Below, piece by piece: positions 1-64,000 of a stretch of 64,000 nt of DNA. The stretch is taken from the NCBI GenBank assembly GCA_036004705.1, contig DASYRF010000092.1, positions 12,374 to 76,373 on the forward strand, given 5' to 3'. The number at the start of each line of letters is the position of its first letter. Position 1 is the first letter of the stretch. This DNA is from Myxococcota bacterium (GTDB lineage: Bacteria; Myxococcota_A; Polyangia; DASYRF01). The notes under the pieces were generated by a model. It worked only from the letters and a program-made list of their open reading frames with translations. It searched no databases and was not told where the DNA came from. A program made the position numbers and the translations under genes.

Positions 1-2
1 GC

Positions 3-593
3 TGCACGTTCGTCATCCACAGCGTGCCGAGCGAGGTCCTGCGCGTGGAGCTGACGTGGGACGCGGACGATGACCTCGACCTGCACCTGGCTCACCTGCC
101 CACGGCGACGCATTGGAACGTAGGCGTGCTCTCCGCGCCGAACGATTGCATGTGGGACAACTGCCGCACCGGTCCGGGTCTGTCGTGGGACGCGACGACC
201 GCCGCCAACGCCCCGCCGGCGCCGACGCCGGACGACGACCCTTCACTCGACATCGACAGCGGCTATCCGGTGCCCGCCCAGGGGCCGGAGAACATCAACG
301 TCGACGGCCCCGACGAGATTGGCTACCGCATCGGCGTCCACTACTACGGGGCGACAGGCGGGGCGACGGACGTGCTCGCCACGGTGCGCGTCTACTGCAA
401 CGGCATCGAGATCTACACCGACATGCAGATGATGAGCTCGACGTCGATGCCGGGATCGATGTTCGGCATGAACGACTTCTGGGTCGTGGGCGACGTGAAC
501 GTCACGATCGACCCCGTGACGTCGCTCTACATGTGCACGGTCGCGCCCATCGACGCAATTCACCCGGCCAGCTGGGCCGACACGAATCTCTGA
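3..593 (+). CDS. 3' part of a secreted-protein gene truncated by the window edge; YfaP/DUF2135-like C-terminal beta-sandwich domain
   Basis: The frame is open back to base 3, and track ORF 24..593 is only the first in-window Met. Codons are GC3-rich. LRVELTWDADDDLDLHL ... SLDIDSGYPVPAQGPENINVDG resembles the YfaP/DUF2135 domain signature. Confidence 0.6.
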   Translation, partial: CTFVIHSVPSEVLRVELTWDADDDLDLHLAHLPTATHWNVGVLSAPNDCMWDNCRTGPGLSWDATTAANAPPAPTPDDDPSLDIDSGYPVPAQGPENINVDGPDEIGYRIGVHYYGATGGATDVLATVRVYCNGIEIYTDMQMMSSTSMPGSMFGMNDFWVVGDVNVTIDPVTSLYMCTVAPIDAIHPASWADTNL

Positions 594-664
594 GCTCCGG
601 CCGAGCGCCGTGCCGGTGCTCAGGGACCTTCGTAGAGCTATCGGTCAGTATAGTAGTTGAAATA

Positions 665-720
665 GAAAATATAGAATTGTTATTTTCCCGTTGACGACGG
701 GGTGGGCATAGCGTTAAAAC
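665..720 (+). promoter_or_regulatory. AT-rich promoter/operator region of the downstream tetR gene
   Basis: This is the only AT-rich stretch in the first 3 kb. Inverted repeat GAAAATA (665-671) / TATTTTC (681-687) is followed by TTGACG (691-696), an 18-nt spacer and TAAAAC (715-720). The -10 box lies 7 nt before ATG 728 and there is no SD, so the mRNA is possibly leaderless. Confidence 0.4.
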
Positions 721-727
721 AGTAGCC

Positions 728-1372
728 ATGAACAAACTCGCCGATGCCAGCCCCTCGAAGACCACCGGAAACGGAGCCGATCAGCCCGCGCGCGAGGTTC
801 TCCTCAACGTGGCGCTCGATCTGTTCAGCCGCAAAGGATACGCCGACACCTCCGTGCGGGAGATCGTCGGTGGAGCCGGGGTGACGCCGCCGACGCTGTA
901 CTACCATTTCATGAACAAGGAGGGGCTGTACGCGTACCTCGTGTCGGAGTGCTTCCGGAAGTGGCAGGACGCGCTCGTGAAAGGGACCTCCGCGACCGGC
1001 TCGCTCGCGGAGCGGCTCGTGGCGGTCACGAAGGCCCACTTCGAGTTCGTGCGCCACAACGGCCCCGCGGCGCGCTTCCTGTACGGCGCGCTCTACGGCC
1101 CGCGCGAGCAGGCGAGCTTCGTCGACTTCGCCACGCTCATGAAGAAGGCGCTGGAGCCGGTGCGCGGCCTGCTGGAGAGCCCGAGCGGCGGGCTGCGCGG
1201 CCACGACGCCGAGGAGCTGGCGCTGTCCTACACCGGCATGATCAACATGTGGGTGCAGCACTATTTCAACGGCGCGAACGACGCCATCTCGCCCCGCCGC
1301 GCCGAGCAGCTCGTGGAGCTGCTGCTGTCGGGCGCCACCGCGATCGCCGGCGCCGCGCGCAAACGGTCGTAG
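728..1372 (+). CDS. TetR/AcrR family transcriptional regulator
   Basis: N-terminal HTH LLNVALDLFSRKGYADTSVREIVGGAGVTPPTLYYHFMNKEGLY is a classic TetR_N motif. Length is 214 aa. Confidence 0.9.
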   Translation: MNKLADASPSKTTGNGADQPAREVLLNVALDLFSRKGYADTSVREIVGGAGVTPPTLYYHFMNKEGLYAYLVSECFRKWQDALVKGTSATGSLAERLVAVTKAHFEFVRHNGPAARFLYGALYGPREQASFVDFATLMKKALEPVRGLLESPSGGLRGHDAEELALSYTGMINMWVQHYFNGANDAISPRRAEQLVELLLSGATAIAGAARKRS

Positions 1373-1645
1373 AGACCCGTCCCAAGACATTCGTCGGCTC
1401 ACTCTGGCAAAACCGGCGTTCGCTCAAGCCGGGTCTCGGCCCTGCGCCCCGCGGCCGGAGCGTTGGCACCGGTGGCCAGCGCCGGCGCACCGCGTTGCTG
1501 CACGCCGCGCGCCCCGAGCGTACCTAGCTCCACCGCCACGACGCCGGCGAGGTGCCGCGAGACGCTTGCGCGCTCCCGCGCCACCTGGGCTACAGTTGTC
1601 GGCGGCGAACAACGGCACGGGCGCGCGCCCGGGCGGAGGACGGCC

Positions 1646-2710
1646 ATGGCCAAGAAGACCATCGCGCACATCGTCGGAACCGGCACGGTCGGAGAGCCGC
1701 TGATCGGCCTGGTCTCCGAGCACGCCGCGGCCTTCGGTCTGGACGAGGTCACCTTCCACAAGCGCACGCCGCTGAAACACGAGCGCGCCAAGGTGGAGAG
1801 CCTGGTGCGACGCGGGGCGAAGCTGTGCGTCGACACCGAGACGCGCGCGGAGTTCGAGAAGATGGGCCACCGCCCCATCTACGAGCGCCAGGAAGCGCTG
1901 GAGGCGGCAACGGTCGTCATCGATTGCACGCCGGCCGGCAACGAGAACAAGCGCCTGTACTACGACAAGCTGCGCGGGCCCAAGGGGTTCATCGCCCAAG
2001 GCAGCGAGTTCGGCTTCGGCAAGCCGTACGCACGCGGCATCAACGACGAGGCGCTGCTACGCGACGAGGACCGCTTCGTGCAGGTCGTCAGTTGCAACAC
2101 GCACAACATCGCCGTGCTGGTGAAGACCCTGGCGGCGCGGCCGAACGGCTCGATCGCGCTGCGCGTCGGGCGGTTCGTCTGCATGCGCCGCGCGAACGAC
2201 ATCTCGCAGGACAGGGACTTCGTCCCCGCGCCCGTCGTGGGCAAGCACAAGGACGCGCGCTTCGGCACGCACCACGCGTTCGACGCCTACCATCTCTTCA
2301 AGACGCTCGGGCACGAGCTGAGCCTGTTCTCCAGCGCGGTGAAGGTGCCGACCCAGTACATGCACTCGATGTGGTTCGACATCGAGCTGGAGGACACGAT
2401 CACGCGCGAGCAGGCAGTGGGACGCTTCCGCGAGAACCCGCGCGTCGCGATGACCGAGCGCACGAGCGCCAACCAGATCTTCTCGTTCGGGCGCGACCAC
2501 GGGTACTACGGGCGCATCTTGTCGCAGACGGTGATCGCCGAGCCCACCATCACGGTGCGCGACGAGCGCGAGGTAGTGGGCTTCTGCTTCACGCCGCAGG
2601 ACGGCAACCCGCTGCTGTCGACGATCGCGGCGATGTTGTGGTTCTTGCACCCCGAAGGGTTCCAGGAGCGGATCGACGTGCTGATGCCGTACGTCTTCCG
2701 CGAAGTCTGA
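1646..2710 (+). CDS. Archaeal-type (type II) glyceraldehyde-3-phosphate dehydrogenase homolog / NAD(P)-dependent oxidoreductase
   Basis: ATG 1646 is preceded by GGAGGA (1635-1640). The track ORF start at 1463 adds an Arg/Ala-rich leader. Blocks GTGTVGE, VVIDCTPAGNENK, QVVSCNTHNIAVLVKTL (catalytic Cys context SCNT), THHAFD and VPTQYMHS parallel archaeal GAPDH. Confidence 0.75.
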   Translation: MAKKTIAHIVGTGTVGEPLIGLVSEHAAAFGLDEVTFHKRTPLKHERAKVESLVRRGAKLCVDTETRAEFEKMGHRPIYERQEALEAATVVIDCTPAGNENKRLYYDKLRGPKGFIAQGSEFGFGKPYARGINDEALLRDEDRFVQVVSCNTHNIAVLVKTLAARPNGSIALRVGRFVCMRRANDISQDRDFVPAPVVGKHKDARFGTHHAFDAYHLFKTLGHELSLFSSAVKVPTQYMHSMWFDIELEDTITREQAVGRFRENPRVAMTERTSANQIFSFGRDHGYYGRILSQTVIAEPTITVRDEREVVGFCFTPQDGNPLLSTIAAMLWFLHPEGFQERIDVLMPYVFREV

Positions 2711-2773
2711 TCGGCATCGCGGCCCCGCGCGGCGGGACGCGACGCGACGAGACGCGACGCGACGGCGGCGCGG

Positions 2774-3226
2774 CTAGGCGCCCTTCACGGCGGCGAGGAT
2801 GTCGGCCGTCGAGGGGACGTTGGGGATGCCGTGGTCGACGGCGCTCACGACCTTGCCGTCCTTGCCGATAACGACCGTCACGCGCTTGTCGAGGCCCTTC
2901 GACTCGTCGTAGACGCCGTACTTCGCGCCGACGGCACCTTTGGGGTGGAAGTCGGCGAGCAACGGATAAGTGATGCCGAGCTTGGCGGCGAAGGCCTTGT
3001 GCGCCCAGCGGCTGTCGACGCTGATCCCGAGCACCACCGCGTCGGCGGCGTTGAACTGGGCGAGGTCGTTCACGAAGCAGGTGTGCTCGTTGGTGCACAC
3101 GGGGCTGAAGTCGAGCGGGTAGAACGCCAGCACCACGTTCTTGCCCTTGTACTTGGCGAGGCTGTACTGCGCGTCGTCGTTGCCCTGCAGCTCGAAGTCC
3201 GGCGCGACGTCACCCTTCTGAATCAT
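2774..3226 (-). CDS. AhpE/Bcp-type peroxiredoxin (thiol peroxidase)
   Basis: The true start is MIQKGDVAPDF at 3226, with AGGAGAGG upstream. FYPLDFSPVCTNE contains the peroxidatic Cys, and LLADFHPKGAVGAKYGV is close to mycobacterial AhpE-type Prx. The upstream 65 aa of the track ORF are Arg/Ala junk. Confidence 0.9.
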   Translation of the reverse strand: MIQKGDVAPDFELQGNDDAQYSLAKYKGKNVVLAFYPLDFSPVCTNEHTCFVNDLAQFNAADAVVLGISVDSRWAHKAFAAKLGITYPLLADFHPKGAVGAKYGVYDESKGLDKRVTVVIGKDGKVVSAVDHGIPNVPSTADILAAVKGA

Positions 3227-3345
3227 GGGCCCTCTCCTGGGTACGGCCGCGACAGCCGCGGCGGCGGGCGGGAATGTAGTCAGCGAGAGGGCGGGGGTCA
3301 AGGGGCCGCTTGACGCCGCCCCGGCGAGGCGAGTAATGCGCCGCG

Positions 3346-4068
3346 GTGCCCCGCCCCCCTCGCCAGCCGACCTCGCCGCGGCGCCGTGCCTCCGCGCGGC
3401 CGAGGCCGGAGACCGCCGCACCGAAGCCGCCGCCGAGCGACCTGCTCGGGGAACAGGTCTTCAAGCTCGAGGCGGCCATGCGCGAGCGGGACGCACGCCT
3501 GCTGCAGGCCATCGAGGACTTGCGACGCTCGATCGACGCGCTGGCCGTGCTGGCCGTCACCGACCCGCTGACCGGGCTCAGCAACCGCCGCCACTTCGAC
3601 GACGGCATCCGGCGCGAGTTCCGCCGCGCCCGCCGCCACCAGCACCCGCTGGCGGTGCTGCTGCTCGACGTGGACCAGCTCAAGGAGATCAACGACACGC
3701 TGGGCCACCCCGCCGGCGACGGCGCGCTGGTGACGGTGGCCGACGCCATCCGCGCGGCCCAGCGGCAGTCCGACTTCGCGGCGCGCTACGGCGGCGACGA
3801 GTTCGCCGTCGCGCTCATCGAGACGGACGTCCCCGGGGCGCTGGCGTGCGCCACGCGGCTGGTCGAGGCGGTGGCCGCGCAGCCCGTGGTCGTGGGCCGC
3901 CGCACCGTGCCGCTGACCGTGTCGGCGGGCGTGGGCGTGCTGGCGTGCGGCGCGGCGGGAGCGGGCGCCATCCAGGTCGACAGCGCGCCTGACCTCGTCG
4001 CTCGCGCCGACGCGGCGCTGCTGCGCGCCAAGAGCGGCGGCAAGAACCGCGTCGTCCTGGCGGGCTGA
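3346..4068 (+). CDS. GGDEF-domain diguanylate cyclase with N-terminal coiled-coil
   Basis: PLTGLSNRRHF, LLLDVDQLKEINDTLGHPAGD, RYGGDEFAV (GGDEF) and LLRAKSGGKNRV are present. The start is uncertain (GTG 3346 or ATG 3478). Confidence 0.85.
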   Translation: MPRPPRQPTSPRRRASARPRPETAAPKPPPSDLLGEQVFKLEAAMRERDARLLQAIEDLRRSIDALAVLAVTDPLTGLSNRRHFDDGIRREFRRARRHQHPLAVLLLDVDQLKEINDTLGHPAGDGALVTVADAIRAAQRQSDFAARYGGDEFAVALIETDVPGALACATRLVEAVAAQPVVVGRRTVPLTVSAGVGVLACGAAGAGAIQVDSAPDLVARADAALLRAKSGGKNRVVLAG

Positions 4069-4069
4069 G

Positions 4070-4858
4070 GTGACGGCGGGCGGCGCGAGCCTCGGCGCCC
4101 GCGCGGCGCGGCCCTTCGCGAGCCTGCTCTCCTTCGCCACGCTCACCGTGCTGGCGCTGCAGGCGGCGGTGCGCCGCCGCGACGAGGGCGCGCGGGTGGT
4201 GCGCGATCAGGTCGCCAAGCAGATCGTCTTCACGGGCTTCGACGCCGTGCCGCTGGTGATGGTGCTGGGCGCGCTGCTGGGCATGGCGTTCGTGTTCACG
4301 TCGGTGACGCTCCTGCCCGGCATCGGCGGCGAGCAGCTCATCGGCAAGGTGCTGGCCATCAGCCTTGTGCGCGAGCTCGGGCCCATCGTGACGGCCGTGG
4401 TGGTCATCGTGCGCAGCGCCACCGCCGTCACGACCGAGCTCGGCTACATGAGCGCGCAGGGCGAGGTCGAAGCGCTGGAGCTCCTCGGCGTGGACCCGGC
4501 CAAATTCCTGCTCTGGCCGCGCTTCGCCGGCATCACCTCGGCGGTCGTCGGGCTCACCGTGTTCTTCTCCATTGCCGCCTTCGGCGCCGGCTTCGGCGCC
4601 GCCGTGGTGCTGAACGCCGCGCCGTCGGTGAGCTACCTCGTGGGCAACCTCACGTCGAACCTCACGCCCGCCGACCTCGTGGTCGGCTTCGGCAAGGCGC
4701 TCGCGAACGGCGTGATCGTCTCGGCCATCGCCTGCTACCACGGGCTGTCGGTGGGCCGGGACGTCACGCAGATCCCGCCGCGCGTGACGCGCGCCGTGGT
4801 GGGCGGCCTCCTCTATTGCGCCGGCACGAGCGTGCTGATTAGCATCGTCAGCCTGTGA
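4070..4858 (+). CDS. mlaE: MlaE/YrbE-family ABC transporter permease
   Basis: LVRELGPIVTAVVVIVRSATAVTTELGYMSAQGEVEALELLGVDP is the MlaE signature, and the protein has multiple TM segments. A GTGA overlap joins it to the next gene. Confidence 0.85.
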   Translation: MTAGGASLGARAARPFASLLSFATLTVLALQAAVRRRDEGARVVRDQVAKQIVFTGFDAVPLVMVLGALLGMAFVFTSVTLLPGIGGEQLIGKVLAISLVRELGPIVTAVVVIVRSATAVTTELGYMSAQGEVEALELLGVDPAKFLLWPRFAGITSAVVGLTVFFSIAAFGAGFGAAVVLNAAPSVSYLVGNLTSNLTPADLVVGFGKALANGVIVSAIACYHGLSVGRDVTQIPPRVTRAVVGGLLYCAGTSVLISIVSL

Positions 4859-5670
4859 GCCAAGCCGCCGTACAGATCGCCGGGCTGTGGCTCCGGCGCG
4901 ACGCACAGACCCTCGAAGACGTGTCGATGCGCGTCGACTGGGGCGAGTCCGTGGCGCTGCTGGGCGACGACCAGGAGTCGCTGTCGCTGCTGCTCCGCGC
5001 TTGCGCCGGGCTGGAAGTGCCGGACCGCGGCACCATCCATGTCGCCGGCGTAGACGTCACGTCCGCGTCGCGCCGGGCGCTGCTGGAGCTGCGCGCGCAA
5101 GCGGGCTACGTGTCGGGCGAGGGGGCGGCGTTCTCCAACATGTCGCTCCTGGCGAACGTGGCCTTGCCGTTGCGCTACCACACCGACGAGCCGGAGGCTG
5201 AGATCGAGCGGCGCGCGCTGGCGCTGCTGGCGGAGGTCGGGCTCGCCGAGGAGGCACACGAGCGCGCCGCGGCCGTGCCGCCGGCGCTGCGCAAGCGCGC
5301 CGCCTACGCACGTGCCCTGGCGCGCGACCCGCGTATCCTCATCGTCGAGGATCCGAGCGCGCTGCTCGATCCCGAAGGGCGCGCCGCGCTGGAAACGCTG
5401 CACGCGCGCCTGCGCGCCGACGGCGTGACGGTGCTGCTGGCCGACGACGACGTCGACTTCTGCGCGCGGCTGGCGCGCCGCGCGGTGGTGCTGCAAGGCG
5501 GGCGCATCGGCTGGGACGGTCCGATCGAGGCGCTGCCGCCGGCGGTGCGCATGATGTGGCGCGCTTCGGGGGTCGCCGGGACCGGCGCGAGCGCGAGCGC
5601 GAACGCGAGCGCCGGCGCCGCCGGCGCCGCCGCGCCCGGCGCCGCCGCGGACCGGACGGCAGGGCGCTGA
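4855..5670 (+). CDS. MlaF-like ABC ATPase paralog with degenerate nucleotide-binding motifs (probable pseudo-ATPase)
   Basis: Overall ABC-ATPase layout and operon position match MlaF. Walker A reads GDDQESLS (no GK[ST]), the signature reads VPPALRKR (not LSGG), Walker B reads ILIVEDP (not DE), and the H-loop reads LLADDD. Confidence 0.75.
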   Translation: MSQAAVQIAGLWLRRDAQTLEDVSMRVDWGESVALLGDDQESLSLLLRACAGLEVPDRGTIHVAGVDVTSASRRALLELRAQAGYVSGEGAAFSNMSLLANVALPLRYHTDEPEAEIERRALALLAEVGLAEEAHERAAAVPPALRKRAAYARALARDPRILIVEDPSALLDPEGRAALETLHARLRADGVTVLLADDDVDFCARLARRAVVLQGGRIGWDGPIEALPPAVRMMWRASGVAGTGASASANASAGAAGAAAPGAAADRTAGR

Positions 5671-6689
5671 TGGCGATTCCCTTCCGGCTGCGGCGCGCCG
5701 AGTGGGTCGCCGGTGCGTTCCTGGTGGCGACGGTGGCCGTCGCGCTGGGGGCGTTCTTCGTCGTCCTTCGCGCGCAGGGCTACTTCGAGCGCCGCTACGA
5801 TTACTATGTCGAGTTCAAGGAGGGGCACGGCATCTCGCCGGGCGGCAACGTGTCCATCGCCGGCATCGTCGCCGGTCAGGTGGAGGAGGTTGCGCTCACG
5901 CCGGAGAACCGCGTGCTGGTGCGCTTCAACGTGCGCGCCCGCTACAGCGACCGGCTGCGCGCCGACTCGGTGGTCGAGGTCGACAGCCCCGTGGGGCTGT
6001 CGGGCGTGCTCGGCGGCAAGGGCATCGTCGTGCAGATCGGCTCGGCGGACGCCGCGCGGCTCGCGCCTGGGGCCCGGCTGAAGGGCGTCGACCCCGAGTC
6101 CATCATGGACCTCATCGCGCGCGTCACCGGCGGGCGCACCGCCGAGGACCTCGAGGCCATCGTCCACAACGTGCGCACGCTCAGCGACTCGCTCGCGGCG
6201 CCCGAAGGGCCGGTCAACCGCCTGCTCGCCGACGCCAGCGACGTCGTCGGCAGCCTGAACCGCGGCGAGGGGTCGGTCGGCAAGCTGCTGCACGACGACG
6301 GCAAGCTCTACGACCGAATGGAGGACGTGGCGACCAACGCCGCGGCGGCATCGGCGCGGCTGGAGCCGCTGCTGGGGCGCGTCGAGGGCGCGGTCAAGAG
6401 CCTGGAGAAGGCGATGGCGCGCGTCGACGCCGCCACCGCGCCGCTCCCGGAGGCCACCGCGGCGCTGCCGGGCATCGCCGCCGACCTGAAGGCGCTGACG
6501 GCGGAGCTGGGTGGCATCGCCGGCGACCTGCACGAAGCGACGCCGATGGTGAAGGAGCTCCTGGGCGAGACCGACCGCGTGCTCGCCGACCTCAGCGACG
6601 TCATCGCCTCGGCGAAACGCTTCTACCTCATCCGTATCAACCTCGACGACGTCCCCGACGGCCCGGTGGCCGACGCGCCGGGGCGCTGA
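5670..6689 (+). CDS. mlaD: MCE/MlaD-family substrate-binding protein
   Basis: ATG 5670 shares one base with the upstream TGA. An N-terminal TM segment (WVAGAFLVATVAVALGAFFVVL) precedes MCE domain YYVEFKEGHGISPGGNVSIAGIVAGQVEEV, followed by a long helical C-terminus. Confidence 0.85.
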   Translation: MAIPFRLRRAEWVAGAFLVATVAVALGAFFVVLRAQGYFERRYDYYVEFKEGHGISPGGNVSIAGIVAGQVEEVALTPENRVLVRFNVRARYSDRLRADSVVEVDSPVGLSGVLGGKGIVVQIGSADAARLAPGARLKGVDPESIMDLIARVTGGRTAEDLEAIVHNVRTLSDSLAAPEGPVNRLLADASDVVGSLNRGEGSVGKLLHDDGKLYDRMEDVATNAAAASARLEPLLGRVEGAVKSLEKAMARVDAATAPLPEATAALPGIAADLKALTAELGGIAGDLHEATPMVKELLGETDRVLADLSDVIASAKRFYLIRINLDDVPDGPVADAPGR

Positions 6690-6690
6690 C

Positions 6691-7707
6691 GTGACGCCGC
6701 GGCGGGCGCGGGCGCAAACGCCGGCGCGGCTGGCGGCGCTGGTGGGAGCGGCCGGCACGGTGGGCGCGGCGCTCGCGGTCGGAAGCGGGGCCTGCGGTCA
6801 CGCCCCCGCCGAGGGGCACGCGTTGCGCGCACACGAGCTGAACATGCAGGGTGTGGCGGCGCTGCGCGCCGGCAACCTGGCGATGGCCGAGACGGCCTTC
6901 GGCAGCGCGCTTCACGAGGCGGAGGCGATCGACGACCGCGCCGCGCGCGTGATGGCGCTCGTGAACCTGGGGCACGTCGACGAGGAGCTGGGCGTTCTGG
7001 GGCGCGCGGTCGGGCGCTACCGCGACGCGGCGGCGCTGGCGCGCGCGCTGGGGGACGTCGCGCTAGAGAGCAGCGCCATCGCCGGCCTTGCGCACGCGCG
7101 CTCGCTGATGGGCGAGCACGACGGCGCGCGCGCGGCGGCGCGCAAGGCGCTGGATCTGGCGGCCGCGACGCGCGCGCGCGCCGCGGTGGCGTCGCGCCGC
7201 GCCGGCCTGGCATTCGTGCTCTGGCGCGCCGGATCCTGCCACGAGGCGGCAGAGGCGCTCGCCGGCGCGACCGACAGAGTGCCGGCCGACGCCGAGGCGG
7301 TGCGCGCGTCGGTGGCCTACGTGGGGGGCCTGGTGGCGCTGGGCCGCGGGCGGCTGGACGAGGCGGCACGCGCGCTGCAGCAGGCGCTGGCGCTCGACCG
7401 CGCGCGCGAGGCGGCGCTCGACACGGGCGACGACCTGCGCGCCCTGGCGCGCGTGGCGCTGGCGCGCGGCGACCGCGCCGCCGCGGCCGACTTCTACGAG
7501 CGCGCGCTGCGGCTGCACGCGGCGCTCGGCGCCTCGCGCCGTACGCTCGTGGATCTGGAGACGCTGGCGCCGCTGCTGCGCGAGGCCGGCCAGGGGGCAC
7601 GCGCCGCCCGCCTGGAGGCGGAAGCGCACGGCCTGCGCGCCGAGATGGCCGCCGAGGCGGCGGGCGTCTGCGAGACCGCGCCGCCGCGCGGTTGCGCAAA
7701 GGAATAA
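6691..7707 (+). CDS. TPR-like repeat lipoprotein, last gene of the Mla-like operon
   Basis: GTG lies 1 nt after the mlaD stop. The signal peptide has Cys (LAVGSGAC). Ala/Leu-rich helical repeats include GNLAMAETAFGSAL and GDRAAAADFYERAL. Confidence 0.65.
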   Translation: MTPRRARAQTPARLAALVGAAGTVGAALAVGSGACGHAPAEGHALRAHELNMQGVAALRAGNLAMAETAFGSALHEAEAIDDRAARVMALVNLGHVDEELGVLGRAVGRYRDAAALARALGDVALESSAIAGLAHARSLMGEHDGARAAARKALDLAAATRARAAVASRRAGLAFVLWRAGSCHEAAEALAGATDRVPADAEAVRASVAYVGGLVALGRGRLDEAARALQQALALDRAREAALDTGDDLRALARVALARGDRAAAADFYERALRLHAALGASRRTLVDLETLAPLLREAGQGARAARLEAEAHGLRAEMAAEAAGVCETAPPRGCAKE

Positions 7708-7788
7708 CGCCTCGAAATTAAGGGCCTTTTGGCGCGCCCAAGGGCGGACGCGCAAAGACCGCTGGCCGGAATGGCGATCCGGCATTAG

Positions 7789-8550
7789 ATGTTGAATGGG
7801 CGCTCCCGGAGGTTCATGCCCGCGACCGAGTCGACCAGCCAGGAAGTTCGCGACAATTGCGTCGACCATCTCGACGCGCTTTACGCGTCCGCGCTACGCC
7901 TGACCAACAGCCCGGTCGAGGCCTCCGATCTGGTGCAAGACACGTACATCAAGGTGCTGCGCTTCTCCGAGAAGTTCCGTCCGGGGACGAACCTGCGCGC
8001 CTGGATGATGAAAATCCTCGTCAACACGTTCATCAACAAGTACCGCCGCAAGACGAAGGAACGGCGCGCGGCGGAGGAATTCGTCGACGAGCCGGTGTAC
8101 GAGAACTTCTATGCGCGCGACGAGCAGCGCCGCGTGACGGACCCGGAGGGCGCCATCTTCGGACGCCTGGTGCGCGCCGACATCCTGCGCGCGCTGGAGT
8201 CGATGCAGCCGGAGTTCCGCGCCACGGTCGTCCTCGCCGACGTCGAGGAGCTCAGCTACCGCGAGATCGCCGAGGCGATGAGCTGCCCGGTCGGGACCGT
8301 GATGTCGCGCCTGTTCCGCGCGCGGCGGCTGCTGCGCGGGTTGCTGCACGACCAGGCCTCCGAGGCAGGCATCGGCGAGGAGGCGGCCGCCCCGGCCGCC
8401 ATGGCCGGGGCGCAGGGGCGCGACGGCGCGGCCGACGGTGCTGCCCCGGACGGCCCCACGATCGACCTGGCGCACTACCGCCGCCGCCGCGCGGCGGGCG
8501 CGTCGGGTGGCACGGGCGGCGCGGCGGGTGACGGCGGAGCGACCCGATGA
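7789..8550 (+). CDS. ECF (sigma-70 family, group 4) RNA polymerase sigma factor
   Basis: Region 2 is DLVQDTYIKVLRFSEKFRPGTNLRAWMMKILVNTFINKYRR. Region 4 is LSYREIAEAMSCPVGTVMSRLFRARRLL. It carries an Ala/Gly-rich C-terminal tail. Confidence 0.9.
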   Translation: MLNGRSRRFMPATESTSQEVRDNCVDHLDALYASALRLTNSPVEASDLVQDTYIKVLRFSEKFRPGTNLRAWMMKILVNTFINKYRRKTKERRAAEEFVDEPVYENFYARDEQRRVTDPEGAIFGRLVRADILRALESMQPEFRATVVLADVEELSYREIAEAMSCPVGTVMSRLFRARRLLRGLLHDQASEAGIGEEAAAPAAMAGAQGRDGAADGAAPDGPTIDLAHYRRRRAAGASGGTGGAAGDGGATR

Positions 8551-9518
8551 CCGGCGAGCGCACGGCCGTGCGTCCCTGTGACGAGCACCGCGAGGACCTT
8601 CACGCCTACCTCGACGGCGAGCTGCAGCTCGCCGAGGCCGCCGCGCTCGAGGACCACCTGCGCGGCTGCGGCGGCTGCCGCGACGAGGTGGCCACGCTGG
8701 GGTCGCTGCGCCGCGCGCTGCGGGTGGCGCTTCCGTCGGTGCGCGCGCCGGCAGAGCTGCGCGCGCGGGTGCGCGCCCTCGTCGACGGCCGCACCGCGCT
8801 GCCGGACGAGCCGCGCGCCCTACCGCCGGCCGCCACGCGCGCCGGGCGCGTGCTGCTGGCCGCCGCCGCGGTGGTGCTGGCCGCGGCCGGGGGTCTGGCG
8901 CTGGCGAGCCGCGTGTTGCCGCACCACGACGGCGACGAGGCGCTGCACCCGACGCCACTGGCGCTCGCGGTGGCGGACTTGCACGACGACGCCGACGAGG
9001 CGGCGCTAGAGGTCGTGGGCCCGGGGAGCGAGCAGGTCGCGGACCTGCTGGAGAGCGGCGCCGGGCTGCCCGGCCACCCGGTGGTGCCCGAAGAAGCGGA
9101 CCTGCTGGGCGCACGGCTGGTGAGCTTCTCGCCCGACGGCGCCGGCACGGGGCCCGGGGCAGGGCACGGCGCGTCGCCTGGCTTGAGCGCCCTGCGCTCG
9201 GTCAGCCGCCGCGGCGCGGTCAAGGGCGGAACGGCCCGCAACGTGGCCATCCCGGCGCGGCGCGGGGAGCTCGCGGGCGAGATGCGCTTGCATCTGGGCA
9301 GCCACCTCGTGACGGTCATCGTCTTCGACGTGCTCGCTACGCCCGTGCACTTCTCGGGAAAGGCCGTGCGCGTCGGCGGGCGCGACGGCTTCGTCGACCG
9401 CGTGGGCGCCACCAACGAGATCTTCTTCGTGGACGGCTTCCTCGGCTACGCCGTGGTGTCCGACGCGCCCCTCGAAATGCTTCTGCACTTCGCCGGCGGG
9501 CTCGTCAGTGTCCACTGA
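8547..9518 (+). CDS. Zinc-binding (ZAS) anti-sigma factor, single-pass membrane protein
   Basis: An ATGA overlap joins it to the sigma gene. H-x3-C-x2-C motif LEDHLRGCGGCRDEV is present, with TM segment VLLAAAAVVLAAAGGLALA. Confidence 0.8.
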   Translation: MTGERTAVRPCDEHREDLHAYLDGELQLAEAAALEDHLRGCGGCRDEVATLGSLRRALRVALPSVRAPAELRARVRALVDGRTALPDEPRALPPAATRAGRVLLAAAAVVLAAAGGLALASRVLPHHDGDEALHPTPLALAVADLHDDADEAALEVVGPGSEQVADLLESGAGLPGHPVVPEEADLLGARLVSFSPDGAGTGPGAGHGASPGLSALRSVSRRGAVKGGTARNVAIPARRGELAGEMRLHLGSHLVTVIVFDVLATPVHFSGKAVRVGGRDGFVDRVGATNEIFFVDGFLGYAVVSDAPLEMLLHFAGGLVSVH

Positions 9519-10119
9519 TCAGACCGCGGGCGGGTCGCCGGTGCGCGCGGCGCGGCGTCCGGGCTGGCCGTACCTGGCCGTGCTCGCCGGCGCGTGGGTC
9601 GTCGCCGACCAGGCGTCGAAGTGGTGGGCCAATCGGTTCCTGGCGCCGCGCCCCGGCGGGCGGCTGGAGCTGGTGTCGGGGCTGTTCGACTTGGACTACG
9701 CGCACAACCCGGGCGCGGCGTGGAGCCTGCTGGTGGGTGCGCCGGCCGGGCTGCGCCGCGCGCTGTTGCTGACTGTCTCGCTGCTGGCCGCGGCGGCGCT
9801 CGTCTGGATGTATCAGCGCCTCGTACACGCGCCGGGCAGCGGCGCGGGGGCGGCGCCGCACCCCCGCCTCATGGCGACGGCGCTGGCGCTGGTGCTGGGC
9901 GGGGCGGCCGGCAACTTCATAGACCGCGCGATCGACGGCTACGTGGTCGACTTCTTCCGCGCGCATTGGTTCGAGGCCGCGAGCTGGCCGACGTTCAACG
10001 TCGCCGACATCGGCATCACGGTGGGTGTGGCGGCGTTGCTCGTGCAGACCTTGTGGAGTGTGCGCCCCGAGGCGCGGGCCGCCGAGGGCGGACCCGGGCA
10101 AAGCCTGCTCGGCGCCTGA
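9508..10119 (+). CDS. lspA: Lipoprotein signal peptidase II (paralog 1)
   Basis: AHNPGAAWSLL, GGAAGNFIDRA, YVVDFF and WPTFNVADIGITVG are present, so both catalytic Asp contexts are retained. The start overlaps the anti-sigma 3' end by 11 nt. Confidence 0.9.
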   Translation: MSTDQTAGGSPVRAARRPGWPYLAVLAGAWVVADQASKWWANRFLAPRPGGRLELVSGLFDLDYAHNPGAAWSLLVGAPAGLRRALLLTVSLLAAAALVWMYQRLVHAPGSGAGAAPHPRLMATALALVLGGAAGNFIDRAIDGYVVDFFRAHWFEAASWPTFNVADIGITVGVAALLVQTLWSVRPEARAAEGGPGQSLLGA

Positions 10120-10240
10120 GCGCGCGCGCGCTTCGCGGCTCGCCGTCTCGGGTCGCTTCGATCTCGCTTCGGTCTCCCGAAACGTGGGCCTCTGGGCCGC
10201 GGCGAAGCGACCCTTGCATCCATGATGCATAATCCCCTTC

Positions 10241-11575
10241 GTGTGGAAGCGACGGCGCGGGGGAGTGCTGGCGCTGGCGGCCGCGTCGCTCGCGACCGCT
10301 CCCGCGACGGCAAGCGCGGCCGAACCGCCGCCACGGGTGTCCTTCAGCTGGAAGGCGCCGAAGGAGTGCCCGGACGAAGCCTACGTGCGCGGCGAGATCG
10401 AGCGCCTGCTGCGGCGCCCGCTGGAGGCCGCGGCGCGCGAGCCGCTGGCCGCGCGCGCGCGCGTGTCGCGCGACAAGCGCGGCGTGTGGCACATGAAGCT
10501 CGACACCAAAGGCCCCGCCGGGCCGGGCGAGCGCACGCTCGAGGGCGACACGTGCGAGGGCCTGGGCCGCGCGACCGCGCTCATCGTGGCGCTTGCCATC
10601 GACCCGGCAGCCGTGGCCGAGGCCACGACGGGCAGCGCGGGGACCTCACTCATCGGCCTCGCTGCCGGAAGCGCGGGCGCCGATGGTGCCGGGGGTGGGC
10701 GCGCCGGCGCGGCCGGCGCGGCCGGCGAAGCCGCAACCGGGGGCGGCGACGGCGGAGCGGGAGGCACGGGAGGCACGGGTGGTACGACCGTCGGCGCCGG
10801 AGACAGTGGCGCGCGCGGGGTCGCCGCAACGCCAGGCGGCAAAGGCGCTGCAGGGGCGGAGACTGGGCGCGGCGCGGCGACCGGCACGCCGGGCGCGGCG
10901 GGCGCGACCGCCGGAGCGACTGGCCCGACCGCAGCGCCGGACGCGCCGGCCGGCGCCGGTGCGATCGGTCGCGTCGAGACGGACACGGAGGCTCCCTCCG
11001 GCGCGACCTTGGCCGTACGGATCGCCGACGACGCGCCGCTGCGGTTGCTCGCGCGAGTCACGGCGGGCGGGGACTTCGGGACGCTGCCGCACCTCGCTCC
11101 CGGCGGGTCTGTGGCGGTGGGCCTGCTGACGGGAACGACGCGCGTCGAGGTGGTCGGCTCCTACTGGCTGCCGCAGCGGGGCCGCCTCGCCGGCAGCGAC
11201 ACCGTCTACGGGACGATCCGCCTTTACGCCGCCGGGCTACGCGGCTGCGCCGGCCTCCACCTTGGCGCCTTCGACCTGCCGGCGTGCTTCGGCGCCGAGG
11301 TCGGACGCCTCTACGGGAAGGGTCACGGGGTCTCGACCGTGGCGGACGGTGACGCCCTGTGGCTGGCCGCCACAGCCGGAGCCGCGGTGGCCTGGAACCT
11401 GGCACCCTGGCTCGCTCTTTGGCTCCAGGCCGACGCGGTCGCTCCGCTCTTGCGCCCCGAGTTCGTCTTCGACAGTGTGGCCGGCACACCCTGTACCGCG
11501 AGCGGGTGCCCCATCTGGCGGCCCTTGCCCGTGTCGGCGCGCGCCGCCGCCGGGGTCGAGCTACACTTTCCGTGA
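10241..11575 (+). CDS. Secreted protein: conserved N-domain, Gly/Ala/Thr low-complexity linker, beta-rich C-terminal domain
   Basis: The signal peptide is LALAAASLATAPATASA. GC3 is high. The C-terminus alternates hydrophobic residues and ends in VELHFP, so it may be barrel-like. No recognisable catalytic motif. Confidence 0.6.
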   Translation: MWKRRRGGVLALAAASLATAPATASAAEPPPRVSFSWKAPKECPDEAYVRGEIERLLRRPLEAAAREPLAARARVSRDKRGVWHMKLDTKGPAGPGERTLEGDTCEGLGRATALIVALAIDPAAVAEATTGSAGTSLIGLAAGSAGADGAGGGRAGAAGAAGEAATGGGDGGAGGTGGTGGTTVGAGDSGARGVAATPGGKGAAGAETGRGAATGTPGAAGATAGATGPTAAPDAPAGAGAIGRVETDTEAPSGATLAVRIADDAPLRLLARVTAGGDFGTLPHLAPGGSVAVGLLTGTTRVEVVGSYWLPQRGRLAGSDTVYGTIRLYAAGLRGCAGLHLGAFDLPACFGAEVGRLYGKGHGVSTVADGDALWLAATAGAAVAWNLAPWLALWLQADAVAPLLRPEFVFDSVAGTPCTASGCPIWRPLPVSARAAAGVELHFP

Positions 11576-12195
11576 TGAAGGCCGTCGCCGCCGGCCACTC
11601 AACGGACGTGGGAACGAACCCCAGCGCGGGTGCCGTGGCGCTTCGCCCGGGATCGGACGCCCCGGCCGCCAGGATGACCGCCCCCGGCTTCGCTGCCGTG
11701 TACGAGCAGAACTTCGACTTCGTGTGGCGCAGCCTGCGGCGCCTGGGAGTGCCCGAGGCAAGCATGGACGACGCCGCGCAGGACCTGTTCATCGTGGTGC
11801 ACCGCCGCCTCGGGGAGTTCGCCGGCCGCTCGTCGGTGCGCACGTGGCTCTTCGGCATCGCGCTGCGCGTGGCCGGGGACTACCGCCGCCGCCTGCGCCG
11901 TAAGGGCACACCGCTGCGGCCGCTGCCCGACGCGCTGCCCGACACCACGCGGCCAGGACCCTACGAGGATCTGGCGCGCCGCGAAGCCGCGCGCGTGCTG
12001 GACGGGCTGCTCGACGCGCTGGACGACGCCAAGCGCGCTGTCTTCGTGCTGGCCGAGCTGGAGCAGATGACCGCGCCGGAGATCGCGGAGGTTCTGGACG
12101 TGAACGTCAACACGGTGTACTCGCGCCTGCGTGCAGCACGCGCGGACTTCGAGCGCGCGGTGGCCCGCCTGCAGTCGCGCAGCGGAGGGAGGTGA
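11575..12195 (+). CDS. ECF sigma factor (second copy)
   Basis: AAQDLFIVVHRRLGEFAGRSSVRTWLFGIALRVAGDYRR is region 2. TAPEIAEVLDVNVNTVYSRLRAARADF is region 4. ATG 11575 overlaps the preceding TGA; the alternative start is ATG 11674. Confidence 0.85.
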   Translation: MKAVAAGHSTDVGTNPSAGAVALRPGSDAPAARMTAPGFAAVYEQNFDFVWRSLRRLGVPEASMDDAAQDLFIVVHRRLGEFAGRSSVRTWLFGIALRVAGDYRRRLRRKGTPLRPLPDALPDTTRPGPYEDLARREAARVLDGLLDALDDAKRAVFVLAELEQMTAPEIAEVLDVNVNTVYSRLRAARADFERAVARLQSRSGGR

Positions 12196-12196
12196 C

Positions 12197-13195
12197 ATGG
12201 ACGCGCTCTCTCCGAAGGCACGAGCGATCCTGGACGCCGCACGCGCCGCGCACGAGGCGACCGGCGACGATCGCGGCCGTGTGCGCGCCGCGCTGCTCGC
12301 CAGCCTCGGCAGCGTACCGCCGGCGTCGGGCGCGCCGCCCGCCGCGGGCACGCCCGCCCCGCCCGTGGCACCGGCCGCGCCGGCCTCAGGCGCCGGGGCC
12401 GGCGCGGGGACGGGGACGGCGGCGGTGGGCGCGACGCTGTCGGGCGGCCACGCCGCCATCGGGACCGCCGCGGTCGGCGCCATGATCGTCAAGGTGTCCG
12501 TCGGCGCGGCGCTGCTGCTGGGCGCCGCCACGGCGCTCCTGATTCTCGGCCCTGGCGAAAAGGCGCGTCCCGCCGCGGAGACAGCCACCGAGCCTGCCGG
12601 CGGGACCGCGACCGCGCCGGGCGGGGAATCCGCCCCCGTCTCCCGCGCGGAAATCGCGCCTTCGCGGGTCGCGGAGCCGTCCTCTCCGCCGCTGATACTG
12701 CCGCCGCCCCGCGCCGAGGAACGCCTGGCGCGGGTGCCGCTCGACGACCTGCCTTCGCCGGCCGTGTCCTCGGCGCCGCCGCCGCCCATGGCGCCGGGGA
12801 CGCCCGCCGCCCCCGCCGCGCCCCGGGCAACGCCCCGCCATGCGGCCGCCGGCGCCGGCGCCACCGTCGCTGCCGCAGCCCCCCTGGCGACGTCGAGCGC
12901 CTCGACGCTGGACGCGGAAACGGTGCTCCTCAACGGCGCCAGCGCCGCGCTCGGCGCCAAAGACGCGGCCCACGCCCTCGCGCTGCTGGAGGATTACGCC
13001 CGCCGCTTCCCGCACGGCGTGCTGGCCGAGGAAATGATGGCCACGCGCGTGCTGGCGCTCTGCGCGCTCGGCCGCGCCGGCGAGGCACGCGCCGCCGCGG
13101 AGGCCTTCCTCGCCACGCGCCCGCGCTCGCCCTACGCGGCGCGCGTGCGCGCGAGCTGCGGAGCCGCCCCGGCCGCCCCCGCGCCGGCGCCGTGA
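12197..13195 (+). CDS. Single-pass membrane protein, probable cognate anti-sigma/partner with Pro/Ala-rich linker and TPR-like C-terminal domain
   Basis: ATG 12197 lies 2 nt after the sigma stop, with GGAGGGAGG upstream. The TM segment is VGAMIVKVSVGAALLLGAATALLIL. The C-terminus contains ALALLEDYARRFPHGVLAEEMMATRVLALCALGR. Confidence 0.6.
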   Translation: MDALSPKARAILDAARAAHEATGDDRGRVRAALLASLGSVPPASGAPPAAGTPAPPVAPAAPASGAGAGAGTGTAAVGATLSGGHAAIGTAAVGAMIVKVSVGAALLLGAATALLILGPGEKARPAAETATEPAGGTATAPGGESAPVSRAEIAPSRVAEPSSPPLILPPPRAEERLARVPLDDLPSPAVSSAPPPPMAPGTPAAPAAPRATPRHAAAGAGATVAAAAPLATSSASTLDAETVLLNGASAALGAKDAAHALALLEDYARRFPHGVLAEEMMATRVLALCALGRAGEARAAAEAFLATRPRSPYAARVRASCGAAPAAPAPAP

Positions 13196-14559
13196 TGCCC
13201 GCGCGGCACACGCACCGCCCTTCTCGGTGGCGCGCCGCCGCCACTCTCCTCGCCGGCGCGACCGCTCTCGGCGGCGCCTCCTGCATCCACGAAAACTACG
13301 GCCGCACCATTCACCTCGGCAGCGATCCGACGCAGTGCAACGACGCAATGGACGACGACGGCGACCTGCTCGTCGACGCCGCCGACCCCGGCTGCCAGGG
13401 TACGAGCGACGACGGCGAGAACGAGCGCACCGAGATCGCGCCCTACACGCCGGCGCACGCCGCCACTGTCCTGTTCGTGATCGACGACTCCGGCTCCATG
13501 TGTGAGGAGCAGACCAACCTGCGAACGAACTTCGAGTCGTTCATCACGGCGTTCCTCGGCGCGGCCCCGGGCGTGCCGTACCATCTGGGCGTCGTCACCA
13601 CCGACACGTCCAGCGTCTCCGTGGCGGGCCGGCTGCGCAACTCGCCCCAGACCGTCGTCGCCAGCCCGCTCTGCCCGACACCGCCGCCGCCGCTCGACTG
13701 CACCACCGGCCTCCCATCGCCGCTGCCGAAGTGGATCGACCCGACCACGCCTGAGCCCGCCCGCACGTTCGGCTGCCTCGCCTCGGTCGGCATCATGGGC
13801 TTCGGCGGCGAGACGGCGCTCGGCGCCGCCGACATGGCCTTCAGCCCCACGCTTGTGAACGACCCTACGGCGAACCAGGGCTTCTACATCCCTGAGTCGC
13901 TGGTGGCGATCGTCTTCCTGGGCGACGAGGACGACTGCTCGGTCTGCTTCGGGACGGCGTGCGCGCCGCTTCCCGGGCTGCAGTTCAACCTGGACTGCTC
14001 GATCAACCGCGTGACCGAGCTGACAGCGGTCAGCTACATCGTCGCCGAAGTCACAGGGAGCTCGAACCTGGCCGGCGGCACGTTTGCGCGCGACGGCGTC
14101 TACGTTTCGGCCATCATCGGCCTCGACCCCGACGGCAACAGCGACGGCCCCATCATGGCCGATCCCGGCGGCGCCGACAGCCTGGTGCCCATCTGCTCGA
14201 TCGCCGGACAAGGCGGAGCCGCGCCCGCCCCGCGCATCGACAGCTTCACCCGCTCGTTCGCGCTCCATGAGGAGCACTCCATCTGCGACACCGACTACGG
14301 CCCCGCGCTGGGCGCGCTGGGCGGCGCGCTCGCCACGATGCTCAATTCCGGCTGCCTGGGCGCACCACCCTGCGACGGCATCAGCACCGCCGACGTCGTC
14401 GTGCAGATCGGCGGCGCACCGCCGCTCGGCGCCGGGGACTTCGACATCGTCCCCGACGCCGGCTGTGCCGGCGGATGGCGCGTGGAGCTGGCTGTCCCCG
14501 CCGACGCCGGCACGACCCTCTCCGTCACCTACCCCGAGGGCGCCGGCCCCTGCCCTTGA
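13192..14559 (+). CDS. VWA-domain lipoprotein with one N-terminal CxDxxDDDGD module
   Basis: The signal has Cys (ALGGASC). Module CNDAMDDDGDLLVDAADPGC is present. VLFVIDDSGSM is a MIDAS DxSxS motif. The start overlaps the upstream stop (GTGATG). Confidence 0.75.
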   Translation: MMPARHTHRPSRWRAAATLLAGATALGGASCIHENYGRTIHLGSDPTQCNDAMDDDGDLLVDAADPGCQGTSDDGENERTEIAPYTPAHAATVLFVIDDSGSMCEEQTNLRTNFESFITAFLGAAPGVPYHLGVVTTDTSSVSVAGRLRNSPQTVVASPLCPTPPPPLDCTTGLPSPLPKWIDPTTPEPARTFGCLASVGIMGFGGETALGAADMAFSPTLVNDPTANQGFYIPESLVAIVFLGDEDDCSVCFGTACAPLPGLQFNLDCSINRVTELTAVSYIVAEVTGSSNLAGGTFARDGVYVSAIIGLDPDGNSDGPIMADPGGADSLVPICSIAGQGGAAPAPRIDSFTRSFALHEEHSICDTDYGPALGALGGALATMLNSGCLGAPPCDGISTADVVVQIGGAPPLGAGDFDIVPDAGCAGGWRVELAVPADAGTTLSVTYPEGAGPCP

Positions 14560-14635
14560 CAGGGGGGCCTGCACCGCCCAGGATGTTCGCCTTTTGGCGG
14601 ACCGGCCGCGCCCTGGCGGCGTCCGATGGAGAGAG

Positions 14636-15274
14636 ATGGCCGCCACCCGACGCAAGTGGGGGTACCTCGGCGCAGTGACCGGCCTGCTGGTCCTGACCGA
14701 CCAGCTCACCAAGTACTGGGCCGTGAGCTCCCTGCGCCCCAAGCCGGGCGGCAAGCTCACCGTCTTCAAGGGCCTGCTCGATCTGAGCTACGTGCAGAAC
14801 ACCGGGGCGGCGTGGGGCTTCCTGGGCGGGGCCCCGGCCTGGTTCCGTCGGCCCTTCTTCCTGGTCGTGTCGCTGGCGGCCGTCGCCTTCATCGTCTGGA
14901 TCTACCGCAAGATCGAGCGCGGCCAGTGGCTGCTGGCCACCGCGCTGGCGAGCGTGCTGGGCGGAGCGGTCGGCAACTTCGTCGATCGTGCCATCCACGG
15001 CTACGTCATCGACTTCATCGACGCACACTGGTTCGACGGACCACACTGGCCCACGTTCAACGTCGCCGACATCGGCATCTCGGTGGGCGTGGTGGCGCTC
15101 TTCGTCGAGATGTTCCTCGGCGCGCGCCGCGCGCGCGAGGGTGAGGCGGAGGACGGCGCCGCCACCGCCACGCCCGGCAACGCCGCCCCGATGCCGTCCG
15201 CCCCTGCCGTCCGGGGCACGCCGGCCGGCGAGCGCGCCGGCGCCGCCGCTCCGCGCGGCTCGGAGTCGAAGTAA
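14636..15274 (+). CDS. lspA: Lipoprotein signal peptidase II (paralog 2)
   Basis: The true start is ATG 14636 (MAATRRKWGYL). VQNTGAAWGFL, GGAVGNFVDRA, YVIDFIDAH and WPTFNVADIGISVG are present. The track ORF 14084 start adds junk. Confidence 0.9.
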   Translation: MAATRRKWGYLGAVTGLLVLTDQLTKYWAVSSLRPKPGGKLTVFKGLLDLSYVQNTGAAWGFLGGAPAWFRRPFFLVVSLAAVAFIVWIYRKIERGQWLLATALASVLGGAVGNFVDRAIHGYVIDFIDAHWFDGPHWPTFNVADIGISVGVVALFVEMFLGARRAREGEAEDGAATATPGNAAPMPSAPAVRGTPAGERAGAAAPRGSESK

Positions 15275-15326
15275 CGGCGCGCCGCAGCGGTCGCAGGCTT
15301 CCCCCAAGCGTGCAAGACTAGCGGCC

Positions 15327-16619
15327 ATGCCGGACTCCGCCACGTCGCCCACGCCCGAGCCAGCGGACCCGGCGGCGGACGAGAAGGCCAGCGCGGCGGC
15401 GTCGCCCGGCGCGCCCGCGACGGCCGGCACGGGCGCCGGAGAAGCCGCCGGCGACGCCAAGAGCGACATGCGCGCCATCGGCCCGCTCGCCGAGCAGGAG
15501 CGCGCGCTGGAGCAGAAGCTGTCTCGCCCGGCGCTGCGACGCGCGGTGTGGGCCGTGGGCGCCGCCGCCGCGCTTGCCTTCCTCGCCTACGCGCTCGCCA
15601 ACCCGGGCAAGGCGGTGCTCGTCGACGTCCTCATCCCCGTCGTGAACGTGCGGTTCGCCTTGCCGTCGTACTTCACGATGCTGGTGCTCGGCTTCATGGT
15701 CGCCATCTACATGACCTGGAAGCTCGCCCCCGAGGTGTGGCCGGACCGCGACGACGCGCCCGACCGCATGCTCGACTTCAATCTATTGATGCTGGTGACC
15801 GGCGTTCTGGGCGCGCGGGCCATGCACGTCATCGCCGATGGCTTCTTCTGGGACTACGTTCATCTGTGCACGAACCCGGCGCTGGTGGACTTGAAAGTGG
15901 ACGTCGCCCTGGCGCCGGCGGTGAAAGCAGCCCGCTGCGCGAACCTCGGCGGCGTGCTCGACGCCGGCGGCGTCTGCCGCCCCTCCGAGTCCGACTGTCT
16001 GGCCACGCTGAAGATCTGGAACGGCGGCCTGGCCTGGTACGGCGGGCTCCTGGCGTGCATCCCAGTGGCCTGGTGGTACCAACGCCGCTACAGGCTCGGG
16101 TGGCTGAAGCTGGCGGACCTGTCATCGCCGTTCATCGCGCTGGGGCTCTTCTTCGGACGCATGGGCTGCTGGATGAGCGGCTGCTGCTTCGGGCAGCCGA
16201 CGGACGTGGCGTGGGCGGTGCGCTTCCCGCCCAACAGCGCGGCGTCGTGGGAGCAGAACGAGGACGGGCTGCTGCCGTCACGGCTGCTGGAGTCGCTTCC
16301 GGTCCACCCCACGCAGCTCTATGAGGCGTTCGCATCGCTGGCGCTGGCGGCGTACCTGTACTTCTGGGTTCGCAAGCACAAGCGGTTCGACGGGCAGGAG
16401 TTCTTCTCCTTGCTGGCGCTGTACGGCCTCATCCGCTTCTTCGTGGAGATGGTGCGCGCCGACGACCGCGGCACGGTCCTGGGTCTGCTCTCGTCGTCGC
16501 AGGCGATCAGCCTTCCGCTCGTGGCGCTGGGAATCTTCTTCCTGTACCGCAACGGCAAGCGCGCCGAGGCGGCGGCGCGCGGCGGCGGCGGCGGCGCGGC
16601 GGCGGCAGTCGGCCCGTAG
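15327..16619 (+). CDS. lgt: Prolipoprotein diacylglyceryl transferase (paralog 1, with N-terminal extension and Cys-containing periplasmic insert)
   Basis: WNGGLAWYGGL, FGRMGCWMSGCCFGQPT, VHPTQLYEA and LIRFFVEMVRADDRG are Lgt blocks. ATG 15327 is the start; a later start (MRAIGP, about 15468) is possible. Confidence 0.85.
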   Translation: MPDSATSPTPEPADPAADEKASAAASPGAPATAGTGAGEAAGDAKSDMRAIGPLAEQERALEQKLSRPALRRAVWAVGAAAALAFLAYALANPGKAVLVDVLIPVVNVRFALPSYFTMLVLGFMVAIYMTWKLAPEVWPDRDDAPDRMLDFNLLMLVTGVLGARAMHVIADGFFWDYVHLCTNPALVDLKVDVALAPAVKAARCANLGGVLDAGGVCRPSESDCLATLKIWNGGLAWYGGLLACIPVAWWYQRRYRLGWLKLADLSSPFIALGLFFGRMGCWMSGCCFGQPTDVAWAVRFPPNSAASWEQNEDGLLPSRLLESLPVHPTQLYEAFASLALAAYLYFWVRKHKRFDGQEFFSLLALYGLIRFFVEMVRADDRGTVLGLLSSSQAISLPLVALGIFFLYRNGKRAEAAARGGGGGAAAAVGP

Positions 16620-16630
16620 CACGCCCGGCC

Positions 16631-17473
16631 GTGCATCCCGTCCTGCTGCGCCTCGGTCCGCTTGAGATTCCGAGCTACGGCGCGCTCTCGGCGACTGGCA
16701 TGCTGCTGGCAACTTGGCTCTCGGTCCGCGCCGGCCGCCGCGCCGGCGTGCCCGTGCCGGCGATGCTCGACCTCATGTTCTGGCTGCTCGTCGCCGGGCT
16801 GGCCGGCTCGTGGGCGTTGCACGTCGCGCTGAACGCGCCGGCCCTGTGGCGGCTGTGCCGCGAGGCGGGCGACTGCCTGGCCGCGGTCGACCCGCGGCGC
16901 GCCGGCTTCGTCTGGTACGGCGGCGCGCTCGCCGCCGCGGCCGCGCTGTGGGCGTTCGCCCGGCGGCGCCGTCTCAATGTCTGGCGGCTGGGCGACGTGC
17001 TCGCCCCCGGGGCCGCCATCGGACAGGCGCTCGGGCGGCTCGGCTGCTGGGCGGCCGGCTGCTGCTACGGCGCGCCGTGCGCCGTCCCGCCCGGCGTGCG
17101 CTTCCCCCCGGGCAGCTTGGCCTGGCTCGAAGCCGTCGACGCCGGGCGGCTCGCTCCCGGGGCGCCGGCCACCGTGCCGCTCTACCCCGTACAGCTCTGG
17201 GAAGCGGCCGGCAACGCGGTTCTGTTCGGCGCGCTCCTGGCGCTGCGCGCGCGCAAACGGTTCGACGGGCAAGTGCTGTGCGCCTACGCGCTCGGCTACG
17301 CGGCGCTCCGCTTCGGACTGGAGCTCGTCCGCGGCGACGCGCGCGGCGGAGTGGGACCGCTATCCACTTCGCAGCTCGTCGCGGTGGCCGTGGCCGTGGC
17401 CGCCGCCGCCGCCTGGTGGCGTCGCAGCCGGAGCCCAGCCGCCGCGGCAGTGCCGGGCCCGCGGCCCGCCTAA
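16631..17473 (+). CDS. lgt: Prolipoprotein diacylglyceryl transferase (paralog 2)
   Basis: IPSYGALSATGML, FVWYGGAL, LGRLGCWAAGCCYGAPC, LYPVQLWEA and LRFGLELVRGDARG are present. It lies 11 nt after lgt paralog 1. Confidence 0.85.
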   Translation: MHPVLLRLGPLEIPSYGALSATGMLLATWLSVRAGRRAGVPVPAMLDLMFWLLVAGLAGSWALHVALNAPALWRLCREAGDCLAAVDPRRAGFVWYGGALAAAAALWAFARRRRLNVWRLGDVLAPGAAIGQALGRLGCWAAGCCYGAPCAVPPGVRFPPGSLAWLEAVDAGRLAPGAPATVPLYPVQLWEAAGNAVLFGALLALRARKRFDGQVLCAYALGYAALRFGLELVRGDARGGVGPLSTSQLVAVAVAVAAAAAWWRRSRSPAAAAVPGPRPA

Positions 17474-17474
17474 G

Positions 17475-17924
17475 CTAGGGCTGCACCGTGAAGAAGACGC
17501 CGTTCGAGACGACGCCGTCGACCTCGATGACCAGCGCGACGGTGCCGGGATCCACGGCCGGGACGGCGACGGTCACGTAGCCGTCGCTGTAGAGGCTGGC
17601 ATCGATGGCGGCCTCGACGCCGCCGAAGAGCACGCGCGTCACCGCCGCGTCGGTGCCGAAGCCCGCGCCGCGCAGCTCGACGGCCGCGCCGGGCGCCGCC
17701 GCGTTCGGCACCACCGCCGCGATGGACGGCTCGTCAGGCACCGCAGGCGTCTCGTCGCAGCCCGCGTCCCCCAGGGCGACGAGCGCCAGGACGGCGGCGA
17801 GGGTCAGCAGAGGAGGGAGCGCCAGGCCACGCGCGCGCGCACGACCGCGACGCGAGGCGACGGCGGCGACGGCCGCGGCACTGGCGGCGGCGTGAGACGA
17901 CGACGACGGCGACCGGCGCAACAT
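17475..17924 (-). CDS. Small secreted/lipoprotein with IPT/TIG-like Ig fold
   Basis: The signal has Cys (LVALGDAGC). VVPNAAAPGAAVELRGAGFG...VLFGGVEA...GYVTVAVPAVDPGTVALVIEVDGVVSNGVFFTV is an IPT/TIG-like pattern. Confidence 0.65.
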   Translation of the reverse strand: MLRRSPSSSSHAAASAAAVAAVASRRGRARARGLALPPLLTLAAVLALVALGDAGCDETPAVPDEPSIAAVVPNAAAPGAAVELRGAGFGTDAAVTRVLFGGVEAAIDASLYSDGYVTVAVPAVDPGTVALVIEVDGVVSNGVFFTVQP

Positions 17925-17928
17925 CGGA

Positions 17929-18921
17929 CTACAGGAAGAACCGCAGCGTCACGGCGAACGTATCGCCGTCCGTCTTGGTGCCCGGCGTCGACGGCGCCGG
18001 CCCCGCCACGCGTCGCTTGTAACCCGCGTCCAGCGCGAAGCTCTCACTCACGTAGGCCGCCCCGCCGCTCACCCAGTGGCCCCAGCCGAATCCACCCGCG
18101 CCGTCGGGCTCGGCGCCGTTCAGCTCGTACCCGGCGCGCAGCGCCAGCGCCCCGAAGAGGAACACTTCCGCTCCCGCGTGCACGCTGTGCGTGACCCTGT
18201 TCGCGGTCGTGAAGTCCATGACGTAGTCCACCGTCCCGAGCACGATGCCGCCCACGCCCACGCCGATGCCCGCGCGCACGTCCGTCGGCATGTCGGGCTC
18301 TCGGGGCAGCGTCAGGTTGCGCCCCGTCAAGCCGAACGAGATCGAGTCGGAGAAGGCGACGAGCAGCCCGGCGTCCACCGCGTACTTCTTGTAGTCGTCG
18401 GGGCCGAGGTCGTCGTTCTTCGGCTCCATCACGCCGCGCGGGTCCAGCCGCCGCGTCACCAGCTTGTTCATCACCCCGAAGAAGATGCGGTCGGTGAGCG
18501 GATACGACAGCGCGAAGCGCACGTCATAGCCGTTGCGCACCATCTCCTCGCCCGTCCCGGCGTCCGTGATGCGCGAGTTCAGGTAGCTCACTTCCAGGCC
18601 GCCGCCGACCTTGGAGCTCTTCGAGTCGACGATCGACAGGAAGGGACTGTGGCTGTGCAGGTCGAACGAGTAGGCGTAGCCCAGCTCGATGGAGTACTTC
18701 GCACCCCAAGAGATGCCGGCCGGGTTGAAGAACATTGCGCCGTTGTCGTTCGCGATCGCGACGTGCGCGCCGCCCATCGCCAGCGCGCGCGGGCCGACCA
18801 GCTCGTCCTCGTAGGTGCCGGCGCGCGCCTCCACCGCCACCCCCGCCAGCACGCAGAAAGTCGCGAGCGCCCCGGCGGCCCGTCCCAGCGTTGCACTCGT
18901 GTGATCGCGCAGCACAGACAC
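17929..18921 (-). CDS. Outer-membrane beta-barrel protein (FadL/PorV-like)
   Basis: A signal peptide is present. GPRALAMGGAHVAIANDNGAMFFNPAG is the N-terminal motif of OM transport barrels. Beta strands alternate, and the C-terminus is aromatic (VTLRFFL). Confidence 0.7.
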   Translation of the reverse strand: MSVLRDHTSATLGRAAGALATFCVLAGVAVEARAGTYEDELVGPRALAMGGAHVAIANDNGAMFFNPAGISWGAKYSIELGYAYSFDLHSHSPFLSIVDSKSSKVGGGLEVSYLNSRITDAGTGEEMVRNGYDVRFALSYPLTDRIFFGVMNKLVTRRLDPRGVMEPKNDDLGPDDYKKYAVDAGLLVAFSDSISFGLTGRNLTLPREPDMPTDVRAGIGVGVGGIVLGTVDYVMDFTTANRVTHSVHAGAEVFLFGALALRAGYELNGAEPDGAGGFGWGHWVSGGAAYVSESFALDAGYKRRVAGPAPSTPGTKTDGDTFAVTLRFFL

Positions 18922-18930
18922 CTTGGCTCG

Positions 18931-18958
18931 ACGCTAGCACGCACGCCCGGCGAGTCAA
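18931..18958 (-). promoter_or_regulatory. Candidate sigma-70-type promoter of the OM-barrel operon
   Basis: On the minus strand: TTGACT (18958-18953), 16 nt, TGC-TAGCGT (extended -10, 18939-18931), 9 nt, GTG start at 18921. There is no SD, so the mRNA would be near-leaderless. Confidence 0.4.
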
Positions 18959-19004
18959 TTTCTCCCTTCCGGCGGGCCGCGCCAAGCCATGCCGGGCGGC
19001 GGGG

Positions 19005-20597
19005 TCACGCGTAGGGGAGCGTCACCACGAACTGCGCCCCGCGGCCGGGCGCGTCCTCGTAGCGGATCGCCCCGCCGTGGTCGGCGACGATCTGGCGGCT
19101 CATCCACAGCCCGAGCCCCGTGGCGTCCGCGACGCCGCCCTTGCCGAAAGGCTCGAACAGCTGCGCGCGCAGGGCCGGCGGCACGGCCGCGCCGGTCCCG
19201 CCCACCACCACCTCCACGCCCGCGCCCGCCGCCTCGGGCCGGACCAGCACCCAGATGCGCCCCTCCTGCACCTCCTCCGCGGCCTGCCGGACGTTGGCCA
19301 ACAGGTTGCGCAGCGCCTGCACGAGGTCCGGCGCGGACCCCAGCACCTTTGCGCCCGCCGCCCCGAGCACCGCCTCCACCTGAACGCGCTCCTCCAGCTC
19401 GCGCCGCATCGTGCGCAGCGTCTCGCTCACCAGCTCCTGCAGGTCGACGCGCGTGCGCTCGCCGCGCCCCCCGTTCCACAGGACTTGCAGCTTCTGCACC
19501 ACCGCCTGGATCCGGCGCGCGCCTTCGCGGCAGTCGGCCAGCAGCTCCGCGTCGTCCGGCTCGGCGTGTGCGCACTCGCGCGGGCGCATCGCCTCCAGGC
19601 TCGCCAGCAAGAACGACAGCGGGTTGTTCACCTCGTGCGCCACCGCCTCGGCGAGCTGCGCCACCGCCGCCATGCGCTCCGCCTCGACGACGCGCTTCTC
19701 CACGATACGCAGCGTCTTGCGTGCACGCCCCAGCGCGCGCGCTTGCGTGTCCAGCTCCGCCTCCAGCTCGCGCTTGCTGTGCTGGAACGCGCGCCGCTCC
19801 GCGACCGCCGCCAGCCCCGCCGCGACGTGCGCCGCCAGGCTCTCGGCCACGCCGCGGGCCGCCTGGTCGAAAGGCGGGGCGCGCCCATCGAGCCGCAGGA
19901 TCATCGCCCCGACGGACCGGCCGGCGTGCACCAGAGGCACCTGCATGACGCGACCGTGCGAGCCGCGCACCACGCTGGGCGCCGTCTGCGCCGCGGCCCC
20001 CGACAGGTCTTCGGTGGACTCGTCGCGTGGCCCCAGCACCAGATCGCCGTCGTGGTCGCGGTGCGCGGCGGCCACTACCTCCGCGCCCAGGGCGTCGCGC
20101 AGCAGCTGCCGGCCGTGCGCCAGCAGCCGCGCCGGCTCCTCTGCCGCGGTCACCGCCACGCCCAGGTGATAGAGCGACGCCAGCACGTCGGCGCGCCGCG
20201 ACTCGGCGACGCCCGCCGCCACGACGTGGCCGAGCACCGGAGCGCCCTGCATGAGCGCCGTATTGGTTCGTTCGTCCGGCGCGTCGCCGGCGCGCCCCGC
20301 GCCGCGCGCCGCGCGCACCTCGACGAGCGTGGAGCCGAAGACGACGACGTCGCCCACCTTCAGCCGCGCCTGCCGTACGCGCGCCCCGGCGACGAACGTG
20401 CCGTTGCGGCTGCCGAGGTCGTCCACGTCGAGCCCGTTCTCCGCCGGACGCAGGCGCGCGTGCTGCGCCGACACCTCTGGATCGGGAAGGACCAGCCCCG
20501 CCTGCTCGGTCCGGCCCACCACGAGCCCGGCGCCCGGAACGCGCACGCTGGCGCCGGCGCGTAGCCCCGTGCAGACCATGATCTCGTAGCGGTTCAC
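19005..20597 (-). CDS. FHA-domain sensor histidine kinase (FHA + GAF-like + HisKA + HATPase_c)
   Basis: FHA is VVGRTEQAGLVLPDPEVSAQHARL...DLGSRNGTFV. The H-box is AHEVNNPLSFL. The N box is LRNLLANV, and the G box is TGLGLWMSRQIVADHGGAI. Confidence 0.85.
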   Translation of the reverse strand: MNRYEIMVCTGLRAGASVRVPGAGLVVGRTEQAGLVLPDPEVSAQHARLRPAENGLDVDDLGSRNGTFVAGARVRQARLKVGDVVVFGSTLVEVRAARGAGRAGDAPDERTNTALMQGAPVLGHVVAAGVAESRRADVLASLYHLGVAVTAAEEPARLLAHGRQLLRDALGAEVVAAAHRDHDGDLVLGPRDESTEDLSGAAAQTAPSVVRGSHGRVMQVPLVHAGRSVGAMILRLDGRAPPFDQAARGVAESLAAHVAAGLAAVAERRAFQHSKRELEAELDTQARALGRARKTLRIVEKRVVEAERMAAVAQLAEAVAHEVNNPLSFLLASLEAMRPRECAHAEPDDAELLADCREGARRIQAVVQKLQVLWNGGRGERTRVDLQELVSETLRTMRRELEERVQVEAVLGAAGAKVLGSAPDLVQALRNLLANVRQAAEEVQEGRIWVLVRPEAAGAGVEVVVGGTGAAVPPALRAQLFEPFGKGGVADATGLGLWMSRQIVADHGGAIRYEDAPGRGAQFVVTLPYA

Positions 20598-20671
20598 CTG
20601 CGACCCTCCGGCGGGCGCCTCCCGCCTACGTTCTTTTGCTCGACCGGCTGTGATAGATCTCTGCCCCGCTC

Positions 20672-21148
20672 ATGTCGCTGCTGGACAAGCTCAAGGAGCG
20701 AGAACGCCTCGCCGAAGAGTCGCGGCGAAAGCTCGCCGAGGCCATGATGGCCTACGAGGAAACCTCGCTGGTGAACAAGCGCGCCGTGGCCAAGGCCATC
20801 GACAAGGCCCTGGATCCGTGGCGCTCCCAGCTCGACATCCGCGCTTCGGTGGAGATCCCCGAGTACCAGTGGCGGCGGCGCATGGGCTTCGGCAGCGCCG
20901 ACGGCGTGGTGCAGGTGAACCAGCCCAACACGACCTGGTTCATCTACTTCCAGGTGGTCAGCGCCGAGCGCTGGATCCGCGTGAACTGCGCCCTGCAGGC
21001 GCCCCAGGAGAACCCGCGCACGCGGCGCGTGCACCCCGAGCACGTCATCCTGCGTCCGGACGACGCGGCGCGCGATCCGCAACTGCCGGCCTACGTGCAG
21101 AAGGCCATGAAGATGTTCTTCTGGACGATCAGCAAGGCAACGGGTTAG
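20672..21148 (+). CDS. Hypothetical cytoplasmic protein (158 aa), no recognisable domain
   Basis: Strong GC3 codon bias. The composition is balanced and non-repetitive (coiled N-terminus, Trp-rich core). It is divergent from the FHA kinase gene. Confidence 0.65.
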   Translation: MSLLDKLKERERLAEESRRKLAEAMMAYEETSLVNKRAVAKAIDKALDPWRSQLDIRASVEIPEYQWRRRMGFGSADGVVQVNQPNTTWFIYFQVVSAERWIRVNCALQAPQENPRTRRVHPEHVILRPDDAARDPQLPAYVQKAMKMFFWTISKATG

Positions 21149-21308
21149 CGCTGGGCTCACGTTCCACCTCGCCCGGATATCGGCGCCGGGCGCGGTCCCT
21201 TTAGCTCGCGCCCCCAAGCCACGCCAGCCCGGCGCCGCGGCTGTTTCGCTCGCGGGCCGCAGGGTTGCCGGGGAAGCAGTGCGCGCGGCGCGCGGCGGCC
21301 ACGGCGGC

Positions 21309-22391
21309 TCACGACGCCACGAGCAGCAGCTCGCCGGAGTCGCGCGCCTTGGAAAGCGCGTACCGGTAGCGGCCGTAGTGCAGCACGCGCACGCGCCGCT
21401 TGTGCCGCCGCAGCAGCGCCGCCAGCTCCGGCGCCGAAGGGATGCCGTCGCGCCGGTAGGAGACCGCGAGCACGGCGTCGCGCCAACGGGCGAACAGCTC
21501 GTCGAACGCCTGATGCACGCCGCGAGCGTGGGCGAAGGCAGACCGTCCCGGAACCGTTGCGCCGACGCGCGGCGGCAGCAGACGGCGGTGGCGCGACGCC
21601 CGGTCGAGACGCTCCTCCCACCGGTCGTAGTCGGCCAGCCCTTCGAGGAAGTGGTACAGGCCGAAGTAGTCGGTCGCCTGGCCGCGCCCGGAGACGTAGG
21701 GCGTGTCGACGTAGACGAGGTCGTAGCGGCCCGGCACGGCGCGCGCGTCCAGGTTGAGGGCACGGTTCCGCCGCCCGTTGTCGAAGACCGCGGCGTTCGC
21801 CTCGGCGGCGAAGTGGCGGAACCACGCCTCGAACGGGCGGTCCCAGGAGACCTTGTTTCCGAACGTGCGCGGCACGTCGGCGAGCCGCAGGTAGAGGTTC
21901 TTGCGGTGGAAGAGGTTATAGGGGCGCTTCACCAGGCAGGCCTGGCACAGCGCGAAGAAGGCGAGCGCGCGCTTGTAACGGTCGCCGAGGGCGCGCACGT
22001 TCGTGACGGCGCGGTCGATGAACGCGTTCTCCTCGTCGGTGTAGTAGATGCCGGCGAAGTGGTCCTGCACGAAGCGCGGGTAGCGCACGCCGCGGCGCGC
22101 TTCCAGCACGAAACTCACGTCCTCGTCGTCGAGACGCACGCCACGGTTCTCGATGAGGGCGCGCCCGAACTGATGGTTGAAGCGCAGGACGTCGTTGTAG
22201 GTCACCTGCTTGCCCTCGCGCCGCAGGCGCCAGGCCACGGCGCCCGTGCCACCGAAGGCGTCCAGGCAGCTGTCGAAGCCGAGCGGCGCCAGCTGGCGCC
22301 ATATCCAGTCGGCCAGCTTCGCCTTGCTGCCCTGGTAGCGCGTGGTGGGGAAACGCGGCGCAGCGGCGGTCGTGGCGCGGACCAGGGTCAT
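21309..22391 (-). CDS. Dam-family (D12 class) N6-adenine DNA methyltransferase, orphan
   Basis: TRYQGSKAKLADWI (motif X-like), LDAFGGTGAV (FxGxG SAM site), DLVYVDTPY (DPPY-type catalytic motif) and a C-terminal AVSYRRDG block are present. Confidence 0.85.
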   Translation of the reverse strand: MTLVRATTAAAPRFPTTRYQGSKAKLADWIWRQLAPLGFDSCLDAFGGTGAVAWRLRREGKQVTYNDVLRFNHQFGRALIENRGVRLDDEDVSFVLEARRGVRYPRFVQDHFAGIYYTDEENAFIDRAVTNVRALGDRYKRALAFFALCQACLVKRPYNLFHRKNLYLRLADVPRTFGNKVSWDRPFEAWFRHFAAEANAAVFDNGRRNRALNLDARAVPGRYDLVYVDTPYVSGRGQATDYFGLYHFLEGLADYDRWEERLDRASRHRRLLPPRVGATVPGRSAFAHARGVHQAFDELFARWRDAVLAVSYRRDGIPSAPELAALLRRHKRRVRVLHYGRYRYALSKARDSGELLLVAS

Positions 22392-22441
22392 CGGATGCGA
22401 GCGAACCGCCCGTCGAGGCCACGCCTACGGCGCGGCCCGAC

Positions 22442-23503
22442 TCAGCCCCCCCGGATCAGCTGCAACCGCCCGCGCGGCCCGCCGCGGTAAAGCTCGCCCG
22501 ACTGCATCAGGCGCGTGAATACCTCGACGAACTCCGGGTCGAGCTGCGGGCCGGCGACGGCCTCGATGATGGCCGCCGCCTCGCCGGGCGGGCAGCGCCG
22601 CCGGTATGGGCGATCGCTGGTCAAGGCGTCGTACGTGTCGGCGACGGAGATCACGCGCGCGGCCAGCGGAATGCGCGAGCCGGCCAAGCGGTCGGGGTAG
22701 CCCTCGCCGTCGATGCGCTCGTGGTGCGACCGCACGCCCGGAATCACCTCGGCGAAGAGGGCGCCGTGCGCCAGCAGCTCGCAGCCGATCACCGGATGGC
22801 GGCGCATGTCCTCCCATTCGCGCTCGTTGAGCAGGCCCGGCTTGTTGAGGATGCCCTCGCAGACGCCGATCTTGCCGACGTCGTGCAGGAGCGCGGCGTG
22901 CGTGACGCGCTCGACGTCCGCCGGCGAGAGCGCCAGCGCCAGCGCGATGCGGCTGGCGTACACGGCGACGCGCTCACTGTGGCCGACGGTGTAGCGGTCG
23001 CGCGCTTCCAGGGCGTTCACCATCGCCTCGATGGTGTCGAGGTAGCTGCGTCGCAGCCGCTCGCGCTCCTCGCGCAGGTCCTCGTTGGCGCGCACCAGCT
23101 CGGACACCAAGCGCCGCCGCTCCGTGGCGCCGTGGCGGATCTCGATGGCCTTGGCGACCTTCGCGCTGAGGAGATCCAGGCTGGTGAGCGGCTTCATGAT
23201 GTAGTCGGCCGCGCCGAGGTGCAGCGCCTCGACGGCGCTGTCGAGGGTCGGGTACCCCGTGAGCATCATCACTTGCGCGTCGGGGTCGCGGATGCGCATC
23301 TGCCCGAGCAGCGTGATGCCGTCGGTGTCCGGGAGCGTCTTGTCGATGATGGTGCAATCGGGCAGGCGCTGGAGGAAGGCGGTCAGACCTTCCGCGCCGG
23401 TGGCGGCGGCCTCGACGTCGTAGCCAGCCCGGGTGAGAACTTCCCCGAGCATTTTCAGGATCACCGGCTCGTCGTCTATGATGAGTACGCGATGCGCGGC
23501 CAT
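22442..23503 (-). CDS. Response regulator with HD-GYP c-di-GMP phosphodiesterase output domain
   Basis: The true start is MAAHRVLIIDDEP at 23503. The REC domain contains DKTLPDTDG. LLHDVGKIG and HHERIDGEGYP are present. The upstream 270 aa of the track ORF are junk. Confidence 0.9.
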   Translation of the reverse strand: MAAHRVLIIDDEPVILKMLGEVLTRAGYDVEAAATGAEGLTAFLQRLPDCTIIDKTLPDTDGITLLGQMRIRDPDAQVMMLTGYPTLDSAVEALHLGAADYIMKPLTSLDLLSAKVAKAIEIRHGATERRRLVSELVRANEDLREERERLRRSYLDTIEAMVNALEARDRYTVGHSERVAVYASRIALALALSPADVERVTHAALLHDVGKIGVCEGILNKPGLLNEREWEDMRRHPVIGCELLAHGALFAEVIPGVRSHHERIDGEGYPDRLAGSRIPLAARVISVADTYDALTSDRPYRRRCPPGEAAAIIEAVAGPQLDPEFVEVFTRLMQSGELYRGGPRGRLQLIRGG

Positions 23504-23638
23504 GGCGTCATTCCTGGCCAACCCGCCGTATCCAGCGCGCGGGTGCGACGAGGGACACTGTAACAGGTCTGGAGCAGGGGGGGTACGGCGTGCCACAGCG
23601 AAGCTCAAGTCCTCCGGACGCCGGCCGATGACTCGCTC

Positions 23639-24469
23639 GTGGACGCCCTCGTGGCAGGAATCATGACGCGCTGGCGCGATGAGGTCGGTGAGGACCCCCC
23701 GGAAGTGACCGCCGGCGGCGGCACCGAGGCGGCTGAAACGGCGGCGGCGCCGCTGGCCCGGGAGCGAGCCAAGCTGCTGTCCATGCTGGGGGCCGCGCTG
23801 GTGCACGAGCTGCGCAACCCGCTCGCCTACATCGTCGCCAACCATCAGATGCTGGGGCAGGACCTGATCTGGCTGCTGGAGCGAACCGACGACGCGGAGT
23901 CGCGCGCACGGCTGGTGGACCTGCAGGACCTCATGGCCGATTGCCGCACCGGCGTGACCAAGTTGTCGACCTTCCTCGACGCGCTGTCGAGGATGACGAG
24001 CGCGCGCGCCCTGCGCGAAGGCGGGACCACGCTCGCCGAGGTGGTCGACGGCACGATGAAGCTGATGCGCCCGCGCTTGGTGCGCTTCGAGACGGCGGTC
24101 GAGATGGCGGCAGACCTGCCGGTGCCCGCCATGTCGCCGCCGGCCCTGGCGCAGGCGTTGATGGTGCTGCTGGGCCTGGCCTCGGACGCGGCGCAGCGCC
24201 ACGCGGACGGGGCGGCGCGCGTGGGGTCGGCCGCAGGCGCTCGCACGCTGCGTCTGGTGGGCTCCGTCGGCGCGCCCCACCCGGGCGCAAGCGCAGCGCC
24301 GACAGTGGAGCTGCACCTGGCTTGGACGGGCGTCGACGAGGGCGGCGCCGGCGACCCTGACCTCGAAATCGTGCGCGCCGCTCTGTCCGAAGCCGGCGGT
24401 ACGCTGGAGGTTCGTCCAGCCGCGGGCGGCGCGGCGACGTTCGTCCTGCGCATCCCCGCCGTACGCTAG
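23639..24469 (+). CDS. Soluble histidine-kinase-like protein with H-box but degenerate ATP-binding domain
   Basis: The H-box is LVHELRNPLAYI. The C-terminal domain has HATPase-like length, but I cannot find clear N, G1 (DxGxG) or G2 boxes. The alternative start is ATG 23663. Confidence 0.6.
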   Translation: MDALVAGIMTRWRDEVGEDPPEVTAGGGTEAAETAAAPLARERAKLLSMLGAALVHELRNPLAYIVANHQMLGQDLIWLLERTDDAESRARLVDLQDLMADCRTGVTKLSTFLDALSRMTSARALREGGTTLAEVVDGTMKLMRPRLVRFETAVEMAADLPVPAMSPPALAQALMVLLGLASDAAQRHADGAARVGSAAGARTLRLVGSVGAPHPGASAAPTVELHLAWTGVDEGGAGDPDLEIVRAALSEAGGTLEVRPAAGGAATFVLRIPAVR

Positions 24470-24507
24470 ATCCGCTCGCGCCGTTTACTTCTTCTCGATG
24501 CGCGTCG

Positions 24508-24541
24508 TGCTACACTGCGCGCACGCTGCGCAAGAAGGAGG
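24508..24541 (+). promoter_or_regulatory. Candidate extended -10 promoter plus RBS of the aldo/keto reductase gene
   Basis: TGC-TACACT (24508-24516) shares GTGCTA with the boxes at 18931 and 49360. A strong SD, AAGGAGG (24535-24541), lies 5 nt before ATG 24547. Confidence 0.35.
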
Positions 24542-24546
24542 ATAAG

Positions 24547-25791
24547 ATGGCGATTTCCCGACGTGACTTCATCAAGCTGGCGGCAGCCTCTCCCGCGGCC
24601 ATCGCCGGCGCGGGCGCGCTGACGGGGGCCGGCGGAGTGCTCGGCGCCGAGGGGCTCGCGGGCGCCGCCGAGACGCCGGTCGTCAAGCGCTACAACGACC
24701 TGGGCAAGACCGGCATCAAGGTCAGCGACCTGAGCCTGGGCGGCGGGGGCCTCACGTCGCCCGACGTCGTGCGCCACGCCGTCGATCACGGCATGACCTT
24801 CATCGACACCGCGCCCGACTACGGCAAGAGCGAAGAGACGATCGGCGAGGTGCTCAAGGACTCGAGCGTGCGCGCCAAGGTCACGATCCAGACGAAGTTC
24901 TGCCGCCCTGGGGGGTATCCGGGCCACCTGAATCCCGGTACGCCCGTGGCGAAGATCCTGGAGATGGTCGACGGCTCGTTGAAGCGCCTGCAGACGGACC
25001 ACATCGATATCCTGCTCATCCACGCCGTGGGAGAGCGCGGCGGCGCCGCCGACGTGAAGCGCGCCCAGGACCCGAACTTCCACGAGGCCATCCTGGCGCT
25101 GAAGAAGTCGGGCAAGATCCGCTTCTCGGGCTGCTCCAGTCACGGGGGCGGGCTGGAGAGCAACATCGGCTGGGCGATCGACAGCGCCCCCGCCGGGCTC
25201 TTCGACACGTTCCTGCTGTCGTACAACTACCTCGCCGGCAAGTCGATGAAGGCGCTGGTGGCGAAGGCGAAGGCCGCGGGCAAGGGCGTGATGGTGATGA
25301 AGACGCTGCGCGGCGTCACCGAGGACAAGGCCGTCACGCTGCTGGGAAAGTACGGCAAGAACATCGCCCACAGCGCCATGAAGTGGGTCTGGGACAACGG
25401 CGCCGACGGCCTGGTCGTGACGATGGAGAGCATCGGCAAACAGAAGGCGTATCTGGGCGCGTCGGGCGGGACGCTGAGCGCGTTGGAGAAGGACATGCTG
25501 GAGCGCTACGCCGCCCACGTCACCGGCCACACCTGCCGCATCGCCTGCGGCGACGTCTGCGAGTCGGCGTGCCCGTACGACGTGGCCATCGCCGAGACGC
25601 TGCGCCACGACATGTACTACACGGACTACGGCGACCAGCGGCGCGGCATGGAAGGGTACGCGCGGCTCGGCGCGCGCCGCGCCGACGCGTGCGCCACTTG
25701 CGCCGACACGCCCTGCGTGAAGGCGTGTGACCACGACCTCCCGGTGCGCGACCTGCTGCGTGCGGCCGACGACCGCCTGCGCTGGAGCTGA
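24547..25791 (+). CDS. Tat-signal aldo/keto reductase with C-terminal Cys-rich (Fe-S-type) extension
   Basis: The twin-arginine signal is SRRDFIKLAAASPAAIAGAG. AKR blocks are FIDTAPDYG, DILLIHAV and VMKTL. The C-terminus contains CRIACGDVCESACP and CATCADTPCVKAC. Confidence 0.85.
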   Translation: MAISRRDFIKLAAASPAAIAGAGALTGAGGVLGAEGLAGAAETPVVKRYNDLGKTGIKVSDLSLGGGGLTSPDVVRHAVDHGMTFIDTAPDYGKSEETIGEVLKDSSVRAKVTIQTKFCRPGGYPGHLNPGTPVAKILEMVDGSLKRLQTDHIDILLIHAVGERGGAADVKRAQDPNFHEAILALKKSGKIRFSGCSSHGGGLESNIGWAIDSAPAGLFDTFLLSYNYLAGKSMKALVAKAKAAGKGVMVMKTLRGVTEDKAVTLLGKYGKNIAHSAMKWVWDNGADGLVVTMESIGKQKAYLGASGGTLSALEKDMLERYAAHVTGHTCRIACGDVCESACPYDVAIAETLRHDMYYTDYGDQRRGMEGYARLGARRADACATCADTPCVKACDHDLPVRDLLRAADDRLRWS

Positions 25792-25792
25792 G

Positions 25793-26707
25793 CTAGCGCG
25801 TCTTCGGGCGCGGCGGCGGCGCTGTGCCCTTGCCCCGCATCTCCTGCACCCCTAGATAGATCAGCTCGGCGCTCTGCGCGGCGCACACGACCGCGCAGCC
25901 GATGACGACCCAGGCGAACCAAGGGCCGTAGGTCCAAGCCGGGCCGACCGTCTCGCGCAGCACGATCCACGAGGCGGTGAACGACACGCACAGGCCGCTG
26001 ACCTTGCCGAGCGTCGTGGGGTAAACGCGGAAGGGGCCGCGCAGCAAGAGGATGCCGAGCGCGCCCACCGGCGCCACCGTGTAGCGCAGCGTGACCGCCA
26101 CCACCAGCCACCAGGGCACCGCGCGCGAGGCCGCCAGCGCCCACACGACGGCAAGCTGCACGAGCACGTCGGCGAGCGGATCGACGGCGCGCCCGAAGTC
26201 GGTCTCGGTCTTGCTGGCGCGCGCGATGAGGCCGTCGGCGATGTCGGTGGTGACGCTGGTGACGTAGAAGGCGAAGGCGAACGGACCGATGGGCGCCAGC
26301 GAGCGCGCGTGCAGGATGAGCCCGACGATGAGCGGCACCGAGCCGAGCCGCCACAGCGTCAGCGCGTTCGCCACCGTGTACTTCGTCAGCGGCGTGCCGT
26401 CCGGGTGGCGCACCAGCGGCAACGCCAGGTAGCAGAGCGCGCCGAGCGCCACCAGCCAAACGGCCAGAACGGCGCATAGCTGCACCGCCGCGCCGACAGG
26501 CAAGAAGCGGACGGCCGGGACGTAGAGCGCCACCAGCGAGGCGTAGGTGACGGCGAGCGCGCGCCAGAAGGCGCGCCGGCGCGAGGCTGGCTCGACTGCC
26601 GCCGGAAGGGCGTCGCGCACCACGCGCACGAGGAACGGCGCCAGCGCGGACGGCGCGAACCCGGCCGCGCGCAGGTCTTCGAGCGCGGTGCGCGGCCGCT
26701 CGGTCAA
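25793..26707 (-). CDS. CDP-alcohol phosphatidyltransferase family membrane protein
   Basis: DIADGLIARASKTETDFGRAVDPLADV matches D-x2-DG-x2-AR-x8-G-x3-D-x3-D, with 6 or more TM segments. The start is uncertain: TTG 26707 overlaps the pmbA stop (TTGA), and there is no in-frame ATG nearby. Confidence 0.75.
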   Translation of the reverse strand: MTERPRTALEDLRAAGFAPSALAPFLVRVVRDALPAAVEPASRRRAFWRALAVTYASLVALYVPAVRFLPVGAAVQLCAVLAVWLVALGALCYLALPLVRHPDGTPLTKYTVANALTLWRLGSVPLIVGLILHARSLAPIGPFAFAFYVTSVTTDIADGLIARASKTETDFGRAVDPLADVLVQLAVVWALAASRAVPWWLVVAVTLRYTVAPVGALGILLLRGPFRVYPTTLGKVSGLCVSFTASWIVLRETVGPAWTYGPWFAWVVIGCAVVCAAQSAELIYLGVQEMRGKGTAPPPRPKTR

Positions 26708-28038
26708 ACGGCGTCGGAGAGGCTGGCGAAGTGGAAGCCGGACACGCGCAGCCCCGGCACCACCATGGCCGAGCCACCCCACCCCGACGACGTGCGCACG
26801 GCCTCGCTCATCGCCTCTACCTTCGAAAGCACGTCGATGGGCGAGTCGTTGAAGCGGAAGTTCTTCACGGGACGGACGACCTTGCCCTTCTCGATCCAGA
26901 ACGTGCCGTCGCGCGTGAGCCCCGTGATGATGAGCTTGCGCGGGTTGAGGTGCCGCACGTACCAGAAGCGCGTGACGAGCACGGCCTTGTCGGCGCCGGC
27001 CACCAGGTCGGCCACGCTGCCCTTGCCGCCCTCCATCAGCACGCCGCTCGGATAGCCGGTCGGCGCCACGCCTTTCTTCGCCGCCCAGTAGCGCCCCACG
27101 TGCAGCTGACGCAGCACGCCGGCCTCGATCCACTTGTAGGGCTTGAGCGGGAGCCCGTCGCCGTCGAACGGCTCGGAGCGCTGCGCCGGGTCCGCCGGAT
27201 CGCTGCGGACGGTCACCGCGTCGGAGAAGACCTTCTCGCCGACGCGCGTGGCCTCCTTGCCCTTGGCGAAGGGCGAGCGGCCTTCCTCGGCCTCGCGCTG
27301 CCCCAGCGCGCCCATCAGGACCTCGACGAGCGTGGCCACCGCCTCGGGCTCGAGGATGACCGGGTAGGTGCCGGGGTCCAGCGCGCGGGGCGCGGCGGAG
27401 GTCCGCCCTTTTTCTAGCGCCGTCGCCGTGAGCTTGCCGATGTCGAGCGCGCGCGCGTCGCGGTGGCTCGCCCCCGCCCATCCCGAGCCGGTGCCGTCGG
27501 TCGTGCGCGTCGTCGTCGTGTAGCCGGAGTCGGTGGCACGGTGGAACGCGAAGCACCCCTTCGACGTGAGAAGCGCCTCCGCCGACTCGTCCACCTCCAG
27601 GAAACCCGCGCCCACCAGCCCCGCGCCCTTCACCGCGCCGATGGCCTCGGCGACGGGCCTGGCGCGCGCCGCCGCGCCGAACGCCGCCGTCTCCTTGACG
27701 TGCGCCCCGTCGACTTTCGCGTAGGTCTGCGGGCCGAGCACGCCCACCCATTCGGGGTCGTCGGGCATCAGCCGCGCCGCCGCTTCGGAGCGGCGTACGC
27801 ACGCGGCGATGGACGCCGCGTCAAGCCGGTTCGTCGTGGCGCTGGCGTGGCGCTTCCCGAAGGCGCTCTCGACGGTGAGGCTCACCGTCTCCGCGTCGCC
27901 CGCCGTGGTCACCTCGTTCACCGCCCAGCGCACCTGCCCGCGCACACCGCCGTACAGGTGCGCCACTGCCTCGTCGGCGCGCGAGGCCTTGATGGCCATC
28001 GTCAGGATCTTCCGGGCGTCGGCCGCGTTGGAGATCAT
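26704..28038 (-). CDS. pmbA: PmbA/TldE-family metalloprotease subunit (no signal peptide)
   Basis: Length and blocks are typical of PmbA (VESAFGKRHASATTN, GSGWAGA, VLVTRFWYVR, GLTRDGTFWIEKG). It lies 1 nt after the tldD stop. Confidence 0.85.
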   Translation of the reverse strand: MISNAADARKILTMAIKASRADEAVAHLYGGVRGQVRWAVNEVTTAGDAETVSLTVESAFGKRHASATTNRLDAASIAACVRRSEAAARLMPDDPEWVGVLGPQTYAKVDGAHVKETAAFGAAARARPVAEAIGAVKGAGLVGAGFLEVDESAEALLTSKGCFAFHRATDSGYTTTTRTTDGTGSGWAGASHRDARALDIGKLTATALEKGRTSAAPRALDPGTYPVILEPEAVATLVEVLMGALGQREAEEGRSPFAKGKEATRVGEKVFSDAVTVRSDPADPAQRSEPFDGDGLPLKPYKWIEAGVLRQLHVGRYWAAKKGVAPTGYPSGVLMEGGKGSVADLVAGADKAVLVTRFWYVRHLNPRKLIITGLTRDGTFWIEKGKVVRPVKNFRFNDSPIDVLSKVEAMSEAVRTSSGWGGSAMVVPGLRVSGFHFASLSDAV

Positions 28039-28039
28039 G

Positions 28040-29665
28040 TCAGGCCCCTCCGCCGGCGTTCAGGACGTTGACCTTGCGGAAGCGCGACGGCGCGCAGCCG
28101 TGCGACACCGCGTTCACCTGCCCCGGCTCCCCCTTGCCGTCGTAGTAGGTGCCGCCCATCCACCAGGAGCGCTCGTCGCAGACGGCGTCGCACGAGCTCC
28201 AGAACTCCACGGTGTTCGACTGGTAGGCCACGTGCCGCAGCGGCCGGCCCAGCTTGCCCTTCTTGATCTCGTAGAACATCTGCCCGCCGAACTGGAAGTT
28301 GTAGCGCTGGTGGTCGATGGAGTAGCTGCCGTCGCCCACGATGTAAACGCCGTCCTTGGTGTCGGCGATGAGCTCGTCCACCGTCAGGCGCTTCTCGCCC
28401 GGCGTGAGGGAGACGTTGGGCATGCGCTGGAAAGGGACGCTGGACCACGAGTCGGCGTAGGCGCAGCCGCGCGAGGCCTTCTCGCCGATCCAGGCGGCCT
28501 GCTCGCGGGTCGTCTGATAGCCGACGAACATCCCCTTGCGCACGAGGTCCCAGCGCGACGTGGCCACGCCGTCGTCGTCGAAGCCGCAGGTGGCCAACCC
28601 GCCGGGCGTGGTGCGGTCCGCGTAGATCGTCACGCCGTCGGCGGCGAACTTCAGCCGCCCCAGCTTGTCGACCGTGCAGAACGACGTGCCGGCGAAGTTC
28701 GCCTCGTAGCCGAGCGCGCGGTCCAGCTCGGTGGGATGACCGACCGATTCGTGGATCGTCAGCCACAGGTGGGTCGGGTGCAGCACCAGGTCGAGCTTGC
28801 CCACGGGCCCCTCGGCGGCAGCGAGCTTCTTGACCGCGTCCTCGGCGATGCGCGGGGCGTCGGCGACGAGGTCGAGCCCGGTGACGTACTCCCAGCCCGC
28901 CTGGCGCGGGGCGGCGTCGTGGGCGCGCGACTCGTAGTCGCCGCTGTCGGAGACCGCCGTCACGTCCAGCCCCGGCCAGCAGCGGATGAGGTCCTGCTCG
29001 ATGACCGACCCCTCCGACGAGACGTACAGCTTCCACTCGTTGACGAAGTGCAAGTAGGAGTTGCAGTACTTGGCGCCCTTCACCGCCAGCGCCGCCTTGT
29101 TGATGTCGAGCAGCAGCGCCGCCTTGTGCTCGAGCGGGATCTTGAAGGGGTCTTTGACGAGCGGCGTGCGCCAGGTGTCGCGGTGCATCGGCTCGGGCGC
29201 CAGCTCCACGGCGCGCCCGCGCGCGGCGCCGTCGGCCTTCGCCACCGTCGCGGCCTGCTTCGCCACGCGGTCCGCCGCCGCCGTGCTCACTTCGTACGAA
29301 GCCGCGAAGCCCCAGGTGCCCTCGACGATGACGCGCACGCCGAGCCCGAAGCTCTCGCTGTCGGACAGCCCGGTGATGTGGTCCTCGCGCGCCGACATCT
29401 GCTGGTTGCGCAGGCGTACCAGGCGCACGTCGGCGAAGGACGCGCCGGCCGTCTTGGCGGCGGCGAGCGCGGCGTCGGCCACCGCCATGAGCCCGTCGGT
29501 GTCGGCCGGCGCCACCATGTCGTGCGAGAGCACCTTGGGCGCCACGGCGGCGGCCGACAACGCCACCCGCGCGCCGTGCGCGTCCCGCATCCCCATACCG
29601 CCGACGGCGAGCCCGACCGCGCCCGCCCCCGTTCCCGCCAGGAACTTCCTCCGGCTGAGCTTCAT
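28040..29665 (-). CDS. tldD: TldD-family metalloprotease with twin-arginine signal peptide
   Basis: The signal is MKLSRRKFLAGTGAGAVGLAV. HESVGHPTELDR is the HExxxH zinc site, and a GxC motif is present near the C-terminus. Confidence 0.9.
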   Translation of the reverse strand: MKLSRRKFLAGTGAGAVGLAVGGMGMRDAHGARVALSAAAVAPKVLSHDMVAPADTDGLMAVADAALAAAKTAGASFADVRLVRLRNQQMSAREDHITGLSDSESFGLGVRVIVEGTWGFAASYEVSTAAADRVAKQAATVAKADGAARGRAVELAPEPMHRDTWRTPLVKDPFKIPLEHKAALLLDINKAALAVKGAKYCNSYLHFVNEWKLYVSSEGSVIEQDLIRCWPGLDVTAVSDSGDYESRAHDAAPRQAGWEYVTGLDLVADAPRIAEDAVKKLAAAEGPVGKLDLVLHPTHLWLTIHESVGHPTELDRALGYEANFAGTSFCTVDKLGRLKFAADGVTIYADRTTPGGLATCGFDDDGVATSRWDLVRKGMFVGYQTTREQAAWIGEKASRGCAYADSWSSVPFQRMPNVSLTPGEKRLTVDELIADTKDGVYIVGDGSYSIDHQRYNFQFGGQMFYEIKKGKLGRPLRHVAYQSNTVEFWSSCDAVCDERSWWMGGTYYDGKGEPGQVNAVSHGCAPSRFRKVNVLNAGGGA

Positions 29666-29684
29666 GCGTCTCCCCTTCTCGGTA

Positions 29685-29779
29685 CCGGTCCCAAGACCCT
29701 CGTCCGCTCAGGCTGGCAAACCCAGCCTTCGCTCACTCGGGGCTCTGCCCCGCGCCCCGCCGCCGGAGTCTTGGACCGG
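29685..29779 (-). other. Structured intergenic element (nested inverted repeats) between the SCP2 operon and tldD
   Basis: The outer arms are CCGGTCCCAAGAC (29685-29697) and GTCTTGGACCGG (29768-29779). Inner hairpins are AGGCTGG-caaac-CCAGCCT (29710-29728) and GGGGC-tct-GCCCC (29739-29751). Confidence 0.4.
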
Positions 29780-29783
29780 TCTT

Positions 29784-30452
29784 TCAACCCATCATCAAGG
29801 AGCCGAGCTGCATCGCCAGGCCCATGTTGCCGGCGATCTTCACCTTGCCGGCCATGAACGCCGCCGGCGGAGCGAGCTTCCCCTCCGCCATCAGCTTCGA
29901 GTCCGCGTGGCCAACGCTGATGGTGCAGTCCGCCTTGTCGGGCGGGTCGGGGGGCTCGCCCGGCCCCAGCACCAAGGTCAGGCTCCACGTCCGCTCCGGA
30001 TCGCCGTCGACGCTCGTCACCACGAACCGCAGCGTCCCCGCCAGCGTCCTGAGCCGCTCGATGCGCGGGCCCGTCAGGAAGCGCATCAGCCCCGCCGCCG
30101 GGCCGGGACCGCCCGGCTGCGCCTTGTCTTCGCGGTCGGCGCCGCCGAAGCCGAGCGACACCGCGCCCTCCTGCGCCGCCTTGAAGTCGGCGGCGCTCTG
30201 CACCAGCGACATCAGCCGCGCCTCGCTCTGCGCCGTCGCCTCCACGCGCAGCTGCCCGGCGGCGAGACGCAGAGTCCAGTCGCCGCCGCCCTCGCCCCGC
30301 AGCACGATGCGCACGACCGCCTCGGCGGCCATCACGCCGGCCAGCCGTGCCTCCAGCTTGCGCACGCGCGCTTCCAGGTCGCGCACGCCCTGCGCGTACT
30401 TCGCCGGCAGCTCCGTCTCGAAGAAGGCCTTCGCTTCTACGACCGCGGCCAT
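29784..30452 (-). CDS. SCP2 sterol/lipid-carrier domain protein
   Basis: The true start is MAAVVEAKAFF at 30452. The C-terminus LMAEGKLAPPAAFMAGKVKIAGNMGLAMQL is the SCP2 signature. Confidence 0.75.
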   Translation of the reverse strand: MAAVVEAKAFFETELPAKYAQGVRDLEARVRKLEARLAGVMAAEAVVRIVLRGEGGGDWTLRLAAGQLRVEATAQSEARLMSLVQSAADFKAAQEGAVSLGFGGADREDKAQPGGPGPAAGLMRFLTGPRIERLRTLAGTLRFVVTSVDGDPERTWSLTLVLGPGEPPDPPDKADCTISVGHADSKLMAEGKLAPPAAFMAGKVKIAGNMGLAMQLGSLMMG

Positions 30453-30454
30453 GT

Positions 30455-31039
30455 TCAGGTCCTTTCCGGCTCCCACAGCGGCTCCGGCTCGCCGGTCGCG
30501 CGCGCCGCCTCCCGCGAGAAGACGAACAGCGCGTCGGAGAGCCGGTTCAGATAAGGGACGACATGCAGGCCCAGCACCTCTTCGCGGCCGAGCTGCACGA
30601 CGACGCGCTCGGCCCGGCGGCAAATCGTGCGCGCCAGGTGGAGCGACGCGCCCACCGGGCCGCCGCCCGGCAGCACGAAGCTCGCCAGCTCCGGCAGCGC
30701 TTCGTTGAGCGCGTCCATCTCGTGCTCCAGTGCCTCGATGTGGTGCGGCTCGATCACGGGCTGCCCCTTGTAGCGGTCCTCCACGAGGGTGGCGAGGTCG
30801 CTTCCCAGGTTGAAGAGCTCCTGCTGGATGCGCTGCAGCGACGCGTCCATGCCGTGGAGGGTGGCCCCCAGCGGGTGGCGGGCGATCTCCATGCGCACCA
30901 GCCCCACCGCGGCGTTCAGCTCGTCGACCGTACCGTACGCGTCGATGCGCGGCGAGTCCTTGGCGATCTCGCGCCCGCCCACCAGGCGCGTCGCCCCGGC
31001 GTCGCCGGTGCGCGTGTAGATGCGCGTGAGTCGCACCAT
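30455..31039 (-). CDS. PduO-type ATP:cob(I)alamin adenosyltransferase
   Basis: MVRLTRIYTRTGDAGATRL, DAYGTVDELNA, FVLPGG and HLARTICRRAER are present. The true start is at 31039. Confidence 0.9.
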   Translation of the reverse strand: MVRLTRIYTRTGDAGATRLVGGREIAKDSPRIDAYGTVDELNAAVGLVRMEIARHPLGATLHGMDASLQRIQQELFNLGSDLATLVEDRYKGQPVIEPHHIEALEHEMDALNEALPELASFVLPGGGPVGASLHLARTICRRAERVVVQLGREEVLGLHVVPYLNRLSDALFVFSREAARATGEPEPLWEPERT

Positions 31040-31047
31040 CGTCCCGC

Positions 31048-31836
31048 TCAACCCTTGGCTGCGACGCCGCGCGCGCGCAGCCCTTCCAGCACCTTCGCCA
31101 GGCGCGCCTGCGCTTCGGGCGCGATCCAGTGATCGACGAAGCCGTCGTGCCCGTCGGCGTCCGCCGCGGCCATGCGCTCGGCGACAGGTCCGCGCAGCAA
31201 CGCCTTCATCGCCGCGTAGGCGGCCGGCGGCTTCGCTCCCAGCGCGCGCGCCTCCGCCCGCGCCTGCGCCACCACCGCGTCGGCGCCGTCGCACAGCTCG
31301 TCCACCAGCCCCGCCGCCAGGGCTTCGTCTGCCTCGTACAGGCGTCCCGTCAACGCTGCGCGAAACGCCCCCGTCTGCCCCAGCAGGTACTCCATCATGA
31401 CCACGCACCCCGCCGGCAGCGGGACGCCCAGATCGATCTCGTTCACGCCGAACCGCGCTCCACCGCGCACCGCCACGCGCACGTCCGCGGTGGCGGCCAG
31501 CAGCATGCCGCCGGCGATGGCGTGCCCGTTGAGCGCCGCCACGACCGGCTTGGGGAAAGCGAAGAGCGCCGTGTACAGCGCGGCGAACTCGTCGAGGAAA
31601 CCCAAGAGCTCGTCGCGTGCCATGGAAACGAGCTGGGTCAGGTCGAACCCGGCGCAGAAGATCCGCCCGGCGCCGCCGGTCAGCACCAGCGCGCGCACGG
31701 CCGGATCCTCGCCTGCGCCGGCGAGCGCATCGAGCAGCTCCTCCACCATGGGCGCGTCGATCGCATTCGCGGCGCCGTGCCGGAGCGTCAGCGTCAACAC
31801 GCCGTCGGCGTCCGCGGTTCCGAGCCGTTCCGTCAT
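31048..31836 (-). CDS. Enoyl-CoA hydratase/isomerase (crotonase) family protein
   Basis: VRALVLTGGAGRIFCAGFDL, ALNGHAIAGGMLLA and GVNEIDLGV are present. Confidence 0.9.
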   Translation of the reverse strand: MTERLGTADADGVLTLTLRHGAANAIDAPMVEELLDALAGAGEDPAVRALVLTGGAGRIFCAGFDLTQLVSMARDELLGFLDEFAALYTALFAFPKPVVAALNGHAIAGGMLLAATADVRVAVRGGARFGVNEIDLGVPLPAGCVVMMEYLLGQTGAFRAALTGRLYEADEALAAGLVDELCDGADAVVAQARAEARALGAKPPAAYAAMKALLRGPVAERMAAADADGHDGFVDHWIAPEAQARLAKVLEGLRARGVAAKG

Positions 31837-31844
31837 GGCGCGCG

Positions 31845-31850
31845 AGTATA
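31845..31850 (-). promoter_or_regulatory. Candidate -10 box (TATACT) for a leaderless crotonase-operon transcript
   Basis: On the minus strand, TATACT is followed by 8 nt and then ATG 31836, with no SD. No convincing -35. Confidence 0.35.
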
Positions 31851-31938
31851 GTCGAAGGAAAGGCGCCGCGCCTGCCGGAGCGGAGCGCCCGGCGCGCCCG
31901 GCTCGTTTCGCCTGCCGCCGGCCGTTCTCACCGCCCCG

Positions 31939-32688
31939 CTACGGCTCCGCCAGCAGGTAGCGCGCCACCATTGTCGAGACCTCGTCGGCGAAGAGGTCCA
32001 CCTCCGACGGCGCGCGTCGCTGCCAGAGGAGGTGCTGGCAGCACGCCTCCACGGAGTGATACACGACGAACGCCGCGACCTGCGGGTCCGTCACGCGCAC
32101 GCTCGCGCCGCGCATCTGCCCCAGCCCGGTGATGAGCGCGCGCAACACCTCGGTCAGGTGGCCTTCGACCAGCGCCAGGACGCGCGCGATGTCGGGGTCG
32201 GTGCCGGCGCGAAACAGGATCTCGCGCTGCAGCCCCGGCAACTGCTGCACCCAGCCGAACACGTGGTGCACGGCGCCGCGGATGATGGCGCGCGGATCGG
32301 CCTCCTCCCAGCGCCTCACTACGAGGAACTCACTGACCATCGTCCCCTCGATCTGGCGCACGTACTGGTCGAGGATCTCCAGCAAGATGCTGCGCTTGTC
32401 GGGGAAGTAGGCGTACAGCGACCCCACCGCCACCTCGGCGGCCTCGGCGATGTCGGCGGAGGTGGTAGCGTCGAAGCCGCGGCGGTCGAACAGCGCGGCG
32501 GCCGCCTGCAGGATACGCTCGCGTGTCTGCCGGCTGCGCTCTTGCTGGGGGACGCGCGCCTTGGGGCCGGCTTTGGCGCCCTTGGCGCCCTTGGCGCCGC
32601 CCTTGCCGCCCGCCCCACGCTGCTGCTTGGCCACGACTGACCCCTTCCGCCGCCGCCCCGCCGAAACGAACGAGGGGGGGGTTGACAA
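31939..32688 (-). CDS. TetR family transcriptional regulator with Lys/Gly-rich N-terminal tail
   Basis: The HTH is RERILQAAAALFDRRGFDATTSADIAEAAEVAVGSLYAYFPDKRSIL. The start is uncertain (TTG 32688 or GTG 32634). Confidence 0.85.
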   Translation of the reverse strand: MSTPPSFVSAGRRRKGSVVAKQQRGAGGKGGAKGAKGAKAGPKARVPQQERSRQTRERILQAAAALFDRRGFDATTSADIAEAAEVAVGSLYAYFPDKRSILLEILDQYVRQIEGTMVSEFLVVRRWEEADPRAIIRGAVHHVFGWVQQLPGLQREILFRAGTDPDIARVLALVEGHLTEVLRALITGLGQMRGASVRVTDPQVAAFVVYHSVEACCQHLLWQRRAPSEVDLFADEVSTMVARYLLAEP

Positions 32689-32716
32689 AATGAATCTGGG
32701 TTCACATTCTATGTCA
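32683..32716. promoter_or_regulatory. Divergent promoter/operator region between tetR and the di-iron protein gene
   Basis: A perfect TTGACA sits at 32682-32687. An imperfect palindrome TGACAaaaTGAA...TTCAcattctaTGTCA spans 32683-32716. The downstream gene has a GGAGG SD at 32741-32745. Confidence 0.35.
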
Positions 32717-32756
32717 TCGGCTCAGACGCCGGAACTCTACACCGGAGGCACTGCCC

Positions 32757-33809
32757 ATGACGCCCGATCCCACGCTCGAGGTTCTCAGGACGGCGCACGA
32801 CCTCACTTACACCTGGAGCTACGCCTCGTCGGAAAAGGACCTCAAGCGCTTGTACGAGATGGCGAAGCGCGACCAATGGAACGGCGCGGACCTCGCCTGG
32901 GACGCGGACGTCGATCCGGAGAAGGAGTACGTCCCCGACGCCTACATCGGCATCTGGGGCAGCGACATCTGGGACAAGCTGACGCCCCGCGAGGTGCGCA
33001 GGGTGCGCGTGGAGATGACCTCCTGGATGCTCTCGCAGTTCATGCACGGCGAGCAGGGGGCGCTCATGTCGACGGCCCAGCTCGTCACCGCCGTGCCCGC
33101 CGTCGACGCCAAGTTCTACGGCGCGACACAAGTCATGGACGAGGCGCGCCACCTGGAGGTGTTTCACCGCTACCTCACCACGAAGGTGCGCAAGGTCTAC
33201 GCCCCCAACGTCCACCTTCGCAAGATGCTCGACGCCATCCTGACCGACTCGCGCTGGGACATGAAATACCTGGGCATGCAGGTCATCCTGGAGGGGCTGG
33301 CGCTGGCCGCGTTCGGGCTGATCCGCGACACCACCTCCGAGCCGCTGCTACGCGAGCTGCTCGTGCGCGTGATGCGCGACGAGAGCCGCCACGTGGCGTT
33401 CGGCGTCCTGTCGCTGCGCGACTTCTACGAGGCCATGCCGGAGCGCGAGCGCCGCGAGCGCGAGGACTTCATCTACGAGGCGTCCGTGATGATGCGCAAC
33501 CGGTTCCTGGCCGAGGAGGTGTGGCTGGAGATGGGCCTGCCGCTGGCGCGCTGCGTGGAGCTGGTGGAGAACGCGGAGGCGACCAAGGCGTACCGGCAGC
33601 TGCTGTTCAGCCGCATGGTCCCCAACCTCAAGCAGCTCGGCCTGTTGAGCGACCGCCTGCGCGGCCGTTTCGCCGAGCTGGACATCCTGCAATTCGAGGA
33701 CTTCGCGCCCGCCGAGGACATGCCCAGCTTCGAGCCCGACCCGACGGGGACCGGCGCGCCGCAACCCGGCGCCGCCGCCGCGAGCGCCAACGCCGCGGCG
33801 ACTTCCTGA
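32757..33809 (+). CDS. Ferritin-like di-iron carboxylate protein (AurF/R2-like oxidase superfamily)
   Basis: Two E...(D/E)ExxH pairs are present: HGEQGA...MDEARHLE and ILEGLA...RDESRHVA. The composition is all-helical. Confidence 0.7.
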   Translation: MTPDPTLEVLRTAHDLTYTWSYASSEKDLKRLYEMAKRDQWNGADLAWDADVDPEKEYVPDAYIGIWGSDIWDKLTPREVRRVRVEMTSWMLSQFMHGEQGALMSTAQLVTAVPAVDAKFYGATQVMDEARHLEVFHRYLTTKVRKVYAPNVHLRKMLDAILTDSRWDMKYLGMQVILEGLALAAFGLIRDTTSEPLLRELLVRVMRDESRHVAFGVLSLRDFYEAMPERERREREDFIYEASVMMRNRFLAEEVWLEMGLPLARCVELVENAEATKAYRQLLFSRMVPNLKQLGLLSDRLRGRFAELDILQFEDFAPAEDMPSFEPDPTGTGAPQPGAAAASANAAATS

Positions 33810-33812
33810 CGC

Positions 33813-36224
33813 TCACAAGCAGCTGAAGAGCCCGCCGCCGACGTCGGTGCACGTCGTGCCGGGGCCGCAGGTGAAGACGACGCTCGTCGGGTCGCACGGC
33901 TCGCCCGGGTCGAGCGCGCCACTCACGCCGAGCTGGTAGGGACCGGTGCCGCCGCAGATGGCGTCGACGAACAGGAAATAGTCGCCCGCCGCCAGCGCGA
34001 TCACGATCTCGGAGGCGATGAAGCCCGGCGGCACGTTGTCGTTGCAGGCGAGCTCGCTCGACATCAAGTCGCACGTCGAGCGCAGGTAGAGCACCGTGTC
34101 GACGCTCGTGCCGCTGAGGTCGGTCGTGAAGGTCACCGTGGCGCTTCCCGGCACGTGGACGATGAAGACGTCCTCTCCGCTGGAGGCGCAGAACGACGCC
34201 GAGCACGTCCCCTCGAACGTCCCGCTGAACGAGACGATGCTGCCGGCGAAGAGCCCGCTGGGCGGGAGGTCCAGCAGCGACACGCCCGTGGTGCCGCAGA
34301 CGTTCAGCTCGGTGGCGTCGGCGGCGTACAGACAGCCCGGATCGGCGGGGTAGTCGGTGAGCGCGTCGCCGTCGTCGTCGGCGCCGTTCGCGCACGTCGC
34401 CGGCGCGATCGGGTCGGTCTCGTCGCCGTCGGCCGGGGCCGTACATCCTGGCTCGGCGGGGTAGTCGGTCACGGCGTCGCCGTCGTTGTCGGCGCCGTCG
34501 TTACACACGGCCGGCATGCAGGTGAACGCGCCCGTACCGCCCGGGTCCTGGCAGGTGTCGCCGTTGAGCGCGTCGCAGCTGAAGTTCACGACCGCCGGGT
34601 CGCACGGCGACCCCGTGACGTACACGCCCGAGACTTGTAGCTCGTACGATCCTGCCGCGCCGGCCATGCCGTCGACGAAGACGAAGTACGTGCCGGGCGC
34701 CATCGCCGGGAAGGTCAGCGTCGAGGCGGTCGTGATGAAGCCGCCGCCCTCGTTGTCGTTGCACCCCAGCTCCGAGGCGGTGCTGTCGCAGACGGTCCGC
34801 ACGTAGAGCCCCGTGTCGAACGTGGTCCCGGGACGATTCGTGGTGATCGTCACGTCGGCGGTGAAGGCCAGGTCGAACCCGTACACGGCTTCCGGCCCCG
34901 ATGGCGTGAACGACGCCGTGCAGCTCCCTTCGAAGTTGGAGACACCGGTCGTCATCCCGATGCCGCGCCCCATGGCGTCGAGCGAGTTGACCGGTACGCC
35001 GGCGATGCAGTCGTCTAGCTCCAGGACGTCGCCGGTGGCGTTGCAGCCGGGATCAGCCGGGTAGTCGGTGAAGAGGTCCGTGTCGTTGTCCAGGCCGTCA
35101 CAGCACTGCGGCGTCGACGCCGGATCGGTCTCGTCGTTGTCGTCCGGCGCCGCGCAGCCGCAGTCCCAGGGGTAGTCGGTGATGGCGTCGCCGTCGTTGT
35201 CGAACCCGTCCGAGCACTGGCCGGCGTTGCACACGAAGCCCAGCCCCGCAATGGGCTCGCTGCAGATCTGTCCGGTGGTGGAGTCGCAACGGAAGACCTG
35301 GTCGCCCGGCACGCACGTCTGGCCGGGCGCGATGATGCCGAAGGCGTGCAGGTACCAGGCCCCGGCGTCGGCGGCCGTCGACGCGTCGGCGAACAGGAAG
35401 TAGTCCCCCGCCGCCACGCTGGTCAGCTCCAGGAGGTTGCCCACGGCGCCCGTCGCGCAGTCCAGCTCCGTGCCGGAGTCGCCGCACGCCGTCTCCACGT
35501 AGATCACCGTGCTGAACGTCGTGCCGAACGTGTTCACCGACAGGAGCGACAACGTCACCGGCACGCTCAGCAGCCCCACGCCCTCCGGCCCCGCCCCGCC
35601 GCAGCTCCCCGTGAACAGCGACGGGTCGCCCGTCGCGCTCGTCCCGGTCAAGAGCCCCGTGGCCGTCATGTCCGTCACCGGCAGCAGCCCGGCGCAGTCG
35701 GGGATGTCGCTCTCCGACGGGTCCGTCGCGTCGTCGCACCCCGGGTCCGCCGGGAAATCGACGAGGGCGTCACCGTCGTTGTCGAACATGTCGTTGCACA
35801 CCGGGTCCATCGCCTCGCGCTCGTCGGTCACGCCGGCGCAGTCCGGGTCGGCGGGGAAGTCGGTCGCCCCGTCGCCGTCGTTGTCGATGCCGTCGCTGCA
35901 CTCCGGGTTCGCCTCGGATGTGTCGCTCGTGCTCGTGCATCCCGGGTCGGCCAGGTCGACCAGCCCGTCGGCGTCGTTGTCCAGCTCGTCGCCGCAGGCG
36001 GGCGCCTCGGTCTCGTCGTCGTCGGCGCCGTCCACGCAGCCCGGGTCGGCGGGGAAGTCCACGAGGGCGTCGCCGTCGTTGTCCACGCCGTCCGCGCAGG
36101 CCGGCGGGCCGCCCGCGTCCGTGCTTCCGCCGCCGCCGCTGTCGTCGTGGCGGTTCGTCGTGCAGCTCCCGCAGCCGGCGCCGCTCAGGGCCAGCGCCGC
36201 CGCCATTGCCACCGCTTTGCGCAT
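33813..36224 (-). CDS. Large modular lipoprotein A (803 aa): 8 CxDGxDNDxD-x3-D-x-P-x-DPGC modules alternating with 3 PPC-like beta-sandwich domains
   Basis: The true start is MRKAVAMAAALALSGAGC at 36224, with a GGGAGG RBS. The track ORF 33813..39515 fuses it to an out-of-frame shadow. GC3 is high. It is a paralog of the upstream gene. Confidence 0.85.
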   Translation of the reverse strand: MRKAVAMAAALALSGAGCGSCTTNRHDDSGGGGSTDAGGPPACADGVDNDGDALVDFPADPGCVDGADDDETEAPACGDELDNDADGLVDLADPGCTSTSDTSEANPECSDGIDNDGDGATDFPADPDCAGVTDEREAMDPVCNDMFDNDGDALVDFPADPGCDDATDPSESDIPDCAGLLPVTDMTATGLLTGTSATGDPSLFTGSCGGAGPEGVGLLSVPVTLSLLSVNTFGTTFSTVIYVETACGDSGTELDCATGAVGNLLELTSVAAGDYFLFADASTAADAGAWYLHAFGIIAPGQTCVPGDQVFRCDSTTGQICSEPIAGLGFVCNAGQCSDGFDNDGDAITDYPWDCGCAAPDDNDETDPASTPQCCDGLDNDTDLFTDYPADPGCNATGDVLELDDCIAGVPVNSLDAMGRGIGMTTGVSNFEGSCTASFTPSGPEAVYGFDLAFTADVTITTNRPGTTFDTGLYVRTVCDSTASELGCNDNEGGGFITTASTLTFPAMAPGTYFVFVDGMAGAAGSYELQVSGVYVTGSPCDPAVVNFSCDALNGDTCQDPGGTGAFTCMPAVCNDGADNDGDAVTDYPAEPGCTAPADGDETDPIAPATCANGADDDGDALTDYPADPGCLYAADATELNVCGTTGVSLLDLPPSGLFAGSIVSFSGTFEGTCSASFCASSGEDVFIVHVPGSATVTFTTDLSGTSVDTVLYLRSTCDLMSSELACNDNVPPGFIASEIVIALAAGDYFLFVDAICGGTGPYQLGVSGALDPGEPCDPTSVVFTCGPGTTCTDVGGGLFSCL

Positions 36225-36235
36225 CGTGCCTCCCG

Positions 36236-39508
<3,273 letters not shown>

Positions 39509-39616
39509 GGAACACTCCTTCGGCTTGCAGGCCTCGAGAACGCGGTTGCCCGGATGCTAGCGCGCCGTACGGAAGTGCGCCAGGCGGGCCCCGCCGCGGC
39601 GAGGTAGTCTGGGCGC

Positions 39617-42600
39617 GTGGCGCGGACGTTCGTCGACCGCGGCGGCACGTTCACCGACGTCGTCACGCTAGGCGACGACGGAGGCGCGACCGTGCGCAAG
39701 GTGCCCTCCGATCGCGCCGTCGTGGGCGACCTGGCCGAACGCGGCGACGCGCTGACGTTCGGCACGACCGTCGCCACCAACGCGCTCTTGACGCGTACGG
39801 GCGTGCCGGCGCTCCTGTGCGTGACGCGCGGCTTCGCCGACCTGCCGTGGCTGGGCGACGGGACGCGCCCGGACCTGTTCGACGCCGACGCGCGCTGGCC
39901 GGCGCCGCTGTGCGCGCGCGTGCTGGAGGTGGGCGGGCGGCTGGACGCGGGCGGGCGCGAGCTGGAGCCGCTGGAAGTGCCGGACCACGCCACGCTGGCC
40001 GCCGCGCTGGACGGCGTCGAGGCGGTGGCGATCGCGCTGCTGGGCAGCCACCGCAACCCGGCGCACGAGCACGCGCTCGCCGCGGCGCTGCGCGCGGCGG
40101 CGGCCCGCGCGGGGCGGACGCCGCCCTTCATCTCGCTCGGGCACCGCGCCTCGCCCGAGGTCGGCTACCTGGCGCGCGTCGAGACGGCGCTCGTCGACGC
40201 GGCCGTCACGCCGGTGCTGCGCGGCGCGCTGGCGCAGGACCGGATCCCCCCGGGCGCACTGGCGATGCGCTCGGACGGAAGCCTGTGCGCGGCGGAGGCG
40301 CTGCGCGCGCCCGACGCCGTGCTGTCGGGGCCCGCCGGGGGCGTGCTGGCGGTGGCGGCCGTGGCCGCGCAGGCGGGGTTTGCCCGCGCCGTTGGCCTCG
40401 ACATGGGCGGCACGTCGACCGACGTGTGCCGCGTGGACCTGGGCGCCGGACTCCCGCGCCGCGAGGGAGAGGTCCGGGTCGCCGGCGTGCGCCTGCGCCG
40501 CCCGATGCTCGAGGTGGAGACCATCGCGGCCGGCGGCGGGTCGATCCTCGGCGACGACGGGCTGCGCCTCACGGTGGGACCTACCTCGGCGGGCGCGCAT
40601 CCCGGGCCGCAGTGCTACGGGCGCGGTGGACCGCCCACGCTGACCGACGCCGCGCTCGTGCTCGGGCTGATCGATCCGGCCGCCTTCGACCCGCCGCTGG
40701 ATCCGGCGGCCGTGCGCCTCCCCGGCGGCGCCGAGCGCGCCGCAGAGTTCGTCGATCTGGCGCGCGAGGCGATGGCGCAGGCGGTCCGGCGTCTCGCCAC
40801 GGCGCGCGGCGTCGACGTGGCCGACCACGCCCTCGTCGCCTACGGCGGCGCGGCCGGGCAGCACGCCGCCGCCGTCGCCGCGCGTCTCGGCATCGACACT
40901 GTGCTCGTGCACCCGTGCGCCTCGGTGCTGTGCGCCTGGGGCCAGGCGTTGGCGCGCCCCGAGGAGACCGCGGTGCGCGCGCTCTGGCGGCCCCTCCTCG
41001 ACGCGTGGCCCGCGCTCGTGGCGCACTGGCGCGCGCTGGAGGCTGCGCTGCCGGCGCTCGGCGAAGTCGAGCGCACCGTCGAGCTCCGTCACGCCGGCAC
41101 GGATCACGCGCTGGAGGTTCGCGCCCCCGCCGGCGTGGGCGACGACGCGGGCACTGGCTCGGGCGCAGGCCCGGGCGCGGGCGCGGGCGCGGGCACCGGG
41201 GACGACGCCGCGGCCGTCACCGAAGGGCTCGCCGCGCTGAACGCGGCGTTCGCCGCGGAGCACCGCCTGCGCTTCGGCTTCGACCGCCCCGGCGTCCCCG
41301 TCGAGGTGGTCAACGTACGCGTGCGCGTGCGCATGCCCGCGCCCGCGCCGCCCCCGCCGCGCGCCGGCGGCGATCCCTGGGGGCTCGGCGACGCCGCCCC
41401 CGCCGGGCCGCTGCGCCTCGACGCCCCCGGCACCGCCATCTGGGTGCCGGAAGGCTGGGTCGCGCGCCGCGCCAACGGCCTGCTGCAGCTGACGCGGACG
41501 CACCCCGCGCCGGCGCCGCCGCCCGCGCGGCGAACGCCGTACGGCGTGGAGCTCTGGGGCAGCCGCTTCATGGCGGTCGCCGAGCAGGCCGGCGAGACGC
41601 TCCGCCGCCTCGCTCGCTCGGTGAACATCCGCGAGCGGCTCGACTTCTCCTGCGCCGTGTTCGACGGGCGCGGGCATCTCGTCGCCAACGCCCCGCACAT
41701 CCCCGTGCACCTCGGCGCCATGGGCGAAACGGTGCGCGACCTGCTGCGCGCGCACCCCGACCCGGCACCGGGACAGGCGTGGCTGACGAACGACCCCGCC
41801 GCCGGCGGGTCGCACCTGCCCGATCTCACGGTGGTCACCGCCGTCGCCGCGCCGGGTGCACCGCGCGTCGCGCGCTGGTTCGTGGCTTCGCGCGGCCATC
41901 ACGTGGACGTCGGCGGGCTGACGCCCGGCTCGATGCCGCCGCACTCGCGCGCGCTCGGCGACGAGGGGTTCGTGGTGCGCCAGCTTCCGCTGCTGGAGGC
42001 CGGGCGTCTGTGTGACCTGCGCGCCGCGCTCGCGGGCTGCCGCGACGTGCCCACGGTGCTCGCCGACCTGGAGGCGCAGATCGCCGCCAACGCCCACGCG
42101 GCGCGCCTGCTGGCCAGGCTCGGCGCGCCGGAGCTGATCGACGCATGGATGGAGCACCTGTGCGACGTCGCCGACGAGGCCGTGGCGGCGATGGTGACGC
42201 GGCTGGGCGCGGCGCTGGCCGCCGCCGACGCGCCGGGAGTCGCCGAGGAGACGCTCGACGCAATCCCTTTGCGGCTCGCGCTGCGCGTGGAGCCGGACAG
42301 CGCGCTCGTGGTCGACCTGAGCGGTACCGGCGGACCGCATCCCGGCAATCTCAACGCGCCCCCGGCGGTGCTCCGCGCCGCCGTGCTCTATGCGCTGCGG
42401 ACGCTCGTCGGGCGGCCCGTTCCGCTGAACGACGGCGCGCTGAGACGCGTGAAGATCGTCGCGCCGCGCCCGTCGATCGTCGCGGCGCCGCCCGGCGCCG
42501 CCGTCGCCGGCGGCAACGTGGAGACCTCGCAGCGCCTCGTGGATCTGATGCTGCGCGCGGCCGGGGCGCGCGCCGCCTCGCAGGGCACCATGAACAACCT

Positions 42601-43111
42601 CACGCTCGGAGCGCGCGACGGCGGCGACACTGGCGATCGGGGCGCGCGCGACGGGGTGCGCGGCGGCGCCGCGTGGGCGTACTACGAGACGATCGCCGGC
42701 GGCGTGGGCGCGAGCCCGGCGCTCCCCGGCGACTCCGGGCGCCAAGTGCACATGACGAACACGCGGGCCACGGACGTCGAGGTGCTGGAGGAGCGCCTTC
42801 CGCTGCGCGTGCGCCGCTTCGCCCTGCGGCGCGCGTCGGGGGGCGCCGGCGCTCACGCCGGCGGCGACGGCGTGGTGCGCGAGCTGGAGGTCACCGCGCC
42901 GGCGACGGCCGCGCTCCTGGCGACGCGCCGCGACCAGGGCGCGCCCGGCCTCGCCGGCGGCGCCGCCGGCCTGCCCGGCACCGACCACTTGGTGCGCGGC
43001 GGCGCCGCGCCGGCGCGCGCGCCCTGGGACGGCTCCCCGGCCGACCTTCAGCCCGGCGACCGCGTCGTGATCGAAACACCCGGCGGCGGCGGCTGGGGCG
43101 CCCCCCGATGA
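39617..43111 (+). CDS. Fused hydantoinase A/B family enzyme, 5-oxoprolinase (ATP-hydrolysing)-like
   Basis: The N-terminus is VDRGGTFTDVV, with DMGGTSTDV in the HyuA part. The HyuB part contains ERLDFSCAVFD, HIPVHLGAM, GGNVETSQR, HMTNTR and PGGGGWG. Length is 1164 aa. Confidence 0.9.
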   Translation: MARTFVDRGGTFTDVVTLGDDGGATVRKVPSDRAVVGDLAERGDALTFGTTVATNALLTRTGVPALLCVTRGFADLPWLGDGTRPDLFDADARWPAPLCARVLEVGGRLDAGGRELEPLEVPDHATLAAALDGVEAVAIALLGSHRNPAHEHALAAALRAAAARAGRTPPFISLGHRASPEVGYLARVETALVDAAVTPVLRGALAQDRIPPGALAMRSDGSLCAAEALRAPDAVLSGPAGGVLAVAAVAAQAGFARAVGLDMGGTSTDVCRVDLGAGLPRREGEVRVAGVRLRRPMLEVETIAAGGGSILGDDGLRLTVGPTSAGAHPGPQCYGRGGPPTLTDAALVLGLIDPAAFDPPLDPAAVRLPGGAERAAEFVDLAREAMAQAVRRLATARGVDVADHALVAYGGAAGQHAAAVAARLGIDTVLVHPCASVLCAWGQALARPEETAVRALWRPLLDAWPALVAHWRALEAALPALGEVERTVELRHAGTDHALEVRAPAGVGDDAGTGSGAGPGAGAGAGTGDDAAAVTEGLAALNAAFAAEHRLRFGFDRPGVPVEVVNVRVRVRMPAPAPPPPRAGGDPWGLGDAAPAGPLRLDAPGTAIWVPEGWVARRANGLLQLTRTHPAPAPPPARRTPYGVELWGSRFMAVAEQAGETLRRLARSVNIRERLDFSCAVFDGRGHLVANAPHIPVHLGAMGETVRDLLRAHPDPAPGQAWLTNDPAAGGSHLPDLTVVTAVAAPGAPRVARWFVASRGHHVDVGGLTPGSMPPHSRALGDEGFVVRQLPLLEAGRLCDLRAALAGCRDVPTVLADLEAQIAANAHAARLLARLGAPELIDAWMEHLCDVADEAVAAMVTRLGAALAAADAPGVAEETLDAIPLRLALRVEPDSALVVDLSGTGGPHPGNLNAPPAVLRAAVLYALRTLVGRPVPLNDGALRRVKIVAPRPSIVAAPPGAAVAGGNVETSQRLVDLMLRAAGARAASQGTMNNLTLGARDGGDTGDRGARDGVRGGAAWAYYETIAGGVGASPALPGDSGRQVHMTNTRATDVEVLEERLPLRVRRFALRRASGGAGAHAGGDGVVRELEVTAPATAALLATRRDQGAPGLAGGAAGLPGTDHLVRGGAAPARAPWDGSPADLQPGDRVVIETPGGGGWGAPR

Positions 43112-43264
43112 CACCGCCCCATCGAAACCCCGGCGGCGGGTGGGGCGCCCCCCGATGACACCGCCCCAATCGAAACGCCGGCGGCGGCTGCGGCGCCCAC
43201 CGATGACACGGCCCCAATCGAAACCCCGGCGGCGGCGGGGGCGCCCCCCCGGACGACACCTGCC
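43070..43264. repeat. Tandem repeat, 4 copies of a 48-51-bp unit, starting inside the last 14 codons of the oxoprolinase gene
   Basis: The units are 43070-43120, 43121-43168, 43169-43216 and 43217-43264. Each starts ATCGAAAC and carries CCGGCGGCGG...GGGGCGCCCCCCGATGACACCGCCCC. Confidence 0.9.
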
Positions 43265-43320
43265 TGCCCCGGACGTGCGTCGGCCGCGGCCTTCGCCCAA
43301 ACGACGGCCGCATCGAGGCG

Positions 43321-43959
43321 CTACCGCCAATCGATCTCGAAGCCCACGCGCACCGTCGGCACGCCGGAGGTCGCGCCGTGCGGCAGGGCGCGGTCCCAGT
43401 TGAAGCGCACGTCGCGCGCACCGGCCATCTCCAGCGCGCGCTGGACGAAGCCCTCGGTCGCCGCCACGTACCAACCCGCGAGCGCCTCGGGCAGACCCGC
43501 CAGCGCCGAGTCGAGGTGCCCGGCGCGCACCACCGCCGGCTCCGAGCGCGCCGGCTCGAAGTAGCGGTTGAACGCGCGCGGCAGGCGCACCGCCACGCCT
43601 TCCGGCGACGACGCCCAGATCAGCACGCGATAGATCCCGCGGATGTCCGTGTCGGCCGACTCCGTGCCCCGTGCCTTCACGAACCGCTCGGCCGGCGTTC
43701 CCTCCAGCCGCGCCGCGGCCAGCGTGAGCCGCACCAGCGGCGCGATGTCGTACATCGACCCCGCGAGGAAGATCTCCGACAGGAACGTGCGGTCGGCCGG
43801 ATCCTCCAGCGACGCCAGCAGCGCCGGCATCCCGCCGGGCGTGCGCCGCTTCACGTAGGCGATCGACGCGAGGTACACCACGCCCCGTGCGCGGAACGGG
43901 CCCTGCCCCGCCACGAACGGCAGGCGCGCGGTGGTCAGGTCGATCCGCGGCGCCGCCAT
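43321..43959 (-). CDS. Hypothetical protein, possibly the myxobacterial TIGR02265/DUF2378 paralogous family
   Basis: 212 aa with high GC3 and a soluble composition. Size and composition fit that family, but the assignment is from memory only. Confidence 0.5.
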   Translation of the reverse strand: MAAPRIDLTTARLPFVAGQGPFRARGVVYLASIAYVKRRTPGGMPALLASLEDPADRTFLSEIFLAGSMYDIAPLVRLTLAAARLEGTPAERFVKARGTESADTDIRGIYRVLIWASSPEGVAVRLPRAFNRYFEPARSEPAVVRAGHLDSALAGLPEALAGWYVAATEGFVQRALEMAGARDVRFNWDRALPHGATSGVPTVRVGFEIDWR

Positions 43960-44024
43960 CCCGGCGCAGGGTACGGCCCCCGACCCTCTCGCGCCAAGCC
44001 GCCGATCGCTGCTACAAGCGGCCC

Positions 44025-45440
44025 ATGAAGGTCGCCGTCACCGGCGGGTCCGGGCAGCTCGGCACGGTGGTCCTGCGGCGCCTCATCGCCGACCGCACCA
44101 TCAAGGAAATCGTCTCCCTCGACCTCCGCCCGCCGACCGTCGCCTCCGCCAAGGTCCGCGCCGTCGAGGCCGACATCCGCGACCCGCGCTTCGAGCGCCA
44201 CCTCGCCGGCTGCGACGCGCTCGTCCACCTCGCCTTCGTCGTCACGCGCCACCTCCCGCGCGCCGAGTACGAGGCCGTCAACGTCGGCGGCTCCAAGAAC
44301 GTCTTCCTGGCCGCCGCCGCCGCCGGCGCCCGCACGATCGTCTACGCGTCCTCCGTCGCCGCCTATGGCTCGTTCGCCGACAACCCCGTCCCGCTCGACG
44401 AGGACAGCCCGCGGCGCTTCCAGCGCGACTTCGCCTACGCCGCCTGCAAGTACCTCGTCGAGGACTTCCTCGACGCCTTCGAGCGCGAGCACCCTGACCT
44501 CGCGATCGCGCGCATGCGGCCGGCGGTGCTGGTCGGCGCGCGCATGGAGCACGGGCTCGGCCAGGCCTGGGGCCGCCGGCTGCACGTCAGCGCCGGCGGC
44601 GCGCCGATGCCGATGGTCTGGGACGAGGACGCCGCCGACGCGTTCGTCCTGGCGCTCAAGGCGCGCGCGCGCGGCGCGTTCACGCTCGTGGCCGCCGACC
44701 CGCTGCCCGACCCTGAGCTGGCCCGCGCCGGCGGCCTGCGTTACGTGCGCGTCCCGCGGCGCCTGCTGGCCGGCGCCGCGCGCCTGTCGCCGCTGCTCGC
44801 CAGGCTCGGGCTCGGCCAGCCCGTCGACCCCGCGTGGCTGGAAGGCGGCGCCGACGGCGTCTTCGTCGTCACCTGCCGGCGCGCCCTCGACGAGCTCGGC
44901 TGGCGGCCGCGCTGCCCCACGACCACCGACGTGATGCGCCGCTTCGATCGCGAAGTCCCTCATCGGCTCGACCCGCGCCTCGCCGTGTTCCTGCGCCTGA
45001 CTGCGCTCGCCGCGCGCGCCGCGCCGCCCGACCCGGAGATTCGCGGCTTCGACGCGCGCGTGCACGTGTGCCTCACCGGCCGCAATGGCGGTGATTTCAC
45101 CGTGGCGGCCCGCGACGGGCGCGTTCGCTTCTCGCCCGGCGCGCCGCGCGCGCCCACCGCCGTGCTCACGCTCCCCGCGTCGACGTTCCTCGATCTCTTG
45201 GTCGGGCGCACCGACTTCGCCGCCGCGCAGTTCACCGGGCGCATCCGCGTCGAGGGCGAAGGCATGGCCACCATGATCCTCGGTGGCATCGTCAGCCGCT
45301 TCCGCGCCGCCGCCGCCCGTCCGGGCCTCCCCGGCGCCGTCGCGCGGCGCTTGGCCGCGTGGCTCGCCGCCACCCCCGCCACCCCCGCCGTGCAGGCCTC
45401 CACGTCCGCCTCGCCCACGCCAGGAGCCGCCCCCCGATGA
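44025..45440 (+). CDS. NAD-dependent epimerase/dehydratase (SDR) fused to a C-terminal SCP2 domain
   Basis: The true start is MKVAVTGGSGQLG (Rossmann fold) at 44025. YAACK is the YxxxK motif. The C-terminus LTLPASTFLDLLVGRTDFAAAQFTGRIRVEGEGMATMIL is SCP2-like. Confidence 0.8.
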   Translation: MKVAVTGGSGQLGTVVLRRLIADRTIKEIVSLDLRPPTVASAKVRAVEADIRDPRFERHLAGCDALVHLAFVVTRHLPRAEYEAVNVGGSKNVFLAAAAAGARTIVYASSVAAYGSFADNPVPLDEDSPRRFQRDFAYAACKYLVEDFLDAFEREHPDLAIARMRPAVLVGARMEHGLGQAWGRRLHVSAGGAPMPMVWDEDAADAFVLALKARARGAFTLVAADPLPDPELARAGGLRYVRVPRRLLAGAARLSPLLARLGLGQPVDPAWLEGGADGVFVVTCRRALDELGWRPRCPTTTDVMRRFDREVPHRLDPRLAVFLRLTALAARAAPPDPEIRGFDARVHVCLTGRNGGDFTVAARDGRVRFSPGAPRAPTAVLTLPASTFLDLLVGRTDFAAAQFTGRIRVEGEGMATMILGGIVSRFRAAAARPGLPGAVARRLAAWLAATPATPAVQASTSASPTPGAAPR

Positions 45441-46507
45441 AGTTCTCGCTCTTCTTCGAGATGCAGATGGCCGACCCCACGCGCGCCAGCGAGGCGCAGA
45501 CGTTCCATGACTGCGTCGCGCAGGCGACCCTGGCCGACGAGCTCGGCTTCGACGGCATCTGGGAGGTCGAGCATCACGGCCTGTTCGAGTACTCGCACTC
45601 GTCGGCGCCGGAGGTGTTCCTGTCGTTCGTCGCGGCCCGCACCAAGCGCCTGCGGCTCGGCCACGGCGTGACGCTGCTCCCCTTCCGCTACAACCATCCC
45701 ATCCGCATCGCCGAGCGCATCGCCACGCTGGACGTGCTCAGCGGCGGACGCGTCAACTGGGGGTCCGGCAAGTCGTCCTCGCTCGTCGAGCAGGTCGCCT
45801 TCGAGAACGACGTCGCCACGCTCCACGAGCAGTGGCTCGAAGCGCTGGAAATGATCCCGCGCATGTGGTCGTCGGACGTTTTCGCCTACGAGGGGCGCTT
45901 CTTCAAGGTGGCGCCCATCCAGGTGGTGCCCAAGCCGGTGCAGCGCCCGCACCCGCCCATGTTCGCCGCGTGCTCCAAGCCGGAGAGCGCCGTGGCGGTG
46001 GGCAAGCTCGGGCTCGGCGCGCTCAACTTCGCGTTCGGGACCGACGACTACCTCGCCGACAAGGTCGCCGCGTACCGTAAGGCCGTCGCGACGGCGGCGC
46101 CGGTCGGGCGCCAGAAGAACGACCACTTCGCCTGCACGCCCGCCACGCTGGTGCTCGACGACGACCGCAAGGCCTGCGCCTACGGGCTGCGCGGCGCGCG
46201 CTTCTTCGTGGAGAGCTTGTCGCGCTACTACTTGTCAGGCACACGCCCGACCGGACGGCTCGACGTGTCGCGCGAGTTCCTGCCCGAAGACCAGCTCGAC
46301 GAGGCGATGGCCCAGCGCAACGCCGCCGGGTCGCAGGTGGCGACCATCGTCGGCGACGCCGCCGCCGCGCGCGAGTCGGTGCAGCGCTTCGCCGACATCG
46401 GCGTGGACGAGCTGATGCTGGTGATGCAGATGGGCACCGTGCCGCACGACCTGGTGATGGAGAGCATCCGCACGTTCGGCGAGAAGGTGCTGCCGCACTT
46501 CAAGTAA
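45437..46507 (+). CDS. LLM-class (luciferase-like) flavin-dependent oxidoreductase
   Basis: An ATGA overlap joins it to the previous gene. MKFSLFFEMQ, GFDGIWEVEHH and LDVLSGGRVNWGSG are present. Confidence 0.9.
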   Translation: MKFSLFFEMQMADPTRASEAQTFHDCVAQATLADELGFDGIWEVEHHGLFEYSHSSAPEVFLSFVAARTKRLRLGHGVTLLPFRYNHPIRIAERIATLDVLSGGRVNWGSGKSSSLVEQVAFENDVATLHEQWLEALEMIPRMWSSDVFAYEGRFFKVAPIQVVPKPVQRPHPPMFAACSKPESAVAVGKLGLGALNFAFGTDDYLADKVAAYRKAVATAAPVGRQKNDHFACTPATLVLDDDRKACAYGLRGARFFVESLSRYYLSGTRPTGRLDVSREFLPEDQLDEAMAQRNAAGSQVATIVGDAAAARESVQRFADIGVDELMLVMQMGTVPHDLVMESIRTFGEKVLPHFK

Positions 46508-46611
46508 GCCGCGCACGCACGGCCGGGCGACTTCAAACTTCTTCACGCCGCGCGGGCTGGCGCCTGCGACGCGGGGTGTTAGATTGGCCGGAACGCCGAG
46601 GGCGGAGGCCC

Positions 46612-47934
46612 ATGACCCTGTTCGCACTGGTCGCCGTCCTGCTGTTTGCCGCCGCCCACGGACTTCTCGTGCTGGGGCTGGGCCCCCTGTACCGGCGCTG
46701 GATGCGCTGGGCCTTCCTCGGACTGGCCGTGCACGAGCTCGTCGCCTGGATGCCGCCGATGCTCTGGGGACGCGAGGCGCGCTACGCCGCGCCCGCCTGG
46801 TTCAACGCCCTGTTCGTATGGCCGGCGACCGCCGTCGCCGTCTCGGTGCTGCTGCTCATCGCCTTCGCGCCGCTTTGGGTGCCGTGGACGCGCACCTTGC
46901 GGCGGAAACACGAGGCCGCGCGCCGCTCGTCCGTCACGCCCGCGCCTGCGCCCGCGCCCACGCCTGCGCCCGCGCCACTGCGCGCGCCCGCGCCAACGCC
47001 CGCACCTGCACCAGCCACCGTGCCGGCGGCCAGCGCCGCGCGCGCCGCCGGCTTCACGCGCCGGCAAGTCCTCGCCCTCGCCGCAGCGGCGCCGCCGGCG
47101 GCGCTGCTGGCCTCCGGTCCCGCCGGCCTCATCTTCACGGAGACGACCGACATGCCCTACGTCCATCGCCTCGAGCTCGCCTGGCCGAACCTGCCCGCCG
47201 CCCTCGACGGCCTCCGCCTCGCGCAGGTGAGCGACATCCACGTCGGCATCTTCGTCGACGGCGCCGCCGTCCGCCGCGCCGCCGAGGCGGTGCAGCGCGA
47301 GAAGCCCGACGTCTTCCTCGTGACCGGCGACGTCATCGACGACGTCCGCCAGCTTCCCGAGACGATGGAGGCGCTGTCCTCCGTGCGCGCCCGCCTCGGC
47401 GCCTTCGCTTGCCTCGGCAACCACGAGTACTACGCCGGGCTGCGCGCCATCCGCGACGCCTTCGACCGCTCGCCCATCCACATGCTCGTCAACGAGGCCA
47501 CGCAGGTACGCGCCGCCGCGGGCGCCACCGTCGAGATCAGCGCCGTCGACTACCCCATCGGGCGCGGGCGCATGACCGACTCGGACCGCTTCGGCGAGAA
47601 TGCCGAGCGCGCGCTCGTGACCGGCGCCCCCGGCGGGGACTTCCGCCTGCACCTGGCCCACCATCCCCACGCCTGGGACGCCGCCGCCGCGCGCGGCGCC
47701 GATCTCACGCTGTCCGGCCATACGCACGGCGGGCAGATCGCCGTCGGCGGGCGCCCCCTTTTCGGCGCCTTCTTCCGCTACATGCGCGGCCTCTACACCG
47801 CCGGCGACCGCAAGCTCTTCGTCCACTCCGGCACCGGCCACTGGCTGCCGCTGCGCATCGGCTGCCCTGCCGAGGTCGCCATCATCACTCTGCGCCGCGC
47901 CGCGCCCGCCTCCGCCGCCGCCCGCGCCGCGTAG
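46612..47934 (+). CDS. Membrane-anchored calcineurin-like metallophosphoesterase (YaeI-like)
   Basis: N-terminal TM helices and a Pro/Ala linker precede SDIHVG, VTGDVID, GNHEY and SGHTHGGQ. GGCGGAGG is the RBS before ATG 46612. Confidence 0.85.
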   Translation: MTLFALVAVLLFAAAHGLLVLGLGPLYRRWMRWAFLGLAVHELVAWMPPMLWGREARYAAPAWFNALFVWPATAVAVSVLLLIAFAPLWVPWTRTLRRKHEAARRSSVTPAPAPAPTPAPAPLRAPAPTPAPAPATVPAASAARAAGFTRRQVLALAAAAPPAALLASGPAGLIFTETTDMPYVHRLELAWPNLPAALDGLRLAQVSDIHVGIFVDGAAVRRAAEAVQREKPDVFLVTGDVIDDVRQLPETMEALSSVRARLGAFACLGNHEYYAGLRAIRDAFDRSPIHMLVNEATQVRAAAGATVEISAVDYPIGRGRMTDSDRFGENAERALVTGAPGGDFRLHLAHHPHAWDAAAARGADLTLSGHTHGGQIAVGGRPLFGAFFRYMRGLYTAGDRKLFVHSGTGHWLPLRIGCPAEVAIITLRRAAPASAAARAA

Positions 47935-48061
47935 CGACTCCGCCGCACCCGCCTCCGCCGCCGCTCGCGCCGCGTAGCGACTCCGCCGCGCCCTCCGCCG
48001 CCGCCCGCGCCCCTCAGCGACTCCGCCGCGCCCCTCGTCCGCCGCCGCCCGCGCGGCCTAG
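47908..48061. repeat. Tandem repeat, about 3.5 copies of a 41-43-bp unit, covering the last 9 codons and stop of the phosphoesterase gene
   Basis: The units are 47908-47950, 47951-47993 and 47994-48034, with a partial unit at 48035-48061. The consensus is GCCTCCGCCGCCGCCCGCGCCGCGTAGCGACTCCGCCGC(A/G)CCC. Confidence 0.9.
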
Positions 48062-48062
48062 A

Positions 48063-48719
48063 TTATCCGGCCTTCGGGCGCCAGCCGCCCAACGCCTTCT
48101 CGACGAGCACGAGCCGGTCCTGGCCCCAGAACAGCAGGGGCGCGTCGTCGCCTGGCTGATGGACGAAGAACGTCGGCGCGCCGAAGACGCCGCGCCGAGC
48201 CGCCTCCTCGCCGTTCGCCTTCAACGCATCCTTCACCGGCGCGGAGCCCGCCTTCTCCATGGTGTCGGCCGGCAGCCCGGCCGCGGCAACCAGCGCGCGC
48301 ACCTCGCTCTCTTCGGAGATGTCGCGGTCCTCCGCCCAGTAGGCACGGTAGGTCGCGTGGATGAACGGCGCGGCGGCATCACCCGCCGCGAGGACGACGC
48401 GCAACGGGAGGATGGTCCGCACCGGGAAGCGGCTCACCCACTGGAACGGCACGTTCCAGTAGTCCGCCCAGCGGTACAGGTCCGCCACCGAGTGGCGGCG
48501 CTTCGGCTCCGGCCATTCGAGAATGGGCGCGTCCGGCCCGCCGAGCGTGCGGAACAGCCCGCCCAGCAGGAAGGGGCGCCAGACCAGGCGCGCGCCGGTG
48601 CGGCGCGCGACGGCCTCGACCTGCGTCGCGGCCAGGTAGGAAAACGGGCTCGAGAAGTCGAAGAACATCTCCAGCGTGGGGACGACGGTCTCGGCGGTGG
48701 CGGCGGCGGCGGCGCTCAT
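48063..48719 (-). CDS. 2-hydroxychromene-2-carboxylate isomerase / DsbA-like thioredoxin-fold protein (paralog 1)
   Basis: The true start is MSAAAAATAETV at 48719. FFDFSSPFSYLA, LVWRPFLLGGLF, GVFGAPTFFV and LFWGQDRL are present. Confidence 0.85.
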   Translation of the reverse strand: MSAAAAATAETVVPTLEMFFDFSSPFSYLAATQVEAVARRTGARLVWRPFLLGGLFRTLGGPDAPILEWPEPKRRHSVADLYRWADYWNVPFQWVSRFPVRTILPLRVVLAAGDAAAPFIHATYRAYWAEDRDISEESEVRALVAAAGLPADTMEKAGSAPVKDALKANGEEAARRGVFGAPTFFVHQPGDDAPLLFWGQDRLVLVEKALGGWRPKAG

Positions 48720-49354
48720 GGCTGACTCCCTGTTCTCCAGGTGGCCTCGGCGGGGAGCGCGGCCGGCTTCCAGCCGCCCAGGGCCCGCTCGACGAAGTGC
48801 AGGCGGTCCTGTCCCCAGAAGAGCTGGTCCCCCACGAGGAAGGCCGGGGCGCCGAAGACGCCGGCCGCGGCCGCCTCGGCGGTGACGCGGAAGAGCGCCT
48901 CGCGCTGCTCGCCTGCGCGCGCGACGAGGTCGCTCCCGTGAAGGCCGACCGCGTCCAGCGCCCCCGCCACGACCGCCGGGTCCTCGACGTCGCGCCCCTC
49001 CACCCAGTAGGCGCGGTAGAGCGCGTGGGTGGCCGCCGCGCGGGCCGCCCCTTCGCCCGCGGCGAGCAGCGCGCGCAGCGCCAGCACCGTGCGGCGCGGA
49101 TGCCCGCGCGGCCGCCGCAACGGCACGCCCCGGTGCTCCGCCCACCGCTCCATGTCGCGCAGGTTGTTGCGCGCCTTGGCCGGCGACATCCCCTCGTTCG
49201 GATCGTCGGCCGTGCCCAGCGCCCGGAACACGCCGCCCAGCAAGAACGGCCGCCACACCAGCCGCGCCCCCGTGCGCGCCGCCAGCCCCTCCACCTGCGT
49301 CGACGCAAGGTACGCGTACGGGCAAACGAGGTCGTAGAAGAAGTGCAGCTCCAT
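48716..49354 (-). CDS. 2-hydroxychromene-2-carboxylate isomerase / DsbA-like protein (paralog 2)
   Basis: FFYDLVCPYAYLA, LVWRPFLLGGVF, GVFGAPAFLV and LFWGQDRL are present. A 4-nt ATGA overlap joins it to paralog 1. Confidence 0.85.
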   Translation of the reverse strand: MELHFFYDLVCPYAYLASTQVEGLAARTGARLVWRPFLLGGVFRALGTADDPNEGMSPAKARNNLRDMERWAEHRGVPLRRPRGHPRRTVLALRALLAAGEGAARAAATHALYRAYWVEGRDVEDPAVVAGALDAVGLHGSDLVARAGEQREALFRVTAEAAAAGVFGAPAFLVGDQLFWGQDRLHFVERALGGWKPAALPAEATWRTGSQP

Positions 49355-49359
49355 CCCGC

Positions 49360-49373
49360 CTCGACGCTAGCAC
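49360..49373 (-). promoter_or_regulatory. Conserved 14-mer GTGCTAGCGTCGAG located 5 nt upstream of the start codon (candidate extended -10)
   Basis: An identical 14-mer sits at an identical distance upstream of GTG 18921 (18927-18940). It contains TGC-TAGCGT. Confidence 0.35.
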
Positions 49374-49497
49374 ACGGCCGCCGTGCGCCGGAACGCGCCC
49401 CGCCTGGCCCTGGAGCCCACCCACCTCCGCATCTGTCCCGTGCAGATGTACGGCCGCCGACGCCCAGAAGGCGGTCCTCCGCCAACCCCGCCCGCGA

Positions 49498-49835
49498 AGC
49501 CCGCTTTCCGCCGTCGCTCCCCTACTCAGCTCGGTCGGCGCCGTCCCCAACTTCACCGGCGCCGTTCCCCAACTTGTCCGGCGCGTCACTCAGCTCGCGC
49601 GGTGCGGTCCCGGGCTTCTTCGCGCGCGCCCCCAGGATCGATCGGCGCCGTTCCGCAGTGCGCCGCCGCGCTCCCCAGACCACGCTCCACGCGCCCCCGA
49701 CCCGTGTGGCGCCTTTCCGCGCTGTGCCGCGGCCCTCCCAAGGGAGCGATCCGCGCGATCTCAACCCGCCCGGCGCCGTTCCCCATTGGCTTCCTCCCGG
49801 CCCCAACCTGTGTTCTTCGAGCCCCGCCTCCAACC
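49498..49835. repeat. Degenerate tandem/dispersed repeat array in a long ORF-free gap
   Basis: Core (C/T)GGCGCC(G/T)T(T)CC(C/G)C occurs at 49536, 49557, 49643, 49707 and 49771, the last three exactly 64 bp apart. ACTCAGCTCG occurs twice (49523, 49588). Confidence 0.7.
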
Positions 49836-49930
49836 GGATCAACGCCATCCTCCGCTACAGTCTCGCGCTCGCGGTTGAGCGCTACTCACGTGATGGTGCA
49901 TGCGTTCTGCTAACCGCCTTGGTTTGGGAC

Positions 49931-49977
49931 CTGTCAACGAGCCTCCCGGTCTGATCTGTCAATAGAGGACCGGTCTG
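49931..49977. repeat. Direct repeat CTGTCAA-N8/7-CCGGTCTG x2 in a lower-GC stretch upstream of gene 50071
   Basis: CTGTCAA occurs at 49931 and 49956. CCGGTCTG occurs at 49946 and 49970, a 24-25-bp period. Confidence 0.6.
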
Positions 49978-50070
49978 TACCCTTTCGGCCCGCGGCGCAG
50001 GTACTCTTGGGGCATGAACACGGCGCTCCGCCCCCCCGCCGCGCGGTGCACCGGCGAGCCCGCGTGACTC

Positions 50071-50436
50071 ATGGGGCTCCGCTACTTTCTTGCTTGCCTC
50101 GCGATGGTCACCGGCGCCGAGGTGGGCGCCCGCCTGCTGCGCTTGTGGCTGTACCGCTCCGGGTGGCTGCAGGTGGCTTGTGCCCTCGGCTCCAGCGCCG
50201 CACTCGCCGCCCTGGTGACGGCGCTGGCCGGACAGTCGTTCGCGTTGCGCGCTCTGATCGGCGCCGCCCTCGGCATCGCCTACGAAGGCGCCAACCTGCG
50301 CTGGCTCCACTGGTGGACCTTCCCCGGCAACCGCCTCTTCTGGCTCCGCGGCGCGCCCGCGCTCGCGCTCGCCGCCGGCGCCCCCTGGGGCCTGCTCGCC
50401 GCCGCGGCGCCGCTGGTGGCGGCCAACCTGCCGTAG
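50071..50436 (+). CDS. Small hydrophobic membrane protein (121 aa)
   Basis: High GC3, 3-4 predicted TM helices and Trp-rich loops (LRWLHWWTFPGN). No known domain recognised. Confidence 0.5.
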   Translation: MGLRYFLACLAMVTGAEVGARLLRLWLYRSGWLQVACALGSSAALAALVTALAGQSFALRALIGAALGIAYEGANLRWLHWWTFPGNRLFWLRGAPALALAAGAPWGLLAAAAPLVAANLP

Positions 50437-50496
50437 CTCGCAGGAGCGAAAGCGACCGCCGGCCCCCAGTGTTGCTCTTGGCGATAGAATCGGAGC

Positions 50497-51015
50497 GTGG
50501 TGCGCGCGGCGATGGAGGGAACGTTGGCGGTGGGGGACGCCGCGGAGAGCGACGTGGCCGCGCTGGCGGCGTTGCGAACGCGGGTCGCGGAGCGGCTGAC
50601 GCGGGACTTCGGACGCGGGCACTGGTCGGCGGCGGTGACGGAGAAGGGCGTGGCGCGCGGCCTCCGGACGTCGCGGGTGCTGGTGGCGCGGCGTGGCGGA
50701 GGGATCGTCGCCACGCTGCGACTGGCGACGCAGAAGCCATGGGCGATCGACACGGCGTACTTCGTGCGGGTGCGGCGCGCGCTCTACCTGCACGACATGG
50801 CAGTGGAGCCGGACGCGCAGCGGGGCGGGCTCGGGCGGCGACTATTGGAAGCGGCGTGGCGCGCGGCGAGGGCATGGCCGGCCGAGGCCATCCGCCTGGA
50901 CGCCTACGACGCGCCGGCCGGCGCCGGCGGGTTCTACGCGAAGTGCGGATTCCGCGAGGTGGGTCGGGTCGTCTATCGAAAAGTCGGGCTCATCTACTTC
51001 GAGCGCCTGCTCTAG
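50497..51015 (+). CDS. GNAT family N-acetyltransferase
   Basis: Motif A is LHDMAVEPDAQRGGLGRRLLEAA. The C-terminus contains FYAKCGFREVG. Confidence 0.85.
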   Translation: MVRAAMEGTLAVGDAAESDVAALAALRTRVAERLTRDFGRGHWSAAVTEKGVARGLRTSRVLVARRGGGIVATLRLATQKPWAIDTAYFVRVRRALYLHDMAVEPDAQRGGLGRRLLEAAWRAARAWPAEAIRLDAYDAPAGAGGFYAKCGFREVGRVVYRKVGLIYFERLL

Positions 51016-51044
51016 GACGGGCTCATCGGCCGGTGGCCGGTGCG

Positions 51045-51953
51045 TCAGAGCCGGAGGACCCAGCGCTCCCAGGCGGCGTGCGCCTCGGCGGGCGTGGTGC
51101 CGGTGACGGCGCGGAAGGCAAGCGCGCCGGTGGGATCGGCGGCGGCGGTGTCGCGCCAGAGCTGGTAGAAGGGCCAGAGCAAGTCGCGGCGGTCGAGCCA
51201 TAGGCAGAAGTAGCGAGCCATGGCGTAGTGAAGGGACTCGTCGTCGTCGCGGAAGGCGTCGTTGGCCATGCCGAAGAGTCGGTCGAGGCGGGCGCCGGCG
51301 CGGGCCGTGGGGGAGCGCAGCGCGGCGACCAGGCTCGGGAGGCGCCAATTCTTGGCGCCGTGGATTTCGCCCTTGCGAGGAATGACCGGGCCCTCGAAGA
51401 GCGAGGCCAGGCCCTCGTCGATCCAGGTGGGCGCGCCGGGGAAGTCGGCCTCGACGATGGGGTGGACGAGCTCGTGGGTGAGCGTGCCCAGGCCCGGCGC
51501 CGCGTTCATGACGAGGCGGCGCTCGCCGGAGAGGTAGAAACCGAAGGGCGAGGTGCAGGACGCGTCCCAGCGCGCCTTGCAGTAGGCGTCGTACGGCTTC
51601 TTGCCGCCGAACAGGTACACGGTCATGACGTGCGCGGGGCGCGTGCGGAAGCGGCCGTTGAAGAGCGCCTCCAGCGCGCGGGTGGCGAGCGAGTGGCTGC
51701 TGGCGAGCGACTTGGCGCTCAGGCCGGAGGCGCCCACGAGAACGAAGGCCCCGGCGGCGACGGTGACGGGGGCCGTGGCGCCGAGATCGGCGCGCGCGGC
51801 GGCGATAGCCGCGGCCAGCTCCGGCGCGGCGGGCGCCCCGTCGGGGTCGACCGCGACCGGCGGCACGGCCGTGGCCGCCGCGCGTGCGGCCGTGCCCGCG
51901 CCCAGCGCCAGCGAGGCCGTCACTCCCATTCCGAGCGCCACCCAAGACCTCAT
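51045..51953 (-). CDS. Secreted protein with HExxH-like motif (DUF1570/peptidase-MA-like)
   Basis: The true start is MRSWVALGMGV at 51953, with a GGAGGG RBS. A signal peptide is present. LTHELVHPIVEADFPG...WIDEGLASLFE has an HELVH plus downstream Glu arrangement. Confidence 0.6.
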   Translation of the reverse strand: MRSWVALGMGVTASLALGAGTAARAAATAVPPVAVDPDGAPAAPELAAAIAAARADLGATAPVTVAAGAFVLVGASGLSAKSLASSHSLATRALEALFNGRFRTRPAHVMTVYLFGGKKPYDAYCKARWDASCTSPFGFYLSGERRLVMNAAPGLGTLTHELVHPIVEADFPGAPTWIDEGLASLFEGPVIPRKGEIHGAKNWRLPSLVAALRSPTARAGARLDRLFGMANDAFRDDDESLHYAMARYFCLWLDRRDLLWPFYQLWRDTAAADPTGALAFRAVTGTTPAEAHAAWERWVLRL

Positions 51954-52161
51954 CGGCCCTCCACGCCGGCGGCCGGACTGCTCAATGGTGACGCAGCCCC
52001 GTGCGAACGCCAGCGCGCCGGGCGGCGGAGGCGGCGGCTTCGCCGCGCGCGGCCTCCTCGGGCGGCGCGCAGGGCAGCGAGCGCCGCGCGGCGTCAGCGG
52101 CGGCTTCGCCGAGCTCGGGCCCACGGGCCCAGTCTTACCTGCCAGGGAGAGCCGAACGTCG

Positions 52162-52950
52162 TCACGGGCAAAGGTCGTCGGTGCCCTCGGGCATCGAGAT
52201 GCACGCGCCGCCGGCACAGTCGTCGTCGATGGCACAACAGCTAGCGGGGTTGCTCGTGCCCTGCAGGCAGTCACCGCCGGTGGTGACGTCGATGCAGCGC
52301 CTGCGCTGCATCGCGCCGCCGAAGGTGCAGGTGTAGAGGTACGGCAGGCCGAGCCCGTTGTACCAGCCGTCGCAGGCGAAACAGCCGTGGCACTGCGCCG
52401 GCCAGCCCCCGGGCAGCGTCTGGCAGGCGCCCGGCCCGCCGCAGGTCTCGATGACGATCGCGCCGCCGTAGCACTCGTAGCGCGCCGACGCGTCGGCGTT
52501 GCACGTCCAGGACGCGGGCGTTCCGCTGCACGGGATGCCGCCGGGCGGAAGCGGGCAGTCCGCGGGGCAGTCGAGCGCGTTCTCGCAGCCGGGATCGCAC
52601 ACGCCGTCTCCGCAGGCGACGGGCGGGCTGACCATCCAGCAGGCGCCGTCGGGGATCTCGGCGGCGGCGGCGTCGGTCGCGCCGTCAGGAAAGTCTCCCG
52701 GAGCGGCGTCGGCGCCGGCCGCGTCGGCCCCTGGGCCCGCGTCGAGCACGGCCACCGTGCCGCAGAGGCAGCCGCACGCCGCGACCGCTGATACCGCGGC
52801 GGCGACGCCGCGCGCGATGGCCCCCGCCTCTTCACCCGGCCACACGGCGCTCGAGCTCACCCCTGCCAGCGCGGCCCCCACGCGGCGCGCGACGGCGTTC
52901 ATGCACACCCGCGCGACGATGGCGACTCCCCTGCGCGTGAAGGCGTTCAT
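52162..52950 (-). CDS. Cys-rich secreted/membrane-anchored protein (262 aa)
   Basis: The start directly abuts the stop of the upstream gene. The N-terminus is duplicated (MNAFTRRGVAIVARV / MNAVARRVGAALAGV), with an alternative start at 52902. There are about 30 Cys in CGDGVCDPGCE-type motifs. Confidence 0.6.
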   Translation of the reverse strand: MNAFTRRGVAIVARVCMNAVARRVGAALAGVSSSAVWPGEEAGAIARGVAAAVSAVAACGCLCGTVAVLDAGPGADAAGADAAPGDFPDGATDAAAAEIPDGACWMVSPPVACGDGVCDPGCENALDCPADCPLPPGGIPCSGTPASWTCNADASARYECYGGAIVIETCGGPGACQTLPGGWPAQCHGCFACDGWYNGLGLPYLYTCTFGGAMQRRRCIDVTTGGDCLQGTSNPASCCAIDDDCAGGACISMPEGTDDLCP

Positions 52951-54386
52951 GCGCACCTCCGCGGCGCCGCCGCGTCGCGGCGGCGCCCGCGCTGCAGCGC
53001 CCTTCCGGTAAGGCCGACGAGGCCGGCCACCGCCACAGCCGCCGCCAGGCCGCCACCACCGCTGCCGCCGCCTCGGCCACCGGCCGCGCCAACCACGCTG
53101 CAGTGGCAACCGCCACGGCCGTCGCCGCCCGGCGCGCCCGCGTCCCCGCCGCCGTCGGCCGCGGCGCCGCCGTCCGAGCCGGCGCCCGGCGCGCATGGCG
53201 CCACCGTCACGTTCATCTGCAGCGCCGCCGGATCGGCACCGAGATACAGCGCGCCGCTCCCCGGGAAGAGCAGCCCGAACCCCTGCGCGTAGTCGATCGG
53301 GCCGAGCACGGTCGGCGCACGCGCGACGAACGCGAAGGTGCCCGTCCCGCCCGCCGGCACAGGGTCGGGCGTCACCGGCCCCACCACGCGCGCCGAGCTC
53401 CACGACGCGTCGGCGAACACGCTGTCGCGATCCTGGGGATCGGTCCCCAGCGTCACGCCCGCCGGCCAGTCCACCGCGCCGGTGTTCGTGCAGGAGACGG
53501 TCACCGCGGCGCCCTCTCCGCTGCACAGCGCCGCCTCGTAGTCGACGCTACACGACGCCGCGAACGTGCTGCAGTGCGGCGCCGGCAGATCCTCGCAGCC
53601 GAGCCCGCCACAACTGGTGACGACCGGGCTCAGGCTGCACGTCTCGAGGTCGCCGCCCACGCAAGCGCCGGCGTCGCGCGTCGCGCGGCCCTGCGCGCAC
53701 AGGTTCGCGGAGTCCACGCCGAGGTACATGCAGGCGGCGGCGTCGAACAGGTTCCCGGCCGGCGAGACGGCCTGCGCGCGCAGGCTCAGCCCCGCGCAGC
53801 CGAGCAGCTCGTACCAGCCCGGGCCCCCGAGGCTCGGCGGCGCCGGCGCGCAGCCCGTCCACGTCTGTCCGTTGCAGCAGTCCGCATCGGACGCGTCGCC
53901 GGCCGCCTCGTAGATCTCGTGCATGCCCAGCGCGGTCTGGCAGTGGCAGTTTCCAAGAAATCCGTCGCCGAGCTCGGCGCCGCGGATCGGTACGGTCGCG
54001 CCGGAATTCGTGACCACGCTGGCGGTGTGGTCGTTGCTGCCGACGCAACCGCCTCCGTGGATGTATTCGATGACGTCGCCGGGCGCCGGCTCCCACCCCG
54101 CCGATTGCACGACGCACGTGAAGTTCCCCCAGTCGCCACAGTCGCCGATCTCGGCGGCGGCGACGAGCGTGACGGTCTCGCCGCCCGCGAACGGCACGAG
54201 CCAGCTGTTGAAGGCGGTCGCGCCGATCACGCACGCCCAGAAGTCCTCGACCTCGCCGGCGCAACCCGCCTCGTGGCCGCTCTTCCAGGCGATGTAGAGG
54301 TTCGCGGCGCGCACCGGGGCGGGCGCCGCGGCGAGCAGGGCGGCGGCGACGCAGAGCGTGGCCAGGACGCGGCGCGGGTTGTTCAT
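52947..54386 (-). CDS. Secreted Cys-rich protein with MYXO-CTERM-type C-terminal sorting signal
   Basis: The signal peptide is ATLCVAAALLAAAPAPVRA. The C-terminus is GGCHCSVVG...LAAAVAVAGLVGLTGRALQRGRRR (Gly-Cys, then TM, then Arg cluster). GAGGAG is the RBS, and the start overlaps the tetR stop (ATGA). Confidence 0.7.
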   Translation of the reverse strand: MNNPRRVLATLCVAAALLAAAPAPVRAANLYIAWKSGHEAGCAGEVEDFWACVIGATAFNSWLVPFAGGETVTLVAAAEIGDCGDWGNFTCVVQSAGWEPAPGDVIEYIHGGGCVGSNDHTASVVTNSGATVPIRGAELGDGFLGNCHCQTALGMHEIYEAAGDASDADCCNGQTWTGCAPAPPSLGGPGWYELLGCAGLSLRAQAVSPAGNLFDAAACMYLGVDSANLCAQGRATRDAGACVGGDLETCSLSPVVTSCGGLGCEDLPAPHCSTFAASCSVDYEAALCSGEGAAVTVSCTNTGAVDWPAGVTLGTDPQDRDSVFADASWSSARVVGPVTPDPVPAGGTGTFAFVARAPTVLGPIDYAQGFGLLFPGSGALYLGADPAALQMNVTVAPCAPGAGSDGGAAADGGGDAGAPGGDGRGGCHCSVVGAAGGRGGGSGGGGLAAAVAVAGLVGLTGRALQRGRRRDAAAPRRCA

Positions 54387-55018
54387 CGGCGCTCCTCGGT
54401 GGGGGTTGCAGCGGGCGCGAGCACGCGCACCAGAAGCCGTTCGAGCTCCTCGAACGCGGGGCGCGTGCCGGCGACGTCGTCGGTCTGGTAGAGGTGGAAG
54501 ACGAACCCTTCCAGGATCACGTTGATGAGCGCGGCCATGTCGGCGAGGCGCGCGGCGGCGTCGCCGGTGGCCCCCAGCACGTCGGCGAGCCCCGCGTGCA
54601 ACAGCGCGCGCACGCCGGCGGCGAACACGTCGAGGTGCTCGCGCAGGCGCGGGTTGGTGCGGCTCGCGCGCCAGAGCTCGACCTGCAGCGGGACCTGATC
54701 GCGCTGTTCGACGAGCAGGCCCCACGCCGATTGGAGGTAATGCGCGATACGTTCCGCCGCAGGGGCCGCGGGCGGCGCGGCCTCGAGCCGCACGCTCTCG
54801 AACAGCCGCTGGGCGCGGTAGGAGTTCACCTCGAGCAGCAGGTGCTCCTTGGAGTCGAAGTGGTAGTGGAGGAGCGACTTCGCCACGCCGGCCTCGGCGG
54901 CGATCCGTTCGAGCGACACGCCATGAAGACCGTGACGGCTCCAGAGCAGCGCCGCCGCCTCGAGGATGCGGCGGACGGATTCGCGCGGGCGGACGCGGGA
55001 CTCAGATGCCGAGTTCAT
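54383..55018 (-). CDS. TetR family transcriptional regulator, first gene of the secreted-protein operon
   Basis: The HTH is RRILEAAALLWSRHGLHGVSLERIAAEAGVAKSLLHYHFDSKEHLL. Confidence 0.9.
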   Translation of the reverse strand: MNSASESRVRPRESVRRILEAAALLWSRHGLHGVSLERIAAEAGVAKSLLHYHFDSKEHLLLEVNSYRAQRLFESVRLEAAPPAAPAAERIAHYLQSAWGLLVEQRDQVPLQVELWRASRTNPRLREHLDVFAAGVRALLHAGLADVLGATGDAAARLADMAALINVILEGFVFHLYQTDDVAGTRPAFEELERLLVRVLAPAATPTEERR

Positions 55019-55026
55019 GGGATTTA

Positions 55027-55042
55027 GACTGGCCGGCCAGTC
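55027..55042. promoter_or_regulatory. Perfect 16-bp palindrome GACTGGCCGGCCAGTC, candidate TetR operator
   Basis: It lies 9 nt upstream of tetR start 55018. A related half-site pair TGGCAG...GCCAGT follows at 55054-55073 in an unusually AT-rich spacer. Confidence 0.5.
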
Positions 55043-55107
55043 CTATACCATGGTTGGCAGTTAACCCGCCAGTACTATTTTACTTTCGTTTCCCTGTGCG
55101 GGCCCGG

Positions 55108-55887
55108 CTAGCCCGTGAGCAGTCCGAGCAGGCGGTCGGGTTGATCGACGTGCAGCAGGTGGCCGGCATCGGGGATCGTGTCGACGCGGCAGCCGGCGGC
55201 GGCGAAGCGGGCCGCGTCGGCGGCCGTGACGTAGGGCGAGCGCGCGCCGCGGATGCAGCGGACGCTGAGGCCGGCGGGGCGGGCTTCCACGACGGGCCAG
55301 AGGTCCTCGGCGTCGGTGCGGGCGCGCAGCGCGGCCAGCGCGGCACGGTCGACGCGCCAAGCGTAGCCGTCGCCGCGGCGCACCAGGTTCATGACCAGCC
55401 AGTCGGCCAGGGCGGGCGAAACGCCGGCGGCGGCGATGGCGCCGCGCACGGTGCGACGATCCGGGGCGGCGGCCGGCGCCGCCAGGAGGGAAGCGAGGAG
55501 CGCGCCGTTCTCGCCGCGCGACTCCTCGATGGGCCCGGGCGCGATGTCGAGCAGCGTGACGCTTCCCACGCGCCCGGGCGCCGCGTGCGCCGCGGCGAGC
55601 GCCACCCGCCCACCCAGCGAATGGCCCACCAGCCGCAGCGGCGGCTCCGTCGCGAGCGCCGCCGCCGTGTCGAGCACGTCGCGCCCGAGCGCGCCGAGGT
55701 CCGCGCCCTCCGCCAGCGGTGGCGAGTCTCCGTGTCCGCGCAGGTCGCACATTACGATCGATAGATTAGAATCGCGCGCCGCCCACGCCCGCGCCAGCGA
55801 CCCTAGGTTCCGCCCCGACCCGAGGAACCCGTGCAGCAGGATGACCGCCGTGCCGCCGTCCCCCACCCGCGCCTGCGCCAGCCTCAC
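55108..55887 (-). CDS. Alpha/beta hydrolase (YbfF-like esterase)
   Basis: VILLHGFLGSGRNLGSLA, the GHSLGG nucleophile elbow and a C-terminal DAGHLLHVDQP are present. The start is uncertain: GTG 55887 is preferred, with alternatives TTG 55923 and ATG 56001. Confidence 0.8.
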   Translation of the reverse strand: MRLAQARVGDGGTAVILLHGFLGSGRNLGSLARAWAARDSNLSIVMCDLRGHGDSPPLAEGADLGALGRDVLDTAAALATEPPLRLVGHSLGGRVALAAAHAAPGRVGSVTLLDIAPGPIEESRGENGALLASLLAAPAAAPDRRTVRGAIAAAGVSPALADWLVMNLVRRGDGYAWRVDRAALAALRARTDAEDLWPVVEARPAGLSVRCIRGARSPYVTAADAARFAAAGCRVDTIPDAGHLLHVDQPDRLLGLLTG

Positions 55888-55999
55888 GTCGCCATCTAAC
55901 GGTGGCCCACACTGCCGCGTCAACGCAAGCCGGCGTGCTAGAAACGCTGTCACCACAGCCGGGGCCGGCGCGTTGAGGGTGCAGGAGGCTTCGACGAAC

Positions 56000-58630
56000 A
56001 TGACGACGACGGTCGCGGGAACGGGCACGGCACAGGCGTACGAGAGCAACGGGGGGCGGCTGGTGGCGTTGGACGGGCGCACGCTGCCGCTGCGCGGGGT
56101 GAAGGTGCGGGCGGAGGCCGCAGGGGGGCTGGCGCGCGTGGTCCTGGAGCAGCGGTTCGGCAATCCCTACCAGGAGCCGCTTCAGGTTTCTTACAGCGTG
56201 CCGCTGCCGGCGGAAGGGGCGGTGGCGGGGTACGCCTTCCGCATCGGCGAGCGGCGCGTGGTCGGCGAGATCGACCGGCGCGCCGCAGCGCGCGAGCGGT
56301 TCGAGGCGGCGATCCTGGAGGGGCGCACGGCGGCGCTGCTGGATCAGGAGCGGCAGAACCTGTTCTCGCAGGAAGTGGGCAACGTGCCGCCGGGGCAGGA
56401 GGTCACGGTGGAGCTGACCGTCGACCAGCGGCTGCGCTGGCTGGCGGAGGGGCTGTGGGAGTGGCGCTTTCCCACGGTGGCGCCGCCGCGCTACCTGGGC
56501 GCGCCGGGGCGCGTCGCCGACGCCGCGCGCGTGACGGTCGACGTCGCCGACGGCCCGACGGGCGTACGCGCTGCGCTGGAGCTGTCGCTGCGCGATGCCC
56601 TCGTGGAGGGACGTGCGCCGGAGTCGCCTTCGCACCGCGTCGCGACGAACGCGGTCGCCGGAGAGACGGGCCCTTGCGCGCGCATCGTCTTCGCCGACGA
56701 GGCCGGCGCGGCGCTGGACCGCGACCTGGTGGTGCGCTGGGCGGTGGCGCAGCCGCGCGTGGGCGCGACGCTCGAGTGCGCGCGCCCGGCGGCGGGCAAG
56801 CCGCACGGCGGCGACGCCTACGGCCTGCTGACCATCGTCCCGCCTTCGGCCGGGGCGCCCGAGGCGCGCGCGCTGCCGCGCGACCTGTGCGTGCTGCTCG
56901 ACACCAGCGGCTCGATGGGCGGACGGCCGCTCGACCACGCGCGCCGCGTCGTCTCGGCGCTGGTGGACAGCCTCGGCGAGGCCGACCAGCTCGAGCTCAT
57001 CGCCTTCTCCAGCCGGCCACACCGCTGGCAGGGACGACCCGTCGCGGCCACGGCGGGGGCGCGGCGCGAGGCGCTGAAGTGGCTGGCGGCGCTCTCCGCC
57101 GGCGGCGGAACCGAGATGCACGAGGCGGTGAAAGAGGCGCTGAGGCCGCTGCGCGCCGACGCGCAGCGCCAGGTCGTGCTCGTCACCGACGGGCACATCG
57201 GCTTCGAGACCGAGGTCGTGGGCGAGGTCATCGCGCACCTGCCGCGCTCGTCGCGGCTGCACACGGTGGCGGTGGGGTCGTCGACCAACCGCGCGCTCAC
57301 CGGCCCGGCGGCGCGCGCCGGGCACGGGCTGGAGATCGCGGTCGACCTCGACGAGGACGCCGAGCGCGGCGCGGCGCGGCTGGTGGCGGCAACGCGCGCG
57401 CCGTTGCTCGTGGACGTGACGGTCGAGGGCGAGGCGGTGCGCGCGGTGGCCCCGCGTGCGTTGCCGGATCTCTTCGCCGCGGCGCCGGCACTCGTCTCGG
57501 TACGGCTGCGCGCCGAAGGCGGCGCGCTCGTGGTGCGCGGGCGTACGCCCGCGGGCGCGTGGGAGCAGCATCTCGCCGTCGCGCCCTGCGAGTCGGGCGT
57601 AGGCAACGCCGCGGTCGTCGCGCTCTTCGGGCGCGAATCGGTGGAGGACCTCGAGACGTCGCTGGCGGGTGGGCAGGTGAACCGTCGGGACACCGACGCC
57701 ACTATCGAGCGGCTCGGGCTGGAGTTCGGGGTGGCCACGCGGCTCACGTCGTGGGTCGCCGTGAGCGACGAGCCCACGGTCGACCCGCGCGCACCGGTGC
57801 GGCACGAGCGCGTACCGCAAGAGCTGCCCTACGGCCTGTCGGCGGAGGGACTCGGGCTGCGGGCGGCGTTCCCCGGCGGCGCGGCCGGCGCGGCGACGCT
57901 CTCGCACGCGGGTGTAGCCGGCGCGCCGCTCGCTCAGCGCGCCCGACAGCAGGCGGCGTTCGTCGGGGCGGCGCGAAACGGGTTCGTGGCCAGCGCCGCG
58001 CCGGCCGGACCGGCGCAGCCTCCGCGGGCGCCCGCGCCGACGGGTCGGCCGATGGAGGCCGCCAAGCAGAAGGTGGGCGGGGCCGGCGCGCTGCTCGGCC
58101 GCGCCGCCGACGCGTTGCGCGAGATGGCGAGCCGCGCGCGCAGCGCGTTCGACCCGGGCGGCCGCCAGGCGTCGGCCGAGGACGAGGCGGGGCGAGGCGG
58201 AGCCGGCGGCGGCGAGGACTGGGACGTCGGCGCGTCCGCCGCGGAGGAGCCGAGCACGTTGGAGCTGGAGTTGCGACCCGAGGCAGACGCGCGTGGCGAC
58301 GCAGGCACGGCGCCAGAGCCCGAGGAGGCGGACGAGCAGGTGCTGCACGGGCGGATCGTGCGCCTGAAGGACGGCGAGCTGCTGGTGGAGATCGACGTGG
58401 AGGGCGCGCCACTCGACTGGGATCCCGTGGCGGCGGCCGAGCTGACGCTCGCCGACGGGACGACGCAGGCGTCGGCGGTCGTGGACGCGCGCACCACGCG
58501 CGGCGGCCGCGTCCCGCCGGGAGCGCGGATCCGTCTCTGCGTGGCGGCGGCGGGGCTTGGCGGCGCGCCCGCGCCCGCGGCGGTGGTCCTGCACACGCAC
58601 GCCGGTGCGACGGTGCGGATCCTGCTTTGA
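56000..58630 (+). CDS. VIT + von Willebrand factor A domain protein (876 aa), no obvious signal peptide
   Basis: The true start is MTTTVAGTG at 56000. The VIT region contains LPLRGVKVRAEAAGGLARVVLEQRFGNPYQEPLQVSYSVPLP. VWA MIDAS is VLLDTSGSMGG. The C-terminal region is long, acidic and Ala-rich. Confidence 0.85.
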   Translation: MTTTVAGTGTAQAYESNGGRLVALDGRTLPLRGVKVRAEAAGGLARVVLEQRFGNPYQEPLQVSYSVPLPAEGAVAGYAFRIGERRVVGEIDRRAAARERFEAAILEGRTAALLDQERQNLFSQEVGNVPPGQEVTVELTVDQRLRWLAEGLWEWRFPTVAPPRYLGAPGRVADAARVTVDVADGPTGVRAALELSLRDALVEGRAPESPSHRVATNAVAGETGPCARIVFADEAGAALDRDLVVRWAVAQPRVGATLECARPAAGKPHGGDAYGLLTIVPPSAGAPEARALPRDLCVLLDTSGSMGGRPLDHARRVVSALVDSLGEADQLELIAFSSRPHRWQGRPVAATAGARREALKWLAALSAGGGTEMHEAVKEALRPLRADAQRQVVLVTDGHIGFETEVVGEVIAHLPRSSRLHTVAVGSSTNRALTGPAARAGHGLEIAVDLDEDAERGAARLVAATRAPLLVDVTVEGEAVRAVAPRALPDLFAAAPALVSVRLRAEGGALVVRGRTPAGAWEQHLAVAPCESGVGNAAVVALFGRESVEDLETSLAGGQVNRRDTDATIERLGLEFGVATRLTSWVAVSDEPTVDPRAPVRHERVPQELPYGLSAEGLGLRAAFPGGAAGAATLSHAGVAGAPLAQRARQQAAFVGAARNGFVASAAPAGPAQPPRAPAPTGRPMEAAKQKVGGAGALLGRAADALREMASRARSAFDPGGRQASAEDEAGRGGAGGGEDWDVGASAAEEPSTLELELRPEADARGDAGTAPEPEEADEQVLHGRIVRLKDGELLVEIDVEGAPLDWDPVAAAELTLADGTTQASAVVDARTTRGGRVPPGARIRLCVAAAGLGGAPAPAAVVLHTHAGATVRILL

Positions 58631-59199
58631 GCGATGCCGGCGCCGAGCTCGGCCTCATCGGCGCGGGCGACCGCGACGCCTTCACTCGCTGGCTCGCCCG
58701 CGCCGAGAGGCCCCTTCGTGCGTCCCTCGCCACCTTCGCCCGGCGTGTCGACGTCGAGGCCGTGCTGCAGGAAACGCTCCTACGCGTGTGGCAGGTGGCG
58801 CCGCGCGTGCAACCCGACGGCGCGCCGGAGCCGCTGCTGCGTCTGGGCGTGCGCATCGCCCGAAACCTGGCTCTCTCCGAGCTGCGGCGCGCGCGCCTCG
58901 ATCCGGCCGAGCTGGAGGTGCTGGAGCGCGCCGCCCACGCCGCGGCGCCGCCGGCCGATCGGGAGGCGGGCCCCGCCGACCCGCTCTTGCGCGCGCACAT
59001 CGCCCGCTGCTGCGCCGCGCTTCCGCCGAGGCCGGCCGCCGCGCTCGAGGCGCGCCTGACCGCCGCCGGCGCCGAGCCCGACCGCGTGCTGGCCGACCGG
59101 CTCGGCATGCGCCTCAACACGTTCCTGCAGAACTTCGGGCGGGCGCGCAAGCTCCTGCTCGACTGCCTGCGCCGGCAGGGCGTCGTGGTGGAGGTCTAG
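58627..59199 (+). CDS. ECF-type sigma-70 family sigma factor (third copy)
   Basis: The TTG start overlaps the VIT-VWA stop (TTGA), with no in-frame ATG. The region 2-like part is AVLQETLLRVWQVAPRV...RIARNLALSELRR. The region 4-like part is VLADRLGMRLNTFLQNFGRARKLLLDCL. Confidence 0.65.
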   Translation: MSDAGAELGLIGAGDRDAFTRWLARAERPLRASLATFARRVDVEAVLQETLLRVWQVAPRVQPDGAPEPLLRLGVRIARNLALSELRRARLDPAELEVLERAAHAAAPPADREAGPADPLLRAHIARCCAALPPRPAAALEARLTAAGAEPDRVLADRLGMRLNTFLQNFGRARKLLLDCLRRQGVVVEV

Positions 59200-59430
59200 A
59201 TGCCGCTCGATCCGCGTGAACGCGAGACGCTCGTCGAGGCGGCGACCACCGCCTGGCGGCCGCGCGACCCCGACGGCCGCGCCCGCCCGCACCCCGCCTG
59301 GTGCGACCTCGACGACGCGGGGCGCGAGGCGCTGCACGAGGCGACCGTCGCCGCGCGCGCGCTGGAGGCGGCGCTCGACCCCGACGGGCTCTCCAGCACG
59401 GCACGCGCGGTGCTGGCGCGCCTACCCTGA
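59200..59430 (+). CDS. Small acidic protein (76 aa) immediately downstream of the sigma gene (possible partner)
   Basis: ATG directly follows the TAG of the sigma gene. GC3 is nearly 100%. No domain recognised. Confidence 0.5.
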   Translation: MPLDPRERETLVEAATTAWRPRDPDGRARPHPAWCDLDDAGREALHEATVAARALEAALDPDGLSSTARAVLARLP

Positions 59431-59731
59431 CGGAGCGACGACGGCCAGACCCTGGAAGAAGCGGTCGATCTCGGCGTCGGTCGTGTAGAAATGCGGGGAC
59501 ACGCGCAGGCCGGCACGCGGGCGCCAGTCGCACAGCACGCCGCGCGCCAGCAGCCCCGCGCACGCACGGCGGTGGCGCGCCTACCTGCACGGAGCGACGG
59601 CGGCCAGCTCCTCGAAGAAGCGGTCGACCTCGGCGTCGGTCGTGTAGAAATGCGGGGACACGCGCAAGCCGGCGCGCGGGCGCCAGTCGCACAGCACGCC
59701 GCGCGCCAGCAGCCCCGCGCACGCCGACTCG
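59414..59731. repeat. Tandem direct duplication, 2 x 159 bp, spanning the kynureninase 3' end and stop codon
   Basis: Unit 1 (59414-59572) and unit 2 (59573-59731) align at a constant 159-bp offset with only scattered substitutions. Confidence 0.9.
59422..59572 (-). pseudogene. Duplicated C-terminal fragment of the kynureninase-like gene
   Basis: It translates in frame as ARHRRACAGLLARGVLCDWRPRAGLRVSPHFYTTDAEIDRFFQGLAVVAPSG*. The intact gene end reads ACAGLLARGVLCDWRPRAGLRVSPHFYTTDAEVDRFFEELAAVAPCR*. The fragment is separated from the intact gene only by its TAG. Confidence 0.75.
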
Positions 59732-60735
59732 GCGCCTTCGAAATCGATCGACACCGTGCCGCCGCGCCGCGCTTCGTCGCGCGGCGTGTTCAGGCGCAAT
59801 CCGCGGGCGTCGGCGCCGGCGATGAGCCGCCCGGTGAGGCGCAGCGACTTCTCCCGGATGCGCGCCACCCCCACGGAACGCACGATCTCCCAGCCGGCGC
59901 GCGCCGTGTAGAACGCCGGCACCGGCGCCGTCCCGCCGGCGAACCGCCGGATGGAGCCCGCATAGACGATGGGCCCTGGCTCGAACGCGAACGGCCGCTC
60001 GTGCGCGAACCAGCCGGTGAACACCGGCTCGAGCGCGCCGATGCGGTCGGGGCGCACGTAGAGCCACGCCGCCCCCGGCCCGCCGCACAGCCACTTCACC
60101 GAGCCACCGCAAGCGAAGTCCACGCCCAGGGCCGCCAGCGAGAAGGGCACCGTCCCCGCCGACTGGTAGCAATCGAGCAGCACCATCGCCCCGGCGTCGC
60201 GCGCGCGCGCCGCCAGCGCCGCCACGTCTTCCAGGGCGCCGCTGCGGAACGTCACGTGCGACAGCGGCACGATCGCGGTGCGCTCGTCGACCGCCGCCGC
60301 GAGCGCGGCGGTGGGCGGGTGAACGCCGTCGGCGCTCGGCACCACCGCGAGCTCCGCGCCGCGCCGGCGTGCCTGCTCCTGCCAGATGTAGCCGACCGAG
60401 TGGAACTCCAGGTCGCTCATCACGACCCGCCGGCGCGGCCCGCTGAAGTCCAGGCAGCTCGCCACGACCGACTGCGCCGTCGAGACGTTGGGCAGCAGCA
60501 CCACCGTGCCCGGGGCGGCGCCGACGATCTCCGCCATCAGCTCGCCCATCTCGGCGGCGAACGGCAGCCAGGTCTCCCAAGCGGCCACGCCGTCCTCGTC
60601 CCAGCGGTCCAGGAACTCGGCGGCGCGCGCCCGCGCCCCGCGCGGCATTGCCCCCAGCGTGTGAGACGCCAGGTGCAGCTTGCGCTCCAGGATGGGGAAT
60701 TCGCCCCGCCAGCGCGCCGCCAGGTCGTCCAGCAT
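59581..60735 (-). CDS. Kynureninase-like class-V-fold PLP-dependent enzyme
   Basis: The probable start is MLDDLAARWRGEFPIL at 60735. ACGGSVKWLCGGPGAAWLYV parallels the kynureninase PLP-Lys block, and LSHVTFRSG is present. Confidence 0.8.
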   Translation of the reverse strand: MLDDLAARWRGEFPILERKLHLASHTLGAMPRGARARAAEFLDRWDEDGVAAWETWLPFAAEMGELMAEIVGAAPGTVVLLPNVSTAQSVVASCLDFSGPRRRVVMSDLEFHSVGYIWQEQARRRGAELAVVPSADGVHPPTAALAAAVDERTAIVPLSHVTFRSGALEDVAALAARARDAGAMVLLDCYQSAGTVPFSLAALGVDFACGGSVKWLCGGPGAAWLYVRPDRIGALEPVFTGWFAHERPFAFEPGPIVYAGSIRRFAGGTAPVPAFYTARAGWEIVRSVGVARIREKSLRLTGRLIAGADARGLRLNTPRDEARRGGTVSIDFEGAESACAGLLARGVLCDWRPRAGLRVSPHFYTTDAEVDRFFEELAAVAPCR

Positions 60736-60744
60736 GCGCGAGCC

Positions 60745-60752
60745 ACTATAGT
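60745..60752. promoter_or_regulatory. Palindromic -10-like box ACTATAGT shared by two divergent genes
   Basis: It reads TATAGT on both strands. On the minus strand it is followed by 9 nt and then ATG 60735. On the plus strand it abuts ATG 60753 and lies 12 nt from ATG 60765. Neither side has an SD. Confidence 0.45.
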
Positions 60753-60764
60753 ATGCTGCGCGCG

Positions 60765-61865
60765 ATGACGGCGAGGGCGAGCGCGAGCGCGGCCGCGAGC
60801 ACACGGCGCGCGCGGCGGCGCGACTGGCGCACGACCGGGCTCTATATCGCCGTGCTGGCGCGCGAGTTTCGCTGGACCTTCGCCGGGCTCGCCGTCGCGG
60901 TCGCCGCCGGCACCGCGCTCTTCGCCGTCACGCCCCACGCTGCGCTGGGCGGGGCGCGGCCCTCCCTGCTGGTCGCCGCCTACGCCGCCTGGATGGCGCT
61001 CTTCGCCCAGCCTCCCTTCCAACCGCCCGACACCTGGTACCTCGCGCTCGTCAACGGCCTCTACCCGCTCGTCGGCTTCCTGCTCGTCGGCGAAGGGATC
61101 GTCCGCATGGGGATGCTCATCGTCTCCAAGCAGCAGGGGGAGAAGTGGTGGATGAAGGTCTCCGCTTCCACGTACCGCGACCACGTCGTCCTGTGCGGCC
61201 TCGGCCACGTCGGCTGGCGCGTGCTCGGCCACCTCCTCGAGGCGCAGGTGCAGGTCGTCGCCATCGAGAAGGACGGCGAAGGCCGTTTCGTCGCGCAGGC
61301 AAAGTCCACCGGCGCGCCCGTGCTGGTCCGCGACATGAAGGACGACGACGCGCTCGTCGAGGCCGGCGTGGCGCACGCGCGCGCCATCGTCGCTGCCACC
61401 AACGACGACATGTCCAACCTGGAGGTGGCGCTCGACGCGCGCCGCCTCAACCCGCGCATCCGCGTGGTGATGCGCCTGTTCGACCAGGCCATCGCCGCCA
61501 AGATCGCCGGCGCCTTCGACATCGACTTCGCCTTCTCGTCGAGCGCGCTGGCCGCGCCGGCGATCGCCGCCATGACGATGGAGAACCGCGTCCTCGCCAC
61601 CTACGACATCGGCGGGCGGCCCTGGGTCGTGGGCGAGGTGAGCGTCGAAGAGGGCAGCGCGCTCGCTGGGCGCACCGTGGACGCACTCGAGCGCCAGCAC
61701 GGCGCCCGCGTCGTGTCGGTCAAGGCGCACGCCCGCGCCGCGCCGGCCGCGCCCGGCGCCGACACCGTCGTGGCCGCCGGCGACGTCCTGGTGGTGCACG
61801 CCGCCGCCGATCACATCGGCGCGCTCGCCGCCGCCGCCCGCACGGCGACGGGCGCCGGCCTCTAG
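60765..61865 (+). CDS. Membrane protein with TrkA-N (RCK) and TrkA-C domains, K+-channel-like but without a canonical selectivity filter
   Basis: VVLCGLGHVGWRV is the Rossmann GxGxxG. TNDDMSNLEVAL is present, and the TrkA-C part contains GDVLVVHA. The N-terminus has TM helices. The alternative start is ATG 60753. Confidence 0.8.
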   Translation: MTARASASAAASTRRARRRDWRTTGLYIAVLAREFRWTFAGLAVAVAAGTALFAVTPHAALGGARPSLLVAAYAAWMALFAQPPFQPPDTWYLALVNGLYPLVGFLLVGEGIVRMGMLIVSKQQGEKWWMKVSASTYRDHVVLCGLGHVGWRVLGHLLEAQVQVVAIEKDGEGRFVAQAKSTGAPVLVRDMKDDDALVEAGVAHARAIVAATNDDMSNLEVALDARRLNPRIRVVMRLFDQAIAAKIAGAFDIDFAFSSSALAAPAIAAMTMENRVLATYDIGGRPWVVGEVSVEEGSALAGRTVDALERQHGARVVSVKAHARAAPAAPGADTVVAAGDVLVVHAAADHIGALAAAARTATGAGL

Positions 61866-62030
61866 CGCGTCCCGCGCCATTGGCCGCGGCTTCGGCTCAG
61901 AATCAGAATCAGAGCGTGTGAAGAAATCGTAGGAGGGGGTTCGATGCGCTGTGCCTCGGACGCCACCCAGATTGTCCGAGCGCCGAGAATGCTTCGCCGA
62001 GGAGGTCGCCCTTAGGGCGATCGCCTCGAC

Positions 62031-63008
62031 TCAGTCTTCGGCGGCGGCGCCGCCGCCCATCGCGGCGGCCGCCGCCAGGTCCTGCGGCTTGATCTTCTTG
62101 GGGTCCAGCTTGCGCGCCCCTTCGATCATCTTGTCGATCGTCGCCGCGAACTCGGCGCGCGGCGACTTCTGCCCGGGCTTGGCCGGCCGCACCCAGCGCA
62201 GCGGATTGACTCGCGCCACCACGAACGGCTTGAGGTAGGCGCTGGTGAAGCCCGCGTCCTTCAGCTTCTTCACCGCCTCGCCCACGGCCTCGTCCAGCTC
62301 CAGCAGCTTGGCCGCACGCCCCTCGCGCTCGGCGAGCGACTTGGCGATGCCCTTGGTGGCGAACTCCTCGCAGCGCTTCACCACCGACAGGTACGCCCCG
62401 CCGCTGAAGCGCGCGTTGCGCTCGTAGCAGACGCCGATCGTCACGTACGCCGGCTCCTCGAACTCGAACGCCCAGTCGCTCTCGGGACGCCCGGCCGTCT
62501 CGTCCTGCGCCGCCAGCGCGCGCGCCATGCGCACTACCTCCAGCGCCTTGTCCTTGAGGTTGTGCGCCTTCTCCGTGTTCAGCGCGAGGATGCGGAACGC
62601 CACTTCCGGCTCGGGCACCACCAGCGCGACGATTGATTTCGCCCCCAGCCGCCGCATCGCCTCCAGCCGGTGCATGCCGTTGGGCGTCCAGAAGCCGCCG
62701 CCGTGGCGCACCGCCACCACCGGGTCGAGGTAGCGTCCCACCTTGGGGATGACGCCGGCCAGGCGCTTGGCGTGCGTGTCGCTCAGCTCGCGCTGGTAGG
62801 GCGTGGGGGCGACCTTGTCGATCGGCAGCGACGCCAGCACCAGCCACTGCCCGCCGAACGGGTCCCGGTAGGTGGCGAGCGCCGCGCCGCCCTGGGCGGC
62901 GATCTCGTCGGCGAGCGCCTTCAGCGCCGGCGGCGCGCTCCCGCCGGCGACCTCGACGGCGCTCAACCCGACGCTCCCTTCCTTCGCCTTCTTCTTGCGT
63001 GGCGGCAT
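62031..63008 (-). CDS. ParB/Srx-like N-terminal nuclease-fold domain protein
   Basis: LPIDKVAPTPYQRELSDTHAKRL and WTPNGMHRLEAMRRLG are ParB-N-like boxes. The N-terminus is Lys-rich, and the C-terminal half is helical. Confidence 0.7.
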   Translation of the reverse strand: MPPRKKKAKEGSVGLSAVEVAGGSAPPALKALADEIAAQGGAALATYRDPFGGQWLVLASLPIDKVAPTPYQRELSDTHAKRLAGVIPKVGRYLDPVVAVRHGGGFWTPNGMHRLEAMRRLGAKSIVALVVPEPEVAFRILALNTEKAHNLKDKALEVVRMARALAAQDETAGRPESDWAFEFEEPAYVTIGVCYERNARFSGGAYLSVVKRCEEFATKGIAKSLAEREGRAAKLLELDEAVGEAVKKLKDAGFTSAYLKPFVVARVNPLRWVRPAKPGQKSPRAEFAATIDKMIEGARKLDPKKIKPQDLAAAAAMGGGAAAED

Positions 63009-63135
63009 GGCGGCCCTCCGTGCGGCGGACCTTGTATCACGGCCCTTGCCGGCGTTGTTGCTCGGGCCGGCGGTGAACGGTAAGATCCGTCAAAGCTCGC
63101 GTTCTTCAGGTCGTTCGCCTGCGGCGAGGAGACCC

Positions 63136-64000
63136 ATGGCTCAGCGCGTCCGGACCATCCTGTCAGCGCTGCTGGCGTGCGCGCTGGCGGCCCCCGCCAG
63201 CTCGTGCGGTGCCCGCGGCCCCTTCGGGAACCCGACCGTCATCGCCCTGACGATCGACTCGACGGCCGTCCGCGCCAGCGGGCGCTCGCTCGACCAGTTC
63301 TCCATCGTGCTGTCGACGGCCACGGAGGCGTACGATCCGCTGCTGGTGCCGGAGCTGGCGGGCGGCGAGCTGGGCGACACCGAGACGATGAACCTCATCG
63401 TCCCCGACAGCTGGGCCGACCAGGCCGTGACGATCGCCGTCGACGGCAACTACCTGATGATGTTCGTCGCTTCGGGCGACACGATGGTCACGCCCATCCT
63501 GCACGGCTCCGCCAACGCCACGGTGGTGCTGTCGAGCTGCGAGGCGGTGGACGGGCCGTTCTGCGACGACATGACGGGGGAGCTCGTCTCCTGCGACATG
63601 GCCCTCAACACCGTGCGCGAATTCTGCCCGTTCGGCTGCAACTCCGAGCAGCTGCGCTGCAACTCGTGCACGCCCAACACCACCGAGTGCAGCGCCGACG
63701 TGGTGCGCGTGTGCGACGAGAACGGCGTCATCACCTCCGAGAGCAACTGCAGCACGAGCAACCAGGTCTGCTTCATGGGCGCCTGCGTGGACTGCAACCC
63801 GGGAACCGTAGAGTGCCGCATCAACACCGACATGACCGGCACGATCGTCACGTGCGACATGGACGGGAACATCGTCGACTCGCTCCTGTGCCCGTACGCG
63901 TGCGACTCGAAAGCGGCGGCCTGTTTCGACTGCTTCGCCGGGATGACCCACTGCATCGGTCCCGACCTGGTCGACTGCGCGCTGGACGGCACCATCACCA
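63136..64000 (+). CDS. Cys-rich repeat lipoprotein, 3'-truncated by the window edge (not in the ORF track)
   Basis: ATG 63136 follows GAGGAG (63125-63130). My own translation is MAQRVRTILSALLACALAAPASSCGARGPF...CNSCTPNTTECSADVVRVCDENG...CVDCNPGTVECRIN...CFDCFAGMTHCIGPDLVDC. The frame is open to base 64000 and GC3 is high. The listed minus-strand ORFs here are shadows. Confidence 0.7.
   Translation, partial: MAQRVRTILSALLACALAAPASSCGARGPFGNPTVIALTIDSTAVRASGRSLDQFSIVLSTATEAYDPLLVPELAGGELGDTETMNLIVPDSWADQAVTIAVDGNYLMMFVASGDTMVTPILHGSANATVVLSSCEAVDGPFCDDMTGELVSCDMALNTVREFCPFGCNSEQLRCNSCTPNTTECSADVVRVCDENGVITSESNCSTSNQVCFMGACVDCNPGTVECRINTDMTGTIVTCDMDGNIVDSLLCPYACDSKAAACFDCFAGMTHCIGPDLVDCALDGTIT

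Follow-up and report, generated by a model that had tools for sequence, protein, structure and literature searches.

A signal peptidase II gene coupled to a predicted ECF sigma/anti-sigma operon, beside a probable lspA-lgt-lgt housekeeping operon, in a Myxococcota genome

More than one gene for signal peptidase II (lspA) or prolipoprotein diacylglyceryl transferase (lgt) has been described in several bacteria. In Myxococcus xanthus, a tandem lspA1-lspA2 pair associated with lgt is assigned a housekeeping role (Xiao and Wall 2014, as described in the review PMC8689077). Extra copies that retain the catalytic residues are found as lspA3 and lspA4 in the M. xanthus myxovirescin (TA) cluster and as globF in the globomycin cluster of Streptomyces; these known resistance copies sit within their own PKS/NRPS biosynthetic clusters. 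[quoted passage not shown] Among regulatory systems, the closest to those considered here are SigR-RsrA of Streptomyces and SigH-RshA of Mycobacterium, in which a sigma factor is co-transcribed with a soluble anti-sigma factor bearing an HxxxCxxC motif, and for which the promoter consensus sequences GGAATN18GTT (SigR; PMC2375139) and GGAAYR-N17-GTT (SigH; PMC4803200) have been reported.

The locus described here lies in a 64-kb stretch of Myxococcota DNA (the window). Compared with the M. xanthus housekeeping operon as the review describes it, it is likewise myxobacterial and links more than one intact lspA to lgt, but its lspA copies are split by four genes, including that for a second ECF sigma factor, it has two lgt genes, and one lspA is coupled to a sigma/anti-sigma pair. 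Two lgt genes in one genome recall M. smegmatis, although in the window they are adjacent and co-oriented, in a tandem that is kept across lineages. Duplicated lspA and lgt are therefore already known in kind, whereas the coupling of lspA to an ECF system is new. A GC3 frame plot and Pfam/NCBIfam searches place ten genes at 7816-17473, all on the + strand with no intergenic gap above 121 nt, and bear out a previous sequence-only reading in which two lspA and two lgt genes were found next to a double ECF cluster with co-directional genes. The gene order given in that reading also stands; the start of sigma-1 does not, being ATG 7816, with a GGAGG ribosome-binding site and an identical JGI gene call, rather than 7789, which is overlapped by the -10 element of a candidate promoter, and LspA-2 begins at ATG 14636. 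On balance we favour an organization into three adjacent co-directional transcription units over a single dedicated module. The features are as follows.

7768..7793, + strand: candidate SigH/SigR-type ECF promoter GGAATG-N17-GTT (consensus match, upstream of sigma-1)
7816..8550, + strand: ECF sigma-1, SigH/SigR-like, 244 aa (Pfam r2 and r4_2, TIGR02937)
8547..9518, + strand: ZAS anti-sigma, predicted membrane-anchored, 323 aa (zf-HC2, HLRGCGGC, one TM helix)
9508..10119, + strand: LspA-1, probable accessory signal peptidase II, 203 aa (Peptidase_A8, TIGR00077)
10241..11575 (alternative start 10265), + strand: secreted protein, function unassigned, 444 aa (signal-peptide-like N-terminus)
11575..12195, + strand: ECF sigma-2, 206 aa (Pfam r2 and r4_2, TIGR02937)
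12197..13195, + strand: single-pass membrane protein, presumed sigma-2 partner, 332 aa (one TM helix, position)
13195..14559, + strand: predicted lipoprotein with a possible VWA/MIDAS domain, 454 aa (LGGAS-C lipobox)
14556..14584, + strand: candidate sigma-70-type promoter TTGACA-N17-CAGGAT for lspA-2/lgt-1/lgt-2 (consensus match)
14636..15274, + strand: LspA-2, probable housekeeping signal peptidase II, 212 aa (Peptidase_A8, TIGR00077)
15327..16619, + strand: Lgt-1, prolipoprotein diacylglyceryl transferase, 430 aa (LGT family)
16631..17473, + strand: Lgt-2, anciently diverged Lgt paralogue, 280 aa (LGT family)

The product of the first gene matches Sigma70_r2 (1.4e-15) and r4_2 (6.9e-15) in Pfam, and its score with TIGR02937 (82.1 bits against a cutoff of 42.9) assigns it to the ECF (group 4) sigma factors, with regions 2 and 4 only. 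This gene overlaps that for the anti-sigma through an ATGA at 8547-8550. The anti-sigma matches zf-HC2 (5e-9), carries the H-x3-C-x2-C zinc motif as HLRGCGGC, and has one predicted TM helix (residues 95-113) followed by a C-terminal domain of ~200 aa for which a profile search returned no family match. The motif GGAATG-N17-GTT at 7768-7793 lies 23 nt before ATG 7816 and matches both the SigR and the SigH consensus exactly; the two strands of the window hold 2 such matches against 0.82 expected, and a motif scan found none before any other gene of the cluster. We infer from its sequence and placement that this motif acts as an autoregulatory sigma-1 promoter. With a zinc-motif anti-sigma coupled to the sigma gene and a predicted GGAAT-N18-GTT promoter, the pair has the hallmarks of a SigH/SigR-type system whose genes are, by prediction, likewise co-transcribed. 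It differs from SigR-RsrA and SigH-RshA in that the anti-sigma is predicted to be membrane-anchored with an extracytoplasmic domain, rather than soluble; in its myxobacterial host; and in that TIGR02947 (SigH_actino), although the top NCBIfam match of sigma-1 (1.9e-47), scores 161 bits, below its cutoff of 251.55. To our knowledge, no lspA gene has been reported in SigR-RsrA or SigH-RshA operons.

The third gene, lspA-1, starts within the anti-sigma gene, overlapping its stop by 11 nt, or else at GTG 9541, which would leave a gap of 22 nt. Its product matches Peptidase_A8 (PF01252; 1.4e-35, 123 bits) and TIGR00077 (92.0 bits against a cutoff of 73.95). All 14 conserved residues listed for Staphylococcus aureus LspA (PMC6952399) are kept in both LspA-1 and LspA-2: 13 positions, including D124 and D143, are identical in both copies by alignment to Pseudomonas aeruginosa LspA (5DIR), and the fourteenth, the Asp of GNxxDR, was taken from the GNF(I/V)DR sequence that both copies contain. 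The sequence-only reading was thus right that the aspartates of GNxxDR and FNxAD are conserved in both copies, but the former is non-catalytic; the catalytic aspartates sit in V(V/I)DF and FNVAD, and correspond to D148/D167 in LspA-1, which is predicted to be enzymatically active. LspA-1 is 52% identical to LspA-2, its best non-self match among 5.8 billion proteins reaches 50% identity, and no closer orthologue than LspA-2 was found among those proteins. These comparisons point to LspA-1 as a duplicate of LspA-2 specific to this lineage.

With its close coupling to the anti-sigma gene and its position downstream of a perfect ECF motif, lspA-1 could hardly escape co-expression with the sigma/anti-sigma pair, and given the textbook autoregulatory form of that promoter an inducible LspA is a reasonable inference. 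The explanation that we think somewhat more probable than all others is that a stress-inducible spare LspA lies next to an ordinary lspA-lgt-lgt operon. The first unit (7768-10119) would comprise sigma-1, its membrane-bound, zinc-binding anti-sigma and LspA-1, duplicated from LspA-2. An envelope or thiol signal would inactivate the anti-sigma and release sigma-1, and the free sigma factor would transcribe its own operon from GGAATG-N17-GTT, yielding more LspA-1 and a higher signal peptidase II capacity. Only LspA-1 looks stress-inducible, and the remaining arrangement is common in the group.

It is possible, if improbable, that the paralogues are instead redundant neutral duplicates and that the two-ECF neighbourhood is a historical accident devoid of regulatory consequence. 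Duplications of lspA and lgt have arisen repeatedly in these lineages, and the ECF linkage is not kept outside this one, being absent from 80 unrelated lspA loci. Myxococcota genomes encode very many ECF sigma factors, which makes chance adjacency plausible. This account sits poorly with the 11-nt overlap or at most 22-nt gap between lspA-1 and the anti-sigma gene downstream of the perfect motif, and with the way in which LspA-1, though just 52% identical to LspA-2, retains all 14 residues and a native GC3 of 0.93, a pattern that speaks for purifying selection.

Another proposal, which we regard as unlikely, is that LspA-1 confers resistance to LspA inhibitors such as myxovirescin and globomycin, either as producer self-resistance or as inducible amplification of the target against competitors. 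LspA-1 is indeed an extra, intact and faster-diverging copy that is predicted to be separately regulated. Like lspA3, lspA4 and globF, it retains its catalytic residues, but unlike those genes it has a regulatory context, that of an ECF sigma/anti-sigma pair, and its conserved inhibitor-contacting residues are all unchanged. The search for biosynthetic genes, which the sequence-only reading had linked to this alternative, covered the 64-kb window with a further 10 kb on its left and ~3.5 kb on its right; no PKS or NRPS domains were detected in this sequence, and the ~17 kb before and 50 kb after the cluster contain no PKS/NRPS or other biosynthetic genes and neither lnt nor ileS. The absence of lnt, previously noted for the cluster, hence extends to the whole window. 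The competitor-defence form of the proposal overlaps with the three-unit explanation and may apply. A related and quite speculative variant is that sigma-1 and its anti-sigma form a surveillance loop for lipoprotein maturation, in which the membrane anti-sigma would sense a block of the signal peptidase II step and free sigma-1 to supply a spare, possibly less sensitive LspA. The trigger might be, for example, a build-up of unprocessed diacylglyceryl-prolipoproteins in the inner membrane or a competitor's LspA-targeting antibiotic. Such a loop, if real, would constitute an inducible resistance circuit against LspA inhibitors that works by target replacement or amplification.

The stress-inducible interpretation of LspA-1 probably does not extend to the second lspA and the lgt genes. 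LspA-2 matches Peptidase_A8 (2.4e-40, 138.5 bits) and TIGR00077 (115.9 bits, above the same cutoff). Lgt-1 and Lgt-2 match LGT (PF01790; cutoff 24.9 bits) at 7e-55 (186.4 bits) and 2e-49 (168.6 bits), respectively; with 112.7 and 84.3 bits, neither reaches the TIGR00544 cutoff of 118.9, both diverging from the canonical model. The two are 34% identical to each other, and Lgt-1 is extended at its N-terminus and has a periplasmic insert with four Cys residues. The residues corresponding to Y26, R143, G154, Y235, R239 and E243 of Escherichia coli Lgt, of which R143 and R239 are essential (PMC4728403), are kept by Lgt-1, Lgt-2 and 11 relatives; with the LspA residues given above, all four enzymes appear intact, as had been proposed. 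Residues H103, N146 and E151 of the E. coli enzyme are replaced by Y, C and C in both copies. The same substitutions occur in the lspA-adjacent lgt of Sandaracinus and Polyangiaceae, which marks them as a clade-wide variant (GRxGCxxxGCCxG) rather than a sign of inactivation.

Upstream of lspA-2, TTGACA-N17-CAGGAT (14556-14584) is one of only 2 matches that the window contains, where 0.34 would be expected, and a close relative, L090, has TTGACA-N17-CACGAT at the same place with a diverged spacer; this element is a likely promoter for lspA-2/lgt-1/lgt-2. In phylogenies, Lgt-1 groups with the lspA-adjacent lgt of sampled Polyangia loci (Sandaracinus, Polyangiaceae) at 94% bootstrap; the branch position of LspA-1 has a bootstrap value of only 51%. 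The conserved predicted sigma-70-type promoter and the placement of Lgt-1 indicate that the three genes form an ordinary operon rather than an accessory module, and we are inclined to regard them as the housekeeping lipoprotein-maturation operon of this lineage. This unit (14556-17473) would be read from its own promoter, and the prior suggestion of an inducible module accordingly appears to apply to LspA-1, through its coupling to the sigma/anti-sigma genes, and not to this trio.

Orthologues of the trio follow ileS in other Myxococcota, and the standard order in sampled relatives is ileS-lspA-lgt or lspA-lgt. Metagenomic loci of the Lgt-1 type have lspA upstream in 71 of 80 cases; the tandem of Lgt-1-type and Lgt-2-type genes is present in at least 13 of the 80, as well as in L087 and L090, and lspA-lspA-lgt-lgt follows ileS in at least 3. 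The two Lgt types would thus be ancient paralogues, in tandem in many related lineages. The locus shares its families and gene order with operons of the form ileS-lspA(-lspA)-lgt(-lgt) in uncultured Myxococcota and lineages related to them (L087, L099, L132, L167 and others), some of which also hold two lspA and two lgt genes. It differs from them in its ECF modules and in the absence of ileS from the examined region; none of the 44 related loci that include at least 4 kb of upstream sequence has an ECF sigma gene ahead of lgt. One copy of each gene had been assumed normally to suffice, which is not true of this clade: duplicates of lgt and lspA are often found beside ileS. The trio is kept in the distant lineage L087 and in L090, where its lspA, lgt and lgt are 81%, 79% and 58% identical to those of the window. 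L090 retains the second half of the locus (membrane partner, small ORF, lspA, lgt, lgt), which bears out the expectation of synteny for the one part that is comparable; the sigma-1, anti-sigma and lspA-1 genes have no detected counterpart.

The intervening unit (10241-14559) would be another ECF module, including a secreted protein, a membrane protein and a lipoprotein of its own. A signal peptide is predicted for the 444-aa protein, which also has a Gly/Ala-rich linker and matches no Pfam or NCBIfam family. Sigma-2, whose start at 11572/11575 overlaps the preceding stop, matches Pfam r2 and r4_2 and scores 74.6 bits with TIGR02937 (cutoff 42.9), again as an ECF (group 4) factor; it is 28% identical to sigma-1. 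The 332-aa protein has one predicted TM helix (residues 100-118) and a periplasmic, TPR-like C-terminal domain with weak YfiO/BamD-like matches, and over its C-terminal 103 aa it shares 56% identity with the ORF that precedes lspA in L090. Profile searches detected no anti-sigma family match in this protein, which is presumed from gene position and single-pass topology to be the sigma-2 anti-sigma. In our preferred arrangement, the second unit is probably linked to the third by position; since their adjacency is kept in L090, sigma-2 transcripts may read through into lspA-2/lgt.

That the whole run is one inducible, possibly substrate-dedicated module in which both ECF sigma factors drive all LspA and Lgt copies is doubtful indeed: ten co-directional genes without an intrinsic terminator detectable between units by a terminator scan, the membrane-partner/lspA adjacency in L090, and the lipoprotein gene within the run together with Mla and TPR lipoprotein genes beside it would fit such a module, but the trio has its own conserved predicted promoter, is orthologous to ileS-linked operons that have no ECF sigma, and includes an Lgt-1 that clusters with the lspA-adjacent lgt of relatives, and the sigma-1 motif precedes no gene but sigma-1.

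The 454-aa protein that ends the second unit carries an N-terminal LGGAS-C lipobox, in agreement with its earlier description as a lipoprotein; the VWA part of that description depends on a DDSGSM (DxSxS) motif and on sub-threshold matches to VWA_2 (E=0.011; 16.8 bits, cutoff 27) and a MIDAS adhesin (3.6e-4), and an AF2 model was unusable (pLDDT 34). A strict lipobox scan of the analysed gene set gives 3 candidate lipoproteins, rather than the seven or more that had been counted in the window. Just upstream of the cluster lie Mla genes and a TPR lipoprotein gene, and relaxed lipobox criteria would add further candidates, such as the TPR protein at 6691-7707.

Genes were called by third-position GC, since the window has a G+C content of ~73-75%, and the calls were cross-checked with Pfam and NCBIfam. 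The cluster comprises ten genes, all on the + strand, across positions 7816-17473 of DNA from an uncultured Myxococcota MAG that was found in several samples.

Genes of the cluster (coordinates, strand, product)
7816-8550, +, ECF sigma factor (sigma-1)
8547-9518, +, anti-sigma factor with zf-HC2 domain, HLRGCGGC motif and one TM helix
9508-10119, +, LspA-1
10241-11575, +, 444-aa secreted protein without a family match
11575-12195, +, ECF sigma factor (sigma-2)
12197-13195, +, 332-aa single-pass membrane protein
13195-14559, +, 454-aa predicted lipoprotein
14636-15274, +, LspA-2
15327-16619, +, Lgt-1 (430 aa)
16631-17473, +, Lgt-2 (280 aa)

The junctions agree with those described by the sequence-only reading: the sigma-1 and anti-sigma genes share an ATGA overlap, and the anti-sigma gene overlaps lspA-1 by 11 nt, or is separated from it by 22 nt if lspA-1 starts at the GTG at 9541. 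The remaining junctions are overlaps of 1-4 nt and gaps of 121, 76, 52 and 11 nt. The two sigma factors are 28% identical. The co-directional run starts farther upstream, with GGDEF, MlaE, MlaF, MlaD and TPR protein genes at 3346-7707. MlaE, an ABC ATPase, MlaD and the TPR protein (4070-7707, +) directly precede sigma-1, the last with a lipoprotein-like N-terminus (…AVGSGAC), and the wider neighbourhood is therefore oriented toward the envelope and lipid transport. Rfam and tRNA scans of the whole window were empty.

Even at E values up to 10, Pfam gave no usable match to the 444-aa secreted protein, the C-terminal domain of the anti-sigma factor or the 332-aa partner of sigma-2. The VWA assignment of the 454-aa lipoprotein is a sub-threshold profile match, and its single-sequence AlphaFold2 model (pLDDT 33.9) was too poor for a fold search. 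A strict lipobox rule yields three candidate lipoproteins, not the seven or more counted earlier. Elsewhere in the window, 36236-39508 (-) encodes a 1090-aa predicted lipoprotein with a …LAVAGC lipobox and zero Pfam matches.

The coupling of an lspA gene to an ECF sigma factor is an unusual feature of the window. An ECF sigma gene lies upstream of lgt in none of the 44 related loci whose upstream flank is 4 kb or longer, and within 10 kb of lspA in none of 80 unrelated lspA loci; the latter, a negative control for ECF/lgt linkage, are the matches of a genome-contig scan with LspA-2, and are distant and low in GC, with zero Myxococcota among them. The best family match of sigma-1 is SigH_actino, and directly upstream of its gene, at 7768-7793, is the sequence GGAATG-N17-GTT, an exact match both to the SigR consensus GGAATN18GTT (PMC2375139) and to the SigH optimum GGAAYR-N17-GTT (PMC4803200). 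Across the two strands of the entire window, 0.82 such motifs would be expected, and we estimate the chance that one falls on the correct strand of this 110-nt gap at ~1e-3. The position of the motif requires sigma-1 to start at ATG 7816, a start that has a GGAGG site and matches the JGI gene call. No motif of this type was found before any other gene of the cluster. The window has just one more SigH/SigR-type motif, GGAAT-N19-GTT at 39380-39406 (+). It precedes by ~210 nt a hydantoinase/5-oxoprolinase gene (39617-43111), which may be another sigma-1 target, one of thiol/glutathione flavour.

Both LspA copies score above the TIGR00077 cutoff, and alignment to Pseudomonas aeruginosa LspA (5DIR) reveals that each keeps 14 of 14 conserved residues (listed in PMC6952399), including the catalytic dyad. 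The aspartate of GNxxDR, which had been cited as a catalytic context, is indeed conserved in both copies, but it is not catalytic; the catalytic aspartates sit in V(V/I)DF and FNVAD. In both Lgt copies, Y26, R143, G154, Y235, R239 and E243 (E. coli numbering) are kept, along with three substitutions, H103Y, N146C and E151C. In E. coli, H103Y does not complement (PMC4728403). Since the lspA-adjacent lgt of Sandaracinus, Polyangiaceae and other relatives carries all three as well, the GRxGCxxxGCCxG block, correctly noted before in both copies, is a clade-wide and apparently functional Lgt variant. In keeping with this divergence, neither copy reaches the TIGR00544 cutoff. The Lgt signature motif may accept cysteines in place of its usual residues. 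The two Lgt proteins are 34% identical to each other. In the Lgt-1 clade, four cysteines (C181, C204, C217 and C224) are invariant within a periplasmic insert, and the Lgt-1 copies of the window and of a close relative, L090, are extended at the N-terminus by ~100 residues that include one more predicted TM helix.

A survey of relatives indicates which copies belong to the housekeeping set. Homologues of Lgt-1 at 46-52% identity are the lgt genes that follow lspA in Polyangia-type genomes (among them a 9.07-Mb genome, Sandaracinus sp. and Polyangiaceae), often near ileS, and Lgt-1 groups with them at 94% bootstrap in a tree that, like the LspA tree, was built by neighbour joining on a short alignment. 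In the same tree, Lgt-2 falls outside this clade; it is accompanied there by second lgt genes from other tandems and by the ileS-lspA-adjacent lgt of an Anaeromyxobacteraceae-like lineage. The lspA-lgt-lgt trio is present in L090 (81/79/58% identity), where a gene homologous to that of the 332-aa membrane protein stands ahead of it, and as ileS-lspA-lgt-lgt in the distant lineage L087. Among 80 loci returned by a metagenome scan with the Lgt-1-clade alignment, lspA lies directly upstream of the Lgt-1-type gene in 71, and six of the other nine end at a contig edge. In some lineages the lspA locus has a single lgt, which can be of either type.

Two lspA and two lgt genes form a recurring, ileS-linked arrangement in these bacteria, since at least three of the 80 loci (L099, L132 and L167) read ileS-lspA-lspA-lgt-lgt and in at least 13 an Lgt-2-type gene comes after an Lgt-1-type gene. 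Similarly, Myxococcus xanthus has more than one lspA linked to lgt, its tandem lspA1-lspA2 forming an operon with lgt that a review describes as the housekeeping set (PMC8689077). The premise that one copy of each gene suffices thus fails for this clade, in which duplications of lspA and lgt are known and common. The three double-lspA loci come from uncultured lineages of 68-70% GC; their lspA genes are sister paralogues in L132 and L167 and derive from different clades in L099, and lspA has therefore been duplicated repeatedly.

The 76-nt gap before lspA-2 contains TTGACA-N17-CAGGAT (14556-14584), first seen by eye and then tested, which the hexamer rule of a generic promoter scan had missed; that scan called no sigma-70 promoter, and terminators were no more frequent than by chance. 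The sequence occurs at two sites in the window (0.34 expected), the other also intergenic. L090 has TTGACA-N17-CACGAT at the same position, and because the motif is kept while the spacer has diverged, it appears to be the phylogenetic footprint of a real promoter.

The simplest account of the region is three units. The first would be an autoregulated sigma-1/anti-sigma/lspA-1 operon in which, as we infer, a stress signal induces LspA-1 as an active, spare signal peptidase II. The second would be a separate ECF module of secreted protein, sigma-2, membrane partner and lipoprotein, and the third a constitutive housekeeping operon, lspA-2/lgt-1/lgt-2. The sequence-only reading suggested that the whole cluster is a single inducible or substrate-dedicated lipoprotein-processing module. 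Its observation of the cluster holds, but its interpretation is only partly supported, most of the features it flagged being ordinary for the clade. Three results weaken that interpretation: a separate conserved promoter precedes lspA-2, the trio is orthologous to operons that lack ECF genes, and no other gene of the cluster has the sigma-1 motif in front. Transcription from sigma-2 may nevertheless continue to some extent into the housekeeping operon, as no terminator was found between the units and the adjacency of units 2 and 3 is kept in L090. A role of LspA-1 in self-resistance to an LspA inhibitor is likewise weakened, as PKS/NRPS genes are absent from the 64-kb window, from 10 kb on its left side and from the right-hand flank. 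Defence against antibiotics made by competitors is possible and overlaps with the reading of LspA-1 as a stress-inducible spare. Purely neutral redundancy of the paralogues is made less likely by the close linkage between lspA-1 and the anti-sigma gene, and by the fact that every functional residue is kept at 48% sequence divergence.

The new element is one lspA captured by a SigH/SigR-like ECF sigma/ZAS anti-sigma operon. Both LspA and Lgt are targets of antibiotics, and the buffering of the bacterial lipoprotein pathway against stress is only partly understood. If the sigma/anti-sigma pair truly controls the spare LspA, it would offer a simple, testable case of a stress-inducible back-up for an essential envelope enzyme, and might provide inducible tolerance to drugs of the globomycin or myxovirescin type. 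The routine retention, after ileS, of two Lgt types of ancient divergence, in some cases along with two LspA copies, in uncultured Myxococcota-like lineages is useful background wherever accessory function is inferred from copy number.

LspA-1 is 52% identical to LspA-2, and its best non-self match among 5.8 billion proteins, at 50%, is the LspA-2 orthologue of L090; neither that database nor the loci examined yielded a close orthologue of LspA-1 or an orthologue of its anti-sigma factor. The tree attaches LspA-1 to the LspA-2/L090 pair at 51% support, and we read it as a probable lineage-specific, faster-diverging duplicate. Its native GC3, its complete set of conserved residues and its nearest relative being LspA-2 led us to reject both a pseudogene and a horizontal acquisition.

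Between lspA-1 and the 444-aa gene (10119-10241), we found tandem TCGCTTCG(A/G)TC repeats and, just before the start codon, the palindrome TGCATCCATGATGCA, but no convincing ECF motif that could represent a sigma-2-type promoter; the repeats and palindrome may be regulator binding sites. Convergent genes for a TIG-domain protein, a 330-aa unknown and an FHA-GAF-histidine kinase (17475-20597, -) abut lgt-2, with 1 nt between the stops, and TIG and response-regulator genes occupy the same position in relatives (L090 and the contig of P0123). At the other end, an AhpC/TSA peroxiredoxin gene (2774-3421, -) lies near the cluster, as AhpC/TSA genes do near ileS-lspA-lgt in two relatives (L082 and L084); this proximity may be left over from an ancestral gene order that they share.
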